Of a DNA stretch of 64,000 nucleotides, positions 1 to 64,000 are shown piece after piece. Numbering within the stretch: the first letter of the stretch is position 1; every line of letters starts with the position of its first letter. Source of the DNA: an uncultured Gammaproteobacteria bacterium (lineage in GTDB: Bacteria > Pseudomonadota > Gammaproteobacteria > DRLM01). The position numbers and the translations under genes are program-made. The stretch spans positions 87,318-151,317 of the forward strand of contig CAVSNY010000005.1 of the NCBI GenBank assembly GCA_963729605.1, read 5' to 3'. Below the pieces are notes generated by a model that saw only the letters and a program-made list of their open reading frames with translations, made no database searches and was not told the DNA's origin.

Positions 1-390
1 GGAAAGTAATGATGTATCGTCCTCCTAACTTGAGCGAACGGGAGCAATTTTCGAACGCCAACCATGGATTATTCAAATGCTCAATCACCTCACACATCAC
101 GACAATATCGAAAATATCTTTATAAAGAGCGTCACCACCCAGATCATAAACTGATTTCTTCCGATAGATTATCGATCCATCACTAATATAGTTGCCAATC
201 TTTTCAGAGGTATCGATACCGACAATTTCAGATTGGGCCGAGAAATTATTTAAAATCGCATTATGGATAAATGGCTCTGCATATTCGCCAATAAACCCGA
301 CATCTAAGATACGTGATTTAGCATTGGCTCTGAAAATACTCGCTATTACAAAGTCTACTCTTGATGTATATTTAGCCACGCACGTCTCCA
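1..390 (-). CDS. SAM-dependent methyltransferase, N-terminal part (gene runs off window start)
   Basis: I translated the minus strand myself: ...VAKYTSRVDFVIASIFRANAKSRILDVGFIGEYAEPFIHNAILNN...FDIVVMCEVIEHLNNPW. This has a class I methyltransferase motif I (ILDVG) and the post-II region (VVMCEVIEHL). It is not in the ORF track because it runs off the edge. Confidence 0.5.
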
Positions 391-396
391 ATGAAT

Positions 397-1104
397 TTAT
401 TTCAGTGGCTTTTCGAAGACCGCGAGAATATCGAGTGCATATCGTTCCGGCACGGAATAACCGTCGATGCGTGGTCTTATCGATATCAGGCGATCTAGAG
501 GTGTCAGTAAAAGATATAGGACAGTGGATCCTAATGGCCTTAAAAATGGCGGAAGGCAGATCGATGGCAAACGAGTACCGACCCACGTTAAAAGACCCTC
601 TCCTACCGCTTCCATATGGATGCATTGAAGACCGGAACGAGACCATAACCTCTCCATGGTCTTATGAGTGAACCGCCAATAATCATTTGGATCACCATGA
701 TACTCATGAATAAATGGCACGCTAACGAATAGCCGCCCACCCGGCTTTAAAACTCTGTAGATCTCCAATGGCGCGACCGTCAAATCGTATACATGCTCGA
801 ATAGGTGGAACGCCAATACCGCATCGAATGAATCGGAATCCAAAGCGAACGGCTTTTCCACATCGAGCGCAACCACACCCTCGCTCGCAAATAAATCTGT
901 TTTCAATAGCGTCGAATCAGAAGAAATCCGCAAAAAATTAAAATAAGAATTCTTCCCAGATTTTCCACCTATCTCCAAGATGGCACCATTAACACTGAAT
1001 TTAGATAAAGAAAGATTAAAAAGCGTTCGAGACAAACTTTTGCCGTGCAAGAGTTGTCTAGCAACACCAATTGGAGAATGGAATTTATGCGTTAATCCGG
1101 TCAT
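397..1104 (-). CDS. class I SAM-dependent methyltransferase (Methyltransf_11-like)
   Basis: The ORF contains ILEIGGKSGKN (motif I), DAVLAFHLFEHV and LKPGGRLFV, the typical MTase fold order. It is low-GC and adjacent to glycosyltransferases. Confidence 0.8.
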   Translation of the reverse strand: MTGLTHKFHSPIGVARQLLHGKSLSRTLFNLSLSKFSVNGAILEIGGKSGKNSYFNFLRISSDSTLLKTDLFASEGVVALDVEKPFALDSDSFDAVLAFHLFEHVYDLTVAPLEIYRVLKPGGRLFVSVPFIHEYHGDPNDYWRFTHKTMERLWSRSGLQCIHMEAVGEGLLTWVGTRLPSICLPPFLRPLGSTVLYLLLTPLDRLISIRPRIDGYSVPERYALDILAVFEKPLK

Positions 1105-2189
1105 TTTCCATCCAAAGGAAACGCGTTAATAAGTTTTCCAGTCAGCGCATCGAGTGAATGATCCTTCACCACAATCGAACGCATCGCATCTCCTAAAGCT
1201 AGTCGATCCACGACCGGCATCTTTGCAATCATCGCTATTTTTTTTGCCAACGTCGCGGGATCATTTTTGGGAATCACGAGGTCACTAGAAGCCAGCCCAA
1301 AAACATCTCGAAAAGCAGCATTGCTCGTAATTACCACTAATCCGCAACTCATAGCTTCTAACACTGCCTTGTCAATACTGTCGGTATCACTACTGTTAAT
1401 GAAAACATCCGCACCATGGTATGCCTCGTGGACCCTATGGAAGGGAAAAGCTTGGTGAAAAGTGACAACCCCGGCGAACGATAATTCCTCTGCTTGCTGA
1501 CGTAGTTGGCGTGCGTAAACTTCCGCCGCTTTCCCTGCCGGATCACCCACGTAGCGCAATTCCAATCTCTGCTGTACCTCGAAAGGCAGCATGGCAAGAG
1601 CCTCTAGAGCTACTTCCAGCCGTTTAACCGGTGATAGGCGACCAACAGTGAGTAGCACGAGTTTTTCTTCGCTATTCTTACGCGCCATTTTACTCGGAGA
1701 GAAACGAGCAACATCGATACCATGCCCTATAAACTGAACCTTATGGGTATTAATCTGAAATCCACTTTTGCTTGCAGACACAACTCGATCTACCAACTGC
1801 GTGGCCAAACGTAGCAATAGAGAAACGTGCGAATGGGTGTACCAAAGTACAACCGGAATGTTTCTAGATTTCAATAATGGCCAACCGAGCACTGCAAATA
1901 ACGGCATCATGTGAGCGAAGCAGACATCTATTCGCTCAGCACGTAGAACGCGCCAAAGAATCCGGTAGAATTCCAGCAGGCGGCGAAACTCAGAATATCC
2001 TTTCTCTTTACCAACACTTAAAACTTTGACGTTGCCTGCCACCGACAAGCGCCCCTTCATCATCGTAATAACGAAAACTTGCTCACATTTTTTGGAAAGA
2101 GCGTTAATCCAATCGGTTGTAAACCCGAGAACAGAATCGTCAGCGTCTGTTTTTAGGTTAAATATAAGGAGATTCATTTCGCCGCCCAC
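1101..2189 (-). CDS. glycosyltransferase family 4 (GT-B, group 1)
   Basis: C-terminal GRLSPVKRLEVALEAL...SSDTDSIDKAVLEAMSCGLVVITSN matches the GT4 EX7E-type region. It overlaps the neighbouring GT by a few nt, so they are probably translationally coupled. Confidence 0.85.
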   Translation of the reverse strand: MGGEMNLLIFNLKTDADDSVLGFTTDWINALSKKCEQVFVITMMKGRLSVAGNVKVLSVGKEKGYSEFRRLLEFYRILWRVLRAERIDVCFAHMMPLFAVLGWPLLKSRNIPVVLWYTHSHVSLLLRLATQLVDRVVSASKSGFQINTHKVQFIGHGIDVARFSPSKMARKNSEEKLVLLTVGRLSPVKRLEVALEALAMLPFEVQQRLELRYVGDPAGKAAEVYARQLRQQAEELSFAGVVTFHQAFPFHRVHEAYHGADVFINSSDTDSIDKAVLEAMSCGLVVITSNAAFRDVFGLASSDLVIPKNDPATLAKKIAMIAKMPVVDRLALGDAMRSIVVKDHSLDALTGKLINAFPLDGK

Positions 2190-3211
2190 ATTCTTACTAG
2201 CGAATCAGCCAGACGCTCTCTGCCAAAAAGTTTTCTGACATATTGGCAAGCTGCTTCGGCAAATTGGTGACGCTTCGAACCATCGTTCAACAGGGCTAAG
2301 ATTCTACTCACCAGGCATTCTCGATCGCCGGGCTGACAGAGATACCCCGTTTTCCCATCCACAATTATATCCTCAGGACCAATACAGGCAGTACTTACCA
2401 CTGGAAGCCTCGCCATATTAGCTTCGACGATGACCCGACCGAAGCCTTCATAATGAGAGGTAAGTAAAAAGAGATCAGCTGCGCCATAGACCTCCGGAAG
2501 TTTTTGATAAGCGACATTACCAAGGAAAACGAAAGCCGCTGCCAGTCCTTTGCTTTGCACCCGATTTTGAATTTCTTTCCTCAGTGGACCATCCCCAGCA
2601 ATGAGAAAACGGGTATCCGGCGCTCGTGCTAAAACTTGCTGAGCAACATCGATCCACAAGTGCATATTTTTCGGAGCATAAAGACGACCGACAAATAGCA
2701 CAACCTTGTTTCCAGACAATGACGGGTGAATGGCAGCTTTACAAAATTCTTTCTCTTCCTTAGTCGGACTAAAACTGACACCAACCGGAATGACATGTAT
2801 AGATTTTACAGGCACTCCGATATTTTCGACGAGCTTACGCTTTTGCTCCTGCGATACCACCCGAACTGCGTCGGCTTTTTTCAGTAGGCTCGAAGCAATA
2901 CGCCGGCGCACCGCGTTTAGACGATTTTCTTTGAGCCAGTCAGCGGAGAATAGATCAAAGTGCAGTTGAGGAATGAAACGAGCGCGGTATCGTCTCGCCA
3001 GCCATAAACCGAGCTGACCATCTTCATACGGTTCTTGAGTAGTGATGACCGTAGGCGCCCAACCATCAACACATACCTCGCGCGAGGCACGAAGAGCATC
3101 GATAACAAACAGGGCTCGATGAGCCGATGCGGTACCATATATTTTGAGGTTTGAGACTGGATTGATAAACTGCTGTGACACGAGCTTCTTGGTATAAGTG
3201 AGAATGCGCAA
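2174..3211 (-). CDS. glycosyltransferase family 4
   Basis: Contains FVGRLYAPKN...SHYEGFGRVIVEANMARLPVVSTACIGPEDIIVDGKTGYL, the canonical GT4 signature. Confidence 0.85.
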   Translation of the reverse strand: MRILTYTKKLVSQQFINPVSNLKIYGTASAHRALFVIDALRASREVCVDGWAPTVITTQEPYEDGQLGLWLARRYRARFIPQLHFDLFSADWLKENRLNAVRRRIASSLLKKADAVRVVSQEQKRKLVENIGVPVKSIHVIPVGVSFSPTKEEKEFCKAAIHPSLSGNKVVLFVGRLYAPKNMHLWIDVAQQVLARAPDTRFLIAGDGPLRKEIQNRVQSKGLAAAFVFLGNVAYQKLPEVYGAADLFLLTSHYEGFGRVIVEANMARLPVVSTACIGPEDIIVDGKTGYLCQPGDRECLVSRILALLNDGSKRHQFAEAACQYVRKLFGRERLADSLVRMWAAK

Positions 3212-3350
3212 TTCGCTGCCAGGGACGTATTGGCTTAAGCTCTCAGCGTAGTAAATGTGACGTTGAAGTGTATCCCCGAATCCATTCTGGTTTTCCAGCA
3301 GCGTCGGATCTTCGAAAGAATGAGCACACGCAGAGGAGAGTTCATTGAGT

Positions 3351-4553
3351 TCACGCAGCGCGAGTATGTTGTGAAGTTGGTGTGGTTGTCTTATTGGAAT
3401 TTAGCAGTCGCGTTAGCGCATTCTCATAGGCGAGAAAACATTCTTCTTCGTCAAAATGTTTCTCCAACATACGGCGAGCATTGCTTGTCAGACGATGACA
3501 GGTATCAGAGTTACTTAGTAACTTATGAATAGCATTCATAAGACCTTCGTTGTCGCCATAAGTAACCAACAAGCCGGTTTGATCGTGCTTGACGACTTCG
3601 CCAGTACCTCCGACATCGGTCGCAATGACGGGGACACGAGCCGCCATTGCCTCCAATACAACGTGCGGCAGTCCTTCATAGCTAGAATTGAGAATAAAAA
3701 GGTCAGAAGTCTCCAGCAGAGCACGCACCTTTGACTTGGATATCTGCCCCAGAAAGATAACTCGGTCGGCAATCCCATAACTCAGAGCCTGCTGTTGAAG
3801 CTTGGCCTGCTCGGGGCCCTCACCCGCAATCACCAATCGTGTATTGGGAAGATTGTGTAAAGCTTCTATAAGTCGATCCACGCCTTTCCATGGCACTAGA
3901 CGGCAAACAGTAGTGATTGTTTTGCCATGGTACGCGGGAAGAGTGAGTTCATCTGCCGGCTGATCGAGTTGGGTTGAATTGTAGATGATCTGAAGCGCCC
4001 TGTTATTCGTATTCCAGCCGCTGACAATTTTGGCCAGGTAATGACTGGGGGTGATGATGAGGTAAGCGCGAGCAAGGGAAGTGTCACGGAGTTTATCGAG
4101 CAGGCGAAATCGCAATGATTTCGATAAATGCTGATAATCATCAATGGTGCCAGAATACCATTTGCGGACGCGAGCGATTTCCCAAGCACGGTCACCTACT
4201 ACTTTGTGCAACTCTGGCTTCCGCAATAGCGTCGCTGCTATACGTGTTTCAAGATCAAGGCCATTAGCAAATACAATATTTGCAGATTTTCCTAGCTTGT
4301 AGATAGCAGAGATGGTGGTCACCAACCGCTTAAGCCGAGACCCACGACGGAGAATGCGATGGACTTTAAAAGGATAGCAGGTGTCATCATGATCGATGAT
4401 GTCACTCCAGCAGACAACTTGTACCGTATGCCCTCGTTGCGTTAGCCAATGAGAAATGCGTGGCACAAAGTTGGCCGGGCCACCTATATCGGGCGGAAAA
4501 ATACCGGATAAAATAAGAATGTTCAATCGTGATGTTTTCACATATCTATACAT
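3351..4553 (-). CDS. glycosyltransferase family 4
   Basis: Contains SSYEGLPHVVLEAMAARVPVIATDVGGTGEVVKHDQTGLL with the N-terminal GT-B fold. Low GC. Confidence 0.85.
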   Translation of the reverse strand: MYRYVKTSRLNILILSGIFPPDIGGPANFVPRISHWLTQRGHTVQVVCWSDIIDHDDTCYPFKVHRILRRGSRLKRLVTTISAIYKLGKSANIVFANGLDLETRIAATLLRKPELHKVVGDRAWEIARVRKWYSGTIDDYQHLSKSLRFRLLDKLRDTSLARAYLIITPSHYLAKIVSGWNTNNRALQIIYNSTQLDQPADELTLPAYHGKTITTVCRLVPWKGVDRLIEALHNLPNTRLVIAGEGPEQAKLQQQALSYGIADRVIFLGQISKSKVRALLETSDLFILNSSYEGLPHVVLEAMAARVPVIATDVGGTGEVVKHDQTGLLVTYGDNEGLMNAIHKLLSNSDTCHRLTSNARRMLEKHFDEEECFLAYENALTRLLNSNKTTTPTSQHTRAA

Positions 4554-4555
4554 AG

Positions 4556-5510
4556 TTAGTTGGACATAGTCGTATCGGCGCGTTTTCTCTTAATGGATGA
4601 AAATATTACTGCGAACAGGATGCTCATTAACAAGCCCGCAGCAAACCCCATCGCAACAATCATTTTTCGATCCGGTTTACTTTTCGTCTCAGGCACCACC
4701 GCCCGATCGATTATGTTGAATGCATATTGATCCCGCGCGTTGGCGAGCATGATGTTTTTTGTTTGAGCCTCGATCAGTCGATAGATTGATTGCTGCATTT
4801 CCAACACGCTAGTCTTAGCTAATTGATCCTTGAGATAGGCAAGACTCTTCTCAGCCTCTGTAATCGCGGCCTGTTGCTCATGCCAGTTCAACCGCTCCAC
4901 CATGAGGTTGGCCCAGAGTGCCGCTTGCTGGGGATCCTTCCACTCGATAGCCAGAGTGATCAGTCCAGTCTTTTTGTCCTGTGTGATGGTACGGATGTTG
5001 TTATCAAAGATTTGATAGGCTTTCCGCAATGTCGGTGTATTTTTGGGATCCTCTACTAGCCATGTTTTATTCTGCGGATCCCATATGTCACTAAACAACA
5101 CTGGTAACAACTTCTCGTCCTGGATAAAGGCATCGGTAAATGCTCGCGACTTCAAAACTGCAATAACCCTGTCCACAGAATTACCACCCGAACCGATGTT
5201 AATGCCCGCTAATGAGGCGATTCCGCCCAACTCCCCTGCGAGAGCGGACAACCGGCCACCTTCTTCAGGAGAGTACTGGTGCCAAAGTAACCTCAGCACG
5301 ATAAATAGGGGGCATCCACCAGGCAATTGCCGCCGACGCGGCCGTCGTAACTAATGTTACTGCTAGAATTAGCCACTTGAACGAGACCAACACGCGCCAC
5401 AAATCCAACAAGTTGACCTCATCCTCCGCAACTGCCTCCTGCGGTTGAAGGTAGTACACCACCTGAGAGGGTTCAGCGCTCTTTGTTGGGCCTTGCTCGT
5501 TCATTTGCAT
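4556..5510 (-). pseudogene. wzz: Wzz-like polysaccharide chain-length determinant (PCP-1), split by an apparent frameshift near 5262-5275
   Basis: The N-terminal ORF 5265..5510 ends ...WWMPPIYRAEVTLAPVLS*. The +1-frame ORF 4556..5326 continues ...SPEEGGRLSALAGELGGIASLAGINIGSGG... and ends with the TM segment MGFAAGLLMSILFAVIF plus KRKR. Together they make a normal ~320-aa Wzz with N- and C-terminal TM helices. A single indel in gtactctcctgaag joins them. Confidence 0.55.
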
Positions 5511-5600
5511 ATCCAGGGTATATCTTGTCTATAACTCATAGATAATTGCATTGTAGTTCTACATCAAATCGAAGCATCGTGGACTCGAGTTTTTGCGCAA

Positions 5601-6003
5601 TCACTTCCCTATCCACAGTTGCCTCCTGTGCGCGAGAATGCGGTTGCGATAAGGCAGGAAATCCGCATGGTCGAAGACATGTCTGCGAATCAATTCGCCA
5701 TACTGCGTATCACTGCCGAGGATTCTTTTACCATACTTTAATACTTGTCCAAGCAGGGGCTCGCCGACGGCACGGATGTCCACCAAGTCGACCGGACGGC
5801 CGGTTTCCCCCGCCAATTCGGTAATCAACTGTATTTTTTCTTCCGTCGTAAGACGACGGCCCGCATCTACCGCAAGATCAAGATCGCTGTCCGCGCGTCC
5901 TTTACCTGCCGCCAATGAGCCGAACAAGATCGCCAGGCGTATTTGGGGATACGCGCTTAAGACGGCTAGCAGAGTTTGGTTTAGTTCGGTGTCGGTGGTC
6001 ATG
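5601..6003 (-). CDS. MNT-type (pol-beta superfamily) nucleotidyltransferase, solo, no HepT/HEPN partner
   Basis: Contains LFGSLAAGKGRADSDLDLAV, the GS-x9-13-DxD minimal nucleotidyltransferase motif. The likely start is MTTDTELNQ. No cognate HEPN gene on either side. Confidence 0.7.
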
Positions 6004-6093
6004 TCGTAGTAATGAATCTCGCCAAGGCGCTTCGCCCCAGGCATTGCTATGTTCCACTTCCCTGCCTCTCTCCCGAGAGGGGAAAGAACAGCA

Positions 6094-8589
6094 CTAGAGT
6101 ACACCCACGGCATTCCAGGCCGCGATGGCCAAGCCGAATTGATAGACGATCTGGCTCACGCTGGTCCATAAAGTGAGCGGACGCAAGCGTTCCACATCCA
6201 AGGGCACCACGATGGTATCGCCGGGTTTTATGTGCACTGAACTGCGCTGAAACCACTTGCTGGACTTACTCGCTATCACCGCGCCGTTGGCGCGCACCAC
6301 ATAAATGCGGTCGTCGTCGGCCTTTTTGGTCAGGCCGCCGCTGGAATTGATGTATTCATCCCGTTTAAGCCCGGCGCGGTACAGATGCGAAGTGGGATGA
6401 AACACTTCGCCAATTACCGTGACCTCTTGCGTGAAAGGCGGAACCACCAAGGTGTCACCTTCTTTTAAGACCACATCGGCTTCTGGTTTGCCCGCGACTA
6501 CGGCGGGCAGATCGATCACCAAACGGCCGGCGGCCTTGACCCGTTCCAGTTGGCTGGACAAGTCTTTCATGATTTGCAGTTCTTGTAGTTGATCGGCCTT
6601 GGTCTCCACCTGCATCTGTTGCAGGCTGAGGCTCGCCAAATCCTCCTGCAAGCGTTGCTGCAAGGTGTCCAACTGCTCCTGTTCACGCCGGCGCAGTTCT
6701 TCGCGCATGAATACCGCGCCGTCGGCGTAGGCGTAATCGGTGAGCCCGCCGGCGCGGGCGATCACGCTGCTGAGGGTTTCGCCGCGGCGAATCGGATAAG
6801 TGCCGGGAAAACGCACCTCTCCGCTGAGTTTTATTTGTCCTTGCGCCGCCCACTGCGGCACTTCCTTCACATTGAGATGATCGTGCGGATGCAGCGCCAC
6901 GTCCGCGCCGGGCTTGCCGGCCAGAGCATCACCCAAATTGATCTTTTGCAGTTGCACCTCGCGGTATTCGCCGTTGACCACGCCATAACGGGTCAACTCG
7001 GCCTCCAGGGAGTAGGCCGCCTCACCCAGTTGTCCGCCCGCCCGCAGCAAATCGCTGACGCGCATATCGGCTTCCAGCGGATATGTGCCGGGAAAACGCA
7101 CATTGCCATCTACCGTCACTACCGGTGACGGCTGTTCCAAACTCGCTTGTTGGGTAAGCTGGTCCACTAGTTCCTCGATCACCTCGCCCCGGGCTTGGGT
7201 GGCGCCGAACACCAACACTTCATCGCGCGGGGCCAACCGCACGTCGGCGGACGAGCCCGGCTGATCCAAGGCTTTGCGCAAACTGGCGGAGAACACCAGG
7301 ATGCGCCGATCCGGCTTCAGCTCGCGCTTGATCACCAGGTAATCCAAGTCGGGCTTGGGCATCAATTCGTCCGGCGAGGCGATCAAATTACTCAAGCGCA
7401 TGCCTTCCCGCCATTGATACCCGCCGGGGCGCTGCACGTGGCCGGAGAGCAAGACGACGCCTTCCATATTTTCCAATATGGAATGGACTCGTAAGACATC
7501 GCCATTTTGTACCGGCGTGGCGAGCACGGCCGGCGCGCTTAAATTCACATCCAGCAAGGTCCGTTCGCGCTGATTGTTGATCCGCTCCAATTGAGCGCCG
7601 GTCGGATACGCCGTGGAGAGCAGGCCGCCGCTGAAGGCGAGCGCCTCCCCGAGGGTCTTTTCGTGTTTCATTTCGTAAATCGCCGGACGCTTCACCTCAC
7701 CCGCTACCCCGACCGTGGCGCCGATGGGCGGGACGAAGATGACGTCGCCCGGTTGCAGGCGGGCGTCGGCGCGGGTATCGCCGCGCAACAGGAGATCGTA
7801 AAGATCCAGGCGGGTGATTATTTCGCCGTTGCGTTTGAGTTGTATGTCGCGCAGCGACCCGATGGGTTTGACGCCGCCGCTCACGAGCAAGGCATTGGTC
7901 ATGGTGGACAGGCCGCTCACCGTGTAGGAGCCGGGCTGTTGCACGTCACCCAGCACGAAGACGCGGATGGAGCGCAGCGGGCCCAGGCTGATGTTCGCCC
8001 GCACGCCGATCAATTGCTGCTCCACCCGCTGCATGAGGTTGTCTTTGAGTTCGGGGAAACGCAGTCCCGCCACCGGCACCGGCCCAATGCCGGGGAAATT
8101 CAAGGTGCCGTCGCGACCCACCGGCAGGGTGTATTCAGCGTTGTCCTTGCCGAATAATTGCACTTGCACCATGTCGCCGGGACCGACGATGTATTCGGCG
8201 GGCACCGGAATGTCGGTGGCCGGGGCAAAGGTGGTGGGGGAACCGGCGAAGAGATCGTAGCCGAATTGTTTGAGGCTCTGGCTACTCTTTTGAGTTTTTT
8301 GTTTCTCGCTGAGCGAGGACTCATCCGCCGTTTTGCTTGCCTCCTCCATGGGAGAGGTCGGCTGCGTCGTGCGCGGTTTGGTTAATTCGGGAAATGCCGG
8401 CGCGGCTTGGGTCCGGCCCGCGCCCTCCCGTTGGTTGAGCAGCTCCTGGGCCTTGGCCTGCTCCTCCGGGGACAACTGCTGGAATAGCTGGCGCTGTTCG
8501 GGGGTGAGCTCCACCGCCTGCACGGCCCATGCGAACCCGCAGGTCAGCACGACTCCCAATACGCCTTGAAAGACTTTCCTAGACTTCAA
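6094..8589 (-). CDS. large outer-membrane polysaccharide export protein (Wza/OPX family with multiple SLBB domains), signal peptide
   Basis: Signal peptide MKSRKVFQGVLGVVLTCGFAWAVQA. The Poly_export motif YIVGPGDMVQVQLFGKDNAEYTLPVGRDGTLNFPGIGPVPVAGL is followed by several repeated SLBB-like GDxLxVP units (GDVIFVPP, GDTLVVPP, GDTIVVP). Length 831 aa. Confidence 0.8.
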   Translation of the reverse strand: MKSRKVFQGVLGVVLTCGFAWAVQAVELTPEQRQLFQQLSPEEQAKAQELLNQREGAGRTQAAPAFPELTKPRTTQPTSPMEEASKTADESSLSEKQKTQKSSQSLKQFGYDLFAGSPTTFAPATDIPVPAEYIVGPGDMVQVQLFGKDNAEYTLPVGRDGTLNFPGIGPVPVAGLRFPELKDNLMQRVEQQLIGVRANISLGPLRSIRVFVLGDVQQPGSYTVSGLSTMTNALLVSGGVKPIGSLRDIQLKRNGEIITRLDLYDLLLRGDTRADARLQPGDVIFVPPIGATVGVAGEVKRPAIYEMKHEKTLGEALAFSGGLLSTAYPTGAQLERINNQRERTLLDVNLSAPAVLATPVQNGDVLRVHSILENMEGVVLLSGHVQRPGGYQWREGMRLSNLIASPDELMPKPDLDYLVIKRELKPDRRILVFSASLRKALDQPGSSADVRLAPRDEVLVFGATQARGEVIEELVDQLTQQASLEQPSPVVTVDGNVRFPGTYPLEADMRVSDLLRAGGQLGEAAYSLEAELTRYGVVNGEYREVQLQKINLGDALAGKPGADVALHPHDHLNVKEVPQWAAQGQIKLSGEVRFPGTYPIRRGETLSSVIARAGGLTDYAYADGAVFMREELRRREQEQLDTLQQRLQEDLASLSLQQMQVETKADQLQELQIMKDLSSQLERVKAAGRLVIDLPAVVAGKPEADVVLKEGDTLVVPPFTQEVTVIGEVFHPTSHLYRAGLKRDEYINSSGGLTKKADDDRIYVVRANGAVIASKSSKWFQRSSVHIKPGDTIVVPLDVERLRPLTLWTSVSQIVYQFGLAIAAWNAVGVL

Positions 8590-9754
8590 GCTGCGGAACC
8601 CCTCTGTTCATAGCCATCGTAGTCATGCCGTCAGCATCTCCTTCGCCAGTAAGGACCGAAGAAATCTACCACAATACAAGCAGATAAAATACCCGGCACG
8701 GTGATTTTTCCGATATGGCGAGTGTTGCATGGCTTCTTCCATCTGCGGGAGAAGGACATGAATGGCGCATCGGAAAATAATGCGGGCTGAATAAACGATC
8801 AGCGGAATGGACCCCCGCCGGTTCAACAAAGAGCAAACCACCCCGGCCCTGCGGGCCACCCCTCCTTGTAACAAGGAGGGGAGAACATTACAAACAACGA
8901 CCACGCACGGGGTTAGTTCGCGGTGCAGATCAAACTCCGATACCCCCCTCCCCTCCGAAGAGAGAAATATTTCGACGTCCCCGCGCGACGCTCGCACGAT
9001 CAAGCTCGACAACTCCCCTCCTCTCCGAGGAGGGGTGGCCCGCAGGGCCGGGGTGGTGCGCATCAAAATCATCCGCCCTCGAATCACTCAATACCGCCAT
9101 TGCCACTGCACATCCACGTGATTTTCCGATATGGCGGGTGAGAGAAATATTTCGACGTCCCCGCGCGACGCCTGCACGATCAAACTCCGATGACTCCCCT
9201 CCTCTCCGAGGAGGGGTGGCCCGCAGGGCCGGGGTGGTGCGCATCAAAAATCATTCGCCCTCGAATCATTCAATACCGCCATTGCTACTGCACATCCAGG
9301 TGATTTTTCCGATAGGGCAGGTGTTACATGGCCTCTTCATCTGCGGGAAAAGAGCATGAATGGCGCATCGGAAAATAATGCGGGCTGAATTAACGATCAG
9401 CGGAATGGACCCTCGCCGGTTCAACAAAGAGCAAACCACCCCGGCCCTGCGGGCCACCCCTCCTTGTAACAAGGAGGGGAGAACATTACAAACGGCGATC
9501 ACGCACGGGAGTTAATTCGCGGCGCGGATCAACTCCGATAACTCCCTGAGAATCGAAACCGGCCGCCGCGTTGTAATAGCGTTAATTCCGCGGTGCAGAT
9601 CAAACTCCGACAACTCCCCTCCGAAGAGAGGAATATTTCGACGTCACCGTGCGGCACTTGCGCGATCAAACTCCGATAACTCCCCTCCTCCCCGAGGAGG
9701 GGTGGCCCGTAGGGCCGGGGTGGTGCGCATCAAAATCATTCGCCCTCGAATCAT

Positions 9755-11213
<1,459 letters not shown>

Positions 11214-11533
11214 ACGATGGAGAACAATCCCTGGTCCTTTTGGTGAATGAGGAAACCGCTGAATTTATGTCCCGTTCCTCGTATTGGAAAATGGAGGAAA
11301 CGGGCGAAAGGCGTCAAACACGCTCTTGCCCCCGCAACCCCGCCCGGCAAGAGGGCAAAACGAAGGGGTTGGTTTAATCTTAAATTCCCCGTGACAAGCC
11401 GCGCGGACAAGGCGATAGGGGATTCTCCCCTTGAGCAGGCGCGGAGATCCGTTCCCCGTGCGCGGTCAGACCTATTTAATCCAATCCTCCGGCATTTTTC
11501 CACGAATCCCGCTTCAAGGAAACCCGCGCGGAC

Positions 11534-11560
11534 AAAAAAACGGGCGCCTGCGGGCGCCCG
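11534..11560 (-). terminator. rho-independent terminator downstream of comEA
   Basis: On the minus strand: hairpin CGGGCGCC-CGCAG-GGCGCCCG followed by TTTTTTTGTCC. Confidence 0.7.
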
Positions 11561-11612
11561 TGTAATTTCAAACTATAAACTGCTTACAACAATTTTAAAT
11601 ATCCATCACGGA

Positions 11613-11897
11613 TCAACGAACAGGCTTGGCCTCGCCCACGGTGATCACCTCGCGGTTCATCTCGACGAGTTTCTTGCCGATGCCGCTCACCCCCGCCAAC
11701 TGATCAAGGGATTTAAACGGTCCGTGTTTCTTACGATGCTCGACGATGGCCTCCGCCTTGGCCGGCCCCACACCCTTGAGTATCTTCGCCAAGGTTTCGG
11801 CGTCGGCGGTATTGATATTCACCGAACTGCTTGCCGCCATGGCCATGGCGGCACCGCTCAACAACAAGGCAAACAGCGTTTTTTGAATAAACTTCAT
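11613..11897 (-). CDS. comEA: ComEA-family helix-hairpin-helix DNA-binding protein (periplasmic, signal peptide)
   Basis: Signal peptide MKFIQKTLFALLLSGAAMA, then NINTADAETLAKILKGVGPAKAEAIVEHRKKHGPFKSLDQLAGVSGIGKKLVE, the canonical ComEA HhH motif. Confidence 0.85.
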   Translation of the reverse strand: MKFIQKTLFALLLSGAAMAMAASSSVNINTADAETLAKILKGVGPAKAEAIVEHRKKHGPFKSLDQLAGVSGIGKKLVEMNREVITVGEAKPVR

Positions 11898-12160
11898 CCT
11901 GAGTCTCCTTCCAATTATGTATTAGGTTTTGGAAGTGTCCTTGGAGACAACCGCGCAACTTTCTATCTCCTCCCTGGCGCTAACTCGCACCGCCGTTCAG
12001 CCTAGCAGCTCGCATAAAACCCTGCAATTTATCAGTTATAAATTAGCGTGAGGAAATATTCGGATACACAAATTAATAACTCTTCTCTTTGAGGTGGACT
12101 TCGGGTGTATAGCGAATTGAGGCGACGTCCACCCAGCGCGCGCATCTCTGATGCACCCCT

Positions 12161-13060
12161 CCTTATGATAGGGGGGATAAATCCCAAATACTCCGCCGCA
12201 CACCCAACTCTGATTTCCAGGACACTCGCTCTGATCCCAGCACTCTCTCTCCGCCCCAGGACACTATCTCTCCCCCGGCTCCTGAGCAGTACCGAGGCAG
12301 ATTCCGACGAAATGTTCCTGATACCACGACACACATCATCTCCCCTCCTCTCCGAGGAGGGGTGCCCTCGCAGAGGGCGGGGTGGTGCGCTCAGGGACCG
12401 CTCATCCTCGTACCTTTCCTTCAGCCATTCCGCCGTTCACATGCGATGCCTCTTACAAAAACAAAACCACCCCGGCCCTGCGGGCCACCCCTCCTTATGA
12501 AAGGAGGGGATAAATCCCAAATACTCCGCCGAAAACACTATCGCGCCAAAACATACCGCGCAGTAACACACCGCGCCGAAACGCTGGGCCGCACGCCCAA
12601 CTCTGATTTCCAGGACACTCTCTCTGTCACAGGACACCATTCTGATCCCAGCACTCTCTCTGTCCCGGGACACCATCTCTTCCCCGGCTCCTGAGCAGTA
12701 CCGAGGCAGATTCCGACGAAATGTTCCTGATACCACGACACACATCATCTCCCCTCCTCTCCGAGGAGGGGTGCCCTCGCAGAGGGCGGGGTGGTGCGCT
12801 CAGGGACCGCTCATCCTCGTACCTTTCCTTCAGCCATTCCGCCGTTCACATGCGATGCCTCTTACAAAAACAAAACCACCCCGGCCCTGCGGGCCACCCC
12901 TCCTTATGAAAGGAGGGGATAAATCCCAAATACTCCGCCGAAAACACTACTGCGCCGGAACATACCACGCCGGAACATACCACGCCGAAACACACTGCGC
13001 CGAAACACACTGCGCCGAACACTGGGCCGCACGCCCAACTCTGCCCAGGACATCCCAAGC
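12161..13060. repeat. tandem repeat (~340-410 bp unit x ~2.5) related to the 8.6-9.8 kb array, with nested short tandem and direct repeats
   Basis: 12310-12530 is nearly identical to 12719-12940, giving identical 62-aa ORF translations. They share the cores CCCCTCCTCTCCGAGGAGGGGTG and CACCCCGGCCCTGCGGGCCACCCCTCCTTATGAAAGGAGGGG. Nested features are 15-nt tandem units (gaacataccacgccg x2, aaacacactgcgccg x2) at 12955-13015 and repeated CAGGACAC motifs. Confidence 0.85.
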
Positions 13061-13140
13061 AAGGGCCGACAGAAGCGGGGGGTTATAACCCAAAGAGATG
13101 GGACGGTCGCCTCAAGCATCCAATCACAGCCAAGCTCGAA

Positions 13141-13851
13141 TCAAAGCACCGCGATGTCGCCGACGATCGTCTGTAACGCCTGCCGGGGATCGGCGGCCTG
13201 GGTGATGGGCCGGCCGATCACCAGATAATCCGCGCCGGCACGCAAGGCTTCAACAGGCGTCATGCTGCGTTTTTGGTCATTCAAGTCCGCGCCGCCGGGG
13301 CGGATGCCCGGCGTCACCAATTGGAAGCGCGGACCGAAACGCGCCCGCAGGGAACGCGCCTCCCGCGCCGAACACACCACACCGTCCAAACCACACTGCT
13401 GCGTCAACGCGGCCAGGCGGCTGACGTTGTCTTCCACCGCGCCGGCGAGCCCCACTTCGTGCAACTCCGCTTCGTCGAGGCTGGTGAGCACCGTCACCGC
13501 GATGAGCAGCGGACGCCGCGGCATATCGTCCAACGCCGCACGCGCGGCCTGCAACATTTTACGGCCGCCCAAGGCGTGTACGTTGACCATCCACACCCCC
13601 AGCTCCGCCGCGGCCTTGACCGCCTGCGCCACGGTATTGGGGATGTCGTGAAATTTCAGATCGAGAAAGACCTCGAAACCGCCGGCCACCAATTGCCGCA
13701 CCAAGGCGGGACCGCCGCGGGTAAACAATTCCTTGCCGACTTTTAAACGGCACTGCCGGGGATCCAGCCGGCCGGCCATGGCCAAGGCCTCGGCCGGGTC
13801 CGCGTAATCCAAGGCCACGACGATGCGCGGTCCCCGCGCTGCGTTCGACAT
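13141..13851 (-). CDS. pyrF: orotidine 5'-phosphate decarboxylase
   Basis: Contains [34 protein letters not shown]...[11 protein letters not shown]...[15 protein letters not shown], the conserved OMPDC signature with DxKxxDIP. Confidence 0.9.
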
Positions 13852-13853
13852 AA

Positions 13854-15011
13854 CTACTCTCCCTCGATACCGGTGATGGGTTTGACCGTATTCCAACATT
13901 TACAACCCGGGCAATGCCAGTGCAAGGCCTTGCCCGCGAAACCGCAGCGTACACACTGGTACACCGGTTTTTCCTCCAACAATTGTTCCAGCGTCGTGCG
14001 GGCGATATCGAGTTTTTCAGCGGTGGCGGCCGCGTCGCCCGGCGCCATGTCCATGATCCGGGCCAACCCGCGCAACGACGGGCGGCGACCGAGTTGCGCG
14101 GAGAGAAAGGTCAAGGCCGCCGCTTCGCCTTGTTCCAGTCTCACCAAATCGGCGAGCGACAACAGCGCGGTCACGCCGCCGTGGCGGGACCACACGCCTT
14201 CCAGATAACCGAACAATTCCCGGTTGTCGCCGCGCGCGCGATAACACTTCACCAAGGGCGCGATGACCTCCGGCAAATACGCCGGGTCTTGCCGCTCCAC
14301 TTGTTGATAGGCGTGGATGGCCGCCTTGGCGTCGCCGGCCGCCGCGGCCAGTTCACCGCGGATCATGCTGGCGCGCGCGCAGCGTTCGTCGCTCGCCAAG
14401 GCCTTTTTGAGCAGGCGCGAGGCCAACTCGGCATCACCCTGTTCGCGCGCATGTTCGGCCTGTTCGCAATAAAACTGAGCGATCATGGGTTCCATCGCCT
14501 GCCCCGTCACCGCCTGCAAACGGCGGGCGGCCTCGACGGCCTGCTCCCATTCCTTCTCCTGCTGATAGACATCGCTCAATAAGGCCAGCGCGCGCGGCAG
14601 ATGCATATCCATCTCGATCAACTCGCGGCACAAGCCCTCGGCGCGGTCGAGCAGACCGGCGCGCATATAATCCTGGGCCAACTCCAACAGGGCTTGCGCG
14701 CGCTGGTTGCCGTTGAGGGTGGGACGCGCGATGAGATTTTGATGGATACGAATGGCCCGATCGACTTCGCCGCGCTGGCGGAATAGATTGCCCAGCGCGA
14801 GATGGATCTCCACCGTGTCGCTGTCCACTTCCAACATGCGGACGAAACATTCGATGGCCTTGTCGGGCTGTTCATTCAGAAGATAGTTGAGGCCGGTGAA
14901 ATAATCGCGCGACAAAAACGGCGGCGCCGAGTTGCGTTGAGCGCTGCGTTTGGCCAGTATCCAACCCGAGGCGGCCGCTACCGGCAGTAACAGCCATAGG
15001 ACTTCATTCAT
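13854..15011 (-). CDS. lapB: lipopolysaccharide assembly protein LapB (YciM), TPR repeats plus C-terminal rubredoxin-like Zn finger
   Basis: N-terminal TM, multiple TPR-like helices, and C-terminal [23 protein letters not shown] (CxxC...CxxC). Conserved position next to lapA and ihfB. Confidence 0.9.
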
Positions 15012-15030
15012 GTCCTAAGGCCTGCCGACA

Positions 15031-15324
15031 CTAGCGCGAGTCTTTGTAAGGAATCGCGCGCAGATTCGCCAGCTCTCTCTCCGCCACATTGACGTTCTTC
15101 CGCAAACCGGCGGCCTCGCGCTTCGCCCTCACCACCATGGTCAAGCTGGCCGCGATCCCCAATAAGGCGCCGCAGCCCACCGCCATGGCGACGATGAACG
15201 CCAGGGGTATTTCACGGCTGCCGAAGTAATAGTTGAAAGGCACGGCCTGGGCATTGAGCAAGGCGAACACCAGACCCGCCAAGCCGACGATGAAATAAAC
15301 CGCAAATCGGAACAGACGCAGCAT
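15031..15324 (-). CDS. lapA: lipopolysaccharide assembly protein LapA (YciS, DUF1049 inner-membrane protein)
   Basis: Two-TM small protein MLRLFRFAVYFIVGLAGLVFALLN...AFIVAMAVGCGALLGIAASLTMV with a KREAAGLRK tail, located between ihfB and lapB as in other gammaproteobacteria. The start is chosen at the internal Met. Confidence 0.75.
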   Translation of the reverse strand: MLRLFRFAVYFIVGLAGLVFALLNAQAVPFNYYFGSREIPLAFIVAMAVGCGALLGIAASLTMVVRAKREAAGLRKNVNVAERELANLRAIPYKDSR

Positions 15325-15576
15325 AGTGCCTCCATGTGGCCAGCATGCAAGAGGTATATCTTGCCACGGAACACCGTTCAACGCGAAAGATTAGCGACGC
15401 ATGCGAAGCCGAGAGGCGACGCGGACTCGCGTCTTGGCGGCGGTATCCGCCACGCGGGTGGCGGAATCAGTAAAGTGAAGGCTTGCCGGTGGACAGCGGC
15501 ATGCGTCGGTAAATCGGCGATCGCTGTTTATTTGATCGTATAGCGCCGAGCAGCAACGCGTCTATCGCCAAACCGG

Positions 15577-15861
15577 TTAATCGTTTTCGTTGACGCGTTC
15601 GCGCAGCTCTTTGCCGGGCTTGAAATGGGGAACGTATTTGCCCGCCAACGCCACCGCGTCGCCGGTCTTGGGATTGCGGCCGATGCGCGGCGGCCGGAAA
15701 TGCAGACAAAAACTGCCGAAGCCGCGGATCTCGATACGCCCACCCCCGGAAAGGGTCTGGGCCATTTGTTCAGTGAGGGTCTTGACTGCAAACTCCACAT
15801 CCTTGGATGTGAGCTGACTCTGCTTTTGCGAGAGTTTTTCGATCAGTTCCGATTTCGTCAT
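15577..15861 (-). CDS. ihfB: integration host factor beta subunit
   Basis: [91 protein letters not shown] is the IHF/HU fold with the IRGFGSF motif. Confidence 0.9.
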
Positions 15862-15927
15862 GATGCCTCCCCTGGTTCGCATTCAAGATCAAACCTGTTT
15901 TTTTGCATTCCTTCGCTCGGGAAAACG

Positions 15928-15954
15928 GTCCGGGCCTCGCAAGGAGGCCCGGAC
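15928..15954 (-). terminator. GC-rich hairpin between rpsA and ihfB, possibly an intrinsic terminator or attenuator
   Basis: Perfect 11-bp stem GTCCGGGCCTC-GCAAG-GAGGCCCGGAC. On the minus strand it is followed by CGTTTTCCC, a short U-run. Confidence 0.4.
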
Positions 15955-15966
15955 CCAGGCGTACCT

Positions 15967-17646
15967 CTAGCCGTTATTATTGTTTCCCATCTGTTCCTTG
16001 AGCAAGTCGCCCAAATTGGTGCCGCTGCCAATGGTGGACCGGCTGTAACCTTCCAGCACCTCGGCCTCTTCATCGCTGTCCTTGGACTTGATGGAGAGAA
16101 TGATGCTGCGGTTCTTGCGATCGACGCCCATGAACTTGGCTTCCACCTTATCACCGACGTTCAATATCGAACGGGCATCCTCGACGCGGTCGCGGGACAA
16201 TTCGGAGGCGCGCAGGGTGCCTTCCACGCCGTCGGCGAGTTCAATGATCGCGCCTTTGGCGTCCACTTCCTTCACCACACCGTTGACGATGCTGCCCTTG
16301 GGATGCTCGGCCACGTAGTTGGACCAGGGATCCTGTTCCAGCTGCTTGACGCCCAGCGAGATGCGTTCGCGTTCGGAGTCGATGGCCAACACCACGGCTT
16401 CCACTTCGTCGCCCTTCTTGTAGTTGCGCACGGCTTCTTCGCCGGGCATGTTCCAAGACAAGTCGGACAAATGCAGCAGACCGTCGATACCGCCGTCCAG
16501 GCCGACGAAGATACCGAAGTCGGTGATGGATTTGATATTGCCGACCACGCGATCACCCTTCTTGTGGGTGACGGCGAATTCATCCCAGGGATTGGCCTTG
16601 CATTGCTTCATGCCGAGCGAGATGCGGCGGCGCTCCTCGTCGATGTCCAACACCACCACTTCCACCTCGTCGCCCAGGTGCACGACCTTGGAGGGGTGAA
16701 TATTCTTGTTGGTCCAATCCATCTCGGAGACGTGCACCAGACCTTCCACGCCGTCTTCGATCTCGACGAAGCAGCCGTAGTCGGCGATGTTGGTGACCTT
16801 ACCGAACAGGCGGGTGGTGACCGGGTAACGGCGGGCGATATCGACCCAGGGATCTTCGCCCAACTGTTTCAGGCCCAGCGAGACGCGTTGACGCTCGCGG
16901 TCGAACTTCAATACCTTCACGTCGATCTCGTCGCCGACGTTCACCACCTCGGAAGGCTGTTTGACGCGTTTCCACGCCATGTCGGTGATGTGCAGCAGGC
17001 CGTCGACGCCGCCCAGATCCACGAAGGCGCCGTAATCGGTGAGGTTCTTGACGATACCCTTGATGACTTGGCCTTCCTGGAGGTTTTCCAGCAGATTTTC
17101 GCGCTCGGCGCCGCTCTCCTGCTCGACCACCGCGCGGCGGGACACCACCACGTTGTTGCGGCGGCGATCCAGTTTGACGACCTTGAATTCCAGTTCCTTG
17201 TTCTCGAGGTAGCTGGGGTCGCGCACCGGACGCACGTCCACCAAGGAGCCGGGCAAGAAGGCGCGGACATCGTCGATCTCGACGGTGAAACCACCTTTGA
17301 CTTTGCCGGTGAGGATACCCTTGACGGTCTCGCCCGCTTCCAATGCCTTCTCGAGATAAATCCAGGTGCGGGCGCGACGCGCCTTTTCGCGTGACAGACG
17401 GGTTTCGCCAAAACCGTCTTCCATCATTTCCAACGCGACTTCGATCTGATCGCCGACCGCCACTTTTTCCATTCCGTTGTCATCGCGGAACTGCTCGATG
17501 GGAATGGCGCTCTCGGATTTCAAACCGGAGCTGACGATGATTACATCGGGGCGGATTTCCACGATAGTGGCGGTAACGATAGCGCCCGGCCGCATTCTCT
17601 GTGCCGCCAGACTCTGTTCAAATAGTTGTGCAAAGCTTTCGCTCAT
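15967..17646 (-). CDS. rpsA: 30S ribosomal protein S1
   Basis: Six S1 repeats. The N-terminus [13 protein letters not shown]...VTATIVEI and the internal GxV motifs are unmistakable. Confidence 0.95.
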
Positions 17647-17785
17647 TGATGAATGACCCTTCGGTCCGGCGAACGCCGAAACCGGTTATGCCGCATCATG
17701 CGGCTATGTTAAAACCCGCCTGCCCGGAGACAAAACGGAACCAGAAAAAATCAGCACGGGTGAAACCCATGCCATGCCCTTGAGT

Positions 17786-18496
17786 TTAGCTTGTTTTGCG
17801 CGCCGCTTCCCGCCACAGAGCCAACACCTGCTTCACAACCTCATCGATGGGAATGCCGGTCGTATCGACCACTATCGCATCGTCGGCGGGCCGCAATGGA
17901 GATACGCTCCGTTCGCTGTCGCGCGCATCGCGTATTTCCAGATCGTTCAAAATGCGCTGTAGGTTAGCATCTATCCCTTTTTCGTTCAACTGGTTATAAC
18001 GGCGCCGGGCGCGTTCCTCGCGGCTCGCGGTGAGAAACAGCTTGAGATCGGCCTCCGGAAACACCACCGTGCCCATATCCCGCCCGTCCGCCACCAGCCC
18101 CGGCGCCACCCGAAAGGCCCGCTGGCGTTCCAATAACGCCTGGCGCAGCGTCGGCAAAGCCGCCACCACCGAGGCATCCCGCCCGCATTGTTCGGTACGG
18201 ATGGCGTTACCCACGTCTTCGCCCTCCAAGACGATGCGGCTCTCGACGCCGCCGTCCACCGCCTCGAACTCCACGTCCAAATGAGCGGCCAAGGTCGCCA
18301 GTGACACCTCGTCTTCCAGGGGCACGGCATGATGCCGCGCCGCCAGCGCCACCAGACGGTAAAGCGCCCCGCTGTCGAGGAAATGCCAACCCAATCTGCC
18401 CGCCACCAACCGGCTCAACGTCCCCTTGCCGGAACCGCTGGGCCCGTCGATGGTGATCACCGGGATGGCCTGCTGTTCACGTCCTTGCTCCGTCAC
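17786..18496 (-). CDS. cmk: cytidylate kinase
   Basis: P-loop [19 protein letters not shown] and the CMP-binding region LDSGALYR. Confidence 0.9.
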
Positions 18497-18571
18497 GTTC
18501 GTTAATCCACCCTGTTATAAATGATCTACATCCATTTGAAATATATAGCTCGATCCGTCGGAGATATTACT

Positions 18572-19891
18572 TCAACTTATCTGTGCAACCTGCAAACCGG
18601 CCGCACCCGCCAAGCCCAGAAAATTGGGGAAGGAGGTGCGTACATTGGCGCAATCATCGATCACCACCGGCCCGCCGGCGCGCAAGGCCGCCATGGCGAA
18701 GGCCATGGCGATACGGTGATCGCCGTGGCTGTTAATACGCCCGCCTTTCAGGACGCCGCCCTGTATCACCATGCCGTCGGGGGTGGGTTTGGCCTCGACG
18801 CCTAAGGCCAGCAATCCATCGGCCATCACTTGAATACGGTCGCTCTCCTTGACGCGCAACTCCTCGGCGCCGGTCAGCACGGTCTCGCCCTCGGCGCAAG
18901 CGGCGGCGATGAACAGGGCCGGGAATTCGTCGATGGCCAAGGGCACCTGGTCCTCGGGGATGCGGATACCCCGCAGCCGGGACGCCCGCACCCGAATGTC
19001 GGCCACCGGCTCGCCGCCCACCAGCCGTTCATTGCTCAGCGTGATATCCGCACCCATGGCCTTGAGGATATTCACCACCCCGATGCGGGTGGGATTCACG
19101 CCCACGTGCTCGAGGGTCAAATCGGAACCCGCCGCGATGGCCGCGCCCACCATGAAAAACGCCGCCGAGGAAATATCGGCCGGCACGTCGATGCTCGCCG
19201 CTCGCAAGTGTCCGCCGCCCTCCACGCCTACGGTATGTCCCTCCCGTTCCACTTCATAACCGAAGCCCGTCAGCATGCGTTCGGTGTGATCGCGGGTCGG
19301 CGCCGGCTCGGTGACCCAGGTCTGCCCCTCGGCATACAAGCCCGCCAACAACAACGAAGACTTCACCTGGGCACTGGCCACCGGCATGGAATAGACTATG
19401 CCTTGCAAATTCTGTTTGCCAGTGATCCGCAAGGGCGGCGTGCCGCTGGGACTGGTCTCGATCAGCGCCCCCATTTTGCGCAGAGGCTCCGCCACCCGCT
19501 TCATGGGCCGGCGGGTCAGCGAGGCATCGCCGGTCATCACCACATCGAAGGCCTGTCCCGCCAGCAAGCCCGCCAGCAAGCGCATCGAGGTGCCCGAATT
19601 GCCCATGTACAGCGGTCCGTTCGGTGCGCGCAATCCGTGCAGGCCCACGCCATGCACCGTCACCCGGCCGTGGTCGGGACCGTCGATACGCACACCCATG
19701 GCGCGAAAGGCGCCGATGGTGGCGAGGCAATCCTCGCCTTCGAGAAAACCGCTGACCTCGGTCACGCCGTCGGCCAAGGCACCGAGCATGATGGAACGGT
19801 GGGAGATGGATTTATCACCGGGCACCCGCACCCGGCCGCGCAAGGCGCCGCCGGCTTCGGCGCGAAACACGATGTTGTCGTTACTGCTCAT
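18572..19891 (-). CDS. aroA: 3-phosphoshikimate 1-carboxyvinyltransferase (EPSP synthase)
   Basis: Contains VPGDKSISHRSIMLGALA, LGNSGTSMRLLAGLLA, RPMKRV, ADGPVVIDD and RIAMAFAMAALRA, the EPSPS motifs. Confidence 0.95.
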   Translation of the reverse strand: MSSNDNIVFRAEAGGALRGRVRVPGDKSISHRSIMLGALADGVTEVSGFLEGEDCLATIGAFRAMGVRIDGPDHGRVTVHGVGLHGLRAPNGPLYMGNSGTSMRLLAGLLAGQAFDVVMTGDASLTRRPMKRVAEPLRKMGALIETSPSGTPPLRITGKQNLQGIVYSMPVASAQVKSSLLLAGLYAEGQTWVTEPAPTRDHTERMLTGFGYEVEREGHTVGVEGGGHLRAASIDVPADISSAAFFMVGAAIAAGSDLTLEHVGVNPTRIGVVNILKAMGADITLSNERLVGGEPVADIRVRASRLRGIRIPEDQVPLAIDEFPALFIAAACAEGETVLTGAEELRVKESDRIQVMADGLLALGVEAKPTPDGMVIQGGVLKGGRINSHGDHRIAMAFAMAALRAGGPVVIDDCANVRTSFPNFLGLAGAAGLQVAQIS

Positions 19892-19919
19892 AGCACTCGC
19901 TCATTCCTCAATAAACTAT

Positions 19920-20072
19920 TCGTCATCGACTGATTTAATCAAAGGTTCCCGCGGCACATGGATGTGCCGTCATTGCAATGGTGTGAGCCATTGAAAATGA
20001 AGGGCGGCGAAAATCACATGTCGCTGCCGTGCCCTAAAAATTCCGGGATGGAACATTCAGAGCTTCCTTAAC
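19920..20072. mobile_element. MITE-like ~155-bp repeat, copy 1 (5' end degenerate)
   Basis: Shares GGTTCCCGCGGCACATGGATGTGCCG...CAATGGTGTnAnCCATTGAAAATGAAGG...CGTGCCCTnAAAATTCCnGGATGGAAnCATTCAGnGCTTCCTTAA with the copy at 35458-35614, and the termini with the copy at 33171-33327. It lies between the aroA start and the tyrA stop. Confidence 0.55.
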
Positions 20073-20162
20073 TCGTCTCATGCCCTGCCCTCTACCTCCG
20101 ACCGATTTCAGCCGGAATCGGAGGTCACACACCTTGTTATTCACTGGCCGGATTATGAATGG

Positions 20163-21035
20163 TCACTCGACCCGTTCCTGCCGACAAAAACGGTCGCGCG
20201 CGGTTTTGGCGCGGGTAAATACCTCGGCGATGGCCTCGCCGTCTTCGGCGTCGATGGCGTCGCGCAAGCCGGCGAGGTCGTCGCTGAAACGATCGAGCAT
20301 CGCCACCACCGCCTCGCGATTGGCGAGACAGATGTCGCGCCACATTTTGGGATCACTCGATGCGATACGGGTGAAGTCGCGAAAACCGCCGGCGGCATAG
20401 CGGAAAATTTCGGCCTTTTCGTGCATACGCGCCAAGGTATCGACCAGCGCGAAGGCCAGCAGATGGGGCAGATGGCTGGTGGCGGCCAACACCTCGTCGT
20501 GATGTTCGACCATCATGTCCACCACCTCGGCGCCCGCTTGCTCCCACATCCGCCGCACGATTCGATGCGCCTCGGCATCGGTGTCGGACAAGGGCGTCAA
20601 GATCACCCGGCGGCCTTGAAACAGCTCGGCGAAAGACGCTTCCACCCCGCTCTTTTCCGTGCCGGCGATGGGATGACCGGGCACGAAGCGCGCCGGCACT
20701 TTGCCGAACACCGCTTGCGCCGCCGCCACCACGCTGCCTTTGGCGCTGCCGACATCGGTGATCACCGCGCCCGCGCTCAAGGCCGGCGCGATGCGGCGCA
20801 ACACCGGCTCCATCATGCCCAGCGGGACCGCGAGCACCACCACATCGGCGCCGCTCACCGCCAAGGTGGGATCGCTCTGATAACGATCGATCACGCCCAA
20901 TTCCACCGCCCGCCGCAACGCGCCTTCATCGCGGCCGCAGCCCACCACCTCGGCGCAGGCGCCGGCGCGTTTCAAGGCCCGCGCCAAGGAGCCGCCGATC
21001 AAGCCCACGCCGATGATGCAGAGACGGTTGATCAC
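20163..21035 (-). CDS. tyrA: prephenate/arogenate dehydrogenase
   Basis: Rossmann motif IIGVGLIGGSLARAL. TyrA-type length and location in the aromatic cluster. Confidence 0.85.
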   Translation of the reverse strand: MINRLCIIGVGLIGGSLARALKRAGACAEVVGCGRDEGALRRAVELGVIDRYQSDPTLAVSGADVVVLAVPLGMMEPVLRRIAPALSAGAVITDVGSAKGSVVAAAQAVFGKVPARFVPGHPIAGTEKSGVEASFAELFQGRRVILTPLSDTDAEAHRIVRRMWEQAGAEVVDMMVEHHDEVLAATSHLPHLLAFALVDTLARMHEKAEIFRYAAGGFRDFTRIASSDPKMWRDICLANREAVVAMLDRFSDDLAGLRDAIDAEDGEAIAEVFTRAKTARDRFCRQERVE

Positions 21036-21217
21036 GATAACTCCACCGAAAAATCGGCTTTGCTCGCGACATGCCGAATAAATTCGCCGCGCCCCCGTTC
21101 ACCCTTCACACTCACCCGCCGCGCGCGCCGGGTCGGGCCGCTTGGGGCGGGAATGAAGGCGCGCGGTACGCGGCGGCGGGTCATGGCGTGGGACTTGAGT
21201 GAATGAGGTCCGGCTGA

Positions 21218-22234
21218 TTACAACGTCCGGCCCAGCGAAACGGCGATGGCCCGCAACTCGCCCATCAGCTTGGTCAGCTCCGGCGGGCTCAAGGCCTGAT
21301 CGGCGTCGCACCAGGCCTCGGACGGGCAGGGATGCATCTCGATCAGCAGGCCGTCGGCGCCGGCCGCCACCGCGGCGCGCGCCAGCGCCGGCACCATCCA
21401 GGCCTTGCCGCCGGCGTGGCTGGGATCGACGATCACCGGGAAATGGGTCTCGCGCTTCAACACCGGAATGGCGGTGACGTCGAGCATGTTGCGGTAATAG
21501 GTCTCGAAACTGCGCACGCCGCGTTCGCAGAAGATGATGTTGTGATTGCCGCCGGCGACGATGTACTCCGCCGCCATCAGCCATTCGGAAATGGTCGCCG
21601 ACATGCCGCGTTTCAGAATCACCGGCTTCTGCACCTTGCCCACTTCCTTGAGCAGATCGAAGTTCTGCATATTGCGGGTGCCGATTTGAATCACGTCCAC
21701 GTCGTGTTCGAGAAAGGTATCGAGCATGCGCACGTCCATCAATTCGGTGACGATAGGCAAGTTGTGCTTATCCGCCGCCTTGCGGAACATGTCCAAGCCT
21801 TCCACACCCACGCCTTGAAAGGTGTAGGGACTGGTGCGCGGTTTGAACGCGCCGCCGCGCATCAGCCGGCAACCCGCCGCCGCCACCGAGGCCGCCGCCG
21901 AATCCATCTGCGGCTGGGTCTCCACCGAACACGGCCCGCCGATCACCTGGATCTGATTGCCGCCCAGCTTGATGCCGCGGATGTCGATCACCGAATCTTC
22001 CGGATGGGATATCCGCGAGACGATCTTGTACGGCTTCATCACCCGCACCACGTTCTCGACGCCGGGCAACACCTCCAGCGCCTCGATATCGATCTGGCGC
22101 TCGTCGCCGATGGCGCCGACTATGGTGCGCTCGATGCCCTTCGAGACATGGGAGCCCATGCCCATGGCCTTCAACTTGTCCGACACCGCGTCGATCTGCG
22201 CATCGGTGCTGCCCGCATTCATAATGATGATCAT
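21218..22234 (-). CDS. aroF: 3-deoxy-7-phosphoheptulonate (DAHP) synthase, type I-beta with N-terminal ferredoxin-like regulatory domain
   Basis: Near colinear match, from memory, to Thermotoga-type DAH7PS: KPYKIVSR...IGGPCSVE...RGGAFKPRTSPYTFQG...IQIGTRNMQNF...VILKRG...IVDPSHAGG...IEMHPCPSEAWCDADQAL. Confidence 0.85.
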   Translation of the reverse strand: MIIIMNAGSTDAQIDAVSDKLKAMGMGSHVSKGIERTIVGAIGDERQIDIEALEVLPGVENVVRVMKPYKIVSRISHPEDSVIDIRGIKLGGNQIQVIGGPCSVETQPQMDSAAASVAAAGCRLMRGGAFKPRTSPYTFQGVGVEGLDMFRKAADKHNLPIVTELMDVRMLDTFLEHDVDVIQIGTRNMQNFDLLKEVGKVQKPVILKRGMSATISEWLMAAEYIVAGGNHNIIFCERGVRSFETYYRNMLDVTAIPVLKRETHFPVIVDPSHAGGKAWMVPALARAAVAAGADGLLIEMHPCPSEAWCDADQALSPPELTKLMGELRAIAVSLGRTL

Positions 22235-22353
22235 GGTCGCTTACCTATAAAATTAACCGCTCAGGGCGCAAAGAAAAAAACAACTACACCACTCTACAAC
22301 CCACGACAAGGCATTTCCTGCCTAATATGTCTCACTTTACTCTTCGTTCGCCT

Positions 22354-23436
22354 TTATAAAATCGCCCGCGGATAGGAGCCCAGCACCTTCAACATCGCCG
22401 CCTTGCCGGCCAGCGCCTCCAAGGCCTTGGCGACCTTGGGGTCTGTACCATGGCCTTCGATGTCGGCGAAAAACACATACTCCCACATCCCGCGCCGGGA
22501 AGGGCGCGATTCAATACGGGTCATCGAAATGCCGTGGGCGGCGAGCGGGGCCAACAAATCGTACAAGGCGCCCGGCCGGTTGGGCGCCGAGATCAGCAAT
22601 GAAGTTTTATCGCGGCCGGAAGGCGCCACCGTTTCGCGGCCGATCACCAGAAAGCGCGTGGTATTGTCGGGTTCGTCTTCGATGTTACCGGCCAACACCC
22701 GCAGCTGATAAATATCCGCGGCCTCGCGGCTGGCGATGGCCGCCGCGTCCGTCTCGCCCGCGACGTGCCGCGCCGCTTCGGCGTTGCTGCTCATCGCGAT
22801 CCGCTCGACGCCGGCCAGATGTTCGTCCAGCCACTCGCGGCACTGCGCCAAGGCCTGTTGATGGGCATAGACCCGCCGCACCGCTCCCAGCGCGTCGCCC
22901 TTGCTCAAGAGATTGTGATGGATGCGCAGCTGCACTTCGCCGACGATCTTGAGCGGCGAGTTGAGAAACATGTCGAGGGTGTGGGTGATGACGCCTTCCG
23001 TGGAATTTTCCACGGGCACCACGCCGTAGTGGCAGGCACCCGCCTCCACGTCGCGGAACACTTCGTCGATGGCGGCATGGGCCACCGTCACCACCGAGTG
23101 ACCGAAATGCTTTAACGCGGCCGCTTGAGTGAAGGTACCTTCCGGCCCCAGATAGGCGATGCGCATCGGTTGTTCGAGGGCGAGACAGGCCGACATGATC
23201 TCGCGGAACAACCGCGCCATTTCCTCGCCGCTGAGGGGACCCGGATTGCGCGCGATCACCTTGCGCAACACCTCGGCCTCGCGCTCGGGGCGGTAAAAAT
23301 TCGCGGCGGGAACGCCGTTCTTGAGTTCCGCCACCTCTTGGGCGCACTGGGCGCGCGCATTGATTAAGGCCTGGATTTGCTCATCAAGGCCGTCGATGCG
23401 ATCGCGTATCGCTTTGAGTTTGTCTTCGCCCATCAT
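22354..23436 (-). CDS. pheA: bifunctional chorismate mutase / prephenate dehydratase
   Basis: N-terminal CM domain LKAIRDRIDGLDEQIQALINARAQCAQEVAELK, then the PDT domain (RIAYLGPEGTFTQAA...) and a C-terminal ACT. The start is chosen at the internal MM. Confidence 0.9.
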   Translation of the reverse strand: MMGEDKLKAIRDRIDGLDEQIQALINARAQCAQEVAELKNGVPAANFYRPEREAEVLRKVIARNPGPLSGEEMARLFREIMSACLALEQPMRIAYLGPEGTFTQAAALKHFGHSVVTVAHAAIDEVFRDVEAGACHYGVVPVENSTEGVITHTLDMFLNSPLKIVGEVQLRIHHNLLSKGDALGAVRRVYAHQQALAQCREWLDEHLAGVERIAMSSNAEAARHVAGETDAAAIASREAADIYQLRVLAGNIEDEPDNTTRFLVIGRETVAPSGRDKTSLLISAPNRPGALYDLLAPLAAHGISMTRIESRPSRRGMWEYVFFADIEGHGTDPKVAKALEALAGKAAMLKVLGSYPRAIL

Positions 23437-23616
23437 CCGTCCGTCATGCGACGCGCATTCGCCGTCCGCTATTTTTACCTGTGCCAACCGTGAGCCGAAC
23501 CAATCAAAGGGTATTCTTTAAAGATACCTCTATTACTCTTTACTCTTCCTCGGTCTTAGCTCTCCCGCCAAGCGAGTTAAGGTAATGCCCAGCCTAATTT
23601 CAATACTGCATCACGC

Positions 23617-24780
23617 TTACATAACCCGCACCGAGAGCACCCCCGCGATACCCTTGATGCGCTGCAATACAGCCTCGGTCACCGGACGGTCGACGTCGGT
23701 CAAGGTGTAGGCGACCTCGCCCTTGGATTTATTGAGCATGTCGATGATGTTCAGCCCGGCCTCGGCCATGGCGGTGGAGATCTGCCCCACCATATTCGGC
23801 ACATTGGCGTTGGCGATGGCGATGCGATGGCCCTCGCTGCGCGGCATCACCACCTCGGGAAAGTTCACCGAGTTGGTGATATTGCCGTTCTCGAGAAATT
23901 CGCGCACCTGATCCGCCACCATCATCGCGCAATTGTCCTCGGCCTCGTTGGTGGAGGCGCCCAGGTGCGGCAGGGCGATCACCCGCGGGTGATTCTTCAA
24001 GCGTTGCGTCGGAAAGTCGCAGACGTACGCATGGACCTTGCCGCTGTCGAGACCCTCGGCAACCGCCTGTTCGTCGACGATGCCTTCGCGCGCGAAATTG
24101 AGCAGAGTCACGCCCTTCTTCATGAAGGCGAGACGCTCGCGGTTGATCATGTGGCGGGTCGCGTCCACCAGCGGCACGTGGAAGGTCACCATGTCCGCTT
24201 GCGCGAGCAGATCATCGAAGCTGCGCGCCTGCTGCACGTCCGCCGACAAACGCCAGGCGCTTTGTACGGTGATCTGCGGATCGTAGCCCAGCACCTTCAT
24301 GCCGAGTCTCTGCGCGGTATTGGCCACCATCACGCCGATGGCGCCGAGACCCACCACGCCCAAGGTGCGGCCGGGCAGCTCGAAACCCGCGTAATCCTTC
24401 TTGCCCGCTTCGACTTGTTTGCCGAGCGCGGCGTCGTCGCCCTCCAATTTGCGGGCGTAGTCCCAGGCCTGGCAGATGTTGCGCGCGGCGAGCAGCATGC
24501 CCGCCACCACCAGTTCCTTCACCGCGTTGGCGTTGGCGCCGGGTGCGTTGAATACCGGGATACCCTTCGTGCTCATCTCGTCCACGGGAATATTGTTGAC
24601 GCCCGCGCCGGCGCGCCCCACCGCCTTCACGCTGGGGGGAAGTTCCATGCCGTGCATCTTGAACGAGCGCAGCAGGATCGCGTCCGGGTTCTTGATCTCC
24701 GAGGCGATTTCGTAACGGTCGCGCGGCAGGCGTTCCAGCCCGGCCACCGAGATGTTGTTCAGCGTGAGTATCTTGAACAT
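23617..24780 (-). CDS. serA: D-3-phosphoglycerate dehydrogenase-like 2-hydroxyacid dehydrogenase with C-terminal ACT domain
   Basis: NAD-binding GVVGLGAIGVMVA, catalytic region ...ALPHLGASTNEA..., ACT-like C-terminus. Adjacent to serC. Confidence 0.8.
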   Translation of the reverse strand: MFKILTLNNISVAGLERLPRDRYEIASEIKNPDAILLRSFKMHGMELPPSVKAVGRAGAGVNNIPVDEMSTKGIPVFNAPGANANAVKELVVAGMLLAARNICQAWDYARKLEGDDAALGKQVEAGKKDYAGFELPGRTLGVVGLGAIGVMVANTAQRLGMKVLGYDPQITVQSAWRLSADVQQARSFDDLLAQADMVTFHVPLVDATRHMINRERLAFMKKGVTLLNFAREGIVDEQAVAEGLDSGKVHAYVCDFPTQRLKNHPRVIALPHLGASTNEAEDNCAMMVADQVREFLENGNITNSVNFPEVVMPRSEGHRIAIANANVPNMVGQISTAMAEAGLNIIDMLNKSKGEVAYTLTDVDRPVTEAVLQRIKGIAGVLSVRVM

Positions 24781-24894
24781 GCAACTCCTTTCAAAAACCT
24801 TTCAACGCAAAGACGCGAAGGCGCAAAGCAAAATCCCAAGAATTTTAAAACAACAAACTTTTGCGTCTTCGCGCCTTCGCGTCGGGTGTTTTCC

Positions 24895-25977
24895 TCAACC
24901 GTTGCGCCGCGCGAAATCCTTCATGAAATCGACCAGCGTATCGACGCCCGCCTCCGGCATGGCGTTGTAGAGGCTCGCGCGCATACCGCCCACCGAGCGA
25001 TGGCCTTCCAAGGTCTTGAGTCCAGCCTGGCCGGCCTCGGCGAGGAAGGTCTTTTCCAGTTTCTCATCGGCGATGGTGAACGGGACATTCATCCAGGAAC
25101 GGGCGCTCTTCTCCACCGGATTTTTATAAAAGCCCGAGGTGTCGATGGCGTTGTACAGTTTCTCCGCCTTACGTTGATTGATGGCGGCCATGGCCTGGAG
25201 GCCGCCTTTATTCTTCAAACGCTGGAATACCAGGCCGGCCAGATACCAGCCGTAGGTAGGCGGCGTGTTGTACATGGAACCATTGTCGGCGTGAATTTTA
25301 TAATCGAACATCGCGGGAGTGCCGGCCTGGGCGCCACCCAGCAAATCGTCGCGCACGATCACCACCGTCAGCCCGGCGGGACCGATGTTCTTCTGCGCGC
25401 CGGCGTAGATGACGGCGAATTTGCTCACGTCGATGGGTCGCGACAGGATGGTCGACGACATGTCGGCCACCAGCGGCACAGCGCCGGTGTCGGGTACCCA
25501 ATGGAATTCCACGCCGCCGATGGTCTCGTTGGGCGTGTAATGCACGTAGGCGGCGTCGCCGTCGAGTTTCCACTCGCCGCGCGCCGGTATCGAAGTGAAT
25601 TTACTCGCCTCGCTGCTGGCCGCGACGTTCACCGCGCAAAAACGCTTGGCCTCGTCGATGGCCTTCTTCGACCACATGCCGGTGTTGATGTAATCCGCGG
25701 ACTTTTTACCGCGCAGCAGATTGAGCGGCACCATGGAAAACTGGCTGCTGGCGCCACCCTGCAAAAACAGCACTTTGTAATTGGCGGGAATGGCCAACAA
25801 CTCGCGCAGATCGGCCTCGGCGCGTTCGGCGATGCTCATGAATTCCTTGCCGCGATGGCTCATCTCCATCACCGACATGCCGGAACCGTTCCAGTCCAGC
25901 ATCTCGTCCCGCGCCTGCTGCAATACGTCTTCCGGCAACACCGCCGGACCCGCACTGAAGTTATATATCCGCGACAT
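24895..25977 (-). CDS. serC: phosphoserine aminotransferase
   Basis: [22 protein letters not shown]... matches the SerC N-terminus, with a PLP-lysine region. Conserved position next to gyrA. Confidence 0.9.
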
Positions 25978-26155
25978 GAATCGACCTCTTGTTAATTACA
26001 AAACCCTCAACTCAAAGACGCGGAGAAAATGCACGAAAGTCTGAATGTCCCTTAGCCACCGATTAGCCAACGCGTCATCAATGATCGGCCTGTCTACCCG
26101 CGTTTCGATAATCCCTCTTTACTTCGCGTTCCTTCGCGTGTTCGCGCCTTTGTGT

Positions 26156-28738
26156 TTATTCATTCTCTTCCGGTGCGGCCGGCGGCTCGTCGCCGCCCTC
26201 TTCGCCGTTCAATTCCGGCTCGATGATGCGCTCTATCCCCACCAGTTTTTCCTCCTCGCCGGTGGCGATGAGTTTAACACCCTGGGTGTTGCGGCCCAAC
26301 ACGGAGATGCCGCTGGTCGCGGTGCGGATCAAGGTGCCGGCGTTGGTGATCAGCATCACTTCATCCTCCGCCGTCACCGGGATGGCGCCCACCACCGCGC
26401 CGTTGCGCTCGCTGGTCTGGATCGAGATCACGCCCTGGCCGCCGCGACCGTGCAGCGGATATTCATTCAATTCGGTGCGTTTGCCGTAGCCGTTTTCGGT
26501 GGCGGTCAATATGGTGTGACCTTCCTCCGCGATGATCAGGGCGATGACCTTATGGCCTTTGCCCAGGGTAATGCCGCGCACGCCGCGGGCGGTACGGCCC
26601 ATCGGCCGCACATGCGACTCGTTGAAGCGCACGCATTTCCCGGAACTGCTGAACAGCAGCACGTCGCGGCTGCCGTCGGTGATCGCGACGCCGACCAGAT
26701 GATCGTCCTCGCGCAGTTCGACGGCGATGATGCCGCTGGTGCGCGGCCGCGAAAAATCGGTGAGCGGGGTCTTCTTCACCGTGCCGCTGGCGGTGGCCAT
26801 GAAAATGAATTTGTCCGCCGCGTATTCGCGGATCGGCAAGATCGCGGTGATGCGTTCGCCCTCTTCCAGCGGCAGCAAGTTGACGATGGGTTTGCCGCGC
26901 GAATTGCGGCTGGCCTGCGGCAATTCATAGACCTTTTTCCAATACACCTTGCCGCGATTGGAGAAACACAGAATCGTGTCGTGGGTGCTGGCGATCAGCA
27001 GCTTGTCGATGAAGTCCTCTTCTTTCACCGCCGCCGCCGATTTGCCGCGACCGCCGCGTTTTTGGGTGCGGTACTCGGTCAAAGGCTGGGCCTTGGCGTA
27101 GCCGGCGTGCGACAGCGTCACCACCACGTCCTCTTCCGTAATGAGGTCTTCGAGGCTGAGATCCTGGTGGGTGATCATGATCTCGGTGCGGCGCGCGTCG
27201 CCGTATTGCGCCTTGATCGCCAGCAACTCCTCGCGGATCACTTGCAGCAGGCGGTCGGGATTGCCGAGGATTTCCAGCAGCTCGCCGATATTGACCAGGA
27301 TTTCCTTGTACTCGTTGACGATCTTTTCCTGCTCGAGACCGGTGAGGGTGTGCAGGCGCAAATCGAGAATGGCCTTGGCCTGCGCATCGGATAAACGATA
27401 ACCGTCATCGACGAGGCCCAACTCCGGCGCGAGATTATCGGGCCGCGAAGCCGACGCGCCGGCGCGCGACAGCATTTCAACGACCAGACCCGCGGCCCAG
27501 GCCCGCGCCATCAAACCTTCCTTGGCCACCGCCGGATTGGGCGCGGCCTTGATCAGGGCGATGATGGGATCGATGTTGGCCAGCGCCACCGCCAGGCCTT
27601 CCAAGATGTGGGCGCGTTCGCGCGCCTTGCGCAACTCGAATACCGTGCGCCGCGTCACCACCTCGCGGCGATGGCGGATGAAGGCTTCCAGAATTTGCTT
27701 GAGATTGAGCAAGCGCGGCTGGCCGTCCATCACCACGACCATATTGATGCCGAACACGCTTTGCATCGAGGTGTGCTGGTAGAGATTGTTCAGCACCACT
27801 TCGGGCATTTCGCCGCGGCGCAGCTCGATGAACATGCGCATGCCGTCCTTGTCGGACTCGTCGCGCAGCTCGGTGATGCCTTCGATGCGTTTCTCTTTGA
27901 CCAGATCGGCGATTTTTTCCAGCAGGGTGGCCTTGTTCACCTGATACGGCAACTCGGTGACGATGATGGATTGCCGGCCTTTGCCGTCTTCCTCGATGTG
28001 GGTGCGGGCCCGCACGTAGATGCGGCCACGGCCGGTGTGATAGGCCTCATGGATGCCGCGCGCGCCGTTGATGATGGCGGCGGTCGGGAAATCCGGACCG
28101 GGTATCAGCTTCATCAATCCCAAAATATCGATGGCCGGATCGTCGATCACCGCGAGGCAGCCGTCGATCACCTCGTTCAAATTGTGGGGCGGCACGTTGG
28201 TGGCGAGCCCGACCGCGATGCCGGCCGCGCCGTTGATCAGCAGATTGGGGATCTTGGCGGGAAAGACGGTGGGTTCGCGCTCCGACTCGTCGTAGTTCGG
28301 CGCGAAGTCGACGGTCTCCTTGTCGAGGTCGGCCAGCAGCTCGTGGGCGATGCGCGCCATGCGCACCTCGGTGTAACGCATCGCCGCCGGGGCGTCGCCG
28401 TCCACCGAACCGAAATTGCCCTGGCCGTCGACCAGCATGTAGCGCAGCGAAAAGGGCTGGGCCATGCGGACGATGGTGTCGTAGACCGCGGTGTCGCCGT
28501 GGGGGTGGTATTTACCGATGACGTCGCCGACCACGCGCGCCGACTTTTTGTAAGGCTTGTTCCAGTCGTTGCTCAATTCGCTCATGGCGAATAGCACGCG
28601 CCGGTGCACCGGCTTGAGCCCGTCGCGGACGTCGGGCAGGGCCCGGCCCACGATCACGCTCATGGCGTACTCCATATAGGAGGTCCGCATCTCGTCTTCG
28701 ATATTGACGGACAGGACTTCTTTGGCGAATTCGGTCAT
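26156..28738 (-). CDS. gyrA: DNA gyrase subunit A
   Basis: QRDR region [20 protein letters not shown], active-site AMRYTE, and C-terminal beta-pinwheel repeats. 860 aa. Confidence 0.95.
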
Positions 28739-28888
28739 GACTGCGCAATTCCTTTCCAGAGACTAGGCCACCGCCGGCGCCCCAGCCGCAAGTAGCTTCT
28801 TGTCCAAACGGGAAATTCTAACACAGGCGGCGGCTGCATCGCAGCTCGGGCGCACGAGGCGGGCGGACGGAATCCGAGGACCGGCGAC

Positions 28889-30004
28889 TCAAGGACGGCC
28901 GCGCATCATCGCCGCCATCTTCTCCGCATTCGGCGCGGTCACCACACCCTTTTCGGTGACGATGACGTCCACCAACCCGGCCGGCGTGACGTCGAAGGAC
29001 GGGTTCCAGGCCAGCGCCCCTTCCGCCGCCACCCGCTGGCCGCCCAGGCTCAACACCTCGTCCGGCGAGCGGTTCTCGATGTGGATCTCCGCGCCGCTCT
29101 TGATCTTCATGTCCACCGTCGAGGTGGGCGCCACCACCATGAATTTCACGCCGTGATACCGCGCCGCGACCGCCAGGTTGTAAGTGCCGATCTTATTGGC
29201 GACGTCGCCGTTGGCGGCGATGCGGTCCGAACCGACGATGGCCCAGGTCACGCCGCCCTGCTTCATCAAATGCGCGGCCGCGCCGTCGGCGATCAGGGTG
29301 ACCGGGATCTCGTCCTGCACCAGCTCCCAAGCGGTGAGCCGCGCGCCCTGCAGCCAGGGGCGGGTTTCGTCGGCGTAAACGCGTTCGATCTTGCCCGCGG
29401 CGTAAGCCGAACGAATCACCCCGAGGGCCGTGCCGTAACCGCCGGTGGCCAGCGAACCGGTATTGCAATGGGTCAACACCAGGCCACGGCTTTGAATACA
29501 GGCCGCGCCCAATTCGCCCATGCGGCGGTTGGCGGCGATGTCTTCCTCGTGAATCCGGCGGGCCTCGGCCAGCAGGGCCGGCACGGGGTCGCCGCTTGCG
29601 GCGGGGCTGTTTCCGCTGGAAAGACCCTCTCCCGCTTGCGGGAGAGGGTGAATAGCGTGGATTGAATTGATCTTGGCGCGCATCCGTTCCAGCGCCCAGA
29701 ACAGATTGACCGCCGTGGGCCGGGAGTCGGCGAGACGTTGCAGATCCTGTTCGATATCCTGCCGCCAGGTCGCCGCCGAACGGGCATACCGCGCGCGCGC
29801 CGCCAGCACCACCCCGTAGGCCGCCGTCACCCCGATGGCAGGCGCGCCGCGCACCACCATATCGCGTATGGCCGCCGCCACCCCGGCGGCGTCTTCCAGC
29901 AATACTTGCTCGTGACGCAACGGCAAGACCCGCTGGTCGAGCAATTTCAAACCCTGTTCCGTCCATTCCACCGCCCGGATGGAATCGTGGCGCGTCTCTG
30001 TCAT
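28889..30004 (-). CDS. mtnA: S-methyl-5-thioribose-1-phosphate isomerase
   Basis: eIF-2B-like family: [17 protein letters not shown]...[14 protein letters not shown]...[18 protein letters not shown]. The start is set at MTETRH (ATG at 30004). Confidence 0.85.
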
Positions 30005-30245
30005 GGCCAACCTCTCGCTGATGAAGGGCGCATGATAACGGTCCGGCGCCGGGGCGGCAAAGGGCGGTTCAAGCCCCGCGCCGCGGGCCGATACATTCAA
30101 CACCCGCCGGTAACTCGACCGCTACCGGCAAGGTTTTGAATAAAACACGGCGTGATCGTTCCACCCTGTCTGGCACCGACCGGCACGACAACGGGACGTC
30201 AGCGCCATGTCATGGATAATCAGTGAAACCGAGGACAGCCTGGAA

Positions 30246-30851
30246 ATGCGCACCATCGCCGCCTTATTGCTCAGCCTGCTTACCGTCCTCTGGCAAGCCG
30301 CGGCCGCCGGGCCCATCAGCCTGGCCGATCATGCCGCGAATATCCTGGCCGCCAATGCCGCCAATGCCGCCGATGCCGCCGCGGCGCCCGCCGCCGGCGA
30401 CGACCGAACGGGATCGGCCGGTCATGACGCCGTCCCCGCCGCGGCGCCGGAAGCCGTTATGACTCCGCCGCCCACACCGGAAATGCAGTTCGTCTCCCTC
30501 GGCCGCATCACCTTCATATTCGATAAATGGACGCTCACCGACCAGAGCAAACGCACCCTCGACACGGCCGCGCGTTATCTCGCCGACCACCCGGGCGCCA
30601 GCCGCCTGTTGATCCGCGGCCACACCGACCGAGTCGGGCGCCAATCTTATAACGACGGTTTGTCCGACCGGCGCGCCGCCGCCGTGCTCGATTATCTAGT
30701 CAAGCAGGGCGTGCCCCTCGAACAGGTGCGTTGGGAAGGTCACGGCGAACATGCGCCGATCGACGAAAATTGGACGCGGCTCGGCCGGGCACGTAACCGG
30801 CAGGTAGAAATGTTCGCCATTTTCCCGACCGCCGCCGTGTCCGCGCGCTAA
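30246..30851 (+). CDS. OmpA-family (OmpA_C-like) periplasmic/outer-membrane protein with Ala/Asn-rich linker
   Basis: Signal peptide MRTIAALLLSLLTVLWQAAAAG, a low-complexity ANAANAADAAAAPAAG tract, and a C-terminal OmpA-like domain FDKWTLTDQSKRTLDTAARYLADHPGASRLLIRGHTDRVGRQSYNDGLSDRRAAAVLDYLVKQGV. Confidence 0.7.
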   Translation: MRTIAALLLSLLTVLWQAAAAGPISLADHAANILAANAANAADAAAAPAAGDDRTGSAGHDAVPAAAPEAVMTPPPTPEMQFVSLGRITFIFDKWTLTDQSKRTLDTAARYLADHPGASRLLIRGHTDRVGRQSYNDGLSDRRAAAVLDYLVKQGVPLEQVRWEGHGEHAPIDENWTRLGRARNRQVEMFAIFPTAAVSAR

Positions 30852-31021
30852 ATCATCCTCGCCGTCACCAGACCCGCTTGCGTAAAAGGATGCCCTCACC
30901 AAGACGCCGTTGACTCTGCGTCCACTTCGCACCCGCATCCCCCACTTTGAATCACCGCGCCGGACTGGCGCGCGTTATGGCTTGCGGTATACTCGCGCGA
31001 AGCCCTCACCGCATCGGACTT

Positions 31022-32342
31022 ATGGACCAGGTCGACACGCTGATACACGCCCGCTGGATCATTCCGGTGGAACCCGACGACACCGTTCACGAACACCATA
31101 GCCTCGCCATCAAAAACGGCCGCATCCATGCGATCGTCCCCGGCGCCGAGGCGCGGCGGCGTTATCACGCCGACGTCGAACTTGATCTGGCCGAACACGC
31201 GTTGATCCCCGGCCTCATCAACACCCACACCCACGCGGCGATGAGTCTGTTCCGCGGCCTTGCCGACGATCTGCCGTTGATGGAGTGGCTGACTAATCAC
31301 ATCTGGCCGGCCGAAGGCGCCTGGGTCAGCCCCGAATTCGTTTACGACGGCACGCGGCTGGCGATGGCCGAGATGTTGCGCGGCGGCACCACCTGCTTCA
31401 ACGACATGTATTTCTTCCCCGACGAGACCGCGCGCGCCGCCGATACCGCTCAGATGCGCGCGGCGGTCGGCATGATCCTCATCGACTTCCCCACCGCCTG
31501 GGCGGCGAACGCGCAGGAATACATCGACAAGGGCCTCGCGCTGCACGATCGACTACAAGAATCATCCGCTGATTCGCACGCTGTTCGCGCCACACGCGCC
31601 TTACACCGTGTCCGACGGACCGCTGGAGCACATGCGGACCCTGGCGGATCAGTTGAACGTACCCATCCACATGCACGTGCACGAGACCGCCTTCGAGGTG
31701 CAGGAAGCGGTGAACAAACTCGGCGAACGGCCGCTCGCGCGTCTGGAAAAACTCGGCCTGCTCACCCCGCAATTGCTGGCGGTGCACATGACCCAGCTCA
31801 GCGACGACGAGATCGCGGCCTGCGCCCGCGCCGGTGTCAGCGTCATCCACTGCCCCGAATCCAATCTCAAACTCGCGAGCGGTTTTTGCCCGGTGCATAA
31901 ACTCGTGAGCGCCGGCGTCAACGTCGCGCTCGGCACCGACGGCGCCGCCAGCAACAACGACCTCGACATGTTCAGCGAGATGCGCACCGCCGCCCTGCTC
32001 GCCAAGGCGGTGGCCGGCGACGCCAGCGCCCTGCCCGCCGCCGCCGCGCTGCGCATGGCGACGCTCAACGGGGCCAAGGCGCTGTGCATCGACGACGAGG
32101 CCGGTTCGCTCTGGCCCGGCAAGTCGGCGGACATCACCGCGGTGCGCCTCGGCGACATCGAGACCCAGCCGCTGTATCATCCGGTCTCGCAACTGGTCTA
32201 CGCCACCGGCCGCGACAAGGTCAGCGACGTGTGGGTGGCCGGGCGCCATCTGCTCAAGGACCGCGCGCTCACCACCCTCGACGAAACCGAGTTGAAGGCC
32301 AAGGCGGCGGCGTGGCAGCAAAAGATTCGCAAATACGATTAA
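31022..32342 (+). pseudogene. mtaD: 5-methylthioadenosine/S-adenosylhomocysteine deaminase (TRZ/ATZ amidohydrolase), apparent +1 frameshift near 31550
   Basis: The N-terminal ORF (30947..31900) carries LINTHTHAAMSLFRG. The C-terminal ORF (31608..32342) carries HVHET...[12 protein letters not shown]. The true reading ...[36 protein letters not shown]... is restored by removing one nt from ctgcacgatCgactacaag (31541-31559). Confidence 0.6.
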
Positions 32343-32386
32343 CGGGTAATCCATGAACCGAGCAACTCAACATCGATCCCGCCGAG

Positions 32387-33082
32387 GTGGCGAAATTCAA
32401 TCAGTCCGCCATGCGCTGGTGGGACCCCAACAGCGAATACAAACCGCTGCACGACATCAATCCGCTGCGCCTCGACTACATCGACCAGCGGGTCGGCCTC
32501 GCCGGCAAACAGGTGGTGGACGTCGGCTGCGGCGGCGGCATCCTCGCCGAAAGCATGGCGGCGCGCGGCGCCGAGGTCACCGGCATCGACATGGCGGACA
32601 GCGCGCTGTCGGTGGCCAGGCTGCACGCGCTGGAGTCGCGGGTGAAGGTCGATTACCGGCGGATCACCGCCGAAGAATTCGCCGCGCAAAATCCCGCCGC
32701 CTTCGACGTGGTGACCTGCATGGAACTGCTGGAGCACGTGCCTGATCCGGCCTCGCTGATCGCCGCCTGCGCGGCCTTGGCCAAACCCGGCGGACAGGTG
32801 TTTTTCTCCACCCTCAATCGCAACCCAAAGGCCTACGTGTTCGCGGTATTGGGCGCGGAATATTTATTGAAATTCCTGCCGAGGGGCACCCACGACTACG
32901 CCAAATTCATCCGCCCCGCCGAGCTGGCGCGCTGGACCCGCCGCGCCGGCCTGCACCTCGACCACCTCGCCGGTCTGAGTTACAACCCGCTCACCAAACA
33001 CTATCAGCTCAACGACGACGTCTCGGTCAATTACCTGGCCCACACCGTCAAAGAAAACGGCGGCGGACCGTTGCGGCCATGA
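32387..33082 (+). CDS. ubiG: bifunctional 3-demethylubiquinol 3-O-methyltransferase / 2-polyprenyl-6-hydroxyphenol methylase
   Basis: [32 protein letters not shown]...[13 protein letters not shown]...ELLEHVPDP is the canonical UbiG. The track start is a GTG. An upstream ATG at 32353 (MNRATQ) runs in another frame into [10 protein letters not shown], so the N-terminus is uncertain. Confidence 0.85.
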
Positions 33083-33170
33083 CGAAGCCGCGTGGCGCCG
33101 ACTGAGCTGGCGATAGGCTTCGTGCGCGTGTCCCGGCCCCCGGCTCATCGAGGCAGGGGCGTGACTAAAT

Positions 33171-33327
33171 TTAAGGAACCTCTGATTTATTAGAGGTTCC
33201 GTGCGGTGCAGGGATGCGCCGCCCTTTCTCGAACACGCAAGTGTTCGAGAATGAAGAAAAATAAAAATCACATTTTTGGTTTTCGTCCCTGAAAAATCCA
33301 GGGATGGATTTTTCAGGGCTTCCTTAA
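33171..33327. mobile_element. MITE-like 157-bp repeat, copy 2 (terminal inverted repeats TTAAGGAACCTCTGATTT / complement of ...CAGGGCTTCCTTAA)
   Basis: Its termini and several internal blocks (gaatgaag, aaaatcacat, ccctgaaaaatccagggatgga) match the copies at 19920 and 35458. Internal palindromes. Located in the ubiG-gph intergenic region. Confidence 0.55.
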
Positions 33328-33344
33328 ATAAAACGGTTCTCCTC

Positions 33345-34037
33345 ATGACCTCGCCCTCTCACCTCCCGGGTTTACGCACCGTGCTGTTCGATCTCGACGG
33401 CACCCTGGCCGACACCGCGCCCGACCTCGCCTACGCCCTCAACGCCCTGTTGACCGAACAGGGCCGCGCGCCGCTGCCGTATGCCGCGATCCGGCCGGTG
33501 GTGTCTCACGGCGCCACCGCGCTGGTGCGGCTGGGCTTCGCGGTGGCGCCGGAGAGCGCCGAATTCAGCGCCCTCCGCCAGCGGCTATTGGATTTATATC
33601 AATACAACGTCGCCCGCGAGACCCGGCTGTTCGACGGCATGCCGGCCGTGCTCCGGCACATTGAAGGCGCGGGCCTCAACTGGGGGGTGGTCACCAACAA
33701 ACCCGCCTTCCTCACCGAACCGCTGATGCGGGCACTGGATCTCGCCACCCGCGCGATCTGCATCGTCAGCGGCGACACCACCGCCCGCCGCAAACCCCAC
33801 CCCGACCCGCTGCTGCACGCCTGCCGGCTGGCCGGCAGCGCCGCGGCGCAATGCCTGTACATCGGCGACGCCGAGCGGGACATCCAGGCCGGCCGCGACG
33901 CCGGCATGCCCACCCTGGTGGCCGCCTTCGGCTACCTCGGCGCCGACGACCGGCCCGAAACCTGGGGCGCCGACGGCCTGGTCCACCAGCCGGCCGACAT
34001 CATCCGCTGGCTGGACACCCGCGCCGCCGCGCCCTGA
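33345..34037 (+). CDS. gph: HAD-superfamily phosphoglycolate phosphatase
   Basis: Motif I VLFDLDGTLADT, motif II/III ...VTNKP..., ...YIGDAERDIQAGRDAG. Conserved position after ubiG. Confidence 0.8.
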   Translation: MTSPSHLPGLRTVLFDLDGTLADTAPDLAYALNALLTEQGRAPLPYAAIRPVVSHGATALVRLGFAVAPESAEFSALRQRLLDLYQYNVARETRLFDGMPAVLRHIEGAGLNWGVVTNKPAFLTEPLMRALDLATRAICIVSGDTTARRKPHPDPLLHACRLAGSAAAQCLYIGDAERDIQAGRDAGMPTLVAAFGYLGADDRPETWGADGLVHQPADIIRWLDTRAAAP

Positions 34038-34141
34038 CTCAATCTCCCCGCCCCGGCGGCCGACACAGTGCAGGCCCCCCGCGGCGCGGAAGCGGATACA
34101 CTACTGCCCCAGCCAGACTTACCGGAGAAGTACCTTTCATC

Positions 34142-35461
34142 ATGACTGAAGCCGCCTCCTACATCACCCTGGCCCTGCTCACCGCGCTGGCGGCGCTGTG
34201 CGGCGCCTTCTTCGCCCACATCCGCGCCCAACGCCAGATCACCGGCCTGCGGGAGGAGAACGCCAGCCTCAAGGCCACCGTCAACATCGAACGCCGCACC
34301 ACCGAAGAAAAAGTCGCGATGATCGAGAGCGCCCGCAATCAGCTCACCGATACCTTCGCCGCCTTATCCAGCCAGGCGCTGCGCAACAGCACGGAAGAAT
34401 TCCTCAAGCTCGCCCAGCAAGGCATGCAGCAATTTCACGTGCGCGCCCAGGGCGATCTCGAGCAAAAGGAAAAATCCATCGGCGTGTTGATGCAGCCCGT
34501 CAAAGAGGCGCTCACCCGCACCGAACAACAACTGCGCGAGCTGGAAAAAGAACGCAAAGAGGCCTACGGCTCGCTGAGCAAACACCTGGAAAGCATGGCG
34601 CAGACCCAGCAACTCCTGCAGGGCGAGACCCGCAATCTGGTACAAGCGCTGCGCCGTCCCGAGGTGCGCGGCCAATGGGGCGAGATGACGCTGAAGCGCC
34701 TCGCCGAACTGGCGGGCATGGTGCAATACTGCGATTTCATCGAGCAGGAAACCGTGCAGGGCGAAAACGGCAATCTGCGCCCCGACATGGTGGTGCGCAT
34801 GCCCGACGGACGGGAAATCGTGGTGGACGTCAAAACCCCGCTCGACGCGTATTTGAGCGCGGTGGAAGCGCCGGACGACACGGTGCGCACCTGGCATCTC
34901 GAACGCCACGCCCGCAAGGTGCGCGACCGGGTGCGCGAACTGGCCGGCCGCAATTACTGGGCGCAGTTCAAACGCAGTCCCGACTTCGTGGTGATGTTCA
35001 TCCCCGGCGATCAATTCTTGAGCGCCGCGCTGGACGTCGACCGCGACCTGCTCGAATACGCCCTCGGCCAAAAAGTGGTGCTCGCCACGCCCACCAGCTT
35101 CGTCGCGCTGCTGCGCGCGGTGGGCTACGGCTGGCGCCAACTCAGCCTGGCGGAGAACGCGGAAAAAATCCGCGACCTCGGCGAAGAGCTTTATCAACGC
35201 CTCAGCACCTTCACCGATCATTTATCCAAGCTCGGCAAAAATCTCAGCAGCAGTCTCGACCACTACAACAAGGCGGTGGGTTCCTTCGAACGGCAAGTCA
35301 TGCCCGGCGCGCGCAAGTTCACCGAAATGGGCATCACCCCGCGCAAACCGATGCCTGATCTCGACCAGATCGAAAAAGGCGTGCGGCAAATGGAGAACGC
35401 CGCCGCGACCGCACCGCCCGAAGAAACCGCCGGCGAACCCGATCCGCCCGCCAAACATTAA
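34142..35461 (+). CDS. rmuC: DNA recombination protein RmuC
   Basis: N-terminal TM MTEAASYITLALLTALAALCGAFFA, a long coiled-coil, and a C-terminal RmuC nuclease-like domain (...GEMTLKRLAELAGMVQYCDFIEQE...VVDVKTPLDAY...). Confidence 0.85.
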   Translation: MTEAASYITLALLTALAALCGAFFAHIRAQRQITGLREENASLKATVNIERRTTEEKVAMIESARNQLTDTFAALSSQALRNSTEEFLKLAQQGMQQFHVRAQGDLEQKEKSIGVLMQPVKEALTRTEQQLRELEKERKEAYGSLSKHLESMAQTQQLLQGETRNLVQALRRPEVRGQWGEMTLKRLAELAGMVQYCDFIEQETVQGENGNLRPDMVVRMPDGREIVVDVKTPLDAYLSAVEAPDDTVRTWHLERHARKVRDRVRELAGRNYWAQFKRSPDFVVMFIPGDQFLSAALDVDRDLLEYALGQKVVLATPTSFVALLRAVGYGWRQLSLAENAEKIRDLGEELYQRLSTFTDHLSKLGKNLSSSLDHYNKAVGSFERQVMPGARKFTEMGITPRKPMPDLDQIEKGVRQMENAAATAPPEETAGEPDPPAKH

Positions 35462-35614
35462 GGAACCTCTGATTTGTTCAGAGTTTCCCGCGGCACATGG
35501 ATGTGCCGCCATTTTCAATGGTGTTAACCATTGAAAATGAAGGGGAGCGAAAATCATATTTTCGCTCCCCGTGCCCTGAAAATTCCAGGATGGAATCATT
35601 CAGCGCTTCCTTAA
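35458..35614. mobile_element. MITE-like 157-bp repeat, copy 3, overlapping the rmuC stop codon
   Basis: TTAAGGAACCTCTGATTTG...CATTCAGCGCTTCCTTAA. The rmuC TAA stop (35459-35461) lies inside the left terminal repeat. Internal palindromes CGGCACATGGATGTGCCG and CAATGGTGTTAACCATTG. Confidence 0.55.
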
Positions 35615-35779
35615 ATCCTCGTCGACGGGAAACGCGGGCCGCGCCTCTCCCGCGAACGGGAGCGCGGCGGTGAGGACGCCGGAAAATAGACCCGGCCTCC
35701 ATCATCCCCGCCGCATGGATGCATCCCCGAGAAAAGACCGGCTATACTGCGCGGCCAACAGCACGACACGTCGCATCAC

Positions 35780-36631
35780 ATGCCCGACACCCTCGAATCG
35801 GCCTATCAACACTGCATGCGCATGACGCGCAGCCACTACGAAAATTTTCCGGTGGCCTCGCGTCTATTGCCGCGCGCGCTGCGTACACCGGTGAGCGTGA
35901 TCTACGCCTTTGCCCGCAGCGCCGACGATTTCGCCGACGAAGGCGAACTCGTCCCCGCCGAACGCCTGGCCCGTCTCGACGGGTATTGGCGCCAGCTCGA
36001 CGCCATCGCCGCCGGGCGGACGCCGGGCGATCCGATCTTCATCGCCCTGGCCGATGTGGTGCAACGTCACGCCTTGCCCTTGCAATTGCTTTACGATCTG
36101 CTCACCGCCTTCCGCCAGGACGTCGTCAAATCGCGCTACGCCAATTTTGATGAAGTGCTGGCCTATTGCCGCTACTCCGCCAATCCGGTCGGCCGCATCG
36201 TGTTGCATTTGGCGGGCGACGCCGGCGCGGACAATCTGCGCGACTCCGATAAAATTTGCACCGCGCTCCAGCTCATCAACTTTTGGCAGGACCTCGAACA
36301 GGATTATCTGGAAAGCAATCGTGTCTATTTGCCGCAGGACGAACTGGCGGCCTACGGCGTCGCCGAGGAGCAATTGGGCCGGCGCGGCAACAGCCCGGCG
36401 CTGCGCGCCTTGATGGATAAGCAGATCGAGCGCAGCCGGGGCTTGATGCTGGACGGCGCGCCTCTGGGCGCGCGCCTGCGCGGCCGGCTCGGCATCGAGA
36501 TCCGCGCGACGATACACGGCGGCCTGTGCGTGCTCGACGCCCTCGCCCGCCGGCGCGACGACGTCTTCGCGCGGCCGCGCCTGCGCCGCCGCGACTGGCT
36601 GCGCGTCCTCCGGCGCGCGCTGCTTCCGTAA
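35780..36631 (+). CDS. hpnC: squalene synthase HpnC-type (hydroxysqualene synthase, trans-IPPS head-to-head family)
   Basis: ENFPVASRLLPRALRTPVSVIYAFARSADDFADEG (first Asp-rich region) and LINFWQDLEQDYLESNRVYLP (second) match the SQS/PSY fold. It is followed by hpnD and hpnE. Confidence 0.8.
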   Translation: MPDTLESAYQHCMRMTRSHYENFPVASRLLPRALRTPVSVIYAFARSADDFADEGELVPAERLARLDGYWRQLDAIAAGRTPGDPIFIALADVVQRHALPLQLLYDLLTAFRQDVVKSRYANFDEVLAYCRYSANPVGRIVLHLAGDAGADNLRDSDKICTALQLINFWQDLEQDYLESNRVYLPQDELAAYGVAEEQLGRRGNSPALRALMDKQIERSRGLMLDGAPLGARLRGRLGIEIRATIHGGLCVLDALARRRDDVFARPRLRRRDWLRVLRRALLP

Positions 36632-36681
36632 GCGGCTCGCCGCTCTGCTATGATAAACGCTCGTACCCTTAAGTCGTTGCC

Positions 36682-37542
36682 ATGACCCCCGACGAATACT
36701 GCGAACAGAAAACCACCGGCGCCGGCTCGAGCTTTTATTACAGCTTTTTATTTCTCGAGCCCGACGCCCGCCGCGCCATGACCATCCTCTACGCCTTCTG
36801 CCGCGAGGTGGACGACGCGGTGGACGAATGCAGCGATCCGGCCATCGCCCGCGTCAAACTCGCCTGGTGGCGCGAAGAGATCGCCCGCAGTTTCGCCGGC
36901 CAGCCGCAGCACCCGGTGACCAAGGCCTTGCAATGGGCCACCGGCCGCTACAAGTTGCCGCAAGAATATTTCCTCGAAATCATCAGCGGCATGGAGATGG
37001 ATCTGGACTGCAATGCCTACCGCAGTTTCACCGAACTCTCGCTGTACTGTTATCGCGCCGCATCCGTGGTGGGCCTGCTCGCGGCGGAAATCTTCGGCTA
37101 CCAGGACCCGCGCACCTTGAAATACGCCCACGATCTGGGCATGGCCTTCCAACTCACCAACATCCTGCGCGACGTGGCCGAAGACGGCGAGCGCGGCCGG
37201 GTCTATATTCCGGAGGACGAGATGGCCCGCTACGGCGTCACCCGCGACGACATCCTGCATGGCCGCATGAGCGACGCCATGCGCGGGCTGCTGCGCCATC
37301 AGGCCGACCGCGCGCGCCGCTATTACACGCAAGCCTTCAGCCATTTGCCGGACACCGACCGTTACCACCAACGCAGCGGCATCATCATGGCCTCGGTCTA
37401 TCAGGCCTTGTTGCAGGCCATCGAAGACAGCGATTTTCAAATCTTCGAAGAGCGCGTCCGCCTCAGTCCGGCGCGCAAGATGTGGATCGCCTGGCAGACC
37501 GCACGGCGGGAAAAACGCCAGCACCTCGCCCGCGCGGTTTGA
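36682..37542 (+). CDS. hpnD: presqualene diphosphate synthase HpnD
   Basis: SFYYSFLFLEPDARRAMTILYAFCREVDDAVDE...LTNILRDVAEDGERGRVYIPEDEM are the SQS/PSY-family motifs. Operon context. Confidence 0.8.
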   Translation: MTPDEYCEQKTTGAGSSFYYSFLFLEPDARRAMTILYAFCREVDDAVDECSDPAIARVKLAWWREEIARSFAGQPQHPVTKALQWATGRYKLPQEYFLEIISGMEMDLDCNAYRSFTELSLYCYRAASVVGLLAAEIFGYQDPRTLKYAHDLGMAFQLTNILRDVAEDGERGRVYIPEDEMARYGVTRDDILHGRMSDAMRGLLRHQADRARRYYTQAFSHLPDTDRYHQRSGIIMASVYQALLQAIEDSDFQIFEERVRLSPARKMWIAWQTARREKRQHLARAV

Positions 37543-37812
37543 ATCTCCGTCCATTCAGACCTGACGCACCGTGAGCCATCATCACCCGCCGTCATACGCG
37601 CATTCCGGAAGGCGCCGCGGAATACAGCCCGCGGCGAACGATCTTTTCTCCCGCTCGATGAAATGTATCGAGGGGAAAACGAAAACGGCGGATGTCCGGC
37701 CCTGTCACCCCCATTCCAATCCGCCTCCCGCAAGGGGGAAGGAGCCGTTCGATTCATCTTTCTTAGTTGCCGCGTCATTAACGACGCGCCCTGTTCAAGG
37801 GGCCGGCTGAGC

Positions 37813-39147
37813 ATGCGGGTCGTGGTGGTGGGCGGCGGTTGGGCGGGACTGGCGGCGGCCGTCGAGTTGTGCCGTCATGATATTCACGTCACCCTCATCG
37901 AGGCCGCGCCGCGATTGGGCGGCCGCGCCCGCGCGGTGACGCGCGGCGGCGTGGTCTTCGACAACGGCCAGCATCTGTTCATCGGCGCTTATCGGGAAGT
38001 GCTGCGTTTGATGACCATCGTCGGCGTCGCGGAAGAGCGGATATTTTTACGCCGTCCCCTGCACTGGTTGATGCGTCATCCCAATGCACCCAGCGTGGAA
38101 ATCAGCGCGCCGCATTTGCCCGCGCCGCTGCACATGGCCTGGGCCCTGCTGCGGGCGCGGGGTTATCACTTTGCCGAACGCCGCGCCGCCTTGCGCGCCT
38201 GCGTCCGCGTGTTGCGGCCGTCCGCCACGGCGGGCGACGTCACGGTGGCGGCCTGGCTGCGACAGGGCGGGCAACCGCCGCGGGTCATCGACACCTTGTG
38301 GTCGCCGCTGTGCCTCGCCGCCCTCAACACCCCCATCGAACAGGCCTCGGCGGAGGTGTTCGTGCGTGTGTTGCGCGATGCCTTTCTGGAACGCCGCGCC
38401 GATTCGGATCTGCTGATCCCGCGTTGCGATTTGGGCGGCGTATTCCCCGCGCCCGCCGCCGCGTTCATCCAGGGCCGCGGCGGACACATTCAATTGGGTG
38501 AACGGGTGAACGCCCTGCTCAGCGACGGCGCGCGCATCGGCGGCGTGCGTACCCGCCGCGCCGATTATCCGGCCGAACAAGTGATCCTCGCCGTACCGCC
38601 GGAATCTTGCGCGGCCTTGCTGGCGGGCCACCCGGCCTTGGCGCCTTTGCTGGCGCCGCTCGCGGCGCTGGGCACGCAGCCGATCTGCACCGCGTATCTG
38701 CGCTACGCCCCCGGCTTGCCGCTGGCCGTTCCCATGACCGGCATGGCCGGCGGCCTCGGCCAGTGGCTGTTCGATTTGACGGTGATGGACAAACCGGGCT
38801 GGGTGGCGGTGGTGCTCAGCGGCCCGGGCCGGCATATGGCGATGGACAATGAAAGCCTGTTGAACGCGCTGGCCGCGGAAATCGCCGCGTTGTGGCCGGG
38901 GCCGGCGCGTTATCAAGAAGGTTTCGTGATCCGGGAAAAACGCGCGACGTTTTCCTGCGAGGCGGGAATCAACGCGTTGCGCCTCCCGCCGCATACGGCC
39001 TTGGCCGGTTGCCGGCTGGCGGGCGATCACACCGCGACCGGCTATCCAGCCACCTTGGAAGGCGCGGTGCGCAGCGGCGTGTCCTGCGCGCAAGACATCA
39101 TCGCCCTGCGTAACGGCACGGAGGCACCGTACCCAAGCTCATTCTAA
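37813..39147 (+). CDS. hpnE: hydroxysqualene dehydroxylase HpnE (FAD-dependent amine-oxidase fold)
   Basis: Start MRVVVVGGGWAGLAAAVEL (GxGxxG) ...LIEAAPRLGGRA... Operon context with hpnCD. Confidence 0.8.
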   Translation: MRVVVVGGGWAGLAAAVELCRHDIHVTLIEAAPRLGGRARAVTRGGVVFDNGQHLFIGAYREVLRLMTIVGVAEERIFLRRPLHWLMRHPNAPSVEISAPHLPAPLHMAWALLRARGYHFAERRAALRACVRVLRPSATAGDVTVAAWLRQGGQPPRVIDTLWSPLCLAALNTPIEQASAEVFVRVLRDAFLERRADSDLLIPRCDLGGVFPAPAAAFIQGRGGHIQLGERVNALLSDGARIGGVRTRRADYPAEQVILAVPPESCAALLAGHPALAPLLAPLAALGTQPICTAYLRYAPGLPLAVPMTGMAGGLGQWLFDLTVMDKPGWVAVVLSGPGRHMAMDNESLLNALAAEIAALWPGPARYQEGFVIREKRATFSCEAGINALRLPPHTALAGCRLAGDHTATGYPATLEGAVRSGVSCAQDIIALRNGTEAPYPSSF

Positions 39148-39159
39148 AAACCGCGAATA

Positions 39160-39292
39160 CTGGCCACGGAGAACACGGAGAACACGGAGAACACGGAGAA
39201 ACAGGATGCTGTGGCATAGGGCGAGTTAAGCCCTTGGATGACGTCGGACGCGAAATCGGATTTTCCTCCGTAAACTCCGTGTCCTCCATAGT
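39160..39292. repeat. 9-bp tandem repeat (CACGGAGAA x4) forming the left arm of an imperfect long inverted repeat, between convergent hpnE and the GspE-like gene
   Basis: 39166-39201 is cacggagaa x4. A complementary arm ttttcctccgtaaactccgtgtcctcc lies at 39262-39288. This is probably a bidirectional terminator structure. Confidence 0.4.
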
Positions 39293-39308
39293 CAATATTT
39301 TTTCAGCG

Positions 39309-41063
39309 TCATCCTTCCAATTGCACGGCGAAGACTTCTTCGATGGATGTCTTGCCGGTGCGGGCGAGGGTCAACGCGTTGTCACCCAGTTTGCTCATGC
39401 CTGACGCCACGGCGGCTTGTTGAATTTGCTGAGTGGAGCCGCCGTCGTTGATGAGCTGGGCGATCTCCGGTGTGACCACCAGTAGCTCGCACACCGTCAT
39501 GCGGCCGCGATAGCCGGTTTGATTGCAGGCCTCGCAGCCTTTGCCGCGGTAAAACACCTCCTCCGGCTGCAAGTTGAGACTATGACGGATATAGGGTTCC
39601 ACCTCTTCCGGGGCGAGGCACTTCGGACAATTGACCCGCACCAGGCGTTGCGCCATCACGCCCAACAGGGTGGAGCTCAATAAATAGGATTCGAGGCCCA
39701 TGTCCACCAGACGTGTGACGGTGCTGGCCGCGTCGTTGGTGTGCAGAGTGCTGAACACCAAGTGGCCGGTGAGCGCGGCCTTGTTGGCGATGTGGGCGGT
39801 CTCCTCGTCGCGGATCTCGCCGACCATGATCACGTCGGGGTCGTGACGCAAAAACTGCCGCAAGGCTTGGGCGAAGGTATAACCCTTCACCACCGAGATC
39901 TGCACCTGCTCCACGCCGTCCATGTCGTATTCCACCGGGTCTTCCACGGTGAGCAAATGCACGTTGCGTTTCTTCACCTCGTTGAGAATGGCGTACAAGG
40001 TAGTGGATTTGCCGGAACCGGTGGGACCGGTGACCAGGAATAAACCATGGGGGCGGACCATCAGCCGCTTGATCAAGGTGTATTCCCGTTCCTGCAATCC
40101 CAGGGACTCCAGCGGTCGCACGCCGGCGTCCTTGTCGAGGATACGGATCACCACGCTTTCACCTTTGACGGTCGGCACCACCGAGATACGCAGGTCGATG
40201 TTCTTGGTGCCCCAAGCCAGGCGGGCGTGGCCGTCCTGTGGCAGGCGGCGTTCCGAGATGTCCATCTGGCCGGTGATCTTGATGCGGCTGACCAGGGCCG
40301 GCAGCAGCGACCGGCTCATGGTGCGGGAATAATGCAGGCGGCCGTCGATGCGGTAATACACGTTCACCCGGTCTTTCTCGGGGCGGATATTGATGTCCGA
40401 GGCGCCCTTGGTCACGCCTTGCAGCAAGATGGCGTTGACCAGCCGCACGATGGGTTTGCGCTGGGCCTCCTGCTCCATGACGTACAGTGAATCGGAATTG
40501 TCCGGGGAACTGCCCACCGGATCGAGCTGGAGGTCCTCGATGGCCTCGCTCTCCTCCAATTTGCTGTAAAACTTCTGCAGCAAGGCGCGGATGTCCGCGC
40601 CGGCGGCCATCACCGCCTCGATGTTGGCATTGGTATTGAAGCGCAGGGCGTTGACCACGGTCTGGTCGAGGGGATTCTCCATGGCGACGATCAGCTTGCC
40701 GTTCATCTCGCCCAAGGGCACCACGTTATATTGAATGGCCAAATCGGCGGGCAGACGCGAGAGCATTTGCGAAGGAAGATCGAAACCCTGCAAATTGAGG
40801 AAAGGAATACCCAACTTCTTGGCGAGGGCCACGTTCACCTCTTCCTGGGAGACCAATTGCATGTCCAGCAGGATTTGCCCCAGATGTTTTCCCTTGCTGT
40901 GCTTTTGTCGGATCAGGGCTTCGTGGAGCTGCTCGCGGCTGACCAGCTTTTCCGCCACGAAGATCTCGCCGAGCCGCAGATCCGGCGAGCGGTGGGTCTC
41001 GTCCAGCACCTCTTTTAATTCGTGGACCGAATTGACGATGTGGTTTTTGCCTGATCCCGACAT
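39309..41063 (-). CDS. GspE/PilB-family secretion ATPase with N-terminal MshEN-type (c-di-GMP-binding) tandem motifs, orphan
   Basis: Walker A GPTGSGKSTT, Asp box, Walker B VIMVGEIRDEETA, His box LVFSTLHTNDAAS, tetracysteine CPKC...CEAC. The N-terminus has two 24-aa motifs, RLGEIFVAEKLVSREQLHEALIRQ and HLGQILLDMQLVSQEEVNVALAKK, matching the MshEN consensus RLGxx(L/I/V)(L/I/V)xxG(L/I/V)(L/I/V)xxxxLxxxLxxQ apart from the Gly position. A GSPII_E_N domain follows. Confidence 0.85.
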   Translation of the reverse strand: MSGSGKNHIVNSVHELKEVLDETHRSPDLRLGEIFVAEKLVSREQLHEALIRQKHSKGKHLGQILLDMQLVSQEEVNVALAKKLGIPFLNLQGFDLPSQMLSRLPADLAIQYNVVPLGEMNGKLIVAMENPLDQTVVNALRFNTNANIEAVMAAGADIRALLQKFYSKLEESEAIEDLQLDPVGSSPDNSDSLYVMEQEAQRKPIVRLVNAILLQGVTKGASDINIRPEKDRVNVYYRIDGRLHYSRTMSRSLLPALVSRIKITGQMDISERRLPQDGHARLAWGTKNIDLRISVVPTVKGESVVIRILDKDAGVRPLESLGLQEREYTLIKRLMVRPHGLFLVTGPTGSGKSTTLYAILNEVKKRNVHLLTVEDPVEYDMDGVEQVQISVVKGYTFAQALRQFLRHDPDVIMVGEIRDEETAHIANKAALTGHLVFSTLHTNDAASTVTRLVDMGLESYLLSSTLLGVMAQRLVRVNCPKCLAPEEVEPYIRHSLNLQPEEVFYRGKGCEACNQTGYRGRMTVCELLVVTPEIAQLINDGGSTQQIQQAAVASGMSKLGDNALTLARTGKTSIEEVFAVQLEG

Positions 41064-41464
41064 TTTTCATTTTCCTAAATTAACGGAGAGGGACAACCCG
41101 CCGGCCGGCGGCGCTTCGATCCTGCGGGTCCTCATCCGAGGACCGGCTCTTGAACAACATCAATACCGTCTGGGTTATCGTCACGTAAGGCGGGTGGGAT
41201 GATTCGCCGCCGGCGGCAAGAGTCTGCCGCCTTCAACTCATACGTAGTTAAATTGCCATCCGATCTGCCAATTATTTGACCAGTCCGCCATTTGTCAATG
41301 ACGTAACCCCGTTAAATTATCAGGCCTTGGCGGTTTTACGGCCAGGGCGGTCGCCGTGAACCCCCCATTTTTAGCGGCAAATCGACGGCCAAGACAAGCG
41401 CGACCAGATTGGCACACATCTGGCATAATCTTCAGCGCAAGGCGTTTTACTCGGAGATAAAAAA

Positions 41465-42421
41465 ATGACGGCGCCACATATCATGGACGCAGATTTTCAT
41501 CTTGGACAGACCACCCCTGAATCGGTACGGTCGGCTTTCGGACTGATGTCCGATTTATCCGCCGCGGACAGCCAGAGCCTGGAGGCCGTGGTCCGCATCA
41601 ACACCCATTTGCAAACGACCCTGGACATCCAGGCGCTGATAAATATCTTCGCCGATGAAATGCAGCGCTTTGTCCCCTTCGACGCCCTCCGTTACAGTTC
41701 TTCCGCCCACGATTTAGTGGTGGAGCTGGGAAAAGGCGCGCGCAACATCTGTTCATATCGTTTGATCGCCGGTACCGATCTGCTCGGGGAACTGCGATTC
41801 AGCCGCCGCCGTAAATTCACCGTCCTCGAGACCCAAACCATCGAACACCTGATGTGCGCCCTGGTTTACCCGCTGCGCAACGCCCTCACCTATCTTTCCG
41901 CGTTGCGGGCCGCCCACAAGGATCCCCTGACCGGGGTGAACAATCGCAGCGCCTTGGACACGAGCCTGGCCCGTGAAGTGGACATGGCGCGCCGCCACCG
42001 CACCTCGCTGTCGTTGATCATGATGGATATCGACCGTTTCAAATCCATCAACGACAATTATGGCCACACCGCCGGCGACGAGGTCATCAAGGCCTTTACC
42101 GCCGTGGTGGGCACCGCGATCCGCAAGAGCGACATGTTATTCCGCTTCGGCGGCGAGGAATTCGTGGTCTTGTTGAGCAACACCGCCCGCGCCGGGGCCG
42201 TCTTGCTCGCGGAACGCATCCGCCAGGCGGTGGAGCAAAGTCTGGTGAGCATCGGGCATCAGGTCGTACCCATCACCGTCAGCCTCGGCGTTTCCACTCT
42301 CGGTCCGACGGACACGCAGCAGTCCCTGTTCGAAAAAGCGGACAAAGCGCTTTACAACGCCAAGAGCGAAGGCCGCAACTGTGTGCGTTATCTCACGCAT
42401 AACGCCGCCGAAATCGCCTGA
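41465..42421 (+). CDS. diguanylate cyclase (N-terminal GAF-like sensor plus GGDEF domain, GGEEF active site)
   Basis: DPLTGVNNRSALD...MMDIDRFKSINDNYGHTAGDEVI...RFGGEEFVVLL is the canonical GGDEF domain with an intact RxxD I-site region. Confidence 0.85.
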   Translation: MTAPHIMDADFHLGQTTPESVRSAFGLMSDLSAADSQSLEAVVRINTHLQTTLDIQALINIFADEMQRFVPFDALRYSSSAHDLVVELGKGARNICSYRLIAGTDLLGELRFSRRRKFTVLETQTIEHLMCALVYPLRNALTYLSALRAAHKDPLTGVNNRSALDTSLAREVDMARRHRTSLSLIMMDIDRFKSINDNYGHTAGDEVIKAFTAVVGTAIRKSDMLFRFGGEEFVVLLSNTARAGAVLLAERIRQAVEQSLVSIGHQVVPITVSLGVSTLGPTDTQQSLFEKADKALYNAKSEGRNCVRYLTHNAAEIA

Positions 42422-42483
42422 CCCGCGCCCATTCTTTTCATTTGCATCAGCGCGTTTCTCGGCTGATAATGCCGTTGTTTTTA

Positions 42484-42600
42484 ATCTCAAAATTCCCTGC
42501 GGCTTGTGCGGGACCGGGTGATGGGAATTCTCAAAGGGGGGCATCGCGATGCCTCCTTTAAGCAAGCGCGGCGAGGGGGGCATCCCCGCCCGCGGCTAGA
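42484..42600. repeat. ~120-bp dispersed repeat, family 2, copy A (aguA leader region)
   Basis: ATCTCAAAATTCCCTGCGGCTTGTGCGGGACCGGGTGATGG...GCGCGGCGAGGGGGGCATCCCCGCCCGCGGCTAGA aligns with 46908-47030 at the 5' ~45 nt and 3' ~40 nt. Contains the palindrome GCATCGCGATGC. Confidence 0.5.
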
Positions 42601-42637
42601 CCAATCTAATTTTTATCAGTTTGGCGGTAATACACTC

Positions 42638-43681
42638 ATGAGCAGTACGATATGTGGTTTCCTCCCCCCCGAATGGGCGCCGCAGAGCGGCGTCATCCTC
42701 ACCTGGCCCCACCCGCACAGCGATTGGCAGGATATCCTGCCCGCGGTCGAGCCGGTGTACGTGCAACTGGCCGGCCACATCGCGGCGCGTGAAAAGGTCC
42801 TGATCAATTGCTGGGACGCCGGCCACGCCGATCATGTCGCGCGATTATTGAAAAAAGCCGGCACCTATTTTCCCAATGTGATGCTGCACATCCTGCCGAC
42901 CAACGACACCTGGGTCCGCGATTACGGTCCCATCACCATCTTCCGGGAAGGCAAACCGGTGTTGCTGGATTTCATCTTCAACGGCTGGGGCAATAAATTT
43001 CCCGCGCCCCTGGATAACGAAGCGACTCAACGCATCCATCGCAACGAGATATTCGGCGCCGCCCAGCTGCGCCCGGTCAACTTGGTCTTGGAAGGCGGCA
43101 GCATCGAAGTGGACGGCCACGGCACCCTGCTCACCACCAGCCAATGCCTGCTCACCCCCACCCGCAACCCCCAACTCGATCGCGGCCAGGTCGAGGCGAC
43201 CCTGCGCGGTCTGCTGGGCACCACCCGCGTGTTGTGGCTGGAGCACGGCCATTTGGCGGGCGACGACACCGACAGCCACATCGACACCCTGGCCCGTTTC
43301 TGCGATCCGCACACCATCGCCTACGTGGCCTGCGACGACCCGGCCGACGAACACTACGACGACCTCAAACAGATGGAGGCGGAACTGCAAGCCTTCCGCG
43401 ACTATCAAGGCCAGCCCTACCGCCTGGTGCCCCTGCCCTGGCCGGCCGCCAAACGGGACGAGGACGGCCGGCGTCTCGCCGCCAGCTACGCCAACTTCCT
43501 CATCATCAACGGTGCCGTGCTGGTCCCGACCTACGACGATGCCGCCGACGCCGAGGCCTTGCGCCGGCTGCAAGCCTGCTTTCCGGACCGCGAGGTGATC
43601 GGCGTCGACTGTTTGCCGCTCATCAAACAAAACGGCAGTCTGCATTGCGTGACCATGCAATTGCCGGCCGGCGTCATGTAG
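42638..43681 (+). CDS. aguA: agmatine deiminase
   Basis: MSSTICGFLPPEWAPQSGVILTWPH...WVRDYGPI...EGGSIEVDGHGTLLTT...GSLHCVTMQLP. Catalytic Cys in GSLHCVT. ATG at 42638. Confidence 0.85.
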   Translation: MSSTICGFLPPEWAPQSGVILTWPHPHSDWQDILPAVEPVYVQLAGHIAAREKVLINCWDAGHADHVARLLKKAGTYFPNVMLHILPTNDTWVRDYGPITIFREGKPVLLDFIFNGWGNKFPAPLDNEATQRIHRNEIFGAAQLRPVNLVLEGGSIEVDGHGTLLTTSQCLLTPTRNPQLDRGQVEATLRGLLGTTRVLWLEHGHLAGDDTDSHIDTLARFCDPHTIAYVACDDPADEHYDDLKQMEAELQAFRDYQGQPYRLVPLPWPAAKRDEDGRRLAASYANFLIINGAVLVPTYDDAADAEALRRLQACFPDREVIGVDCLPLIKQNGSLHCVTMQLPAGVM

Positions 43682-43718
43682 CCGCATAATCCACGGCACT
43701 GCCACCAGGGGGATTCCC

Positions 43719-44612
43719 ATGAAACACCGCATGCTTACCGTCGGCCTGATCCAACACGCCTGCGGCGAAGACCGCGACGCCAACCTCGCCGCCACCGTCG
43801 CCGGCGTGCGCGAGGCGGCGCGGCAAGGCGCTCGACTGGTGCTGCTGCAAGAGCTGCACACCGGCCCCTATTTCTGCCAGCACGAGGAGACCGACTATTT
43901 CGATCGGGCGGAAACCCTGCCCGGCCCCAGCACCGACCTGCTGGGCGCGGTGGCGCGCGAACTTCAGGTAGTGATCGTCGCCTCGCTGTTCGAGCGCCGC
44001 GCGCCGGGCCTGTATCACAACACCGCCGTGGTGCTGGATCGGGACGGCGCCATCGCCGGCAAATACCGCAAGATGCACATCCCGGACGACCCCGGCTATT
44101 ACGAAAAATTCTATTTCACCCCTGGCGACCTCGGTTTCGAACCCATCGACACCAGCGTCGGGCGCCTCGGCGTGCTGGTGTGCTGGGATCAGTGGTTCCC
44201 GGAAGCGGCGCGGCTGATGGCCCTGGCCGGCGCCGACCTGCTGCTCTACCCCACCGCCATCGGCTGGAATCCGCCCGACGACGCCGCGGAAAAGGCCCGC
44301 CAGCGCGAGGCGTGGATCACCATTCAACGGGCCCATGCCGTGGCCAATGGTTTACCGGTGCTGGTCTGCAACCGAGTGGGTTACGAGCCAGATCCCTCGG
44401 CTCAAACCGAAGGCATCCAATTCTGGGGCAATAGCTTCGTCACGGGGCCGCAGGGCGAATTACTCGCCGCTGCCGGCGAGCAGGCGGCCGTGCTGGTCAC
44501 CCAAGTGGATATGGCCCGCAGCGAAGCGGTGCGGCGCATCTGGCCCTATCTGCGCGATCGGCGTATCGACGCCTATCAGGCCCTCACCCTGCGTTATCGC
44601 GATCCGCGCTGA
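43719..44612 (+). CDS. aguB: N-carbamoylputrescine amidase (nitrilase superfamily)
   Basis: CN-hydrolase E-K-C triad context: LVLLQEL (Glu), GKYRKMHIPDD (Lys), GVLVCWDQWFPE (Cys). Adjacent to aguA. Confidence 0.85.
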   Translation: MKHRMLTVGLIQHACGEDRDANLAATVAGVREAARQGARLVLLQELHTGPYFCQHEETDYFDRAETLPGPSTDLLGAVARELQVVIVASLFERRAPGLYHNTAVVLDRDGAIAGKYRKMHIPDDPGYYEKFYFTPGDLGFEPIDTSVGRLGVLVCWDQWFPEAARLMALAGADLLLYPTAIGWNPPDDAAEKARQREAWITIQRAHAVANGLPVLVCNRVGYEPDPSAQTEGIQFWGNSFVTGPQGELLAAAGEQAAVLVTQVDMARSEAVRRIWPYLRDRRIDAYQALTLRYRDPR

Positions 44613-44763
44613 AGACGCGCGTTTGAAAATCCGGCACGCGGCAAAACCGCGATCAACTCGGGTTCCGCTGCGAGGATCTCGCCGACTTTCTCCTGCGCCC
44701 CTTTTAATCCATGCGGCGTTATACTTAACACATCTTCCACTGGCCGCCCGATAGGAACACGTC

Positions 44764-45885
44764 ATGATCGTCATCTTGGAATCCAATATCGATAAAAACG
44801 GCGAGCGTTACACCAGCTTGATGAACCGTCTCTCCCAGCTGCCCAATGTCCAGGTCCGGGTGCATGAAGAAGTGGGCACCCAACACGTGTTGACCGAGCT
44901 GTATCTGATCGGCAATACCTCTGCCTTGCCGATGGATGAAATCCAGTCTTTACCCGGCGTGGAACAAGTCGTGCGGATCTCGGGCGCTTACCGGGTATTG
45001 GGCCGCCACAAGAACGACAGCCGCTCCAGCCACTTCGAATACAACGGCGTCAAATTCAGTCAGGACACTCTCAATATCTTCGCCGGGTTGTGCGCGGTCG
45101 ATACGCCCGAACACGTGGAAATCATGATGCGCGCCCTGCGGGAACACGGACTGGTCTGCACGCGCATGGGGGCCTACAAGCCCCGCACCAATCCCTATTC
45201 GTTCCAAGGCCACGGCAAAAACTGCATGCCCTATGTCTTCGAGCTGGCGGGTAAATACGGCATCAAGGTGATCGCCATGGAAGTCACCTCCGAACAACAT
45301 ATCCACGAGATCAACGAAGCGTTGGAACAGACCGGCCGGCCCACCGGGATCATGCTGCAAATCGGTACCCGCAACACCCAGAACTTCGAGTTGTTGAAGG
45401 CCGTAGGGCGCCAGCAGGAATTTCCGGTGTTGATCAAACGGGGTTTCGGCATCACCCTGGAAGAGTCCCTCAACGCCGCCGAATATCTCGCCAGCGAAGG
45501 CAACCGCAAAGTGGTGTTCTGCCTGCGCGGCATGAAGACCAATATGGGCGACCCCCATCGCAACCTGGTGGATTTCGCCCACGTCCCGGTGGTCAAACGG
45601 CTCACCCGCATGCCGGTATGCATCGACCCCTCCCACTCGGTGGGGACCCGCGATCGCTCGTGCGACGACATCCTCGATCTCGTCCATGTCACCGCCCAGG
45701 GCGTCATCGCCGGCGCCAACATGGTCCTGGTCGATTTCCACCCCGCGCCGGAGAAGGCGTTGGTCGACGGCCCGCAAGCCCTGCGCCTGCCGGAACTGCC
45801 CTATTTCCTGGAAGACATCCAACTGGCGCGCCAGGCCTATGAGGCACGCACCGCCCTGGTCAAGCGCTACGAAACCACGGCCTGA
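44764..45885 (+). CDS. second, divergent type I-beta DAHP synthase paralog with extended N-terminal regulatory domain
   Basis: Contains GLCAVDTPE, RMGAYKPRTNPYSFQGHG, LQIGTRNTQNFELL, VLIKRGFG, CIDPSHSVG and VDFHPAPEKALVDGPQAL. Same family as 21218-22234 but divergent, with a 373-aa length and a unique insert KTNMGDPHRNLVD. Confidence 0.75.
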   Translation: MIVILESNIDKNGERYTSLMNRLSQLPNVQVRVHEEVGTQHVLTELYLIGNTSALPMDEIQSLPGVEQVVRISGAYRVLGRHKNDSRSSHFEYNGVKFSQDTLNIFAGLCAVDTPEHVEIMMRALREHGLVCTRMGAYKPRTNPYSFQGHGKNCMPYVFELAGKYGIKVIAMEVTSEQHIHEINEALEQTGRPTGIMLQIGTRNTQNFELLKAVGRQQEFPVLIKRGFGITLEESLNAAEYLASEGNRKVVFCLRGMKTNMGDPHRNLVDFAHVPVVKRLTRMPVCIDPSHSVGTRDRSCDDILDLVHVTAQGVIAGANMVLVDFHPAPEKALVDGPQALRLPELPYFLEDIQLARQAYEARTALVKRYETTA

Positions 45886-46165
45886 GCAACCACCACGGAC
45901 AGGCATTCAGACCCTCAGATGAACTATATTTACCGTCACTACTTGGATAGACAGAGACTTAGAAAGAAACTGGCCCGGCCTCAATCTCCACAACCGGGTC
46001 AAACTGGGGGTTAACCGCCACATCCACGATTACAACTAACCCTACGGCGTATTGCGATGACCCAGCGGCCGTGCTCGCAGCGGCCCCACGCCACCCTTCA
46101 ATCCGACGACTCGATTTCAAACATGCGGCTACGCAGCACAAGAGGCGGACGACCCGGAATCACCA

Positions 46166-46848
46166 TGAACGAGCAAGACCCATCCCTGGCGTGGCTCACG
46201 CAATTCCCGCCGCTCGAGGCGGTGCGCGACGAGACCTGTCTCAAACTGCTGGCCACCGCTCAAGCCATCCGCATCAAAAAAGGCGGCCGGGTCTTTGAAG
46301 ACGGCGCCCCCTGCGACCGCTATTTATTAATTCTGAAAGGGTCGATCCGGGTGCAGAAAATCACGCCGGGCGGCCATGAAATCGTGCTCCATCATGTGGG
46401 CCCCGGCCAGTCTTGCGAATTGGCCACCGCGTGCATCATCGGTCAACACGCGTATCCCGCCCAGGCCGTCGCCGAAACCGCGGTGCAAGCCATCTCTATT
46501 TCCCGCCCCCATTTCGATGAGCTGATCGCGCACTGTCCGCCCTTTCGCGACATGGTCTATCAACATGTCGAACGCGGCATCAGCGAATTGATCTCATTAG
46601 TCGAGGAAGTGGCCTTCGGCCACATGGACGCGCGCCTGGCCCACTGCTTGTTGCGGCAAGCCAATGGCGGACAGAACGTCACCATGACCCATCACGGTTT
46701 AGCCGCCGAACTGGGCTCGGCGCGCGAGGTGGTGAGCAGGCTGCTTAAAAAATTCGAGCGTCACGGCTGGGTCCGTCTGCATCGGGGCTACATCGACCTG
46801 CTCGACAAGGAGGCGCTGCGGCGGCTGGCCGATAAAACCTTCGAGTGA
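46166..46848 (+). CDS. Crp/Fnr-family transcriptional regulator (cNMP-binding domain plus C-terminal HTH)
   Basis: cNMP-binding beta-roll (IKKGGRVFEDGAPCDRYLLILKGSIRV...GPGQSCELA) and C-terminal HTH (MTHHGLAAELGSAREVVSRLLKKFERHGWV). There is no N-terminal Cys cluster, so it is not a classic FNR. Confidence 0.8.
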
Positions 46849-46907
46849 AATTTTACCGCCAGCCGCCGGCCTTCCGCCGACATGACTCACCCCGTGAGCC
46901 GCGTTTC

Positions 46908-47030
46908 ATCTTAAAATTTCCCGCGGCTTGCCGCGAGGGCCAGGTGATGGCGGCGACGCGGCGCGATTCTCTCCATTCAGCACGCGAGGGGGAGCGCGGC
47001 GAGGGGTGCATCCCCCGGGCGCGGTCAGAA
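46908..47030. repeat. ~120-bp dispersed repeat, family 2, copy B (between the convergent crp-like and PAS-GGDEF-EAL genes)
   Basis: ATCTTAAAATTTCCCGCGGCTTGCCGCGAGGGCCAGGTGATGG...GCGCGGCGAGGGGTGCATCCCCCGGGCGCGGTCAGA. See copy A. Confidence 0.5.
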
Positions 47031-47034
47031 CGAT

Positions 47035-50000
47035 TTATTCAGCCCCCTCGCCGTTCGCCAAGTAGAACCGTTCCCAATCGATGCCACCGTGATTGTCTTG
47101 CCTCAGCAATTCGGTGACGGCGTCGACCGGCAGGGGTTTGCTGAATACAAAACCCTGTATCGCGACGCAGGAACCGCGCACGAACTCCAATTGCTCCCTG
47201 GTTTCCACGCCTTCCGCGATGACATCCAGTTTGAGGGTCTTGGCCATGGCGATAATTGCTTGCACGATCGCCGTGTCATCGGGGTTGATGATGACATCGC
47301 GTATAAACGAACCGTCGATTTTCAGGGTGTCGATCGGCAAACGCTTCAAATAGCTCAGCGAAGAATAACCCGTACCGAAATCGTCGATTGAAATCTGGAT
47401 TCCCGCCATGCTGAGGCCGCGCAAGGTTTCCTGGGAATTGTTTTCATTGTTCATCAATAGGCTTTCGGTGATCTCGAGCCCTACCCAATTACTACTTAAA
47501 TCGATTTCCTCGAGCAAATCCATCACGATTTTTTTGAGACAGGTCGCATCAAATTGGCGGCTGGAAAGATTGATAGAGACCCGAATCGGGGAAAAGCCCA
47601 TTTTTTGCCATTTTTTAGCCTGGCATAAAGCGGCCTGCAGCACCCATTCGCCCACAGAGATGATCAAGCCGGTTTCTTCCAACAAGGAAATGAATTGACC
47701 CGGTAAAAGCAGGCCCAATTCGGGATGCCGCCAACGCAGCAAGGCCTCGACGCCGACGATTTTACCGGTCGTCGATGAGACTTGCGGCTGATAATAAATC
47801 AAGAATTCATCCCGCTTCAGGGCATGGCGTAAATTGGTTTCGAGATTAAGCCGCTCAAAGGCCCTCACGCTCATATCCGACGAATAAAACTGATAGTTGT
47901 TCCTTCCCAATTCCTTGGCCCGGTACATGGCGATATCCGCATTGCGAATCAAGGTCGCCGCGTCGACCCCGTCGGCGGGATTAAGGCTGATCCCGATACT
48001 GCCTGTAACGAACAATTCCTTGCCGTCCGTTTGAAAAGGCAAGGTGAGGCTGTCGAGTATTTTTCGGCAGATCGGCGCGACGTCTTCGCTGGCGGTAATA
48101 TCCTCGAGCAGGATCACGAATTCATCGCCGGCCAATCGCGCCACCGTATCGCCTTCACGCAAACATTTGACGATGCGCTCGGAAAACATCTTCAGCAAAC
48201 GATCGCCGATATCATGGCCCAGGGTGTCGTTGATGATCTTGAAGCGGTCCAAATCTATGAACAATACGGCCAGGAATTTATTGGGATCGCGCTGCCTGGC
48301 CAGGGCATGATTCAAACGATCGACGAACAGGCCGCGGTTAGGCAACTGGGTGAGCAGGTCATGATAGGCGAGATGATAAATCCGCTCCTGGGTCTGCATG
48401 CGCTCGGTGATGTCTTTACCCGTGGAAATGAAATGGGTGATATGGCCCTTGGCGTCCTTGAGCGGGGTGATGGTTTTTTCCTCGTAATATAACTCGCCGC
48501 TTTTCTTGCGATTGATGATGATGTCCTGAAATACCTCGCCCTTGAGGATGGTGTCCCACAGATATTTATAAAACTTGTCGTCGTGCTTATAGGATTTGAT
48601 GATGTTGCTGGACTTTCCCTTCACCTCGAGAAAACCATAGCCGGTGATGACCTCGAAGGCCGGGTTGACGTATTCGACCAGACCATTCTTGTCGGTGATC
48701 AACACCACATCCGCCGTTTGTTCAAGCGCGCTGGAGAGCTTCTTCATCTGCTCCTTGGCGTGGGCCTGCTCGTCGAGATGTTGCTGGCGCTCGATCTCGA
48801 CGGCGATGCGCTGGCCGAAAATACGCAGTAATCCGAGATCTTCCTCGGAGAAGATATGCGGATTGCTGTCCAGCAGGCAGGTGATCGCCACCACCTTGCC
48901 ATCGCTGTCCAGCGCGGGAAACCCGCAATAGGAATAGGCCTCGTAATCCTTGAGAAATTCCGCCTCGGGGAATTTATCGATGACGTTGTCGTAAATCCGC
49001 ACATCTTTCGACGCCACCACCGACGCGCAAGGCGTGGTCGCGAGCGGATGGGAACCGGGGTTGCTGATCATTTCACCATCGATATAGAGACTCACGAAGT
49101 GCATCTCTTCGCCGCGGATAATCGACAGGCAGACGATCCGCACGTCCAGCAACTCACCGATCATGCGCGCGACGTTCTGAAAAACATCGGTCGGATCGCC
49201 GGACAGGGTCAGGCTCAATTCAGTCAATCGCTTCAAGCGTAAATTGCGCGCCGCGGCCTGGAGTTCGGCCTTGCGCCGGTCGGTGATATCCTCATAGGTG
49301 CTGAGCATCCCGATAATATTATTCTTGAGATCGGTAAGCGGCACCCGATTGGCGCTGAACCAGACGTTTTTTCCGCCGGGCAAGGTATGCCGGGCCTCAT
49401 GATTGAGTTTGGATACACCGGATTCCATGACCTCCCTGTCGTCGGCCCGATACAGCTCCGCCTGCTCGCGGTCGCTGAGGTCGTAATCATTCTTACCAAA
49501 TATCGCCTCTTGGGAATCGAGACCGGCGTCTCGCGCGAAAAGGCGGTTACAACCCAGATAAGTCTGATTGCGGTCTTTCCAGGCCACGCGCACCGGAATC
49601 GAATCCAATACCAACTGCAACATCTTTTGCGATTCCAGCAAGGCCTCTTCGGCCAATTTGCGCGAGGTGATATCGTGCCCGCTGGCGACGATCCCCGAAG
49701 GTTCGCCGTTTATATCGAGCGTGCGTATGACATACCAGGAGATCACCCGCCTGACCCCGGCGCGGGTAATGATTTCATTTTCAAACCCGCGGGTCGGCGT
49801 GCCCGCCAATACCTTTTTCATATCGGCGGCGACCGCTTCGTGAATTTCCTCGGGCAGAAAAAGTTTGAAATAGTTTTTGCCGAGCACCTCCTGGCGACTC
49901 ATCCCGTAGAGATCTTCGGCGGCGGGATTGAATTCCAGCAGCAAACCCCGAGGATCCAGATAGACGACGATGCTTTCCGTGGATTCAACGAAGGCTCGAT

Positions 50001-50433
50001 AACGTTTGTCGCTTTCCACCAACAGCGATTCGGCTTTTTTACGTTCGCTGATATCGGAGAGGATGCCATCCAGATAATGCGCCTGGGCCCCTTTTTTGAT
50101 ATTGGCCTGGCCGTTCTCCGCCACCCATCTCACCGCGCCATGCGCGTCGACCAGCCGGTATTCCAGGCTATACTCGGACCTTTGCTCGATGGCCTGCCGT
50201 CTGGCGATTTTTACCATCGCCGCATCGTCGACATGCGCCATCTGGATATAAGAGCGTTTATCGCGGTAAACGAAATCGGCGGCGGTGATACCGGTGATGG
50301 TCTCGATCTGGTCACTGACATAATCCAGCCGCCAATTATCTTCACCGAGATATTCGTCGCGAAAAATAGCACCGGGAATGTTGTTCATCAAAGAGCGTAA
50401 ATAGTCTTCCATATCACGCGTATCATCAAACAT
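47035..50433 (-). CDS. multidomain c-di-GMP signalling protein: multiple PAS/PAC plus GAF sensors, GGDEF and EAL domains
   Basis: The GGDEF domain has a GDEF variant (RLAGDEFVILL). EAL motifs present are EALLRW, QPQV, EITES and DDFGTGYSS. Several PAS/PAC blocks lie upstream. 1132 aa. Confidence 0.9.
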   Translation of the reverse strand: MFDDTRDMEDYLRSLMNNIPGAIFRDEYLGEDNWRLDYVSDQIETITGITAADFVYRDKRSYIQMAHVDDAAMVKIARRQAIEQRSEYSLEYRLVDAHGAVRWVAENGQANIKKGAQAHYLDGILSDISERKKAESLLVESDKRYRAFVESTESIVVYLDPRGLLLEFNPAAEDLYGMSRQEVLGKNYFKLFLPEEIHEAVAADMKKVLAGTPTRGFENEIITRAGVRRVISWYVIRTLDINGEPSGIVASGHDITSRKLAEEALLESQKMLQLVLDSIPVRVAWKDRNQTYLGCNRLFARDAGLDSQEAIFGKNDYDLSDREQAELYRADDREVMESGVSKLNHEARHTLPGGKNVWFSANRVPLTDLKNNIIGMLSTYEDITDRRKAELQAAARNLRLKRLTELSLTLSGDPTDVFQNVARMIGELLDVRIVCLSIIRGEEMHFVSLYIDGEMISNPGSHPLATTPCASVVASKDVRIYDNVIDKFPEAEFLKDYEAYSYCGFPALDSDGKVVAITCLLDSNPHIFSEEDLGLLRIFGQRIAVEIERQQHLDEQAHAKEQMKKLSSALEQTADVVLITDKNGLVEYVNPAFEVITGYGFLEVKGKSSNIIKSYKHDDKFYKYLWDTILKGEVFQDIIINRKKSGELYYEEKTITPLKDAKGHITHFISTGKDITERMQTQERIYHLAYHDLLTQLPNRGLFVDRLNHALARQRDPNKFLAVLFIDLDRFKIINDTLGHDIGDRLLKMFSERIVKCLREGDTVARLAGDEFVILLEDITASEDVAPICRKILDSLTLPFQTDGKELFVTGSIGISLNPADGVDAATLIRNADIAMYRAKELGRNNYQFYSSDMSVRAFERLNLETNLRHALKRDEFLIYYQPQVSSTTGKIVGVEALLRWRHPELGLLLPGQFISLLEETGLIISVGEWVLQAALCQAKKWQKMGFSPIRVSINLSSRQFDATCLKKIVMDLLEEIDLSSNWVGLEITESLLMNNENNSQETLRGLSMAGIQISIDDFGTGYSSLSYLKRLPIDTLKIDGSFIRDVIINPDDTAIVQAIIAMAKTLKLDVIAEGVETREQLEFVRGSCVAIQGFVFSKPLPVDAVTELLRQDNHGGIDWERFYLANGEGAE

Positions 50434-50474
50434 ATCGTTCTCGTTTCTATTGCTTGATGAGTTCTACCCTTTCG

Positions 50475-50532
50475 CGCGGATACCGTATCCGCCAACGATA
50501 CCTTTCCGCGGAGATACCGTTTCCGCCAACGA
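50475..50532. promoter_or_regulatory. imperfect 25-27-bp direct repeat pair upstream of the PAS-GGDEF-EAL gene, a candidate operator
   Basis: gcggataccgtatccgccaacgata (50475-50499) and gcggagataccgtttccgccaacgata (50506-50532), 40-100 bp upstream of the minus-strand start at 50433. The first contains the palindrome GATACCGTATC. Confidence 0.3.
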
Positions 50533-51340
50533 TATTTTTTCGTGAGGTGCCGGCCGGCGGTCGGCCGTGAAAAACGCAATAGATAATTTTTTTATAAACA
50601 TCTCATCCCCCCATAGAGTCGGCCATTAGCCCCAGATATCTCGTTTTAAGAAATGCCACCACCCCGCCGCCGGTCTTGAAGCCGGTTAATACTACTCCGT
50701 GCGGCGAAATCACCACCTCGTCCTCCACGAGATCGAAGACATCCGGCCATCGGCCGCCGCATAGATTTAAAAAAATTTTCCATGATCGCCATTGTACGAG
50801 ACATGGTTGGTTCGAGTGGAGACGGAAGGATTTTCAACTGCGGAGGTGTTGCGCATGCCGGGCACTTGCCGCTATACCTTATCCGTAATAAGGGCATCAG
50901 CAGCGCCTTGAGCCGTCGCTGAATTTTTCTGTGCATTCAATCCGACTGACGCACTCTCGCGATGCGAAGTTCCACTGCAAGAATTGGGGTTGATAAAGTT
51001 TTGCCAGAGGAACGGCTATCGGCCGCTGTTTAAGTAAAAGCCAATTATTCAACGTCTTGGCGATTTGCGGCAACCGGGCGTCGCTGCTCGCGTTAGAGGG
51101 CTTCTGTGAGCCCGTTATCTTAACCGTGCATACGCTCATGGATGGATCCACATGGATCACCATAGCATATGCGTATATGCTGTATTACGCAATGCGTCAA
51201 AGCATCGTTCACGCATCACTCAATGCGAATAAGCCCCAACCTAGAATTATTTTAAGAAAGCTCTGAATAAATCAGAGTCTCCTTAATTAAACCTTGAAAG
51301 TCCAACGCCCGTTACGCGCACGGACATCTGTTTCATTTCA

Positions 51341-52375
51341 TCATGCGGGCCGCGACATCACCAACTCGCGCAAGACCGCGGTTGCATAACAACCAGCGGG
51401 CAAATCGAAACCGAGTTGCAGCATATTATCGTTCTGCCGCCACTCGACGGCGCGCGGCACCAGACGCAAGGCCCGCCGCTCCATCTCTAAACCGCCATGC
51501 GCCAAGGCCTCGCGATCTTCACTCAACGAGGCCAGACTTTCTTCTTCGATACGGCGCGCCTCCGCGCGGCTCGGCAAGTCACCCCGGCCCCACAATGGGC
51601 CACTGGGATGGATGTCGTGCTCGGCAAGCCGGCGCAATACCACCTCATCAATCGTCTCGGCCACGAAAAAACTTCGGGTACCCTCGAGCATCATCACATC
51701 ACCGGCTATGGCGCGGCACCATGTCCCGTCTATCACCCGCTGGGCCAGCACCGTATTGAACAAATGCGAACGCAAGGCCGAGAGATAGATGCCGCGCTCG
51801 AAGCGGTCGCGTATTTGAATGGTACCCGCCAGCATCTGCCGCGCGCGGTTGACGTTGTCATGGCCGAAACGTTGTTCGCCGAAATAATTGGGGACGCCGC
51901 CCTCGATGACGGATTGAATCCGCGCCGGCAACCCGGCCGCGTCGCCGCGCGGCTCACGCACCACGATATTGAAACGGTTGCCGGTCAACGCGCCGCGCCG
52001 CAGCTTGCGGTTATGCCGCCGCGCCGCCGACACCGTGAGCCGTTCGCTGTTCAACAACGTCCAATCGGGATCGGGCTTGCCCGGTAAGGGCACGGAAAAC
52101 CATTGGCTGGTGACGGCGTGGCGATCCTTGAGTCCGGCATAGCCGATATCGCGCAAAGGGACGGCGGCATGACGCGCGATGAGACGCGCGGCGTCGGGGG
52201 TGTTGATGCCGCGCTTGCGCACTTGCAGCAAGACGTGATCGCCGGCGCCGGAGGGCTCGAAACCCAGCAGCTCGTCGACCACGAAATCTTCCGGCCGCGC
52301 GCGCAGCACGCCGCCGAGCGACGGCGCGCCGTAGGCATAAGGCAATTCGGGCACGGCGTTCATGGTGGAGACCAA
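51341..52375 (-). CDS. truD: tRNA pseudouridine(13) synthase
   Basis: TruD family: catalytic GLKDRHAVTSQWFS (Asp in GxKD) and FGEQRFG. Conserved position next to ispF. Confidence 0.85.
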   Translation of the reverse strand: MVSTMNAVPELPYAYGAPSLGGVLRARPEDFVVDELLGFEPSGAGDHVLLQVRKRGINTPDAARLIARHAAVPLRDIGYAGLKDRHAVTSQWFSVPLPGKPDPDWTLLNSERLTVSAARRHNRKLRRGALTGNRFNIVVREPRGDAAGLPARIQSVIEGGVPNYFGEQRFGHDNVNRARQMLAGTIQIRDRFERGIYLSALRSHLFNTVLAQRVIDGTWCRAIAGDVMMLEGTRSFFVAETIDEVVLRRLAEHDIHPSGPLWGRGDLPSRAEARRIEEESLASLSEDREALAHGGLEMERRALRLVPRAVEWRQNDNMLQLGFDLPAGCYATAVLRELVMSRPA

Positions 52376-52386
52376 TCCAAAATTTA

Positions 52387-52866
52387 TTATGCGGCGGGCA
52401 GGAGCAAGGCCACCGCATGCGCGGCAATGCCTTCGCCGCGGCCGGTGAAACCCATGCCTTCGGTGGTGGTGGCCTTGATGTTGATTTGATCTTCATGCAC
52501 CGTCAGATCGGCGGCCAGACACTGGCGCATCGCCGCCACGTACGGCATCAATTTCGGGTGTTGCGCGACGACGGTGATATCGATATTGCCGATCCGCAAT
52601 GACTGCCCGCGCAACAAGACGGCGACCTTGCGCAACAGGATGCGGCTGTCGATGTTTTCATAATCTTTGCTGCTATCGGGGAAGTGGCGGCCGATGTCGC
52701 CGAGGGCCGCGGCGCCCAGCAAGGCGTCGCACAAGGCGTGGATCAACACGTCGCCGTCGGAGTGGGCGAGCAGACCGCGCTCATAGGGAATGGTGACGCC
52801 GCCCAACACCAGGGGGCGGCCGGGACCGAAACGGTGGGCATCGTAACCGTGACCGATACGCATCAC
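52387..52866 (-). CDS. ispF: 2-C-methyl-D-erythritol 2,4-cyclodiphosphate synthase
   Basis: [12 protein letters not shown]...[19 protein letters not shown]...GDIG. Overlaps ispD by 4 nt (ATGA). Confidence 0.9.
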
Positions 52867-53558
52867 GCGGACTCCTGTTGTTGCAAATACAATTCGGCCA
52901 AGGCCAGATCCTGCGGGCGGGTGATTTTAATATTGTCGGCGTGACCTTCCACCATGCGCGGGGTATAACCCGCCGCCTCGATCGCCTGCGCCTCGTCGGT
53001 GACCAGCAGGTTTTTACTCAAGGCCTGTTCCAACGCACCGCGCAGCAGCCCGAGACGGAACATCTGCGGAGTGAGCGCGCGCCACAGGCCGTCGCGCTGC
53101 ACGGTCTCCAGCACATTACCGTCGCGGTCGGTACGCTTCATGGTATCCGCCACCGGCAAACCCAGCAGCCCGCCGACCGGGTGAGCGCGCAACTCGTCGA
53201 TGAGCCGGGTGATATCCGCCCCGCGCACGCAGGGCCGCGCCGCGTCGTGCACCAACACCCAATCGTCGGCGGCGGCCTGCTCCGCCAGAACGGCCAAGCC
53301 GTTGAACACCGAATGACAGCGTTCGGCGCCGCCGGCCATGCTCAACGCGATTTTCGGTTCCGGCAGCGTCAGGCGCCGAACGTATTGATCGCCGGGCGCG
53401 ACCACTACTATCACCCCCTGTATGAGCGGATGGCGGGCGATACGCTGCACCGTGTGCTCCAACACGGTTTTGCCGGACAAGGGGAGATATTGTTTGGGCA
53501 AGGCGGCGCCCATCCGGCTGCCGCTCCCCGCGGCGGGGATCACCGCCCAGAAACGCAT
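52863..53558 (-). CDS. ispD: 2-C-methyl-D-erythritol 4-phosphate cytidylyltransferase
   Basis: [21 protein letters not shown] plus VLVHDAARP. Start at MRFWAV. Confidence 0.9.
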
Positions 53559-53634
53559 TACAGTGGAATGTCGGTGCGGAGACACGGCTCAGTCCAGCGT
53601 GATATTCAGCGGGCGGGCCGGAGTAAAGTCCGGC

Positions 53635-53907
53635 TCACCGGTCGATGACCCGAAAAAAACTTTCATTGTGTTTGATCATGCCCAGCTCGAGGCGGGCACG
53701 CTCTTCCACCGCGTCCATGCCGTGCTTGAGATCGGCGACTTCCGCGTCCAGCGCGAGATTACGTTCCTTGAGCGCGGCGTTTTCCTTTTCCTGGGCCGCG
53801 ATGGCGCGATGCAATTGATACACCTCGGCGAAGCTGCCGCCGCCCACCCACAATTTGACTTGCAGCAGCACCAGCAGCACGCTGAGCGTTACGACGATCC
53901 ACTTCAT
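53635..53907 (-). CDS. ftsB: cell division protein FtsB
   Basis: Single N-terminal TM plus coiled-coil (QEKENAALKERNLALDAEVADLK). Conserved position between eno and ispD. Confidence 0.8.
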   Translation of the reverse strand: MKWIVVTLSVLLVLLQVKLWVGGGSFAEVYQLHRAIAAQEKENAALKERNLALDAEVADLKHGMDAVEERARLELGMIKHNESFFRVIDR

Positions 53908-53975
53908 TGCGGTTGGCGGCCTCCCCGGGTTCGCGTCACTTTAACGCGGCGGGGAGTTCGCGGCAAGCTTGGACT

Positions 53976-55262
<1,287 letters not shown>

Positions 55263-55338
55263 TTACTCCATCTCTCAAAATTAAATTTAAGGTGCATTTC
55301 AGACACCAAACAAGGGCGCGCATGGCGCGCCACTGTCG

Positions 55339-56175
55339 TTAATCCAGGTGCATCTCCGCGAAACCGCGCGCCTTGACGATTTGATCGAGTTCTTTCAACA
55401 CCGACAACAATTCTTCCATGCGTCTCAGCGGCCAGGCATTGGGGCCGTCGCTGAGCGCTTTCGCGGGATCGGGATGGGTCTCCATGAACACGCCGGCCAC
55501 CCCCGCCGCCACCGCCGCGCGCGCCAGCACCGGCACGAATTCGCGCTGGCCGCCCGACTTGCCGCCGGCGCCGCCGGGCAGTTGCACCGAATGGGTGGCG
55601 TCGAACACCACCGGGCAACCGGTGTCGCGCATCACCGCCAAGGAACGCATGTCGGAGACCAGATTATTGTAGCCGAAGGACACGCCGCGCTCGCAGACCA
55701 TGATCTGCCGATTACCGACCGCCTTGGCCTTTTCCGCGACGTGCTTCATATCCCACGGCGCGAGGAACTGGCCTTTTTTGATGTTGACCGGTTTGCCCTG
55801 GCGCGCGACGTTTTGAATGAAATTAGTCTGGCGGCACAGAAACGCCGGCGTCTGCAGCACGTCCACTACGGACGCGACTTCGGCCAGCGGCGTGTCTTCA
55901 TGCACATCGGTGAGCACCGGCACCTGCAATTGCTGCTTCACCTTCTCCAGTATCTTCAAGCCGCCTTCGAGACCGGGGCCGCGGAAGCTCGCCACCGAGG
56001 TGCGGTTGGCCTTGTCGAAGGACGATTTGTAGATGAACGGGATACCCAATTTGCCGGTAAGCTCTTTGAGCATGCCCGCGGTTTCGAGCGCGAGGCCTTC
56101 GCTCTCGATGACGCAGGGACCGGCGATCAGGAACAGCGGGCGGTCCAGCCCGGCTTCGAAATCACAGAGTTTCAT
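55339..56175 (-). CDS. kdsA: 3-deoxy-8-phosphooctulonate (KDO8P) synthase
   Basis: [25 protein letters not shown]...[10 protein letters not shown]...[16 protein letters not shown] at 56175, preceded by GGGAGA. Confidence 0.9.
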
Positions 56176-56180
56176 GGCGA

Positions 56181-57878
<1,698 letters not shown>

Positions 57879-58029
57879 TTACTCAATGGAGACGCTCTAA
57901 CTTAAACGGCATGCAAGGCCGGGTCGGAACGCGATCATGCCGGGCCTCCGCCGTGCGCCGGCGGCGATGGATCGGCACGCCGCGCTTAAAACATTTCTTC
58001 ATAAGCAGGGGAAAAGCAAACCCTCTCGC

Positions 58030-58061
58030 AATAAAAGGCCGGGTTCCCCCGGCCTTTTATT
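58030..58061. terminator. bidirectional rho-independent terminator
   Basis: AATAAAA-GGCCGGG-TTCC-CCCGGCC-TTTTATT. A T-run flanks the 7-bp GC stem on both strands. It sits downstream of the minus-strand BI-1 gene and insulates pyrG. Confidence 0.7.
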
Positions 58062-58088
58062 ATCGAACTAGAACGCTGCGTTTACAGC

Positions 58089-58823
58089 TTATTCATCACT
58101 GTTCGCCGCGCCCAGCAGGTGCAACAGGCTGGTGAATAAATTGTAGATGGCCACGTAGAGCGAAACGGTGGCGAGGATGTAGTTGGTCTCGCCGCCGTTG
58201 ATGATGCGACTGGTCTCGAACAGGATCAGGCCGCACATCAGCAGGACGAACATCGCGGAGATCGCCAAGGCCACGCCGGGCAGCGCCACGCCGAACAGCG
58301 AGGCCACCAACACCGCGATGGCACCGAGAAAGGCGACCATGATGCCGGCGAACAGGAAACCGCCCAAAAAGTTGAAGTCCTTACGGGTGGTCAACACGTA
58401 GGCGGACAAACCGAGGAAGATGGCGCCGGTGCCGCCCATGGCCATCATCACGATCTGCGGGCCGTTGGCCATGCCGAGGTAGTGATTCAGGATGGGCCCC
58501 AAACCGAAACCCAACAGGCCGGTGACGGCGAACACTACGCCCAGGCCCGCGGCGGAATCGGCGGTGCGGGGTACGACGAACCACAACAACGCTAAGGCTC
58601 CCACCGAGCACAGCAGGCTGACGATGGGGGATACGTTCAAGGCCATGGAGACACCCGCCGTGACCGCGCTGAACAACAGCGTCATGGCAAGCAGCGCGTA
58701 GGTATTACGCAATACCTTATTGGTATCAGCGGCCAGTTGAGCCCCGCCGCGCGTGGTGGCTACGGATTGCTGATAAGGATTCATGGTGAAATAACCTCCT
58801 AGTGGACTCGATGTGATATTCAA
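58089..58823 (-). CDS. Bax inhibitor-1/YccA family inner-membrane protein
   Basis: Seven-TM profile with the BI-1 signature ...MAMGGTGAIFLGLSAYVLTT...ILATVSLYVAIYNLFTSLLHLLG. The true start may be MNPYQQS. Confidence 0.8.
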   Translation of the reverse strand: MNITSSPLGGYFTMNPYQQSVATTRGGAQLAADTNKVLRNTYALLAMTLLFSAVTAGVSMALNVSPIVSLLCSVGALALLWFVVPRTADSAAGLGVVFAVTGLLGFGLGPILNHYLGMANGPQIVMMAMGGTGAIFLGLSAYVLTTRKDFNFLGGFLFAGIMVAFLGAIAVLVASLFGVALPGVALAISAMFVLLMCGLILFETSRIINGGETNYILATVSLYVAIYNLFTSLLHLLGAANSDE

Positions 58824-59017
58824 TTAGGGCCTAGCTTACCGGCGCTCGCTACAAAAAACCAGCTTGGGACAGACTCGCAACCCGCCAGGCATCGCGAATT
58901 TCCCAGCCCGCCAAAAACCCGCCCATCTTCAAGGTAACTTCGTGTGAATACTGATATCCCCAGGAATATGAACGAGCTCGTGATCGAACCGATCTGACCA
59001 CCGGACGTCCCACAAGT

Positions 59018-59917
59018 TCAGCTTGCGGCCCCTGCTTTGCTGGCCATCCCCTGCCGGCCGGCGATCCACGCCCCGGCCAAGATGAAGGCGCCGCCCATCC
59101 ATTCGCGGGCACCCAGCATCTCCCCCGCCAACCATTGCGCCGACACGGCACCGACCAACACTTCGAGCAATAAAATCACCGAGGAGCGGTGCACCGGCAA
59201 ACGCGTCACCCCATACACCAAACAAAGGCTGGCCAAGGCCACGCCGAACATCCCGAGCAGCAGGGCCACCGGCAAGGCCGCGCCGCGCCACTCCGCCGCA
59301 CCGCCGACGCCCGCCGCCGCCAAGCCCCCCGCCAGCAAACTCACGCCGACCCACGGCACCACGGTCTTCAAGGCGATGGACACGCCGTCGGCCTTGCGGA
59401 TGAGCACGTTGGCCAAACCAAACCCGACACCGGACGACAAGGCCAGCACATCGGCGCGGCCCTGCGGCCAAGGCATGCCCAACTGCGGGTCCCATAAAAC
59501 CACCAGCGCCCCGCCCAGCGCCAGTACCAGGGTGACCCACGCCCCCGCCGGCAAACGCTCGCGCAATAACAGCCGGGCCAGCAACACCGCCCATACCGGC
59601 GAGAGATAAAACAACAACAGTACCCGCACCACTTGGCCGTCGACGATGGCGAGAATGAAGGCGGTGTTGCACCAGCCGCTGGCCAGGGCCAGGGCCAGCA
59701 ACAAACCCGCCCGCCGCGCGATATGCTCGCGCTGCCGCCACAACCAGGGCAAACCAAGTACGCAGGCCGCGCCGAACAAAACGAAGGTCGCCCACAAACC
59801 CGGCATGCCCTGCTGCTCCAGCCAGCGCAGCGGCCACCACACCACTCCCCAAAAAGTAGCGCTGACCAGCAAGGCGAGCACGGGCAATAAGTCGGATCTC
59901 GGGTTGGTCGGCATCAA
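59018..59917 (-). CDS. DMT-superfamily (EamA-like) transporter
   Basis: Ten predicted TM helices in two EamA halves. Gly/Ala/Leu-rich. Confidence 0.8.
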   Translation of the reverse strand: MMPTNPRSDLLPVLALLVSATFWGVVWWPLRWLEQQGMPGLWATFVLFGAACVLGLPWLWRQREHIARRAGLLLALALASGWCNTAFILAIVDGQVVRVLLLFYLSPVWAVLLARLLLRERLPAGAWVTLVLALGGALVVLWDPQLGMPWPQGRADVLALSSGVGFGLANVLIRKADGVSIALKTVVPWVGVSLLAGGLAAAGVGGAAEWRGAALPVALLLGMFGVALASLCLVYGVTRLPVHRSSVILLLEVLVGAVSAQWLAGEMLGAREWMGGAFILAGAWIAGRQGMASKAGAAS

Positions 59918-60090
59918 GGGATGTCCTATACTGGGCGGGCTCGCGTCATCATGACGTCGTATGCCGAGGTGAATGCAAATTTGGGGCGGGCCGTCCCGCG
60001 CACCGGCGAGCCGGGCGAGGGTTCCTCATCCCGGAACATGATAACGGACTGCCGCCGGCCCTGTTGAGCTAAAACTTTTGATAAACCACC

Positions 60091-61287
60091 ATGAATCCCG
60101 ATCTGCACAAATTACAAGCCTACCCTTTCGAAAAACTCGCCGCGCTCAAGGCCGGCCTCACGCCGCCCGCCGATAAAACCGGCATCGCCCTGTCCATCGG
60201 CGAACCCCAGCACAGCGCGCCCGCCTTCGTGGTCGATGCGCTCATCAATCATGTGCAGGGCCTCGCCCATTACCCGCTCACCAAAGGTACGCTCGCCTTG
60301 CGCGAGGCCATCGCCGCCTGGCTGACGCGGCGCTTCGCGCTGCCGGCCGGCGCCCTCGATCCCGAACGCCATGTCATCCCGGTCAACGGCACCCGCGAGG
60401 CCCTGTTCTCCTTCGCGCAGGCGGTGATCGACCGCGCCACGCGACCGCTGGTGGTGATGCCCAATCCGTTTTATCAAATCTACGAAGGCGCCGCCTTGCT
60501 GGCCGGCGCCGAGCCGTGGTTTCACAACACCACCGCCGACACCGGTTTCGTTCCCGAGTTCGCCGCCGTACCCGCCGAGGTGTGGCGGCGCGCGCAACTG
60601 GTCTATCTCTGTTCGCCCGGCAACCCCACCGGCGCGGTGGCCGACGAGACCGCCCTGCGGCGGCTCATCGCCCTCGCCGACCAGCACGACTTCATCATCG
60701 CCGCCGACGAGTGTTATTCGGAAATCTATCCCGACGAACAACGCCCGCCGCTGGGCCTGCTCGAAGTCTGCCAACGGATGGGCCGCGACGACTTCCGCCG
60801 CTGCGTGGTCTTTCACAGCCTGTCCAAACGCTCCAACCTGCCGGGCCTGCGTTCCGGCTTCGTGGCCGGCGATGCAGAGATACTCAAACACTATCTGCGC
60901 TACCGCACCTATCACGGCTGCGCCCTGCCTCCGCCGGTGCAGGCGGCCAGCATCGCGGCCTGGGGCGACGAACGGCATGTGCGCGCCAACCGCGATCTCT
61001 ACCGGCAAAAATTCAGCGCGGTGTTGGATATCCTCCAACCGGTGCTGGAGGTCTCCGCCCCCGACGCCAGCTTCTATCTCTGGCCGCGCACGCCCATCGA
61101 TGAACAAGACTTCGCCCGACGGCTGTTCGCCGCCCAGCACGTCACCGTGCTGCCGGGTAGCTATTTATCCCGCGAGGCCCACGGGCTCAATCCCGGCCGC
61201 AACCGGATCCGCATAGCCCTGGTGCCGCCCCTGGCGGACTGCATCGAGGCCGCCCGCCGCATCCGCGAATTCGTCGCCACACTTTAA
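60091..61287 (+). CDS. dapC: succinyldiaminopimelate aminotransferase (class I PLP aminotransferase, DapC-type)
   Basis: MNPDLHKLQAYPFEKLAALKA is a DapC-type N-terminus. The PLP lysine region is SLSKRSNLPGLRSGF. Located next to dapD and dapE. Confidence 0.8.
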   Translation: MNPDLHKLQAYPFEKLAALKAGLTPPADKTGIALSIGEPQHSAPAFVVDALINHVQGLAHYPLTKGTLALREAIAAWLTRRFALPAGALDPERHVIPVNGTREALFSFAQAVIDRATRPLVVMPNPFYQIYEGAALLAGAEPWFHNTTADTGFVPEFAAVPAEVWRRAQLVYLCSPGNPTGAVADETALRRLIALADQHDFIIAADECYSEIYPDEQRPPLGLLEVCQRMGRDDFRRCVVFHSLSKRSNLPGLRSGFVAGDAEILKHYLRYRTYHGCALPPPVQAASIAAWGDERHVRANRDLYRQKFSAVLDILQPVLEVSAPDASFYLWPRTPIDEQDFARRLFAAQHVTVLPGSYLSREAHGLNPGRNRIRIALVPPLADCIEAARRIREFVATL

Positions 61288-61355
61288 AACGCAGCGAGTG
61301 ACCAATCCGTTATAATGTCGCCCTTTCGGCGGCCAGCGGGCCGCCGTAACGTTAA

Positions 61356-62189
<834 letters not shown>

Positions 62190-62190
62190 G

Positions 62191-62541
62191 ATGATGGTCC
62201 TCTACGGCATCAAGAATTGCGACACGGTGAAAAAGGCGCGCCGCTGGCTGGATGGGCACGGCGTCGCCTACCGCTTTCACGATTTTCGCGCCGACGGTCT
62301 CGACGAAAAACAGCTCGCGCGCTGGGTGAAACAACTCGGCTGGGAAACGGTGCTCAATCGCCGCGGCACGAGTTGGCGCGGATTGAGCGAGGCGCAGCGC
62401 GCACAGGTAGTCGATGCGCGCGGCGCCATCGCCGCAATACTGACGCAACCGGCGCTGATCAAGCGGCCGGTGCTTGAAAACGGCGGCGTATTGCATATCG
62501 GCTTTGCCGAAACCGATTACGCCGCGCTGTTCAAAAAATAA
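62191..62541 (+). CDS. ArsC/Spx-family protein (YffB-like)
   Basis: MMVLYGIKNCDTVKKARRWLDGHGVAYRFHDF has the CxxT/ K..RRWL thioredoxin-like ArsC family signature. 116 aa. Confidence 0.8.
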   Translation: MMVLYGIKNCDTVKKARRWLDGHGVAYRFHDFRADGLDEKQLARWVKQLGWETVLNRRGTSWRGLSEAQRAQVVDARGAIAAILTQPALIKRPVLENGGVLHIGFAETDYAALFKK

Positions 62542-63711
<1,170 letters not shown>

Positions 63712-63825
63712 CGCAGGCGGTCAGACCGGCTACTCTTATGAGGGCTAATGGTTTTCGAGTCGCGTCCGAAAACTCTGTAAGACCCCTGCTGGTGGCCTGT
63801 AATCCTACATATCGCAAAAGGGTGG

Positions 63826-64000
63826 CTATGGAACAGGACGATATCTCAAAAGAACGGCGGCTGTTCTCCCGTATTCCTTTTAATGGCAGCGTCACCCTCA
63901 TCAGCGACGAAGGCCGTTGGGTCTGCAACCTGGTGGACATTTCGCTCAAAGGCGTCTTGATCGACCAACCCGAGGGGTGGGCCGGCAAAATAGGGCAGTC
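63826..64000 (+). CDS. PilZ-domain protein, N-terminal fragment (runs off window end)
   Basis: My own translation: MEQDDISKERRLFSRIPFNGSVTLISDEGRWVCNLVDISLKGVLIDQPEGW. It has the PilZ c-di-GMP-binding motifs RRxxxR (RRLFSR) and DxSxxG (DISLKG). Confidence 0.6.

Follow-up and report, generated by a model that had tools for sequence, protein, structure and literature searches.

The 64-kb stretch of DNA analysed here (the window) contains two blocks of repeats, A and B, together with the genes listed in Table 1. Block B lies inside a co-directional row of genes and occupies the ground between the stop codon of pyrF and the start codon of comEA, both of which are encoded on the minus strand. A first-pass annotation, made from the letters of the window, had placed this block in the comEA promoter region. 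The block does fill the pyrF-comEA spacer, but the promoter-proximal ~110 nt of comEA lie outside the repeats.

Table 1. Genes and repeat features of the window around blocks A and B.
Feature	Position	Strand	Details
Wza-like exporter	6094-8589	-	
Repeat block A	8837-9727		five modules, same family as in block B
Block A module	8838-8881	-	
Block A module	9015-9056	+	
Block A module	9196-9237	+	
Block A module	9436-9479	-	
Block A module	9682-9723	+	
wzi	9755-11503	-	
comEA-like helix-hairpin-helix gene	11613-11897	-	94 aa
comEA-proximal leader/promoter region	11898-12010	-	outside repeats
Repeat block B	12154-13043	-	2.5 tandem 409-nt units; takes up the greater part of the pyrF-comEA spacer
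Partial third unit of block B	12154-12244		
Degenerate module remnant	12154-12176	-	first hairpin only, CACCCCTCCTTATGATAGGGGGG
19-nt micro-tandem	12217-12270	+	2.8 copies (Tandem Repeats Finder)
Direct repeat, copy 1	12245-12544		300 nt
Doublet, first copy	12342-12509	-	168 nt; read from the minus strand, a module, 78 nt of filler and an inverted module; third blocks inward
Triplex-type module	12342-12390	+	CCCCTCCTC-tcc-GAGGAGGGG, TG, mini-hairpin CCCTC-gca-GAGGG, C, GGGGTGGTG
Triplex-type module	12466-12509	-	CCCCTCCTT-tcat-AAGGAGGGG, TG, GCCC-gca-GGGC, C, GGGGTGGTT
15-nt micro-tandem	12524-12582	-	3-4 copies, more diverged
19-nt micro-tandem	12610-12684	+	4.1 copies, CCAGGACACTCTCTCTGTC (Tandem Repeats Finder)
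Direct repeat, copy 2	12654-12953		300 nt; 98% identical to copy 1, spacing 409
Doublet, second copy	12751-12918	-	168 nt
Module	12751-12799	+	second copy of 12342-12390
Module	12875-12918	-	second copy of 12466-12509
15-nt micro-tandem	12936-13019	-	5.5 copies, CGGCGYRGTRTGTTY on the minus strand; abuts outer side of module 12875-12918 (Tandem Repeats Finder)
26-nt unit-boundary repeat	13018-13043; also 12580-12605, 12187-12212		AACACTGGGCCGCACGCCCAACTCTG
pyrF	13141-13851	-	236 aa (not the 252-aa ORF)
lapB	13854-15011	-	

The two regions first described as almost identical, 12310-12530 and 12719-12940, are contained in the 300-nt direct repeat, whose spacing fixes the length of the unit. Thus, the proposed array of 2.5 units of ~340-410 bp is better given as 2.5 units of ~410 bp, the last of them partial, since 340 does not form a separate period. 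The short tandem repeats seen at the 3' flank were recovered with the same 15-nt period by Tandem Repeats Finder. On the minus strand, the 15-mer CGGCGYRGTRTGTTY (up to 2 mismatches) occurs six times in block B and once elsewhere in the 64 kb, and CAGGACAC has four copies in block B and two elsewhere. The cores said to be common to block B and to an array at 8.6-9.8 kb are restricted to the two blocks: all seven copies of GGGGTGGCCCGCAGGGCCGGGGTGG (up to 3 mismatches) and all nine copies of CCCCTCCT-N4-8-AGGAGGGG in the 64 kb fall within 8.8-9.7 or 12.3-12.9 kb, with none expected of either in shuffled sequences. Blocks A and B represent, as the first-pass annotation had it, one repeat family with two local variants, and they hold the nine modules present in the window. 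It is assumed that the copy number of the module in the genome is high, beyond the nine copies visible in these two clusters.

Each module is ~45 nt long and follows the plan CCCCTCCT(C/T)-loop-(G/A)AGGAGGGG, TG, mini-hairpin, C, GGGGTGGT(G/T). The first hairpin has a loop of 3-4 nt in the modules of block B and in three of those of block A, and the other two block A modules combine a 3-nt loop with a 10-bp stem. The second loop, of 14-16 nt in the window and up to ~30 nt elsewhere, holds a hairpin of 4-6 bp, mostly closed by a GNA triloop. The GGGGTGGT block at the end of the module repeats the G-rich arm in mirror image, with T in place of A; in the window, GGGGTGGT(G/T) mirrors (G/A)AGGAGGGG at 9/9 positions. 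When each module is folded as single-stranded DNA, with tools that consider Watson-Crick pairs only, two adjacent hairpins are formed and the third block remains unpaired.

What is conserved in the mini-hairpin is its structure, not its sequence. Among 114 distinct spacers, taken as those between GGGGTG and GGGGTGG, a perfect stem of at least 4 bp is present in 66%, against 5% in shuffles, and these mini-hairpins comprise 30 stem types, with G-N-A triloops in 45 of 75 loops. Covariation was analysed on 42 distinct 25-mers, in which 93.5% of the cells are paired, compared with 67.8% in shuffles; there are 37 double changes, all four pairs show compensatory change, none of 500 shuffles is as good, and the slid controls collapse. 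The mirror block obeys a rule of its own: ~90% of these hairpins have it on their downstream side (79/179 and 188/412, counted per strand with a ceiling of 50%), and only 6-8% have it upstream. This rule reaches the variable inner stem: at position 8 an A goes with T in 95/96 cases and a G with G in 3/3, and at position 9 an A is matched by T in 27/29 cases and a G by T in 1/42. In Hymenobacteraceae both blocks have changed together, GGGGAGGGG being accompanied by GGGGTGGGG. Other resemblances were set aside as lineage-specific or more readily accounted for by the mirror rule; they include the XerC-arm-like GGTGCGCAT beside some modules, a mimicry of Shine-Dalgarno or anti-Shine-Dalgarno sequences by the first hairpin, G-quadruplex potential, and a likeness of the modules to Chi or KOPS sites.

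By this arrangement of its parts, the building block of block B is evidently a ~45-nt module of intrastrand-triplex design, of the kind represented by BoxC, PIT elements and TMECO, which are intrastrand purine-motif triplex repeats (Holder et al. 2015, PMC4666352; earlier studies on BoxC and PIT elements, Bergler 1992 and Hoyne/Maher 2000, are taken as cited there). TMECO motifs, with the pattern CCCTCNCCC N3-6 GGGNGAGGG N3 GGGNGAGGG, are present in 23 copies in E. coli MG1655, all of them intergenic, and include five inverted pairs, always of a type A with a type B motif, at loci rearranged between strains (PMC4666352). The modules of the window share with these elements the succession of C-rich arm, loop, G-rich arm, second loop and mirror G-rich block, and their first hairpin agrees with the 8-9 bp and 3-6 nt loop that define the BoxC/PIT/TMECO hairpin. 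Their third block likewise agrees with the mirroring of the purine arm that characterises these elements, in which G stands opposite G and T or A stands opposite A. They are also alike in being intergenic and multicopy, in forming inverted pairs of two subtypes, in the instability of their loci and in their wide taxonomic spread. The differences concern the arms, which are CCCCTCCT/AGGAGGGG in the window and CCCTCNCCC/GGGNGAGGG in TMECO, and the second loop, of 3 nt in TMECO and of 14-16 nt here, where it is a covarying mini-hairpin. Taking into account that the ITxF search admits loops of 1-6 nt, the variant found in the window would not be listed by it. One hairpin with arms of the TMECO type, lacking the third block, is located at 29625-29648 of the window.

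Spaced direct repeats and hairpins had led the first-pass annotation to consider a structured RNA. Block B is indeed structured: its doublets (12509-12342 and 12918-12751 on the minus strand) give stable folds on both strands, far better than those of shuffles (z values of -4.9 to -6.5), and the hairpin stems are kept by compensatory change. A role of the units as RNA, be it a small RNA, a comEA leader, a pyrF terminator or an mRNA stabiliser (as REPs can be), would also fit their place between co-directional genes, and TTTTGTTTTTG comes after the minus-strand modules 12466-12509 and 12875-12918, which a scan flagged as terminator-like. However, the T run begins 7 nt past the mini-hairpin, and the terminator-like sites amount to 8, within the expectation from shuffles (5.7 +/- 3.0). 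A search of the window with Rfam returned no match at gathering score and nothing relevant at E values up to 5, the best sub-threshold match being to a plant microRNA model (27.6 bits, with a threshold of 137). Moreover, the modules lie in both orientations relative to genes, and the GNA triloops and the mirror third block, which are features of structures in single-stranded DNA, point to a structure formed at DNA level. According to work cited in PMC4666352, PIT elements showed neither promoter nor terminator activity, and other literature cited there states that purine-motif triplexes do not form in RNA. Thus, a function of the units as RNA is considered unlikely, and what is retained of the earlier proposal is the structure and not an RNA gene.

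The non-coding character attributed to the block agrees with the Pfam searches, in which none of the five block B ORFs tested (100-131 aa) gave a match. These ORFs run through the block and might be taken as decayed remnants of a duplicated protein-coding gene, the case that the first-pass annotation had set against its own reading; block A, for its part, has the final ~59 nt of wzi in triplicate. Against such an origin of the units stand, besides the Pfam result, the conserved parts, which are hairpins with compensatory changes and not codons, and the fact that BLAST against all the loci fetched gave no match for the filler of 78 nt, the linker of 241 nt or the interior parts of block A. A descent from a duplicated gene is, then, extremely improbable.

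The comparison with related genomes places the duplication within block B in recent times. The contigs L001-L003, whose ComEA is identical to that of the window, carry the same doublet upstream of comEA and differ in the number of copies of the 19-nt repeat. The identity of the doublet from strain to strain, 94.6-96.3%, resembles that of the flanking DNA; since the two copies in the window are 98% identical, their duplication (or conversion) is younger than the split of the strains. From these identities, the 409-nt unit was evidently duplicated after the divergence from the closest sampled strains. A 33-mer specific to the unit has no match in the JGI metagenomes. In a more distant relative (L118, with a PyrF 81% identical), pyrF and comEA are separated by 282 nt that contain no module and have only the ~110 nt nearest to comEA in common with the window, which indicates that ~950 nt of the spacer in the window are inserted or amplified repeat DNA. 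As regards block A, L002 lacks exactly 891 nt of it (window 8837-9727), and the edges of this segment coincide with module ends. At the junction between L002 and the window there is an overlap of just 2 nt (CA); the inverted repeats are clear and the target-site signature is ambiguous.

These data bear on the other function initially proposed, that of iterons. According to this explanation, the 15- and 19-nt repeats would be iteron-like sites for a regulator or a replication initiator controlling comEA or the read-through from pyrF. They do resemble the iterons of plasmids and phages in being short tandem direct repeats, regularly spaced and enriched in block B, and comEA is immediately preceded by the block, on the strand that encodes it. 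However, iterons are understood as tandem repeats of 17-22 bp beside an initiator gene or an origin and conserved among relatives, whereas no rep or regulator gene was found adjoining block B and no origin context is apparent. Furthermore, block B is missing in L118, where the comEA-proximal sequence is retained; the 19-nt repeat drifts in copy number among strains with identical ComEA, and neither the 15-nt nor the 19-nt motif matches anything in any of the loci fetched. The micro-tandems look rather like a by-product of the module, because unrelated ones adjoin modules in other phyla: of 14 nt in Hymenobacteraceae, of 9 nt in Binatia, and of 9 nt in a further locus (L164). The iteron explanation is thus very unlikely.

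Taken as a whole, block B is likely to be a cluster of palindromic repeats, non-coding, non-autonomous and selfish-looking, that has been amplified locally, and not an iteron array or an RNA gene. Its tandem units could have arisen by unequal recombination or by replication slippage between modules, and the 15- and 19-nt micro-tandems may be by-products of the trouble that replication or repair meets beside stable non-B DNA, as has been reported at TMECO loci. At the local level the block is ordinary and probably neutral, and an effect on pyrF termination or comEA expression, if any, would be a side effect.

The module is by no means restricted to this lineage. Among the matches listed, species-representative genomes from many phyla contribute more than 109 stretches with the exact 25-nt core GGGGTGGCCCGCAGGGCCGGGGTGG, which is always preceded by the first hairpin. 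Its hosts include Candidatus Binatia (among them complete chromosomes with tandem arrays of ~117 nt), Betaproteobacteria and Gammaproteobacteria, as well as Hymenobacteraceae and other Bacteroidota, Candidatus Adiutrix, Bacillota, Capsulimonas, and others. Adjacent modules are in most cases inverted relative to each other and separated by 20-40 nt; both orders occur, and the arrays accordingly alternate. No match to the exact core was found in the viral contigs of IMG/VR, and there is thus no sign of a phage vector. The genes next to the modules are ordinary metabolic and housekeeping ones, as judged from ORF clustering and from Pfam searches on 138 neighbouring ORFs, among which no recurrent transposase family was detected. 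A full-text literature search with the core strings returned no relevant paper.

Extragenic palindromes of 40-50 nt arranged in inverted pairs of two subtypes and in alternating arrays, with doublets that fold into a long REPIN-like hairpin, recall REP/BIME or REPIN clusters of the ordinary sort, which a RAYT (Y1) transposase mobilises. Nevertheless, the modules end in CCCCTCC and GGGGTGG and lack the GTAG or CGTC end tag, and their strings were not found in the REP survey PMC3733652. In addition, an exact core common to several phyla contrasts with REPIN-RAYT systems, which are described as mostly vertically inherited (10.1101/2022.05.22.493013). Considering as well that the recurrent neighbour is not a transposase gene but one of the DUF559 family, the assignment to ordinary REP elements is highly improbable. 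MITEs offer another parallel, with terminal inverted repeats of ~45 nt, the lack of coding capacity, and the presence/absence polymorphism with sharp edges at repeat ends shown by the 891 nt of block A. They differ from the present repeats in that no clear target-site duplication and no parent insertion sequence with a DDE transposase are evident here, the gene-carrying counterpart being instead a DUF559 cassette of ~0.5 kb. An interpretation in which block A is a MITE with its GGGGTGG ends pointing outward was abandoned, taking into account that the arrays simply alternate and that the cassettes have the opposite polarity as a rule.

DUF559 was the only recurrent selfish-looking gene in the loci selected by their modules, in Binatia and in one Hymenobacteraceae genome. 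No DUF559 gene is present in the 64-kb window; in the nearest named genome (GCA_023266095.1), at a locus fetched through PyrF and not through the module, four modules surround such a gene, situated 2.4 kb downstream of pyrF. The proteins bracketed by modules are members of PF04480 (E about 1e-31), match PDB 3HRL at 3e-28 and, weakly (1.5e-4), the catalytic domain of the homing endonuclease I-Bth0305I (PDB 3R3P). In 80 metagenome loci fetched by two peptide patterns of the DUF559 catalytic core alone, three-block motifs occur at 3.53/kb within 300 nt of the DUF559 gene and at 0.19/kb beyond, an enrichment of ~18-fold. Their orientation around the gene is fixed, with the third blocks facing it: in 44/47 loci the motif closest to the gene on its upstream side is '+' (median distance 68 nt), and in 46/51 the closest one downstream is '-' (median 22 nt). 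The two flanks share one arm in 31/44 loci, compared with an expectation of 16.6 +/- 1.9, and the arm type shifts with the divergence of the DUF559 protein.

This flanking pattern is seen across many bacterial phyla, in genomes of 33-70% G+C, and extends to cultured organisms, namely Deinococcus proteolyticus, with an inverted repeat of ~52 nt around the gene, Azospirillum, Picosynechococcus and Neisseria gonorrhoeae. In E. coli MG1655, a degenerate motif overlaps the last codons of ycjD (1351407-1351760), and the published TMECO #9 (1351204-1351239), 165 nt downstream of the ycjD stop, fits the pattern. On the contrary, in Binatia the nearest detected modules flank the DUF559 gene in the opposite order, which counts against the link. 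The typical cassette, of ~0.5 kb, is composed of a module, ~70 nt, the gene, ~20 nt and an inverted module, and the 168-nt doublet of block B reproduces this two-module layout with 78 nt in place of the ORF. By its layout, therefore, the doublet may be classed as a putative gene-less derivative of a DUF559 cassette, although the filler and the linkers match no such cassette, which leaves its descent from one by deletion as a conjecture.

It could be proposed that a DUF559 (Vsr-like) nuclease which recognises the module spreads or maintains the family of the window in trans, from elsewhere in the genome. The hairpins may well be recognised by a protein, for which such a nuclease, and not an iteron-binding initiator, would be the candidate. 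A broader proposal, which we put forward tentatively and judge somewhat short of an even chance, is that DUF559 (YcjD-type) nucleases and triplex-type modules constitute a bacteria-wide selfish system, unrecognised so far and analogous to RAYT/REPIN. In such a system, the nuclease gene would lie between inverted modules and its product would recognise the folded module and drive copying or homing, and the gene-less doublets and arrays, including the BoxC/TMECO of E. coli, would be its non-autonomous progeny. As in REPIN-RAYT, one protein gene is flanked by repeats that also scatter elsewhere without it, but the partner would be a PD-(D/E)XK nuclease of the Vsr-like type instead of a Y1 HUH transposase. 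The weak match to I-Bth0305I concerns the EDxHD homing endonucleases; the known enzymes of this type, however, are found within group I introns or located between split inteins, and their target of cleavage is a gene, whereas the DUF559 genes considered here are free-standing between hairpin modules. The bracketing of DUF559 genes by motifs also departs from the description of TMECO, near which no transposase, integrase or other mobility-related gene was found (PMC4666352).

No literature linking DUF559 with triplex motifs was found in the searchable library. As far as we know, neither the origin nor the spreading mechanism nor a partner protein has been established for the BoxC/PIT/TM motifs, which have been described since the 1990s and are abundant, conserved and associated with instability of the genome. 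DUF559, in turn, is a very large family of nucleases for which a structure has been solved but no function is known. If the adjacency of both reflects recognition, the origin and partner of the motifs and the function of DUF559 would become directly testable, and a selfish system of this type, if real, would also explain the instability of such loci. The main value of block B thus resides in having led to the association between DUF559 and triplex motifs.

For the locus itself, the consequence is that the 1.2-kb spacer, being mostly recent and unstable repeat DNA, should not be read as regulatory sequence of comEA. Its repeats also break short-read assemblies: all the contigs from close strains end within repeats, those of L001-L003 inside a module, and contigs with a 99% identical PyrF end 110 nt past pyrF, at the point where the micro-tandem zone starts.

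Among near-identical soil metagenome loci carrying a gene for the Vsr-like nuclease family DUF559, the modules upstream of this gene differ in number across L122, L123/L124 and L136 (two, three and four copies, with a period of 53-106 nt), and these differences are copy-number variation of the module arrays beside the gene. At the DUF559 loci L133 and L119, direct repeats of a ~105-nt unit, consisting of an inverted pair of modules, are found on both flanks of the gene; an exchange between two of these units would lead to its duplication or deletion.

In block A (window 8590-9790), five modules are accompanied by duplicated segments from the wzi end and from upstream of the Wza-like gene (see table). 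In L002, a contig of a close strain, each of these segments is present as a single copy and modules are absent. Just past the Wza-like gene, strain contigs L001 and L002 contain a nucleotidyltransferase/HepT-like toxin-antitoxin pair (5476-6320). The wzi-end duplications resemble the situation in Escherichia coli MG1655 (L204, 1351240-1351420), in which the last ~70 nt of the DUF559 gene ycjD are partly duplicated, together with a degenerate motif; this partial duplicate is located between ycjD and TMECO #9.

Coordinates of repeats, hairpins and duplicated segments
Feature	Sequence	Copies	Location	Context
9-nt tandem	GCTCATTCA	5	L164 3420-3470	directly abuts module
14-nt tandem	AACGCGGTTACGGC	6.6	L036 6268-6358	directly abuts module
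9-nt tandem	GACCCAACA	8.9	L081 5366-5445	directly abuts module
Single hairpin, classical BoxC/TMECO arm type	CCCTCTCCC-gcttgc-GGGAGAGGG		window 29625-29648	
11-bp inverted repeat, loop 19 nt	GGTGGACTTCG ... CGACGTCCACC		window 12093-12133	
wzi 3'-end (last ~59 nt incl. stop)		3	window 9058-9116, 9239-9298, 9728-9783	block A
~240-nt region upstream of Wza-like gene		2	window 8700-8911, 9299-9509	block A

The short tandems adjacent to modules in L164, L036 and L081, which are unrelated in sequence and come from distant phyla, parallel the 15-nt array of the window at 12936-13019.

The window also contains a hairpin of the classical type, with a mirror third block on neither side. In the more distant relative L118 (GCA_947259075.1), two classical short-loop motifs (CCCTCACCCCAGCCCTCTCCC-gga-GGGAGAGGG) are located downstream of comEA (7650-7870), in place of the window-type modules, which are missing; therefore, related genomes host different motif subfamilies. 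The inverted repeat separating the repeats from the promoter-proximal region of comEA is absent from L118, and is perfect in strain contigs L002 and L003.

Follow-up and report, generated by a model that had tools for sequence, protein, structure and literature searches.

MITEs are a well-known kind of nonautonomous mobile element, and the 64-kb stretch of DNA analyzed here (the window, from an uncultured gammaproteobacterium) contains members of a new family. In the explanation that we favor and consider highly probable, these are short, noncoding MITEs of the IS5 type with 15-bp inverted repeats and a structured interior, which insert at TTAA and are mobilized in trans. An exact-pattern scan of a collection with one genome per species returned at least 112 stretches from at least 40 species-level assemblies, which places the host range at no fewer than 40 uncultured gammaproteobacterial species. 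A profile search with nhmmer gave 144 matches on the first 112 loci fetched, and the 85 full copies that we viewed with their flanks had sharp TTAAGGAA...TTCCTTAA ends, the 15-bp terminal inverted repeat TTAAGGAAnCTCTGA on both sides, and unrelated flanking sequences. A single chromosome (OZ251218.1) holds at least 33 copies. The family falls into size classes of 35, about 90, 157 to 160, and 170 to 231 nucleotides (nt), all too short to encode a transposase, and only 1 of 89 copies lies inside an open reading frame (ORF). With many copies in many genomes and unrelated flanks, the multicopy family proposed in a first-pass annotation of the window is confirmed. Rfam returned no family at the gathering threshold for the whole window, a full-text literature search for the terminal sequences matched no paper, the plasmid collection contained nothing similar to the element, and the viral contigs contained no exact match to it.

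Copies in the window and their insertion sites

The first-pass annotation had reported three repeats of ~157 bp. All three are present on the plus strand at the positions reported, with the true right end of copy 1 at 20071; a fourth member, a 35-bp mini copy, had been overlooked. The copies and the termini of copy 3 are as follows.

19920-20071, plus strand: copy 1, older, its left terminal repeat decayed (sequence; nhmmer over model positions 4-156)
33171-33327, plus strand: copy 2, complete (157 bp), from a diverged subfamily (sequence)
35458-35614, plus strand: copy 3, a complete 157-bp element directly 3' of rmuC (sequence; nhmmer E=1e-49)
35458-35472, plus strand: left terminal inverted repeat of copy 3, TTAAGGAACCTCTGA, including the duplicated TTAA (terminus search)
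35600-35614, minus strand: right terminal inverted repeat of copy 3, reverse complement TTAAGGAAGCGCTGA (terminus search)
51252-51286, no strand assigned: mini copy of 35 bp, intergenic, downstream of truD (profile and terminus searches)

Copies 2 and 3 start with TTAAGGAACCTCTGATTT, and all three ~157-bp copies end with TTCAG(A/G/C)GCTTCCTTAA. When up to 2 mismatches are allowed, the 15-mer TTAAGGAANCTCTGA has 7 matches in the window versus 0.16 expected by chance. Copy 3 is bordered by TTAA at 35458-35461 and 35611-35614, and copy 2 occupies the spacer between a methyltransferase gene, which we take to be ubiG-like from the gene order, and a HAD hydrolase gene (gph-like). Copy 1 is located in the tyrA-aroA spacer, antisense to the tyrA-aroA operon (flanking genes assigned by Pfam). 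At locus L100, which is syntenic with this site and differs from the window in the presence and absence of elements, the spacer measures only ~52 bp. Copy 1 is incomplete: its decayed left end reads TTCGTCATCGACTGA, and the TTAA start is lost. The mini copy, TTAAGAAAGCTCTGAATAAATCAGAGTCTCCTTAA, is a palindrome in which the left and right termini are fused as one hairpin with TTAA at both ends, a form that also occurs in loci L108, L099, and L081. Copies 1 and 3, described earlier as ~85% identical throughout, have a measured identity of 80% over the element and 88% over 130 nt by BLAST, while copies 2 and 3 are 68% identical over the element and have all five hairpins (see below) in common. 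The elements are AT-rich and intergenic, with a GC content of 43 to 49% compared to 60% for the window.

Comparison with related strains revealed exact empty sites for copies 2 and 3: loci L119 and L121 carry a single TTAA where the window reads TTAA-element-TTAA. Both come from near-identical strains without copy 3, read CAAACATTAAATCCTCGTCG at the copy 3 site, and encode an RmuC that is 98 to 99% identical to that of the window. Empty copy 3 sites with one TTAA were also found in orthologues at 86 to 96% identity, and L113, L114, and L116 likewise have a single TTAA. In each of two tandem pairs, one TTAA is common to both members. The use of TTAA as a target thus stands as first suggested, and one TTAA in the empty alleles with one on either side of the element in the window shows a target duplication. 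TTAA is a YTAR site, but the duplication of 4 bp (TTAA) or of 2 bp (TA inside TTAA) would leave the same sequence. A search among the fetched loci for further exact empty sites gave none outside the rmuC region.

The TAA stop codon of rmuC lies inside the left terminal repeat of copy 3, which had led to the claim that the insertion defines the C terminus of RmuC. This claim does not hold: the stop belongs to the duplicated TTAA, and the element-free orthologues in L113, L119, and L121 stop at the same codon (...AAACATTAA) and have the same ...AKH ending, showing that the C terminus was regenerated, not defined, by the insertion. By crude gene calls, 14 gene stop codons fall within a terminal TTAA. 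Since the stop is regenerated upon insertion into TTAA, the element can directly adjoin genes without harm, and the family provides a clean example of TTAA targeting at stop codons by a MITE. Taken together, copies 2 and 3 are recent insertions in the lineage of the window, copy 1 is older and immobilized, and the 35-bp copy is a termini-only derivative. Annotation and strain typing would both benefit from a family model, as near-identical strains differ in their occupied sites. Short-read assemblies of these uncultured Gammaproteobacteria break at the repeat: one public contig stops 54 nt after the rmuC stop codon, about 54 nt into the element, whose start lies within this codon. The repeat can also be mistaken for small ORFs.

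A covarying five-hairpin interior

The interior of the element comprises five hairpins, given here with their coordinates in copy 3.

35462-35488, plus strand: hairpin 1, GGAACCTCTGA-loop-TCAGAGTTTCC (compensatory changes in consensus helix 1)
35490-35509, plus strand: hairpin 2, GCGGCACATGGATGTGCCGC, with loop C-ANGGAN-G at 35496-35503 (fold and loop conservation)
35510-35539, plus strand: hairpin 3, stem variable with pairing kept (helices 3 and 4)
35542-35570, plus strand: hairpin 4, stem variable, loop AAAATCAYA (helix 5)
35573-35606, plus strand: hairpin 5, outer CTGAA/TTCAG helix and apical loop AGGAU (fold)

The fold has a minimum free energy of -81 kcal/mol (z = -11.9). Pairing extends to 95.9% of cells (82% in shuffles), covariation scores 0.408 versus 0.158, and 31 of 45 pairs are compensated. 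Changes on both sides were found in 12 of the 13 pairs of helices 3 and 4 and in 7 of the 8 pairs of helix 5, and in hairpin 1, whose 3' arm repeats the right terminus in direct orientation, the variable position n changes by compensation (CG in 31 cases, AU in 12, and GC in 11). The loop of hairpin 2 keeps its C, A, G, G, A, and G in 62 to 63 of 63 copies while both N positions vary freely, and the GGA of hairpin 5 (35588-35590) is kept in 18 of 20 copies chosen independently of the motif. Overall, three loop or linker motifs are fixed while the stems change by compensation. The short forms of ~90 nt retain exactly hairpins 1, 2, and 5, with their two GGA motifs about 27 nt apart. On the plus strand, G-U pairs outnumber A-C pairs 96 to 38 in a tally of related copies, which are not independent events, and 21 to 7 when counted by column pairs (p = 0.013).

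The internal hairpins named in the first-pass annotation therefore exist, and in copy 2 they are exchanged for other sequences that still pair. Its alternative of a structured, sRNA-like repeat is compatible with a MITE; the hairpins covary strongly. Since pairing is kept by compensatory changes around fixed motifs, some constraint acts on a folded single strand. The retention of the same five hairpins and loop motifs in two diverged subfamilies, recent in one lineage, argues for selection beyond the terminal repeats. Most likely, this constraint would act on plus-strand RNA when a copy is cotranscribed with its neighbors.

DDE cut-and-paste transposition does not require covarying hairpins, and the transposon model leaves the interior unexplained. 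An intrinsic terminator was considered as the conserved function and rejected: terminator-like matches occur on both strands of copy 3, but the U-tract corresponds to an A-tract in another subfamily.

Mode of spread and possible RNA function

Of 63 copies, 51 agree at their right end with the ends of Escherichia coli IS5 in at least 14 of 19 positions, and 8 copies reach 16; only 4 of 200,000 random 19-mers attain 14/19. The copies of the window itself match less well, at 11 to 12 of 19 positions (12 for the right end of copy 3). IS5 duplicates 4-bp YTAR targets, TTAA among them (PMC5009759). The initial view of an inverted-repeat-ended MITE thus gains termini that resemble the ends of a known IS family. 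Because of these IS5-like termini and the IS5-type target, we propose that an IS5-family DDE transposase encoded elsewhere in the genome would mobilize the elements in trans. In a genome of 60% GC, TTAA would be rare outside AT-rich spacers and T+TAA stop codons, and with targets concentrated there, copies would settle beside gene ends and regenerate the stop codon. In line with the first pass, no transposase was found in the window: Pfam detected no transposase domain in 51 of its larger ORFs (47 of 54 crude calls with 90 or more amino acids plus 4 others), and tblastn with E. coli InsH1 gave no match in the window and about 0.9 Mb of related loci. The same DNA yielded no autonomous element with these termini, so that the IS5 family assignment is made from termini and target only. 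Terminus pairs at least 260 bp apart and orphan termini, examined as candidates for a parent IS, were all truncated, duplicated, or mini copies, none beside a transposase.

Single-strand transposition of the HUH/Y1 type would equally predict empty sites with a single TTAA. Here, the element would be an IS200/IS605 derivative or a REP/RAYT element, with the left TTAA as its target, the right TTAA as its own cleavage site, and the subterminal hairpins as recognized structures. A CTCTGA...TCAGAG(n)TTCC hairpin is indeed present at both ends, in direct orientation on the same strand, the stems covary around fixed loops, which would suit an enzyme that recognizes a folded single strand, and G-U (G-T in DNA) exceeds A-C on one strand. 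However, IS200/IS605 and REP/RAYT elements are characterized by asymmetric ends without inverted repeats, whereas the family has true 15-bp inverted repeats, which match the ends of a DDE element far beyond chance. Moreover, the termini-only mini copies lack a distinct right-end hairpin, and orientations are mixed within 8-kb stretches (+,-,+ in a single stretch of one chromosome, L097), with no replication-strand bias across replichores seen on OZ251218.1, a weak test given its unmapped origin and terminus. We therefore consider HUH/Y1 transposition very unlikely. That a structured intergenic repeat of the REP, ERIC, or terminator kind was spread by recombination or duplication instead of transposition can hardly be correct, although the folds are very stable on both strands, copies lie near gene ends, and copy 3 contains terminator-like and weak promoter-like matches. 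Such a repeat is contradicted by the empty sites, where exact insertions with TTAA duplication separate otherwise near-identical flanks, as well as by the 85 sites with unrelated flanks and the TTAA common to tandem copies; in addition, conservation does not extend to the U-tract after hairpin 2, which is an A-tract in the OZ251218.1 subfamily.

A further reading adds to the MITE explanation and does not replace it: the GGA loops of hairpins 2 and 5 may bind a CsrA/RsmA dimer, and plus-strand copies, when transcribed, would place neighboring mRNAs under Csr control or jointly titrate CsrA. In hairpin 2, the loop C-A-N-G-G-A-N-G has a closing C-G pair with an A-U pair beside it and presents GGA in a hairpin loop as a candidate site. 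It equals the RsmE/CsrA consensus A/U-CANGGANG-U/A and agrees with the SELEX consensus RUACARGGAUGU at 11 of 12 positions (PMC6849547), and hairpin 2 was not part of the search pattern. The conserved AGGAU loop of hairpin 5, the retention and spacing of both GGA motifs in the ~90-nt forms, and the plus-strand G-U excess point in the same direction, the last with the reservation about related copies made above. A permissive Rfam scan of copy 3 gave only subthreshold fragments, and the weak match on hairpin 2 was to RsmV only (12 bits versus a threshold of 100). On the other hand, the motif match was noticed post hoc, and, given the overlap between the IS5-like end and the 3' arm of hairpin 5, transposase binding could account for the conservation of this hairpin. 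A cis-acting RNA role is also weakened by the near-random orientation of elements relative to neighboring genes: by crude gene calls, the upstream gene is co-oriented with the element in 45 cases and anti-oriented in 29, a weak bias, both neighbors are co-oriented in 25 and anti-oriented in 16, and of the copies adjoining stop codons, 8 are sense and 6 antisense. The sampled DNA showed no csrA gene, but is too small a sample to be informative. Our literature search found no paper joining CsrA with bacterial MITEs, save an Rfam release note. We thus rate CsrA/RsmA binding as rather unlikely, and only tentatively picture a transposon with RNA cargo, with two candidate CsrA/RsmA hairpins per copy on a five-hairpin scaffold, in which transposition would wire new genes into the Csr regulon or the dozens of copies in a genome would form a distributed CsrA sponge. 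If true, selection on RNA would explain why diverged subfamilies keep their pairing and loop motifs across at least 40 species, and the family would represent a mobile element spreading posttranscriptional regulatory sites in bacteria.

Relation to known elements

The Csr/Rsm sponge sRNAs (RsmY, RsmZ, RsmV, and CsrB) likewise present GGA in hairpin loops, with the same consensus as the loop of hairpin 2. Unlike them, the family is a dispersed transposon instead of a single sRNA gene, carries no more than two GGA loop motifs in each copy, and is matched by no Rfam Rsm/Csr model at threshold.

Like MITEs of the IS5 family (parent type E. coli IS5), the elements described here have termini that start with GGAAG, and in most copies 14 to 16 of 19 terminal positions equal those of the IS5 ends. 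The elements are also short, noncoding, AT-rich, and intergenic, and their flanking TTAA fits the 4-bp YTAR duplication of IS5 (PMC5009759). They differ in an apparent restriction of the target to TTAA within the wider YTAR range, in an interior of five covarying hairpins in place of a simple deletion remnant, in their modular size classes (35, ~90, ~157, and 170 to 231 nt), and in that searches of the window and about 0.9 Mb of related loci yielded no cognate transposase.

The Correia elements of Neisseria, which duplicate TA, and the ERIC elements of enterobacteria resemble the family in being multicopy, about 100 to 200 bp long, gene adjacent, and bounded by terminal inverted repeats. Their transcripts fold stably and can alter mRNA processing (reviewed in PMC10969869). 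They have no sequence similarity to the family, differ in host clade and termini, and fold mainly as one long hairpin via their repeats, whereas the interior of the elements described here forms five hairpins that are separate from one another and have fixed loops. Small repeats that are modular or structured, with internal modules that vary in number and conserved RNA-like folds, are also known from Streptococcus pneumoniae (BOX) and the Bacillus cereus group (bcr1), and the BOX elements are not known to have clear terminal repeats or target duplications. Both groups are unrelated to the present family in sequence and host, and the family combines its structured interior with terminal repeats and target duplications.

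Copies in the window and extent of the family

The first-pass annotation had proposed a MITE-like element in three copies, and checking the sequence bore out the positions of all three, each on the + strand. A fourth member had gone unnoticed. The window contains seven matches to the terminal 15-mer, at most two mismatches being allowed, where 0.16 would be expected, and two of these matches make up a 35-bp palindrome, referred to here as the mini copy. Gene context was assigned by Pfam.

Members of the element family in the window
19920-20071, + strand: copy 1, right end intact, left terminus decayed to TTCGTCATCGACTGA; in the tyrA/aroA spacer, antisense to the minus-strand row tyrA-aroA-cmk-rpsA
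33171-33327, + strand: copy 2, complete 157-bp unit from TTAAGGAACCTCTGA to TTCAGnGCTTCCTTAA; between a methyltransferase gene and a HAD hydrolase gene (gph-like)
35458-35614, + strand: copy 3, complete 157-bp unit from TTAAGGAACCTCTGA to TTCAGnGCTTCCTTAA; begins within the rmuC stop codon and is followed by two squalene/phytoene synthase genes
51252-51286: mini copy, left and right termini joined, with nothing else

The methyltransferase gene beside copy 2 is presumably ubiG-like, judging from gene order. Copy 3 is 80% identical to copy 1 and 68% identical to copy 2, and the elements have a GC content of 43 to 49%, versus 60% in the window. The remainder of the window holds housekeeping genes, unlike which an AT-rich stretch adjoining the mini copy (50646-51250) contains two small minus-strand ORFs of 96 and 88 amino acids, the former without a Pfam match.

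An exact scan with the right-end pattern, over a collection of one genome per species, yielded at least 112 stretches from at least 40 assemblies; among the matches listed, the carriers are nearly all uncultured Gammaproteobacteria, with one labelled Competibacterales. Within these 112 loci, a profile built from the three window copies gave 144 matches, and one chromosome (OZ251218.1) carries at least 33 copies; OZ244905.1 is another carrier. Carrier assemblies derive from bioreactor, groundwater, and biocathode samples (e.g., SRR13076527). The 85 full copies examined with their flanks have sharp edges (TTAAGGAA...TTCCTTAA) and unrelated flanking sequence. No matching family was found in Rfam, no match in plasmid and viral sequence collections, and no matching paper in a literature search. 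We conclude that the element represents a real, well-defined MITE family, not catalogued before, that has IS5-like ends, duplicates TTAA, and occurs widely across a clade of uncultured Gammaproteobacteria.

Members fall into size classes of 35, ∼90, 157 to 160, and 170 to 231 nt. The ∼90-nt forms retain hairpins 1, 2, and 5 of the five in the interior, while the 35-nt forms retain only the termini. A direct repeat, TCAGAGnTTCC, is present in both the 3′ arm of hairpin 1 and the right terminus, and deletion between its two occurrences would be a simple route to the 35-nt form. In one copy (L068:7184-7405), the internal segment that starts with the hairpin 1 3′ arm and extends through hairpin 3 is duplicated in tandem, and long variants in OZ251218.1 contain a 19-nt palindrome, CCTGCCTGCWGCAGGCAGG.

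Palindrome-bearing long variants in OZ251218.1 (fetched locus:positions)
L044:2873-3080
L017:3600-3826
L001:5290-5484
L014:2151-2339
L080:4127-4279

The palindrome occurs up to three times per element and at differing positions (within the loop of hairpin 2, between hairpin 3 and hairpin 4, or in hairpin 5), and it looks like a second, far smaller REP-like mobile palindrome nested within the MITE.

Insertion at TTAA and recent activity

Contigs of close relatives were obtained through RmuC homologues. Two near-identical strains, L119 and L121, whose RmuC is 98 to 99% identical to that of the window, have neither copy 2 nor copy 3. Around the end of rmuC their sequence is CAAACATTAAATCCTCGTCG, where the window reads CAAACA-TTAA-element-TTAA-ATCCTCGTCG, and a single TTAA at this position is also found in remoter orthologues (86 to 96%). 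Likewise, L121 reads TAAATTTAAATTTATAAAACGG in the spacer that precedes the HAD hydrolase gene, and its TTAA is occupied by the element in the window; next to this empty site, L119 and L121 have four additional bases (ATTT) absent from the window, a small indel directly at the insertion point. In the syntenic locus L100, which lacks copy 1, an element lies in the cmk-rpsA spacer, a site vacant in the window, and in two tandem pairs one TTAA is common to both elements. The element is therefore mobile and duplicates TTAA, in line with the target use proposed in the first-pass annotation. The same annotation held that the insertion defines the RmuC C terminus, which is wrong, since the stop codon of rmuC belongs to the duplicated target and was there before the insertion: orthologues without the element end rmuC at the single TTAA. 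Given the absence of copies 2 and 3 from L119 and L121, two subfamilies only 68% identical inserted recently in one lineage, showing that the family was recently active in the lineage of the window.

Two copies in different species (L104:5954-6163 and L027:1990-2082) have apparently orthologous flanks and seem to occupy the same insertion site, one being full length with extra DNA in hairpin 5 and the other left-truncated, and some insertions thus appear to be older than speciation and decaying in place. A relative with a 96% identical RmuC has no element in the methyltransferase/HAD hydrolase spacer, where a short palindrome, CTTTCTTAAGGCTGCCTTAAGAATC (L113:2520-2560), resembles back-to-back element tips (TTCCTTAA/TTAAGGAA) and may represent a footprint or a remnant or have arisen by chance.

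Based on crude ORF calls, a single copy of the 89 is located within an ORF, and the TAA stop codon of a neighboring gene falls within the terminal TTAA in 14 cases (8 sense and 6 antisense). By the same calls, orientation relative to the neighbors is close to random: 25 copies are co-oriented with both flanking genes and 16 anti-oriented to both, while 20 lie between convergent and 13 between divergent genes.

The repeat also appears to break short-read assemblies: a 2,345-bp Logan contig from ERR11593883 with the window's exact RmuC stops 54 nt past the rmuC stop codon, i.e., ∼54 nt into copy 3.

IS5-like ends and the probable mobilizing enzyme

Searches of the window and of ∼0.9 Mb of related loci revealed no transposase; in the window, Pfam detected no transposase domain in the 51 larger ORFs scanned (47 of the 54 crudely called ORFs with 90 or more amino acids, plus 4 others). 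The ends of the elements were compared with those of an annotated Escherichia coli IS5 copy (GGAAGGTGCGAACAAGTCC and GGAAGGTGCGAATAAGCGG). The common right end of the family, read as its reverse complement, is GGAAGCTCTGAA(C/T)AAGTCC, and 51 of 63 copies share at least 14 of 19 positions with the IS5 ends (16 in 8 copies), a level of 14 matches attained by only 4 of 200,000 composition-matched random 19-mers. The match is weaker in the copies of the window itself (11 to 12 of 19). IS5 duplicates a 4-bp target, YTAR, which includes TTAA (PMC5009759). Given these ends and this target, we infer that an IS5-family DDE transposase would mobilize the elements in trans. A single-strand (HUH) mechanism would likewise leave a single TTAA at empty sites and is compatible with hairpins at both ends, but it is disfavored by the true inverted repeats, by their match to IS5, and by the mixed orientations inside single 8-kb stretches of one chromosome.

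The folded interior and a possible RNA role

Either strand of the element forms a set of five hairpins, closed by the termini, with an energy of −81 kcal/mol (z = −11.9). Among 63 distinct copies, 95.9% of cells are paired versus 82% after shuffling, and the covariation score is 0.408 versus 0.158, although this shuffle control overstates significance because the copies are related. When partners were slid by 1 to 3 columns, the paired cells fell to 35 to 48%, and both partners have changed in 31 of 45 pairs. Real pairing constraints are still supported by these slid controls and by how many pair types occur. Sequence is conserved in the terminal repeats, in a TGAAG linker, and in the hairpin 2 and hairpin 5 loops, whereas hairpins 3 and 4 have freely varying stems. 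A conserved terminator role is unlikely, as another subfamily has an A-tract in place of the U-tract seen 3′ of hairpin 2 in the window copies.

The loop of hairpin 2, which lies outside the search pattern used to collect the copies, reads C-A-N-G-G-A-N-G, with the six named positions kept in 62 to 63 of the 63 copies and with variation at the two N positions. Hairpin 5 displays AGGAU in its loop; since the search pattern required GGATGGA, this motif was checked on 20 copies failing the pattern, 18 of which retain its GGA. On the + strand, G-U pairs outnumber A-C mismatches (96 versus 38; 21 to 7 by column pairs, p = 0.013), an indication that selection acts on one folded strand. The near-random orientation relative to genes argues against a cis-acting RNA role, and we consider it rather improbable that the interior is an RNA module with putative CsrA/RsmA-binding hairpins. 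The part of the element that deserves further attention is this conserved multi-hairpin interior with its CsrA-like loops, that of hairpin 2 agreeing in sequence with the CsrA/RsmA consensus A/U-CANGGANG-U/A (PMC6849547).

Follow-up and report, generated by a model that had tools for sequence, protein, structure and literature searches.

The extension ATPase of the MSHA pilus of Vibrio cholerae, MshE, is the prototype MshEN receptor (structure 5HTL), in which an MshEN N-terminal domain precedes a PilB/GspE-type core; c-di-GMP is proposed to license pilus extension at surface attachment (PMC5013675). Several type IVa pilus (T4aP) ATPases of the PilB/PilF type also bind c-di-GMP via their N-terminal domain (PMC11656802, PMC11731258). 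In Escherichia coli, one specific cyclase (DgcJ) is coupled to one MshEN-domain effector (NfrB), and direct contact between the two proteins has been shown (PMC8669469). In Pseudomonas, the c-di-GMP-binding sigma54 activator FleQ regulates cyclase genes such as gcbA (PMC6120874, PMC8125075), and a palindrome of the FleQ consensus is located upstream of the cyclase gene in both gcbA and the siaABCD operon (PMC8125075, PMC6120874).

The stretch of DNA analyzed here (64 kb in its entirety, referred to as the window) carries an MshEN-containing secretion ATPase gene and a divergently transcribed diguanylate cyclase gene (Table 1). Both MshEN ATPases that bind c-di-GMP and local pairs of a cyclase with its effector have been described before; their combination with a readable control region is a new variation and not a new kind of system; we found no description of this clade in the literature on orphan PilB-like ATPases paired with cyclases. 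The interpretation that we favor, with slightly better than even confidence, is that of a two-gene c-di-GMP module, vertically inherited in an uncultured gammaproteobacterial lineage, in which a FleQ/sigma54-run cyclase would accompany an MshEN receptor ATPase powering a pilus-like filament.

Table 1. Features of the ATPase-cyclase locus and other c-di-GMP-related genes of the window (positions within the window).
Feature	Position	Strand	Basis or remark
Gene of a hexameric secretion ATPase of the PilB/MshE class, 584 aa	39309..41063	-	ORF; Pfam T2SSE and MshEN matches
Core of the ATPase, residues 199-578: Walker A, Asp, Walker B and His boxes, tetracysteine Zn motif	39330..40469	-	Pfam domain range and motif positions
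MshEN C-terminal subdomain (residues 84-170)	40554..40814	-	PF05157
Putative c-di-GMP site in MshEN_N: motif I at residues 30-53, motif II at residues 60-83, spacer of 6 residues	40815..40976	-	NF053729; column conservation
Shared divergent control region, 401 bp	41064..41464	.	Two short conserved elements; the remainder mostly cannot be aligned between relatives
Palindrome GTCAA-N4-TTGAC, FleQ-box-like, putative enhancer (UAS) of the cyclase promoter	41267..41280	.	Conserved across loci
Candidate sigma70-like promoter of the ATPase gene, TTGACA-16-AATAAT (11/12)	41271..41298	-	Window sequence only
Predicted sigma54 (RpoN) -24/-12 promoter, TGGCACACATCTGGCA	41410..41425	+	Conserved before the cyclase gene
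Gene of the 318-aa diguanylate cyclase (GAF-like sensor, long helix, GGDEF domain)	41465..42421	+	ORF; PF00990
Cyclase N-terminal sensor (approx. residues 30-150), alpha/beta, GAF-like fold	41552..41914	+	AF2 model, Foldseek
Crp-like regulator	46057-46848
PAS/GAF/GGDEF/EAL protein, 1132 aa	47035-50433
PilZ ORF running past the window end	63624-64000		PF07238, 30.7 bits

The ATPase matched the T2SSE profile (PF00437) over its core with 416.6 bits (Pfam cutoff 24.9). The Walker A (residues 346-354), Asp (373-378), Walker B (408-419) and His (432-443) boxes are all present, as is the tetracysteine motif CPKC...CEAC (479-513). The profile score, the complete set of boxes and the Zn motif place the protein among the PilB/GspE-type secretion ATPases, which bears out the initial annotation, where a 584-aa ATPase with all T2SS/T4P boxes had been described. 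An exact-protein look-up revealed no identical protein on record. The best full-length matches (413-454 bits) were the T4aP proteins PilB of Geobacter (5TSG) and Myxococcus (3JC8), PilF of Thermus (6F8L) and PilB2 of Clostridium, with which the ATPase has the catalytic boxes and the Zn motif in common.

The best NCBIfam models (PilB and GspE) and the best PDB matches (PilF and PilB) are in keeping with a simpler explanation, namely that the ATPase is an ordinary relocated PilB, MshE or GspE, and the cyclase a passenger of core-genome synteny with no dedicated link to it. However, the protein scored below the cutoffs of both equivalog models (533.8 versus 675.65 bits for PilB, TIGR02538; 529.9 versus 630.25 bits for GspE, TIGR02533; NCBIfam) and, in contrast to T4aP PilB, it is not encoded beside pilC/pilD and falls into a separate, cyclase-paired clade.

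The genomic context is also unlike that of MshE. The gene lies outside an msh operon, with neither MshG nor pilin or secretin genes nearby, and its flanks are hpnCDE on one side and the cyclase gene followed by aguAB on the other. A gsp operon context was likewise not found (gspD and gspF were looked for near the ATPase gene), nor were pilC/pilD or other pilus genes beside it, either in the window or in 22 loci carrying the ATPase-cyclase pair. The statement of the initial annotation that pilin, platform (GspF/PilC) and secretin genes are missing from the vicinity held for the whole 64 kb when most ORFs of 150 aa or more were compared with Pfam, and T2SSF tblastn and a prepilin-signature scan were applied; the latter two gave no match in the window or the 22 paired loci, while the positive controls worked.

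Its further description as an ATPase with no known machinery is correct for the locus itself and overstated beyond it, since related genomes commonly contain PilB/GspE-class ATPase genes that stand alone, and in one genome with the pair (L013) another ATPase of this class is encoded at a distance of 9 kb. A secretion ATPase gene in an "orphan" position is thus weak evidence for a missing machine. The second ATPase of L013, for which no identical protein is on record, had been picked up as a PilT-like match that might have led to a machine; it proved to be of the PilB/GspE class, and its relatives of 65-70% identity are also solitary. The frequency of solitary genes of this class is in favor of a relocated ATPase, whereas the second copy in L013 argues against it, because the paired ATPase is a paralog there.

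The cyclase contains a GGDEF domain (PF00990, residues 150-305, 155.6 bits; Pfam) with a GGEEF motif (229-233), an RxxD I-site (RKSD, 220-223) and the guanine-specific residues N196 and D205, all of which are invariant in 62 orthologs. The GGEEF motif and the I-site thus predict a diguanylate cyclase of the active type. Its N-terminal part had been annotated as GAF, and this holds at the level of fold only: in the AF2 model (sensor pLDDT 83), Foldseek gave full-length alignments with Dcsbis (4zmu), a cyclase of GAF-GGDEF architecture, and with PadC (5llw), a PHY-GGDEF protein, while Pfam GAF models did not match the window protein and matched only one of the 62 orthologs (E = 0.045). The best NCBIfam match, DgcS, stayed below its cutoff (178.7 versus 400 bits), and the literature provided no characterized ortholog.

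The two genes form a conserved unit. Inspection of the loci of relatives, with 10-kb flanks, revealed full-length cyclase orthologs divergently oriented beside the ATPase gene in approx. 25 genomes or contigs, with ATPase identities between 47 and 91%, a strongly positive answer to the suggestion of the initial annotation that the co-occurrence of the pair be checked elsewhere. At 21 loci other than that of the window, the cyclase ortholog lies 230-580 bp upstream of the ATPase. At L022 the distance is 8.3 kb, and the intervening DNA, considered as a possible source of machinery genes, proved to be an inserted RuBisCO/CbbQ/CbbO/aldolase/LysR cassette that has displaced the cyclase. The paired ATPases constitute a single clade in the NJ tree, the identities of ATPase and cyclase to their window counterparts are correlated (r = 0.77), and for 21 cyclase clusters the longest contig is exactly equal in size to that of an ATPase cluster. 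Three nested members of the clade (L018-L020) have no adjacent cyclase, with only approx. 0.7 kb of upstream sequence available for L020. The pairing is not due to chance.

Part of this conservation could result from slow change of gene order in a core-genome region, and the housekeeping surroundings, with long-range synteny of hpnCDE, aguAB and DAHP synthase, are what a passenger cyclase beside a relocated ATPase would lead one to expect. Against this, the pair is retained in two further loci (L086 and L088), in the second of which both flanks are replaced, and it also occurs without hpn or agu genes. Moreover, two short intergenic elements have been kept between the genes while the rest of the region has become unalignable. 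Taken together, we consider a relocated ATPase with an unconnected cyclase to be quite unlikely.

Both of these elements are new here, and neither had been noticed in the initial annotation. The first is a -24 GG/-12 GC element of the TGGCAC-N5-TTGCW type, the only match in the whole 64 kb, whose -12 GC is placed 40 nt ahead of the cyclase ATG in the window. It is present in the same sense in all 22 paired loci (0.077 loci expected from shuffles) and in 21 of them it lies 28-59 nt before the cyclase start codon. The cyclase gene is thus preceded by a predicted sigma54 promoter. The second element is a palindrome conserved with two mismatches or fewer in 14 of the 22 loci (0.12 expected) and recognizable in 21. 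It is found 85-146 bp upstream of the -12 element, its spacing being fixed relative to the cyclase promoter and not to the ATPase start. Both elements were also present in the two hold-out loci, L086 and L088. The palindrome overlaps the -10 hexamer of the candidate sigma70-like promoter of the ATPase gene.

Sites of the CRP/FNR type have the consensus TTGAT-N4-ATCAA. The half-sites of the palindrome are everted relative to this sequence (TCAA-N4-TTGA), and such an assignment was rejected.

The palindrome does fit the published FleQ consensus, GTCaNTAAAtTGAC (PMC6120874, PMC8125075), and it stands in enhancer geometry; the motif alone is a weak predictor, having been reported as unreliable for genome-wide prediction (PMC6120874). 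In contrast to the FleQ targets of Pseudomonas, the element occupies the classic enhancer position with respect to a sigma54 promoter, is shared with a divergent ATPase gene and occurs in a non-Pseudomonas lineage. No gene for FleQ, RpoN or an enhancer-binding protein (searched for by the GAFTGA signature) was seen in the window and the loci examined. The combination of the predicted sigma54 promoter with a FleQ-box-like enhancer suggests that expression of the cyclase is probably dependent on an activator of the FleQ/FlrA type, which would tie the module to the flagellar/sigma54 regulon. The flagellar surroundings of a clade member in L018 (see below) are in keeping with such a tie.

The N-terminus of the ATPase can be aligned end to end with c-di-GMP-binding domains of the MshEN type, those of Geobacter PilB, Thermus PilF and V. 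cholerae MshE, and it exceeded the thresholds of both relevant profiles: the "c-di-GMP-binding domain, MshE-related" model NF053729 (50.0 bits, cutoff 38, residues 30-82; NCBIfam) and, over the C-terminal subdomain, MshEN (PF05157; 72.5 bits, cutoff 23.1; Pfam). The initial annotation had named failure at this point as grounds for abandoning its proposal. The similarity to the MshE domain in 5HTL is modest (E = 1e-8, versus 8e-24 for Geobacter PilB), and the region also matched the MshEN part of NfrB (NF008411, 80.6 bits, residues 14-178).

The two 24-residue motifs had been said to match the consensus everywhere except at the Gly. This is adequate for motif I, which retains six of seven key residues and shares L, G, L, L and Q with MshE. 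Motif II (HLGQILLDMQLVSQEEVNVALAKK) retains only three of seven (L, G and L, as in MshE) and carries His60, Gln69, Val76 and Lys83 where Arg, Gly, Leu and Gln would be expected. The two motifs are separated by six residues and not five, one more than in MshE. Two of the four changed positions are ligand contacts in the V. cholerae MshEN domain (PMC5013675).

It may be asked whether such a domain has degenerated, keeping its fold for a structural or docking role while having lost c-di-GMP binding like the GSPII-A domain of PilF, with the cyclase signaling to PilZ proteins or FleQ instead. The changes in motif II include both polar or stacking contact positions, and motif I does not start with the same residue in all clade members (R, Y, P, H, S or Q). 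Mutagenesis of GSPII-A revealed, furthermore, that a consensus-like sequence is insufficient: in motif II, a Ser in place of the Arg and an Arg in place of the Gln each block binding, and both had to be reverted before binding became measurable (PMC12002112). Because of these results, binding by the window ATPase is not assured, and Lys83 is without a tested precedent, given that Arg at the same position blocks GSPII-A.

On the other hand, passing NF053729 argues against degeneration, and so does the column conservation among 117 homologs, where L31, G32, L46, L50 and G62 are invariant, K83 is found in 117/117, Q53 in 116, H60 in 112, and L61 and L80 each in 111. Such constraint on the backbone-contact Gly and the Leu cluster exceeds what a purely structural helix bundle needs. 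Position 60 is restricted to His, Arg or Gln across the clade, with Arg alternating with His in deeper members, and this alternation is as expected of a stacking residue. Our N-domain alignment places Pro at the same position in PilF GSPII-C, which binds c-di-GMP (PMC12002112), so the position tolerates change. The maintenance of H60 and K83 across the clade points to a variant site and not to decay, and under degeneration the conserved pairing with a cyclase would be left unexplained. We therefore regard loss of binding as unlikely, and binding of c-di-GMP by the His/Lys-variant site as plausible. The invariant Lys83 might change the affinity or specificity for the ligand relative to canonical MshEN domains.

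According to the favored two-gene module, the cyclase gene would be transcribed from the sigma54 promoter, with the palindrome acting as its enhancer and a FleQ/FlrA-type protein as the probable activator, and the MshEN domain of the catalytically intact, divergently encoded ATPase would be the probable receptor for the cyclase product. Bound c-di-GMP would then license the ATPase hexamer to drive the building of a type IV pilus-like filament, the structural components of which would be encoded elsewhere in the genome, and the outcome would be a switch from the motile to the attached state, analogous to that provided by MshE and the MSHA pilus in Vibrio. Since approx. 380 kb of paired loci yielded not a single structural gene of a pilus or T2SS, the output machine is one that we infer entirely. 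FleQ is likewise only the presumed factor binding the palindrome. Direct contact between the cyclase and the ATPase may be envisaged by comparison with NfrB-DgcJ; in that system, however, contact has been shown experimentally and the effector is a glycosyltransferase, whereas the present pair is known from its sequence and encodes a secretion ATPase, and the sensor domains of the two cyclases differ.

The consistent lack of structural genes nearby, in any member, would also be compatible with a filament-independent role, in which the ATPase is a c-di-GMP-gated regulator (of exopolysaccharide, for example), signaling by means of ATP hydrolysis and c-di-GMP binding, or an alternative motor on the platform of another system. 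Regulation of exopolysaccharide by Myxococcus PilB has been proposed and may serve as a precedent (PMC6957770), and relatives of the ATPase occur in varied non-pilus contexts. In L018 the gene directly follows cheR and is accompanied by flgBCDE, flgA, flgN and a YcgR-like gene, and in L032 and L047 relatives are paired with a PilT-like ATPase. (The MCP and CheR genes of L018 were considered as a possible Pil-Chp pilus chemosensory operon, which was rejected as the neighbors are flagellar.) Nevertheless, the ATPase retains all motor features of true assembly ATPases, including the tetracysteine Zn motif, positive evidence for an alternative target is lacking, and the exopolysaccharide cluster of the window is 28 kb from the pair and does not adjoin it in the relatives examined. 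We judge this role to be very improbable. A more elaborate version would be a "private-line" pair, with a cyclase under the control of the master regulator of flagella supplying c-di-GMP to an MshEN domain re-tuned through His/Lys. The machine-less ATPase bearing this domain would serve as a c-di-GMP-gated alternative motor on the platform of another pilus or secretion system, or as a filament-independent switch. This version also appears rather doubtful.

In the favored interpretation, a compact and evolutionarily stable module unites an MshEN ATPase and a cyclase under a predicted sigma54 promoter and FleQ-like enhancer. If these predictions hold, His60/Lys83 would offer a natural MshEN variant for testing which contacts determine binding, and the locus would provide a clean genomic example of cyclase-effector specificity. 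It would also suggest how the flagellar regulon may be wired to attachment of the pilus type in uncultured bacteria, a number of which carry RuBisCO; at least one member of the lineage encodes flagella and one encodes RuBisCO.

The remaining neighborhood agrees with the initial annotation in its contents. Hopanoid genes (hpnC, hpnD and hpnE, with HpnE passing TIGR03467) are present on one side of the ATPase and the divergent cyclase on the other, across a shared region close to the predicted 400 bp, and the Crp-like regulator, the 1132-aa PAS-GGDEF-EAL protein and the PilZ protein were all found in the window; no RNA families were detected there with Rfam. The proposal that these genes form a local c-di-GMP module holds for the cyclase and the ATPase, and not for the other three, which are not conserved with the pair (L088). 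A link with hopanoids was also considered and judged to reflect lineage synteny, as hpnCDE adjoins the pair at about one paired locus in two, while at others these genes are missing or have been replaced.

The two genes described in the initial annotation, an ATPase ORF and a divergently transcribed gene for a GGDEF protein, are indeed present. Profile searches assigned the ATPase both to the PilB/GspE superfamily and to the MshEN domain family: Pfam T2SSE matched residues 199-578 (416.6 bits), Pfam MshEN (PF05157) residues 84-170 (72.5 bits), and the NCBIfam model NF053729 ('cyclic di-GMP-binding domain, MshE-related') residues 30-82. The last match scored 50.0 bits (cutoff 38), so the N-terminus does not fail the MshEN profile thresholds, the outcome that the initial annotation had named as a refutation. 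The Walker A, Asp, Walker B and His boxes and the zinc motif (CPKC...CEAC) are all present, and the closest solved structures are those of Thermus PilF, Geobacter PilB and Myxococcus PilB. Judged by equivalog score and gene context, the protein does not qualify as PilB, GspE or MshE; its NCBIfam scores were 533.8 vs 675.65 required for PilB and 529.9 vs 630.25 for GspE.

Positions of features in the window and in related loci (L handles; local coordinates)
Locus	Feature	Position	Strand or sense	Remark
Window	Capsule/EPS export cluster	397-11503		low GC; Pfam annotation
Window	DAHP_synth_1-family paralogs	21218-22234; 44764-45885; 55339-56349		
Window	ATPase gene	39309-41063	-	ORF, 584 aa
Window	Palindrome	41267-41280		GTCAA-N4-TTGAC
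Window	Sigma54 element	41410-41425	cyclase sense	TGGCACACATCTGGCA; only match in 64 kb
Window	Cyclase gene	41465-42421	+ (divergent from ATPase)	GGDEF protein, 318 aa
Window	Cyclase to DAHP-synthase-like gene	41465-45885	one strand	
Window	PilZ ORF	63624-64000		runs past window end
L001	PilS-like kinase and regulator	2414-4251		
L085	PilS-like kinase and regulator	1152-2986		
L085	PilZ ORF	4165-4461		
L086	PilZ ORF	2808-3188		
L003	Small ORF 3' of cyclase	8301-8582		
L086	Small ORF 3' of cyclase	8434-8712		
L003	hpnD-hpnE and ATPase	11830-14908		same in L004
L013	Second ATPase	16823-17714		
L018	ATPase in flagellar context	1825-11749		
L022	Insert splitting the pair	1665-10001		8.3 kb
L030	Sister-group ATPase region	11963-15863		
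L032	ATPase and PilT-like ATPase	8604-11722		divergent
L047	ATPase and PilT-like ATPase	1382-4504		divergent

The N-terminal 180 residues of the ATPase aligned end to end with the MshEN domains of Thermus PilF and of Geobacter and Myxococcus PilB; the alignment to V. cholerae MshE (5HTL) was weaker. The claim that both motifs fit the MshEN consensus apart from a Gly position is true of motif I (residues 30-53, RLGEIFVAEKLVSREQLHEALIRQ), where the turn Gly is the sole deviation from the published consensus, but not of motif II (residues 60-83, HLGQILLDMQLVSQEEVNVALAKK), in which four of the seven key positions differ: H60 (Arg in the consensus), Q69 (Gly), V76 (Leu) and K83 (Gln). The spacer between the motifs is one residue longer than that of MshE.

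In V. cholerae MshEN, the guanine is stacked by Arg, and the ribose and phosphate are hydrogen-bonded by Gln (PMC5013675). Motif II of the Thermus PilF GSPII-A domain has Ser at the Arg position and Arg at the Gln position, each of which needed to be reverted for any binding (PMC12002112). Since substitutions at the same positions prevented binding in GSPII-A, c-di-GMP binding by the window domain is not guaranteed, and a degenerate, non-binding MshEN domain is an alternative reading, which we regard as unlikely. All of the 117 homologs with 60% identity or more keep the site residues L31, G32, L46, L50 and G62; Q53 is kept in 116, and L61 and L80 in 111 each, while H60 is found in 112 and K83 in all 117. 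Deeper members of the clade carry Arg at position 60 and retain Lys83. GSPII-C of PilF, a c-di-GMP binder (PMC12002112), has Pro at the motif II Arg position in the alignment of N-domains. The motif II deviations thus read to us as a probable clade-specific variant of the site, maintained by selection, rather than as decay.

The cyclase carries GGEEF, an RxxD I-site and the guanine-specific Asn and Asp, all invariant in 62 orthologs. The 'GAF' label attached to its N-terminus found no support in Pfam (one match among the 62 orthologs, E = 0.045), with support at the level of the fold only. A confident AF2 model (pLDDT 83) aligned full length with the GAF-GGDEF cyclase Dcsbis (4zmu) and likewise with the PHY-GGDEF protein PadC, which makes a GAF-like fold a reasonable prediction for this region. 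The genes nearby suggest agmatine, putrescine and 2-oxoglutarate as candidate ligands.

The ATPase family is large, with relatives at 60% to 99% identity. Look-ups of gene context, together with a scan of species-representative genomes, pointed to an uncultured lineage of Gammaproteobacteria represented by MAGs, and gave a positive answer to the question, raised in the initial annotation, of whether the two genes co-occur elsewhere. A complete cyclase ortholog, with its sensor domain, was found in 21 other loci, divergent and 230-580 bp upstream of an ATPase gene whose product is 91% down to 47% identical to that of the window; 21 cyclase clusters are on a contig of exactly the same size as that of an ATPase cluster. 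Identity to the window copy is correlated between the two proteins (r = 0.77). A neighbour-joining tree united the paired ATPases in one clade, within which three unpaired members are nested, and placed orphan ATPases of Ectothiorhodospiraceae and Halothiobacillaceae as its sister group. The pair is split by an inserted RuBisCO cassette in one locus (L022) and is intact in another (L088), though both flanks of the latter are entirely different. We consider quite improbable a scenario in which an ordinary motor was relocated, with the cyclase as a passenger. The hopanoid and agmatine genes are found in only part of the clade and are treated as lineage synteny.

Several differences between the loci were recorded. 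The insert in L022 encodes the RuBisCO large subunit, CbbQ, a CbbO-like VWA protein, a class II aldolase and a LysR regulator, pointing to autotrophy in this member of the lineage. In L003 and L004, a local rearrangement has inverted hpnD and hpnE, which are co-directional with the ATPase gene and 87 bp downstream of it; hpnC remains on the opposite strand, and the squalene genes are still adjacent. A small ORF of conserved size (92-93 aa, no Pfam match) directly 3' of the cyclase gene in L003 and L086 is absent from the window. In the sister-group orphans of Guyparkeria (Halothiobacillaceae; L030 and L031), a cyclopropane-fatty-acid-synthase-like gene comes next after the ATPase gene, and 2-3 kb away lies a gene for a large protein with a GGDEF domain, so a looser association with c-di-GMP enzymes may predate the tight pairing. 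L030 belongs to Guyparkeria hydrothermalis, the one cultured strain with a name among the closest relatives.

The 401-bp intergenic region is mostly unalignable among relatives, with two short conserved elements. A sigma54-type element (TGGCAY-N5-NNGCW) in cyclase sense was present in all 22 loci (0.077 loci in shuffled sequences), and in 21 of them its -12 GC is located 28-59 nt 5' of the start codon. The palindrome was found with at most two mismatches in 14 of the 22 loci, vs 0.12 expected, and was recognisable in 21. Its distance is 85-146 bp to the -12 element downstream but 14-333 bp to the ATPase start, which is how an enhancer serving the cyclase promoter would be placed. Both elements, with matching spacing, were also present in the contexts held out of the discovery set (L086/L087 and L088). 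A strong candidate for a sigma70-like ATPase promoter, whose -10 overlaps the palindrome, was seen in the window only.

The palindrome matches the FleQ consensus GTCaNTAAAtTGAC that PMC6120874 and PMC8125075 cite. FleQ is a c-di-GMP-binding sigma54 enhancer-binding protein that controls cyclase genes, e.g. gcbA (PMC6120874, PMC8125075), and its motif alone is a poor genome-wide predictor (PMC6120874). Here the site is backed by its conservation among relatives and by its geometry, and FleQ is the putative palindrome-binding protein. A flagellar connection has independent support from L018, where a clade ATPase gene without a cyclase follows MCP and cheR genes at a 15-bp gap and neighbours flgE, flgD, flgC, flgB, a gene for a YcgR-like PilZN protein, flgN and flgA.

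The cyclase, aguA-like, aguB-like and DAHP-synthase-like genes are separated by short gaps on one strand, so that transcription from the sigma54 promoter may extend over a longer operon including genes for polyamines (agmatine to putrescine). Several relatives have the DAHP-synthase gene directly after the cyclase gene, without aguAB. This paralog, 70-89% identical over the clade (exceeding the ATPase), falls under NCBIfam cutoffs. Of the other two DAHP_synth_1-family paralogs in the window, one belongs to the aromatic amino-acid cluster and one is KdsA-like.

No platform, pilin or secretin gene was found by Pfam annotation of most window ORFs of at least 150 aa, and neither a Pfam-verified T2SSF probe nor a scan for prepilin signatures, whose positive controls scored, had a match in the window or in 22 related loci (approx. 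380 kb), in agreement with the reported absence of such genes nearby. The proposal of an ATPase without known machinery holds locally, yet stand-alone genes of this class are common: more distant relatives are solitary too, or paired with a PilT-like ATPase. In L013, a second PilB/GspE-class ATPase is encoded 9 kb from the paired one (best NCBIfam model TfpB, matched by the C-terminal half alone at 485 bits; identity to the window ATPase 42%), and its 65-70% relatives in L089 and L090 are likewise encoded alone, away from pilus/T2SS genes. Local absence is thus weak evidence for a missing machine. We judge a filament-independent or platform-sharing switch to be a very unlikely role for the ATPase.

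Given the observed anatomy, pairing and DNA elements, we infer ligand binding, activator and output as follows, in a scheme that we hold to be, as a whole, slightly better than evenly supported. A FleQ/FlrA-type activator would switch on the sigma54-dependent cyclase, with the GAF-like domain as a second input; the c-di-GMP produced would bind to the variant MshEN site in the adjoining ATPase, which would then power the extension of a filament that resembles a type IV pilus and is encoded elsewhere. The outcome would be a motile-to-attached switch comparable to that of MshE in Vibrio, possibly with feedback via c-di-GMP binding to FleQ.

Functionally, the nearest analogues are V. cholerae MshE and MshEN-bearing ATPases of the PilB/PilF type, together with DgcJ-NfrB of E. 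coli (PMC8669469), a local pair. A literature search found no paper on this ATPase clade or this cyclase pairing. The individual components and overall logic are already familiar; the binding site is an informative natural MshEN variant, and the finding is solid and testable.

The pair is surrounded by hpnCDE, the aguA-like and aguB-like genes and the DAHP-synthase paralog. The window also encodes a Crp-like regulator, a PAS/GAF/GGDEF/EAL protein, core housekeeping functions (pyrF, lapB, rpsA, cmk, aroA, tyrA, pheA, serC, gyrA, ubiG, rmuC) and truD, ispF/D, eno, kdsA, pyrG and dapE. The capsule/EPS cluster comprises genes for a methyltransferase, three GT4 glycosyltransferases, a Wzz-like GNVR protein, an 831-aa Wza-like exporter and Wzi; the GC content of its first 6 kb (45-49% vs about 60-65% for most of the remaining window) suggests that the sugar genes were horizontally acquired.

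PilZ-domain small ORFs recur 6-22 kb from the pair (window, L085, L086). Approx. 6-8 kb from it, L001 and L085 encode a PilS-like sensor kinase (6TM_PilS) and a short REC plus HTH_8 response regulator, which hint at type IVa pili in the lineage; the equivalent position in the window is occupied by the Crp-like and PAS-GGDEF-EAL genes. A different recurring two-gene arrangement was seen in L032, L043, L047 and L049, where genes for MshEN-type ATPases (42-45% identity) are divergent from a PilT-like ATPase gene, with no cyclase.
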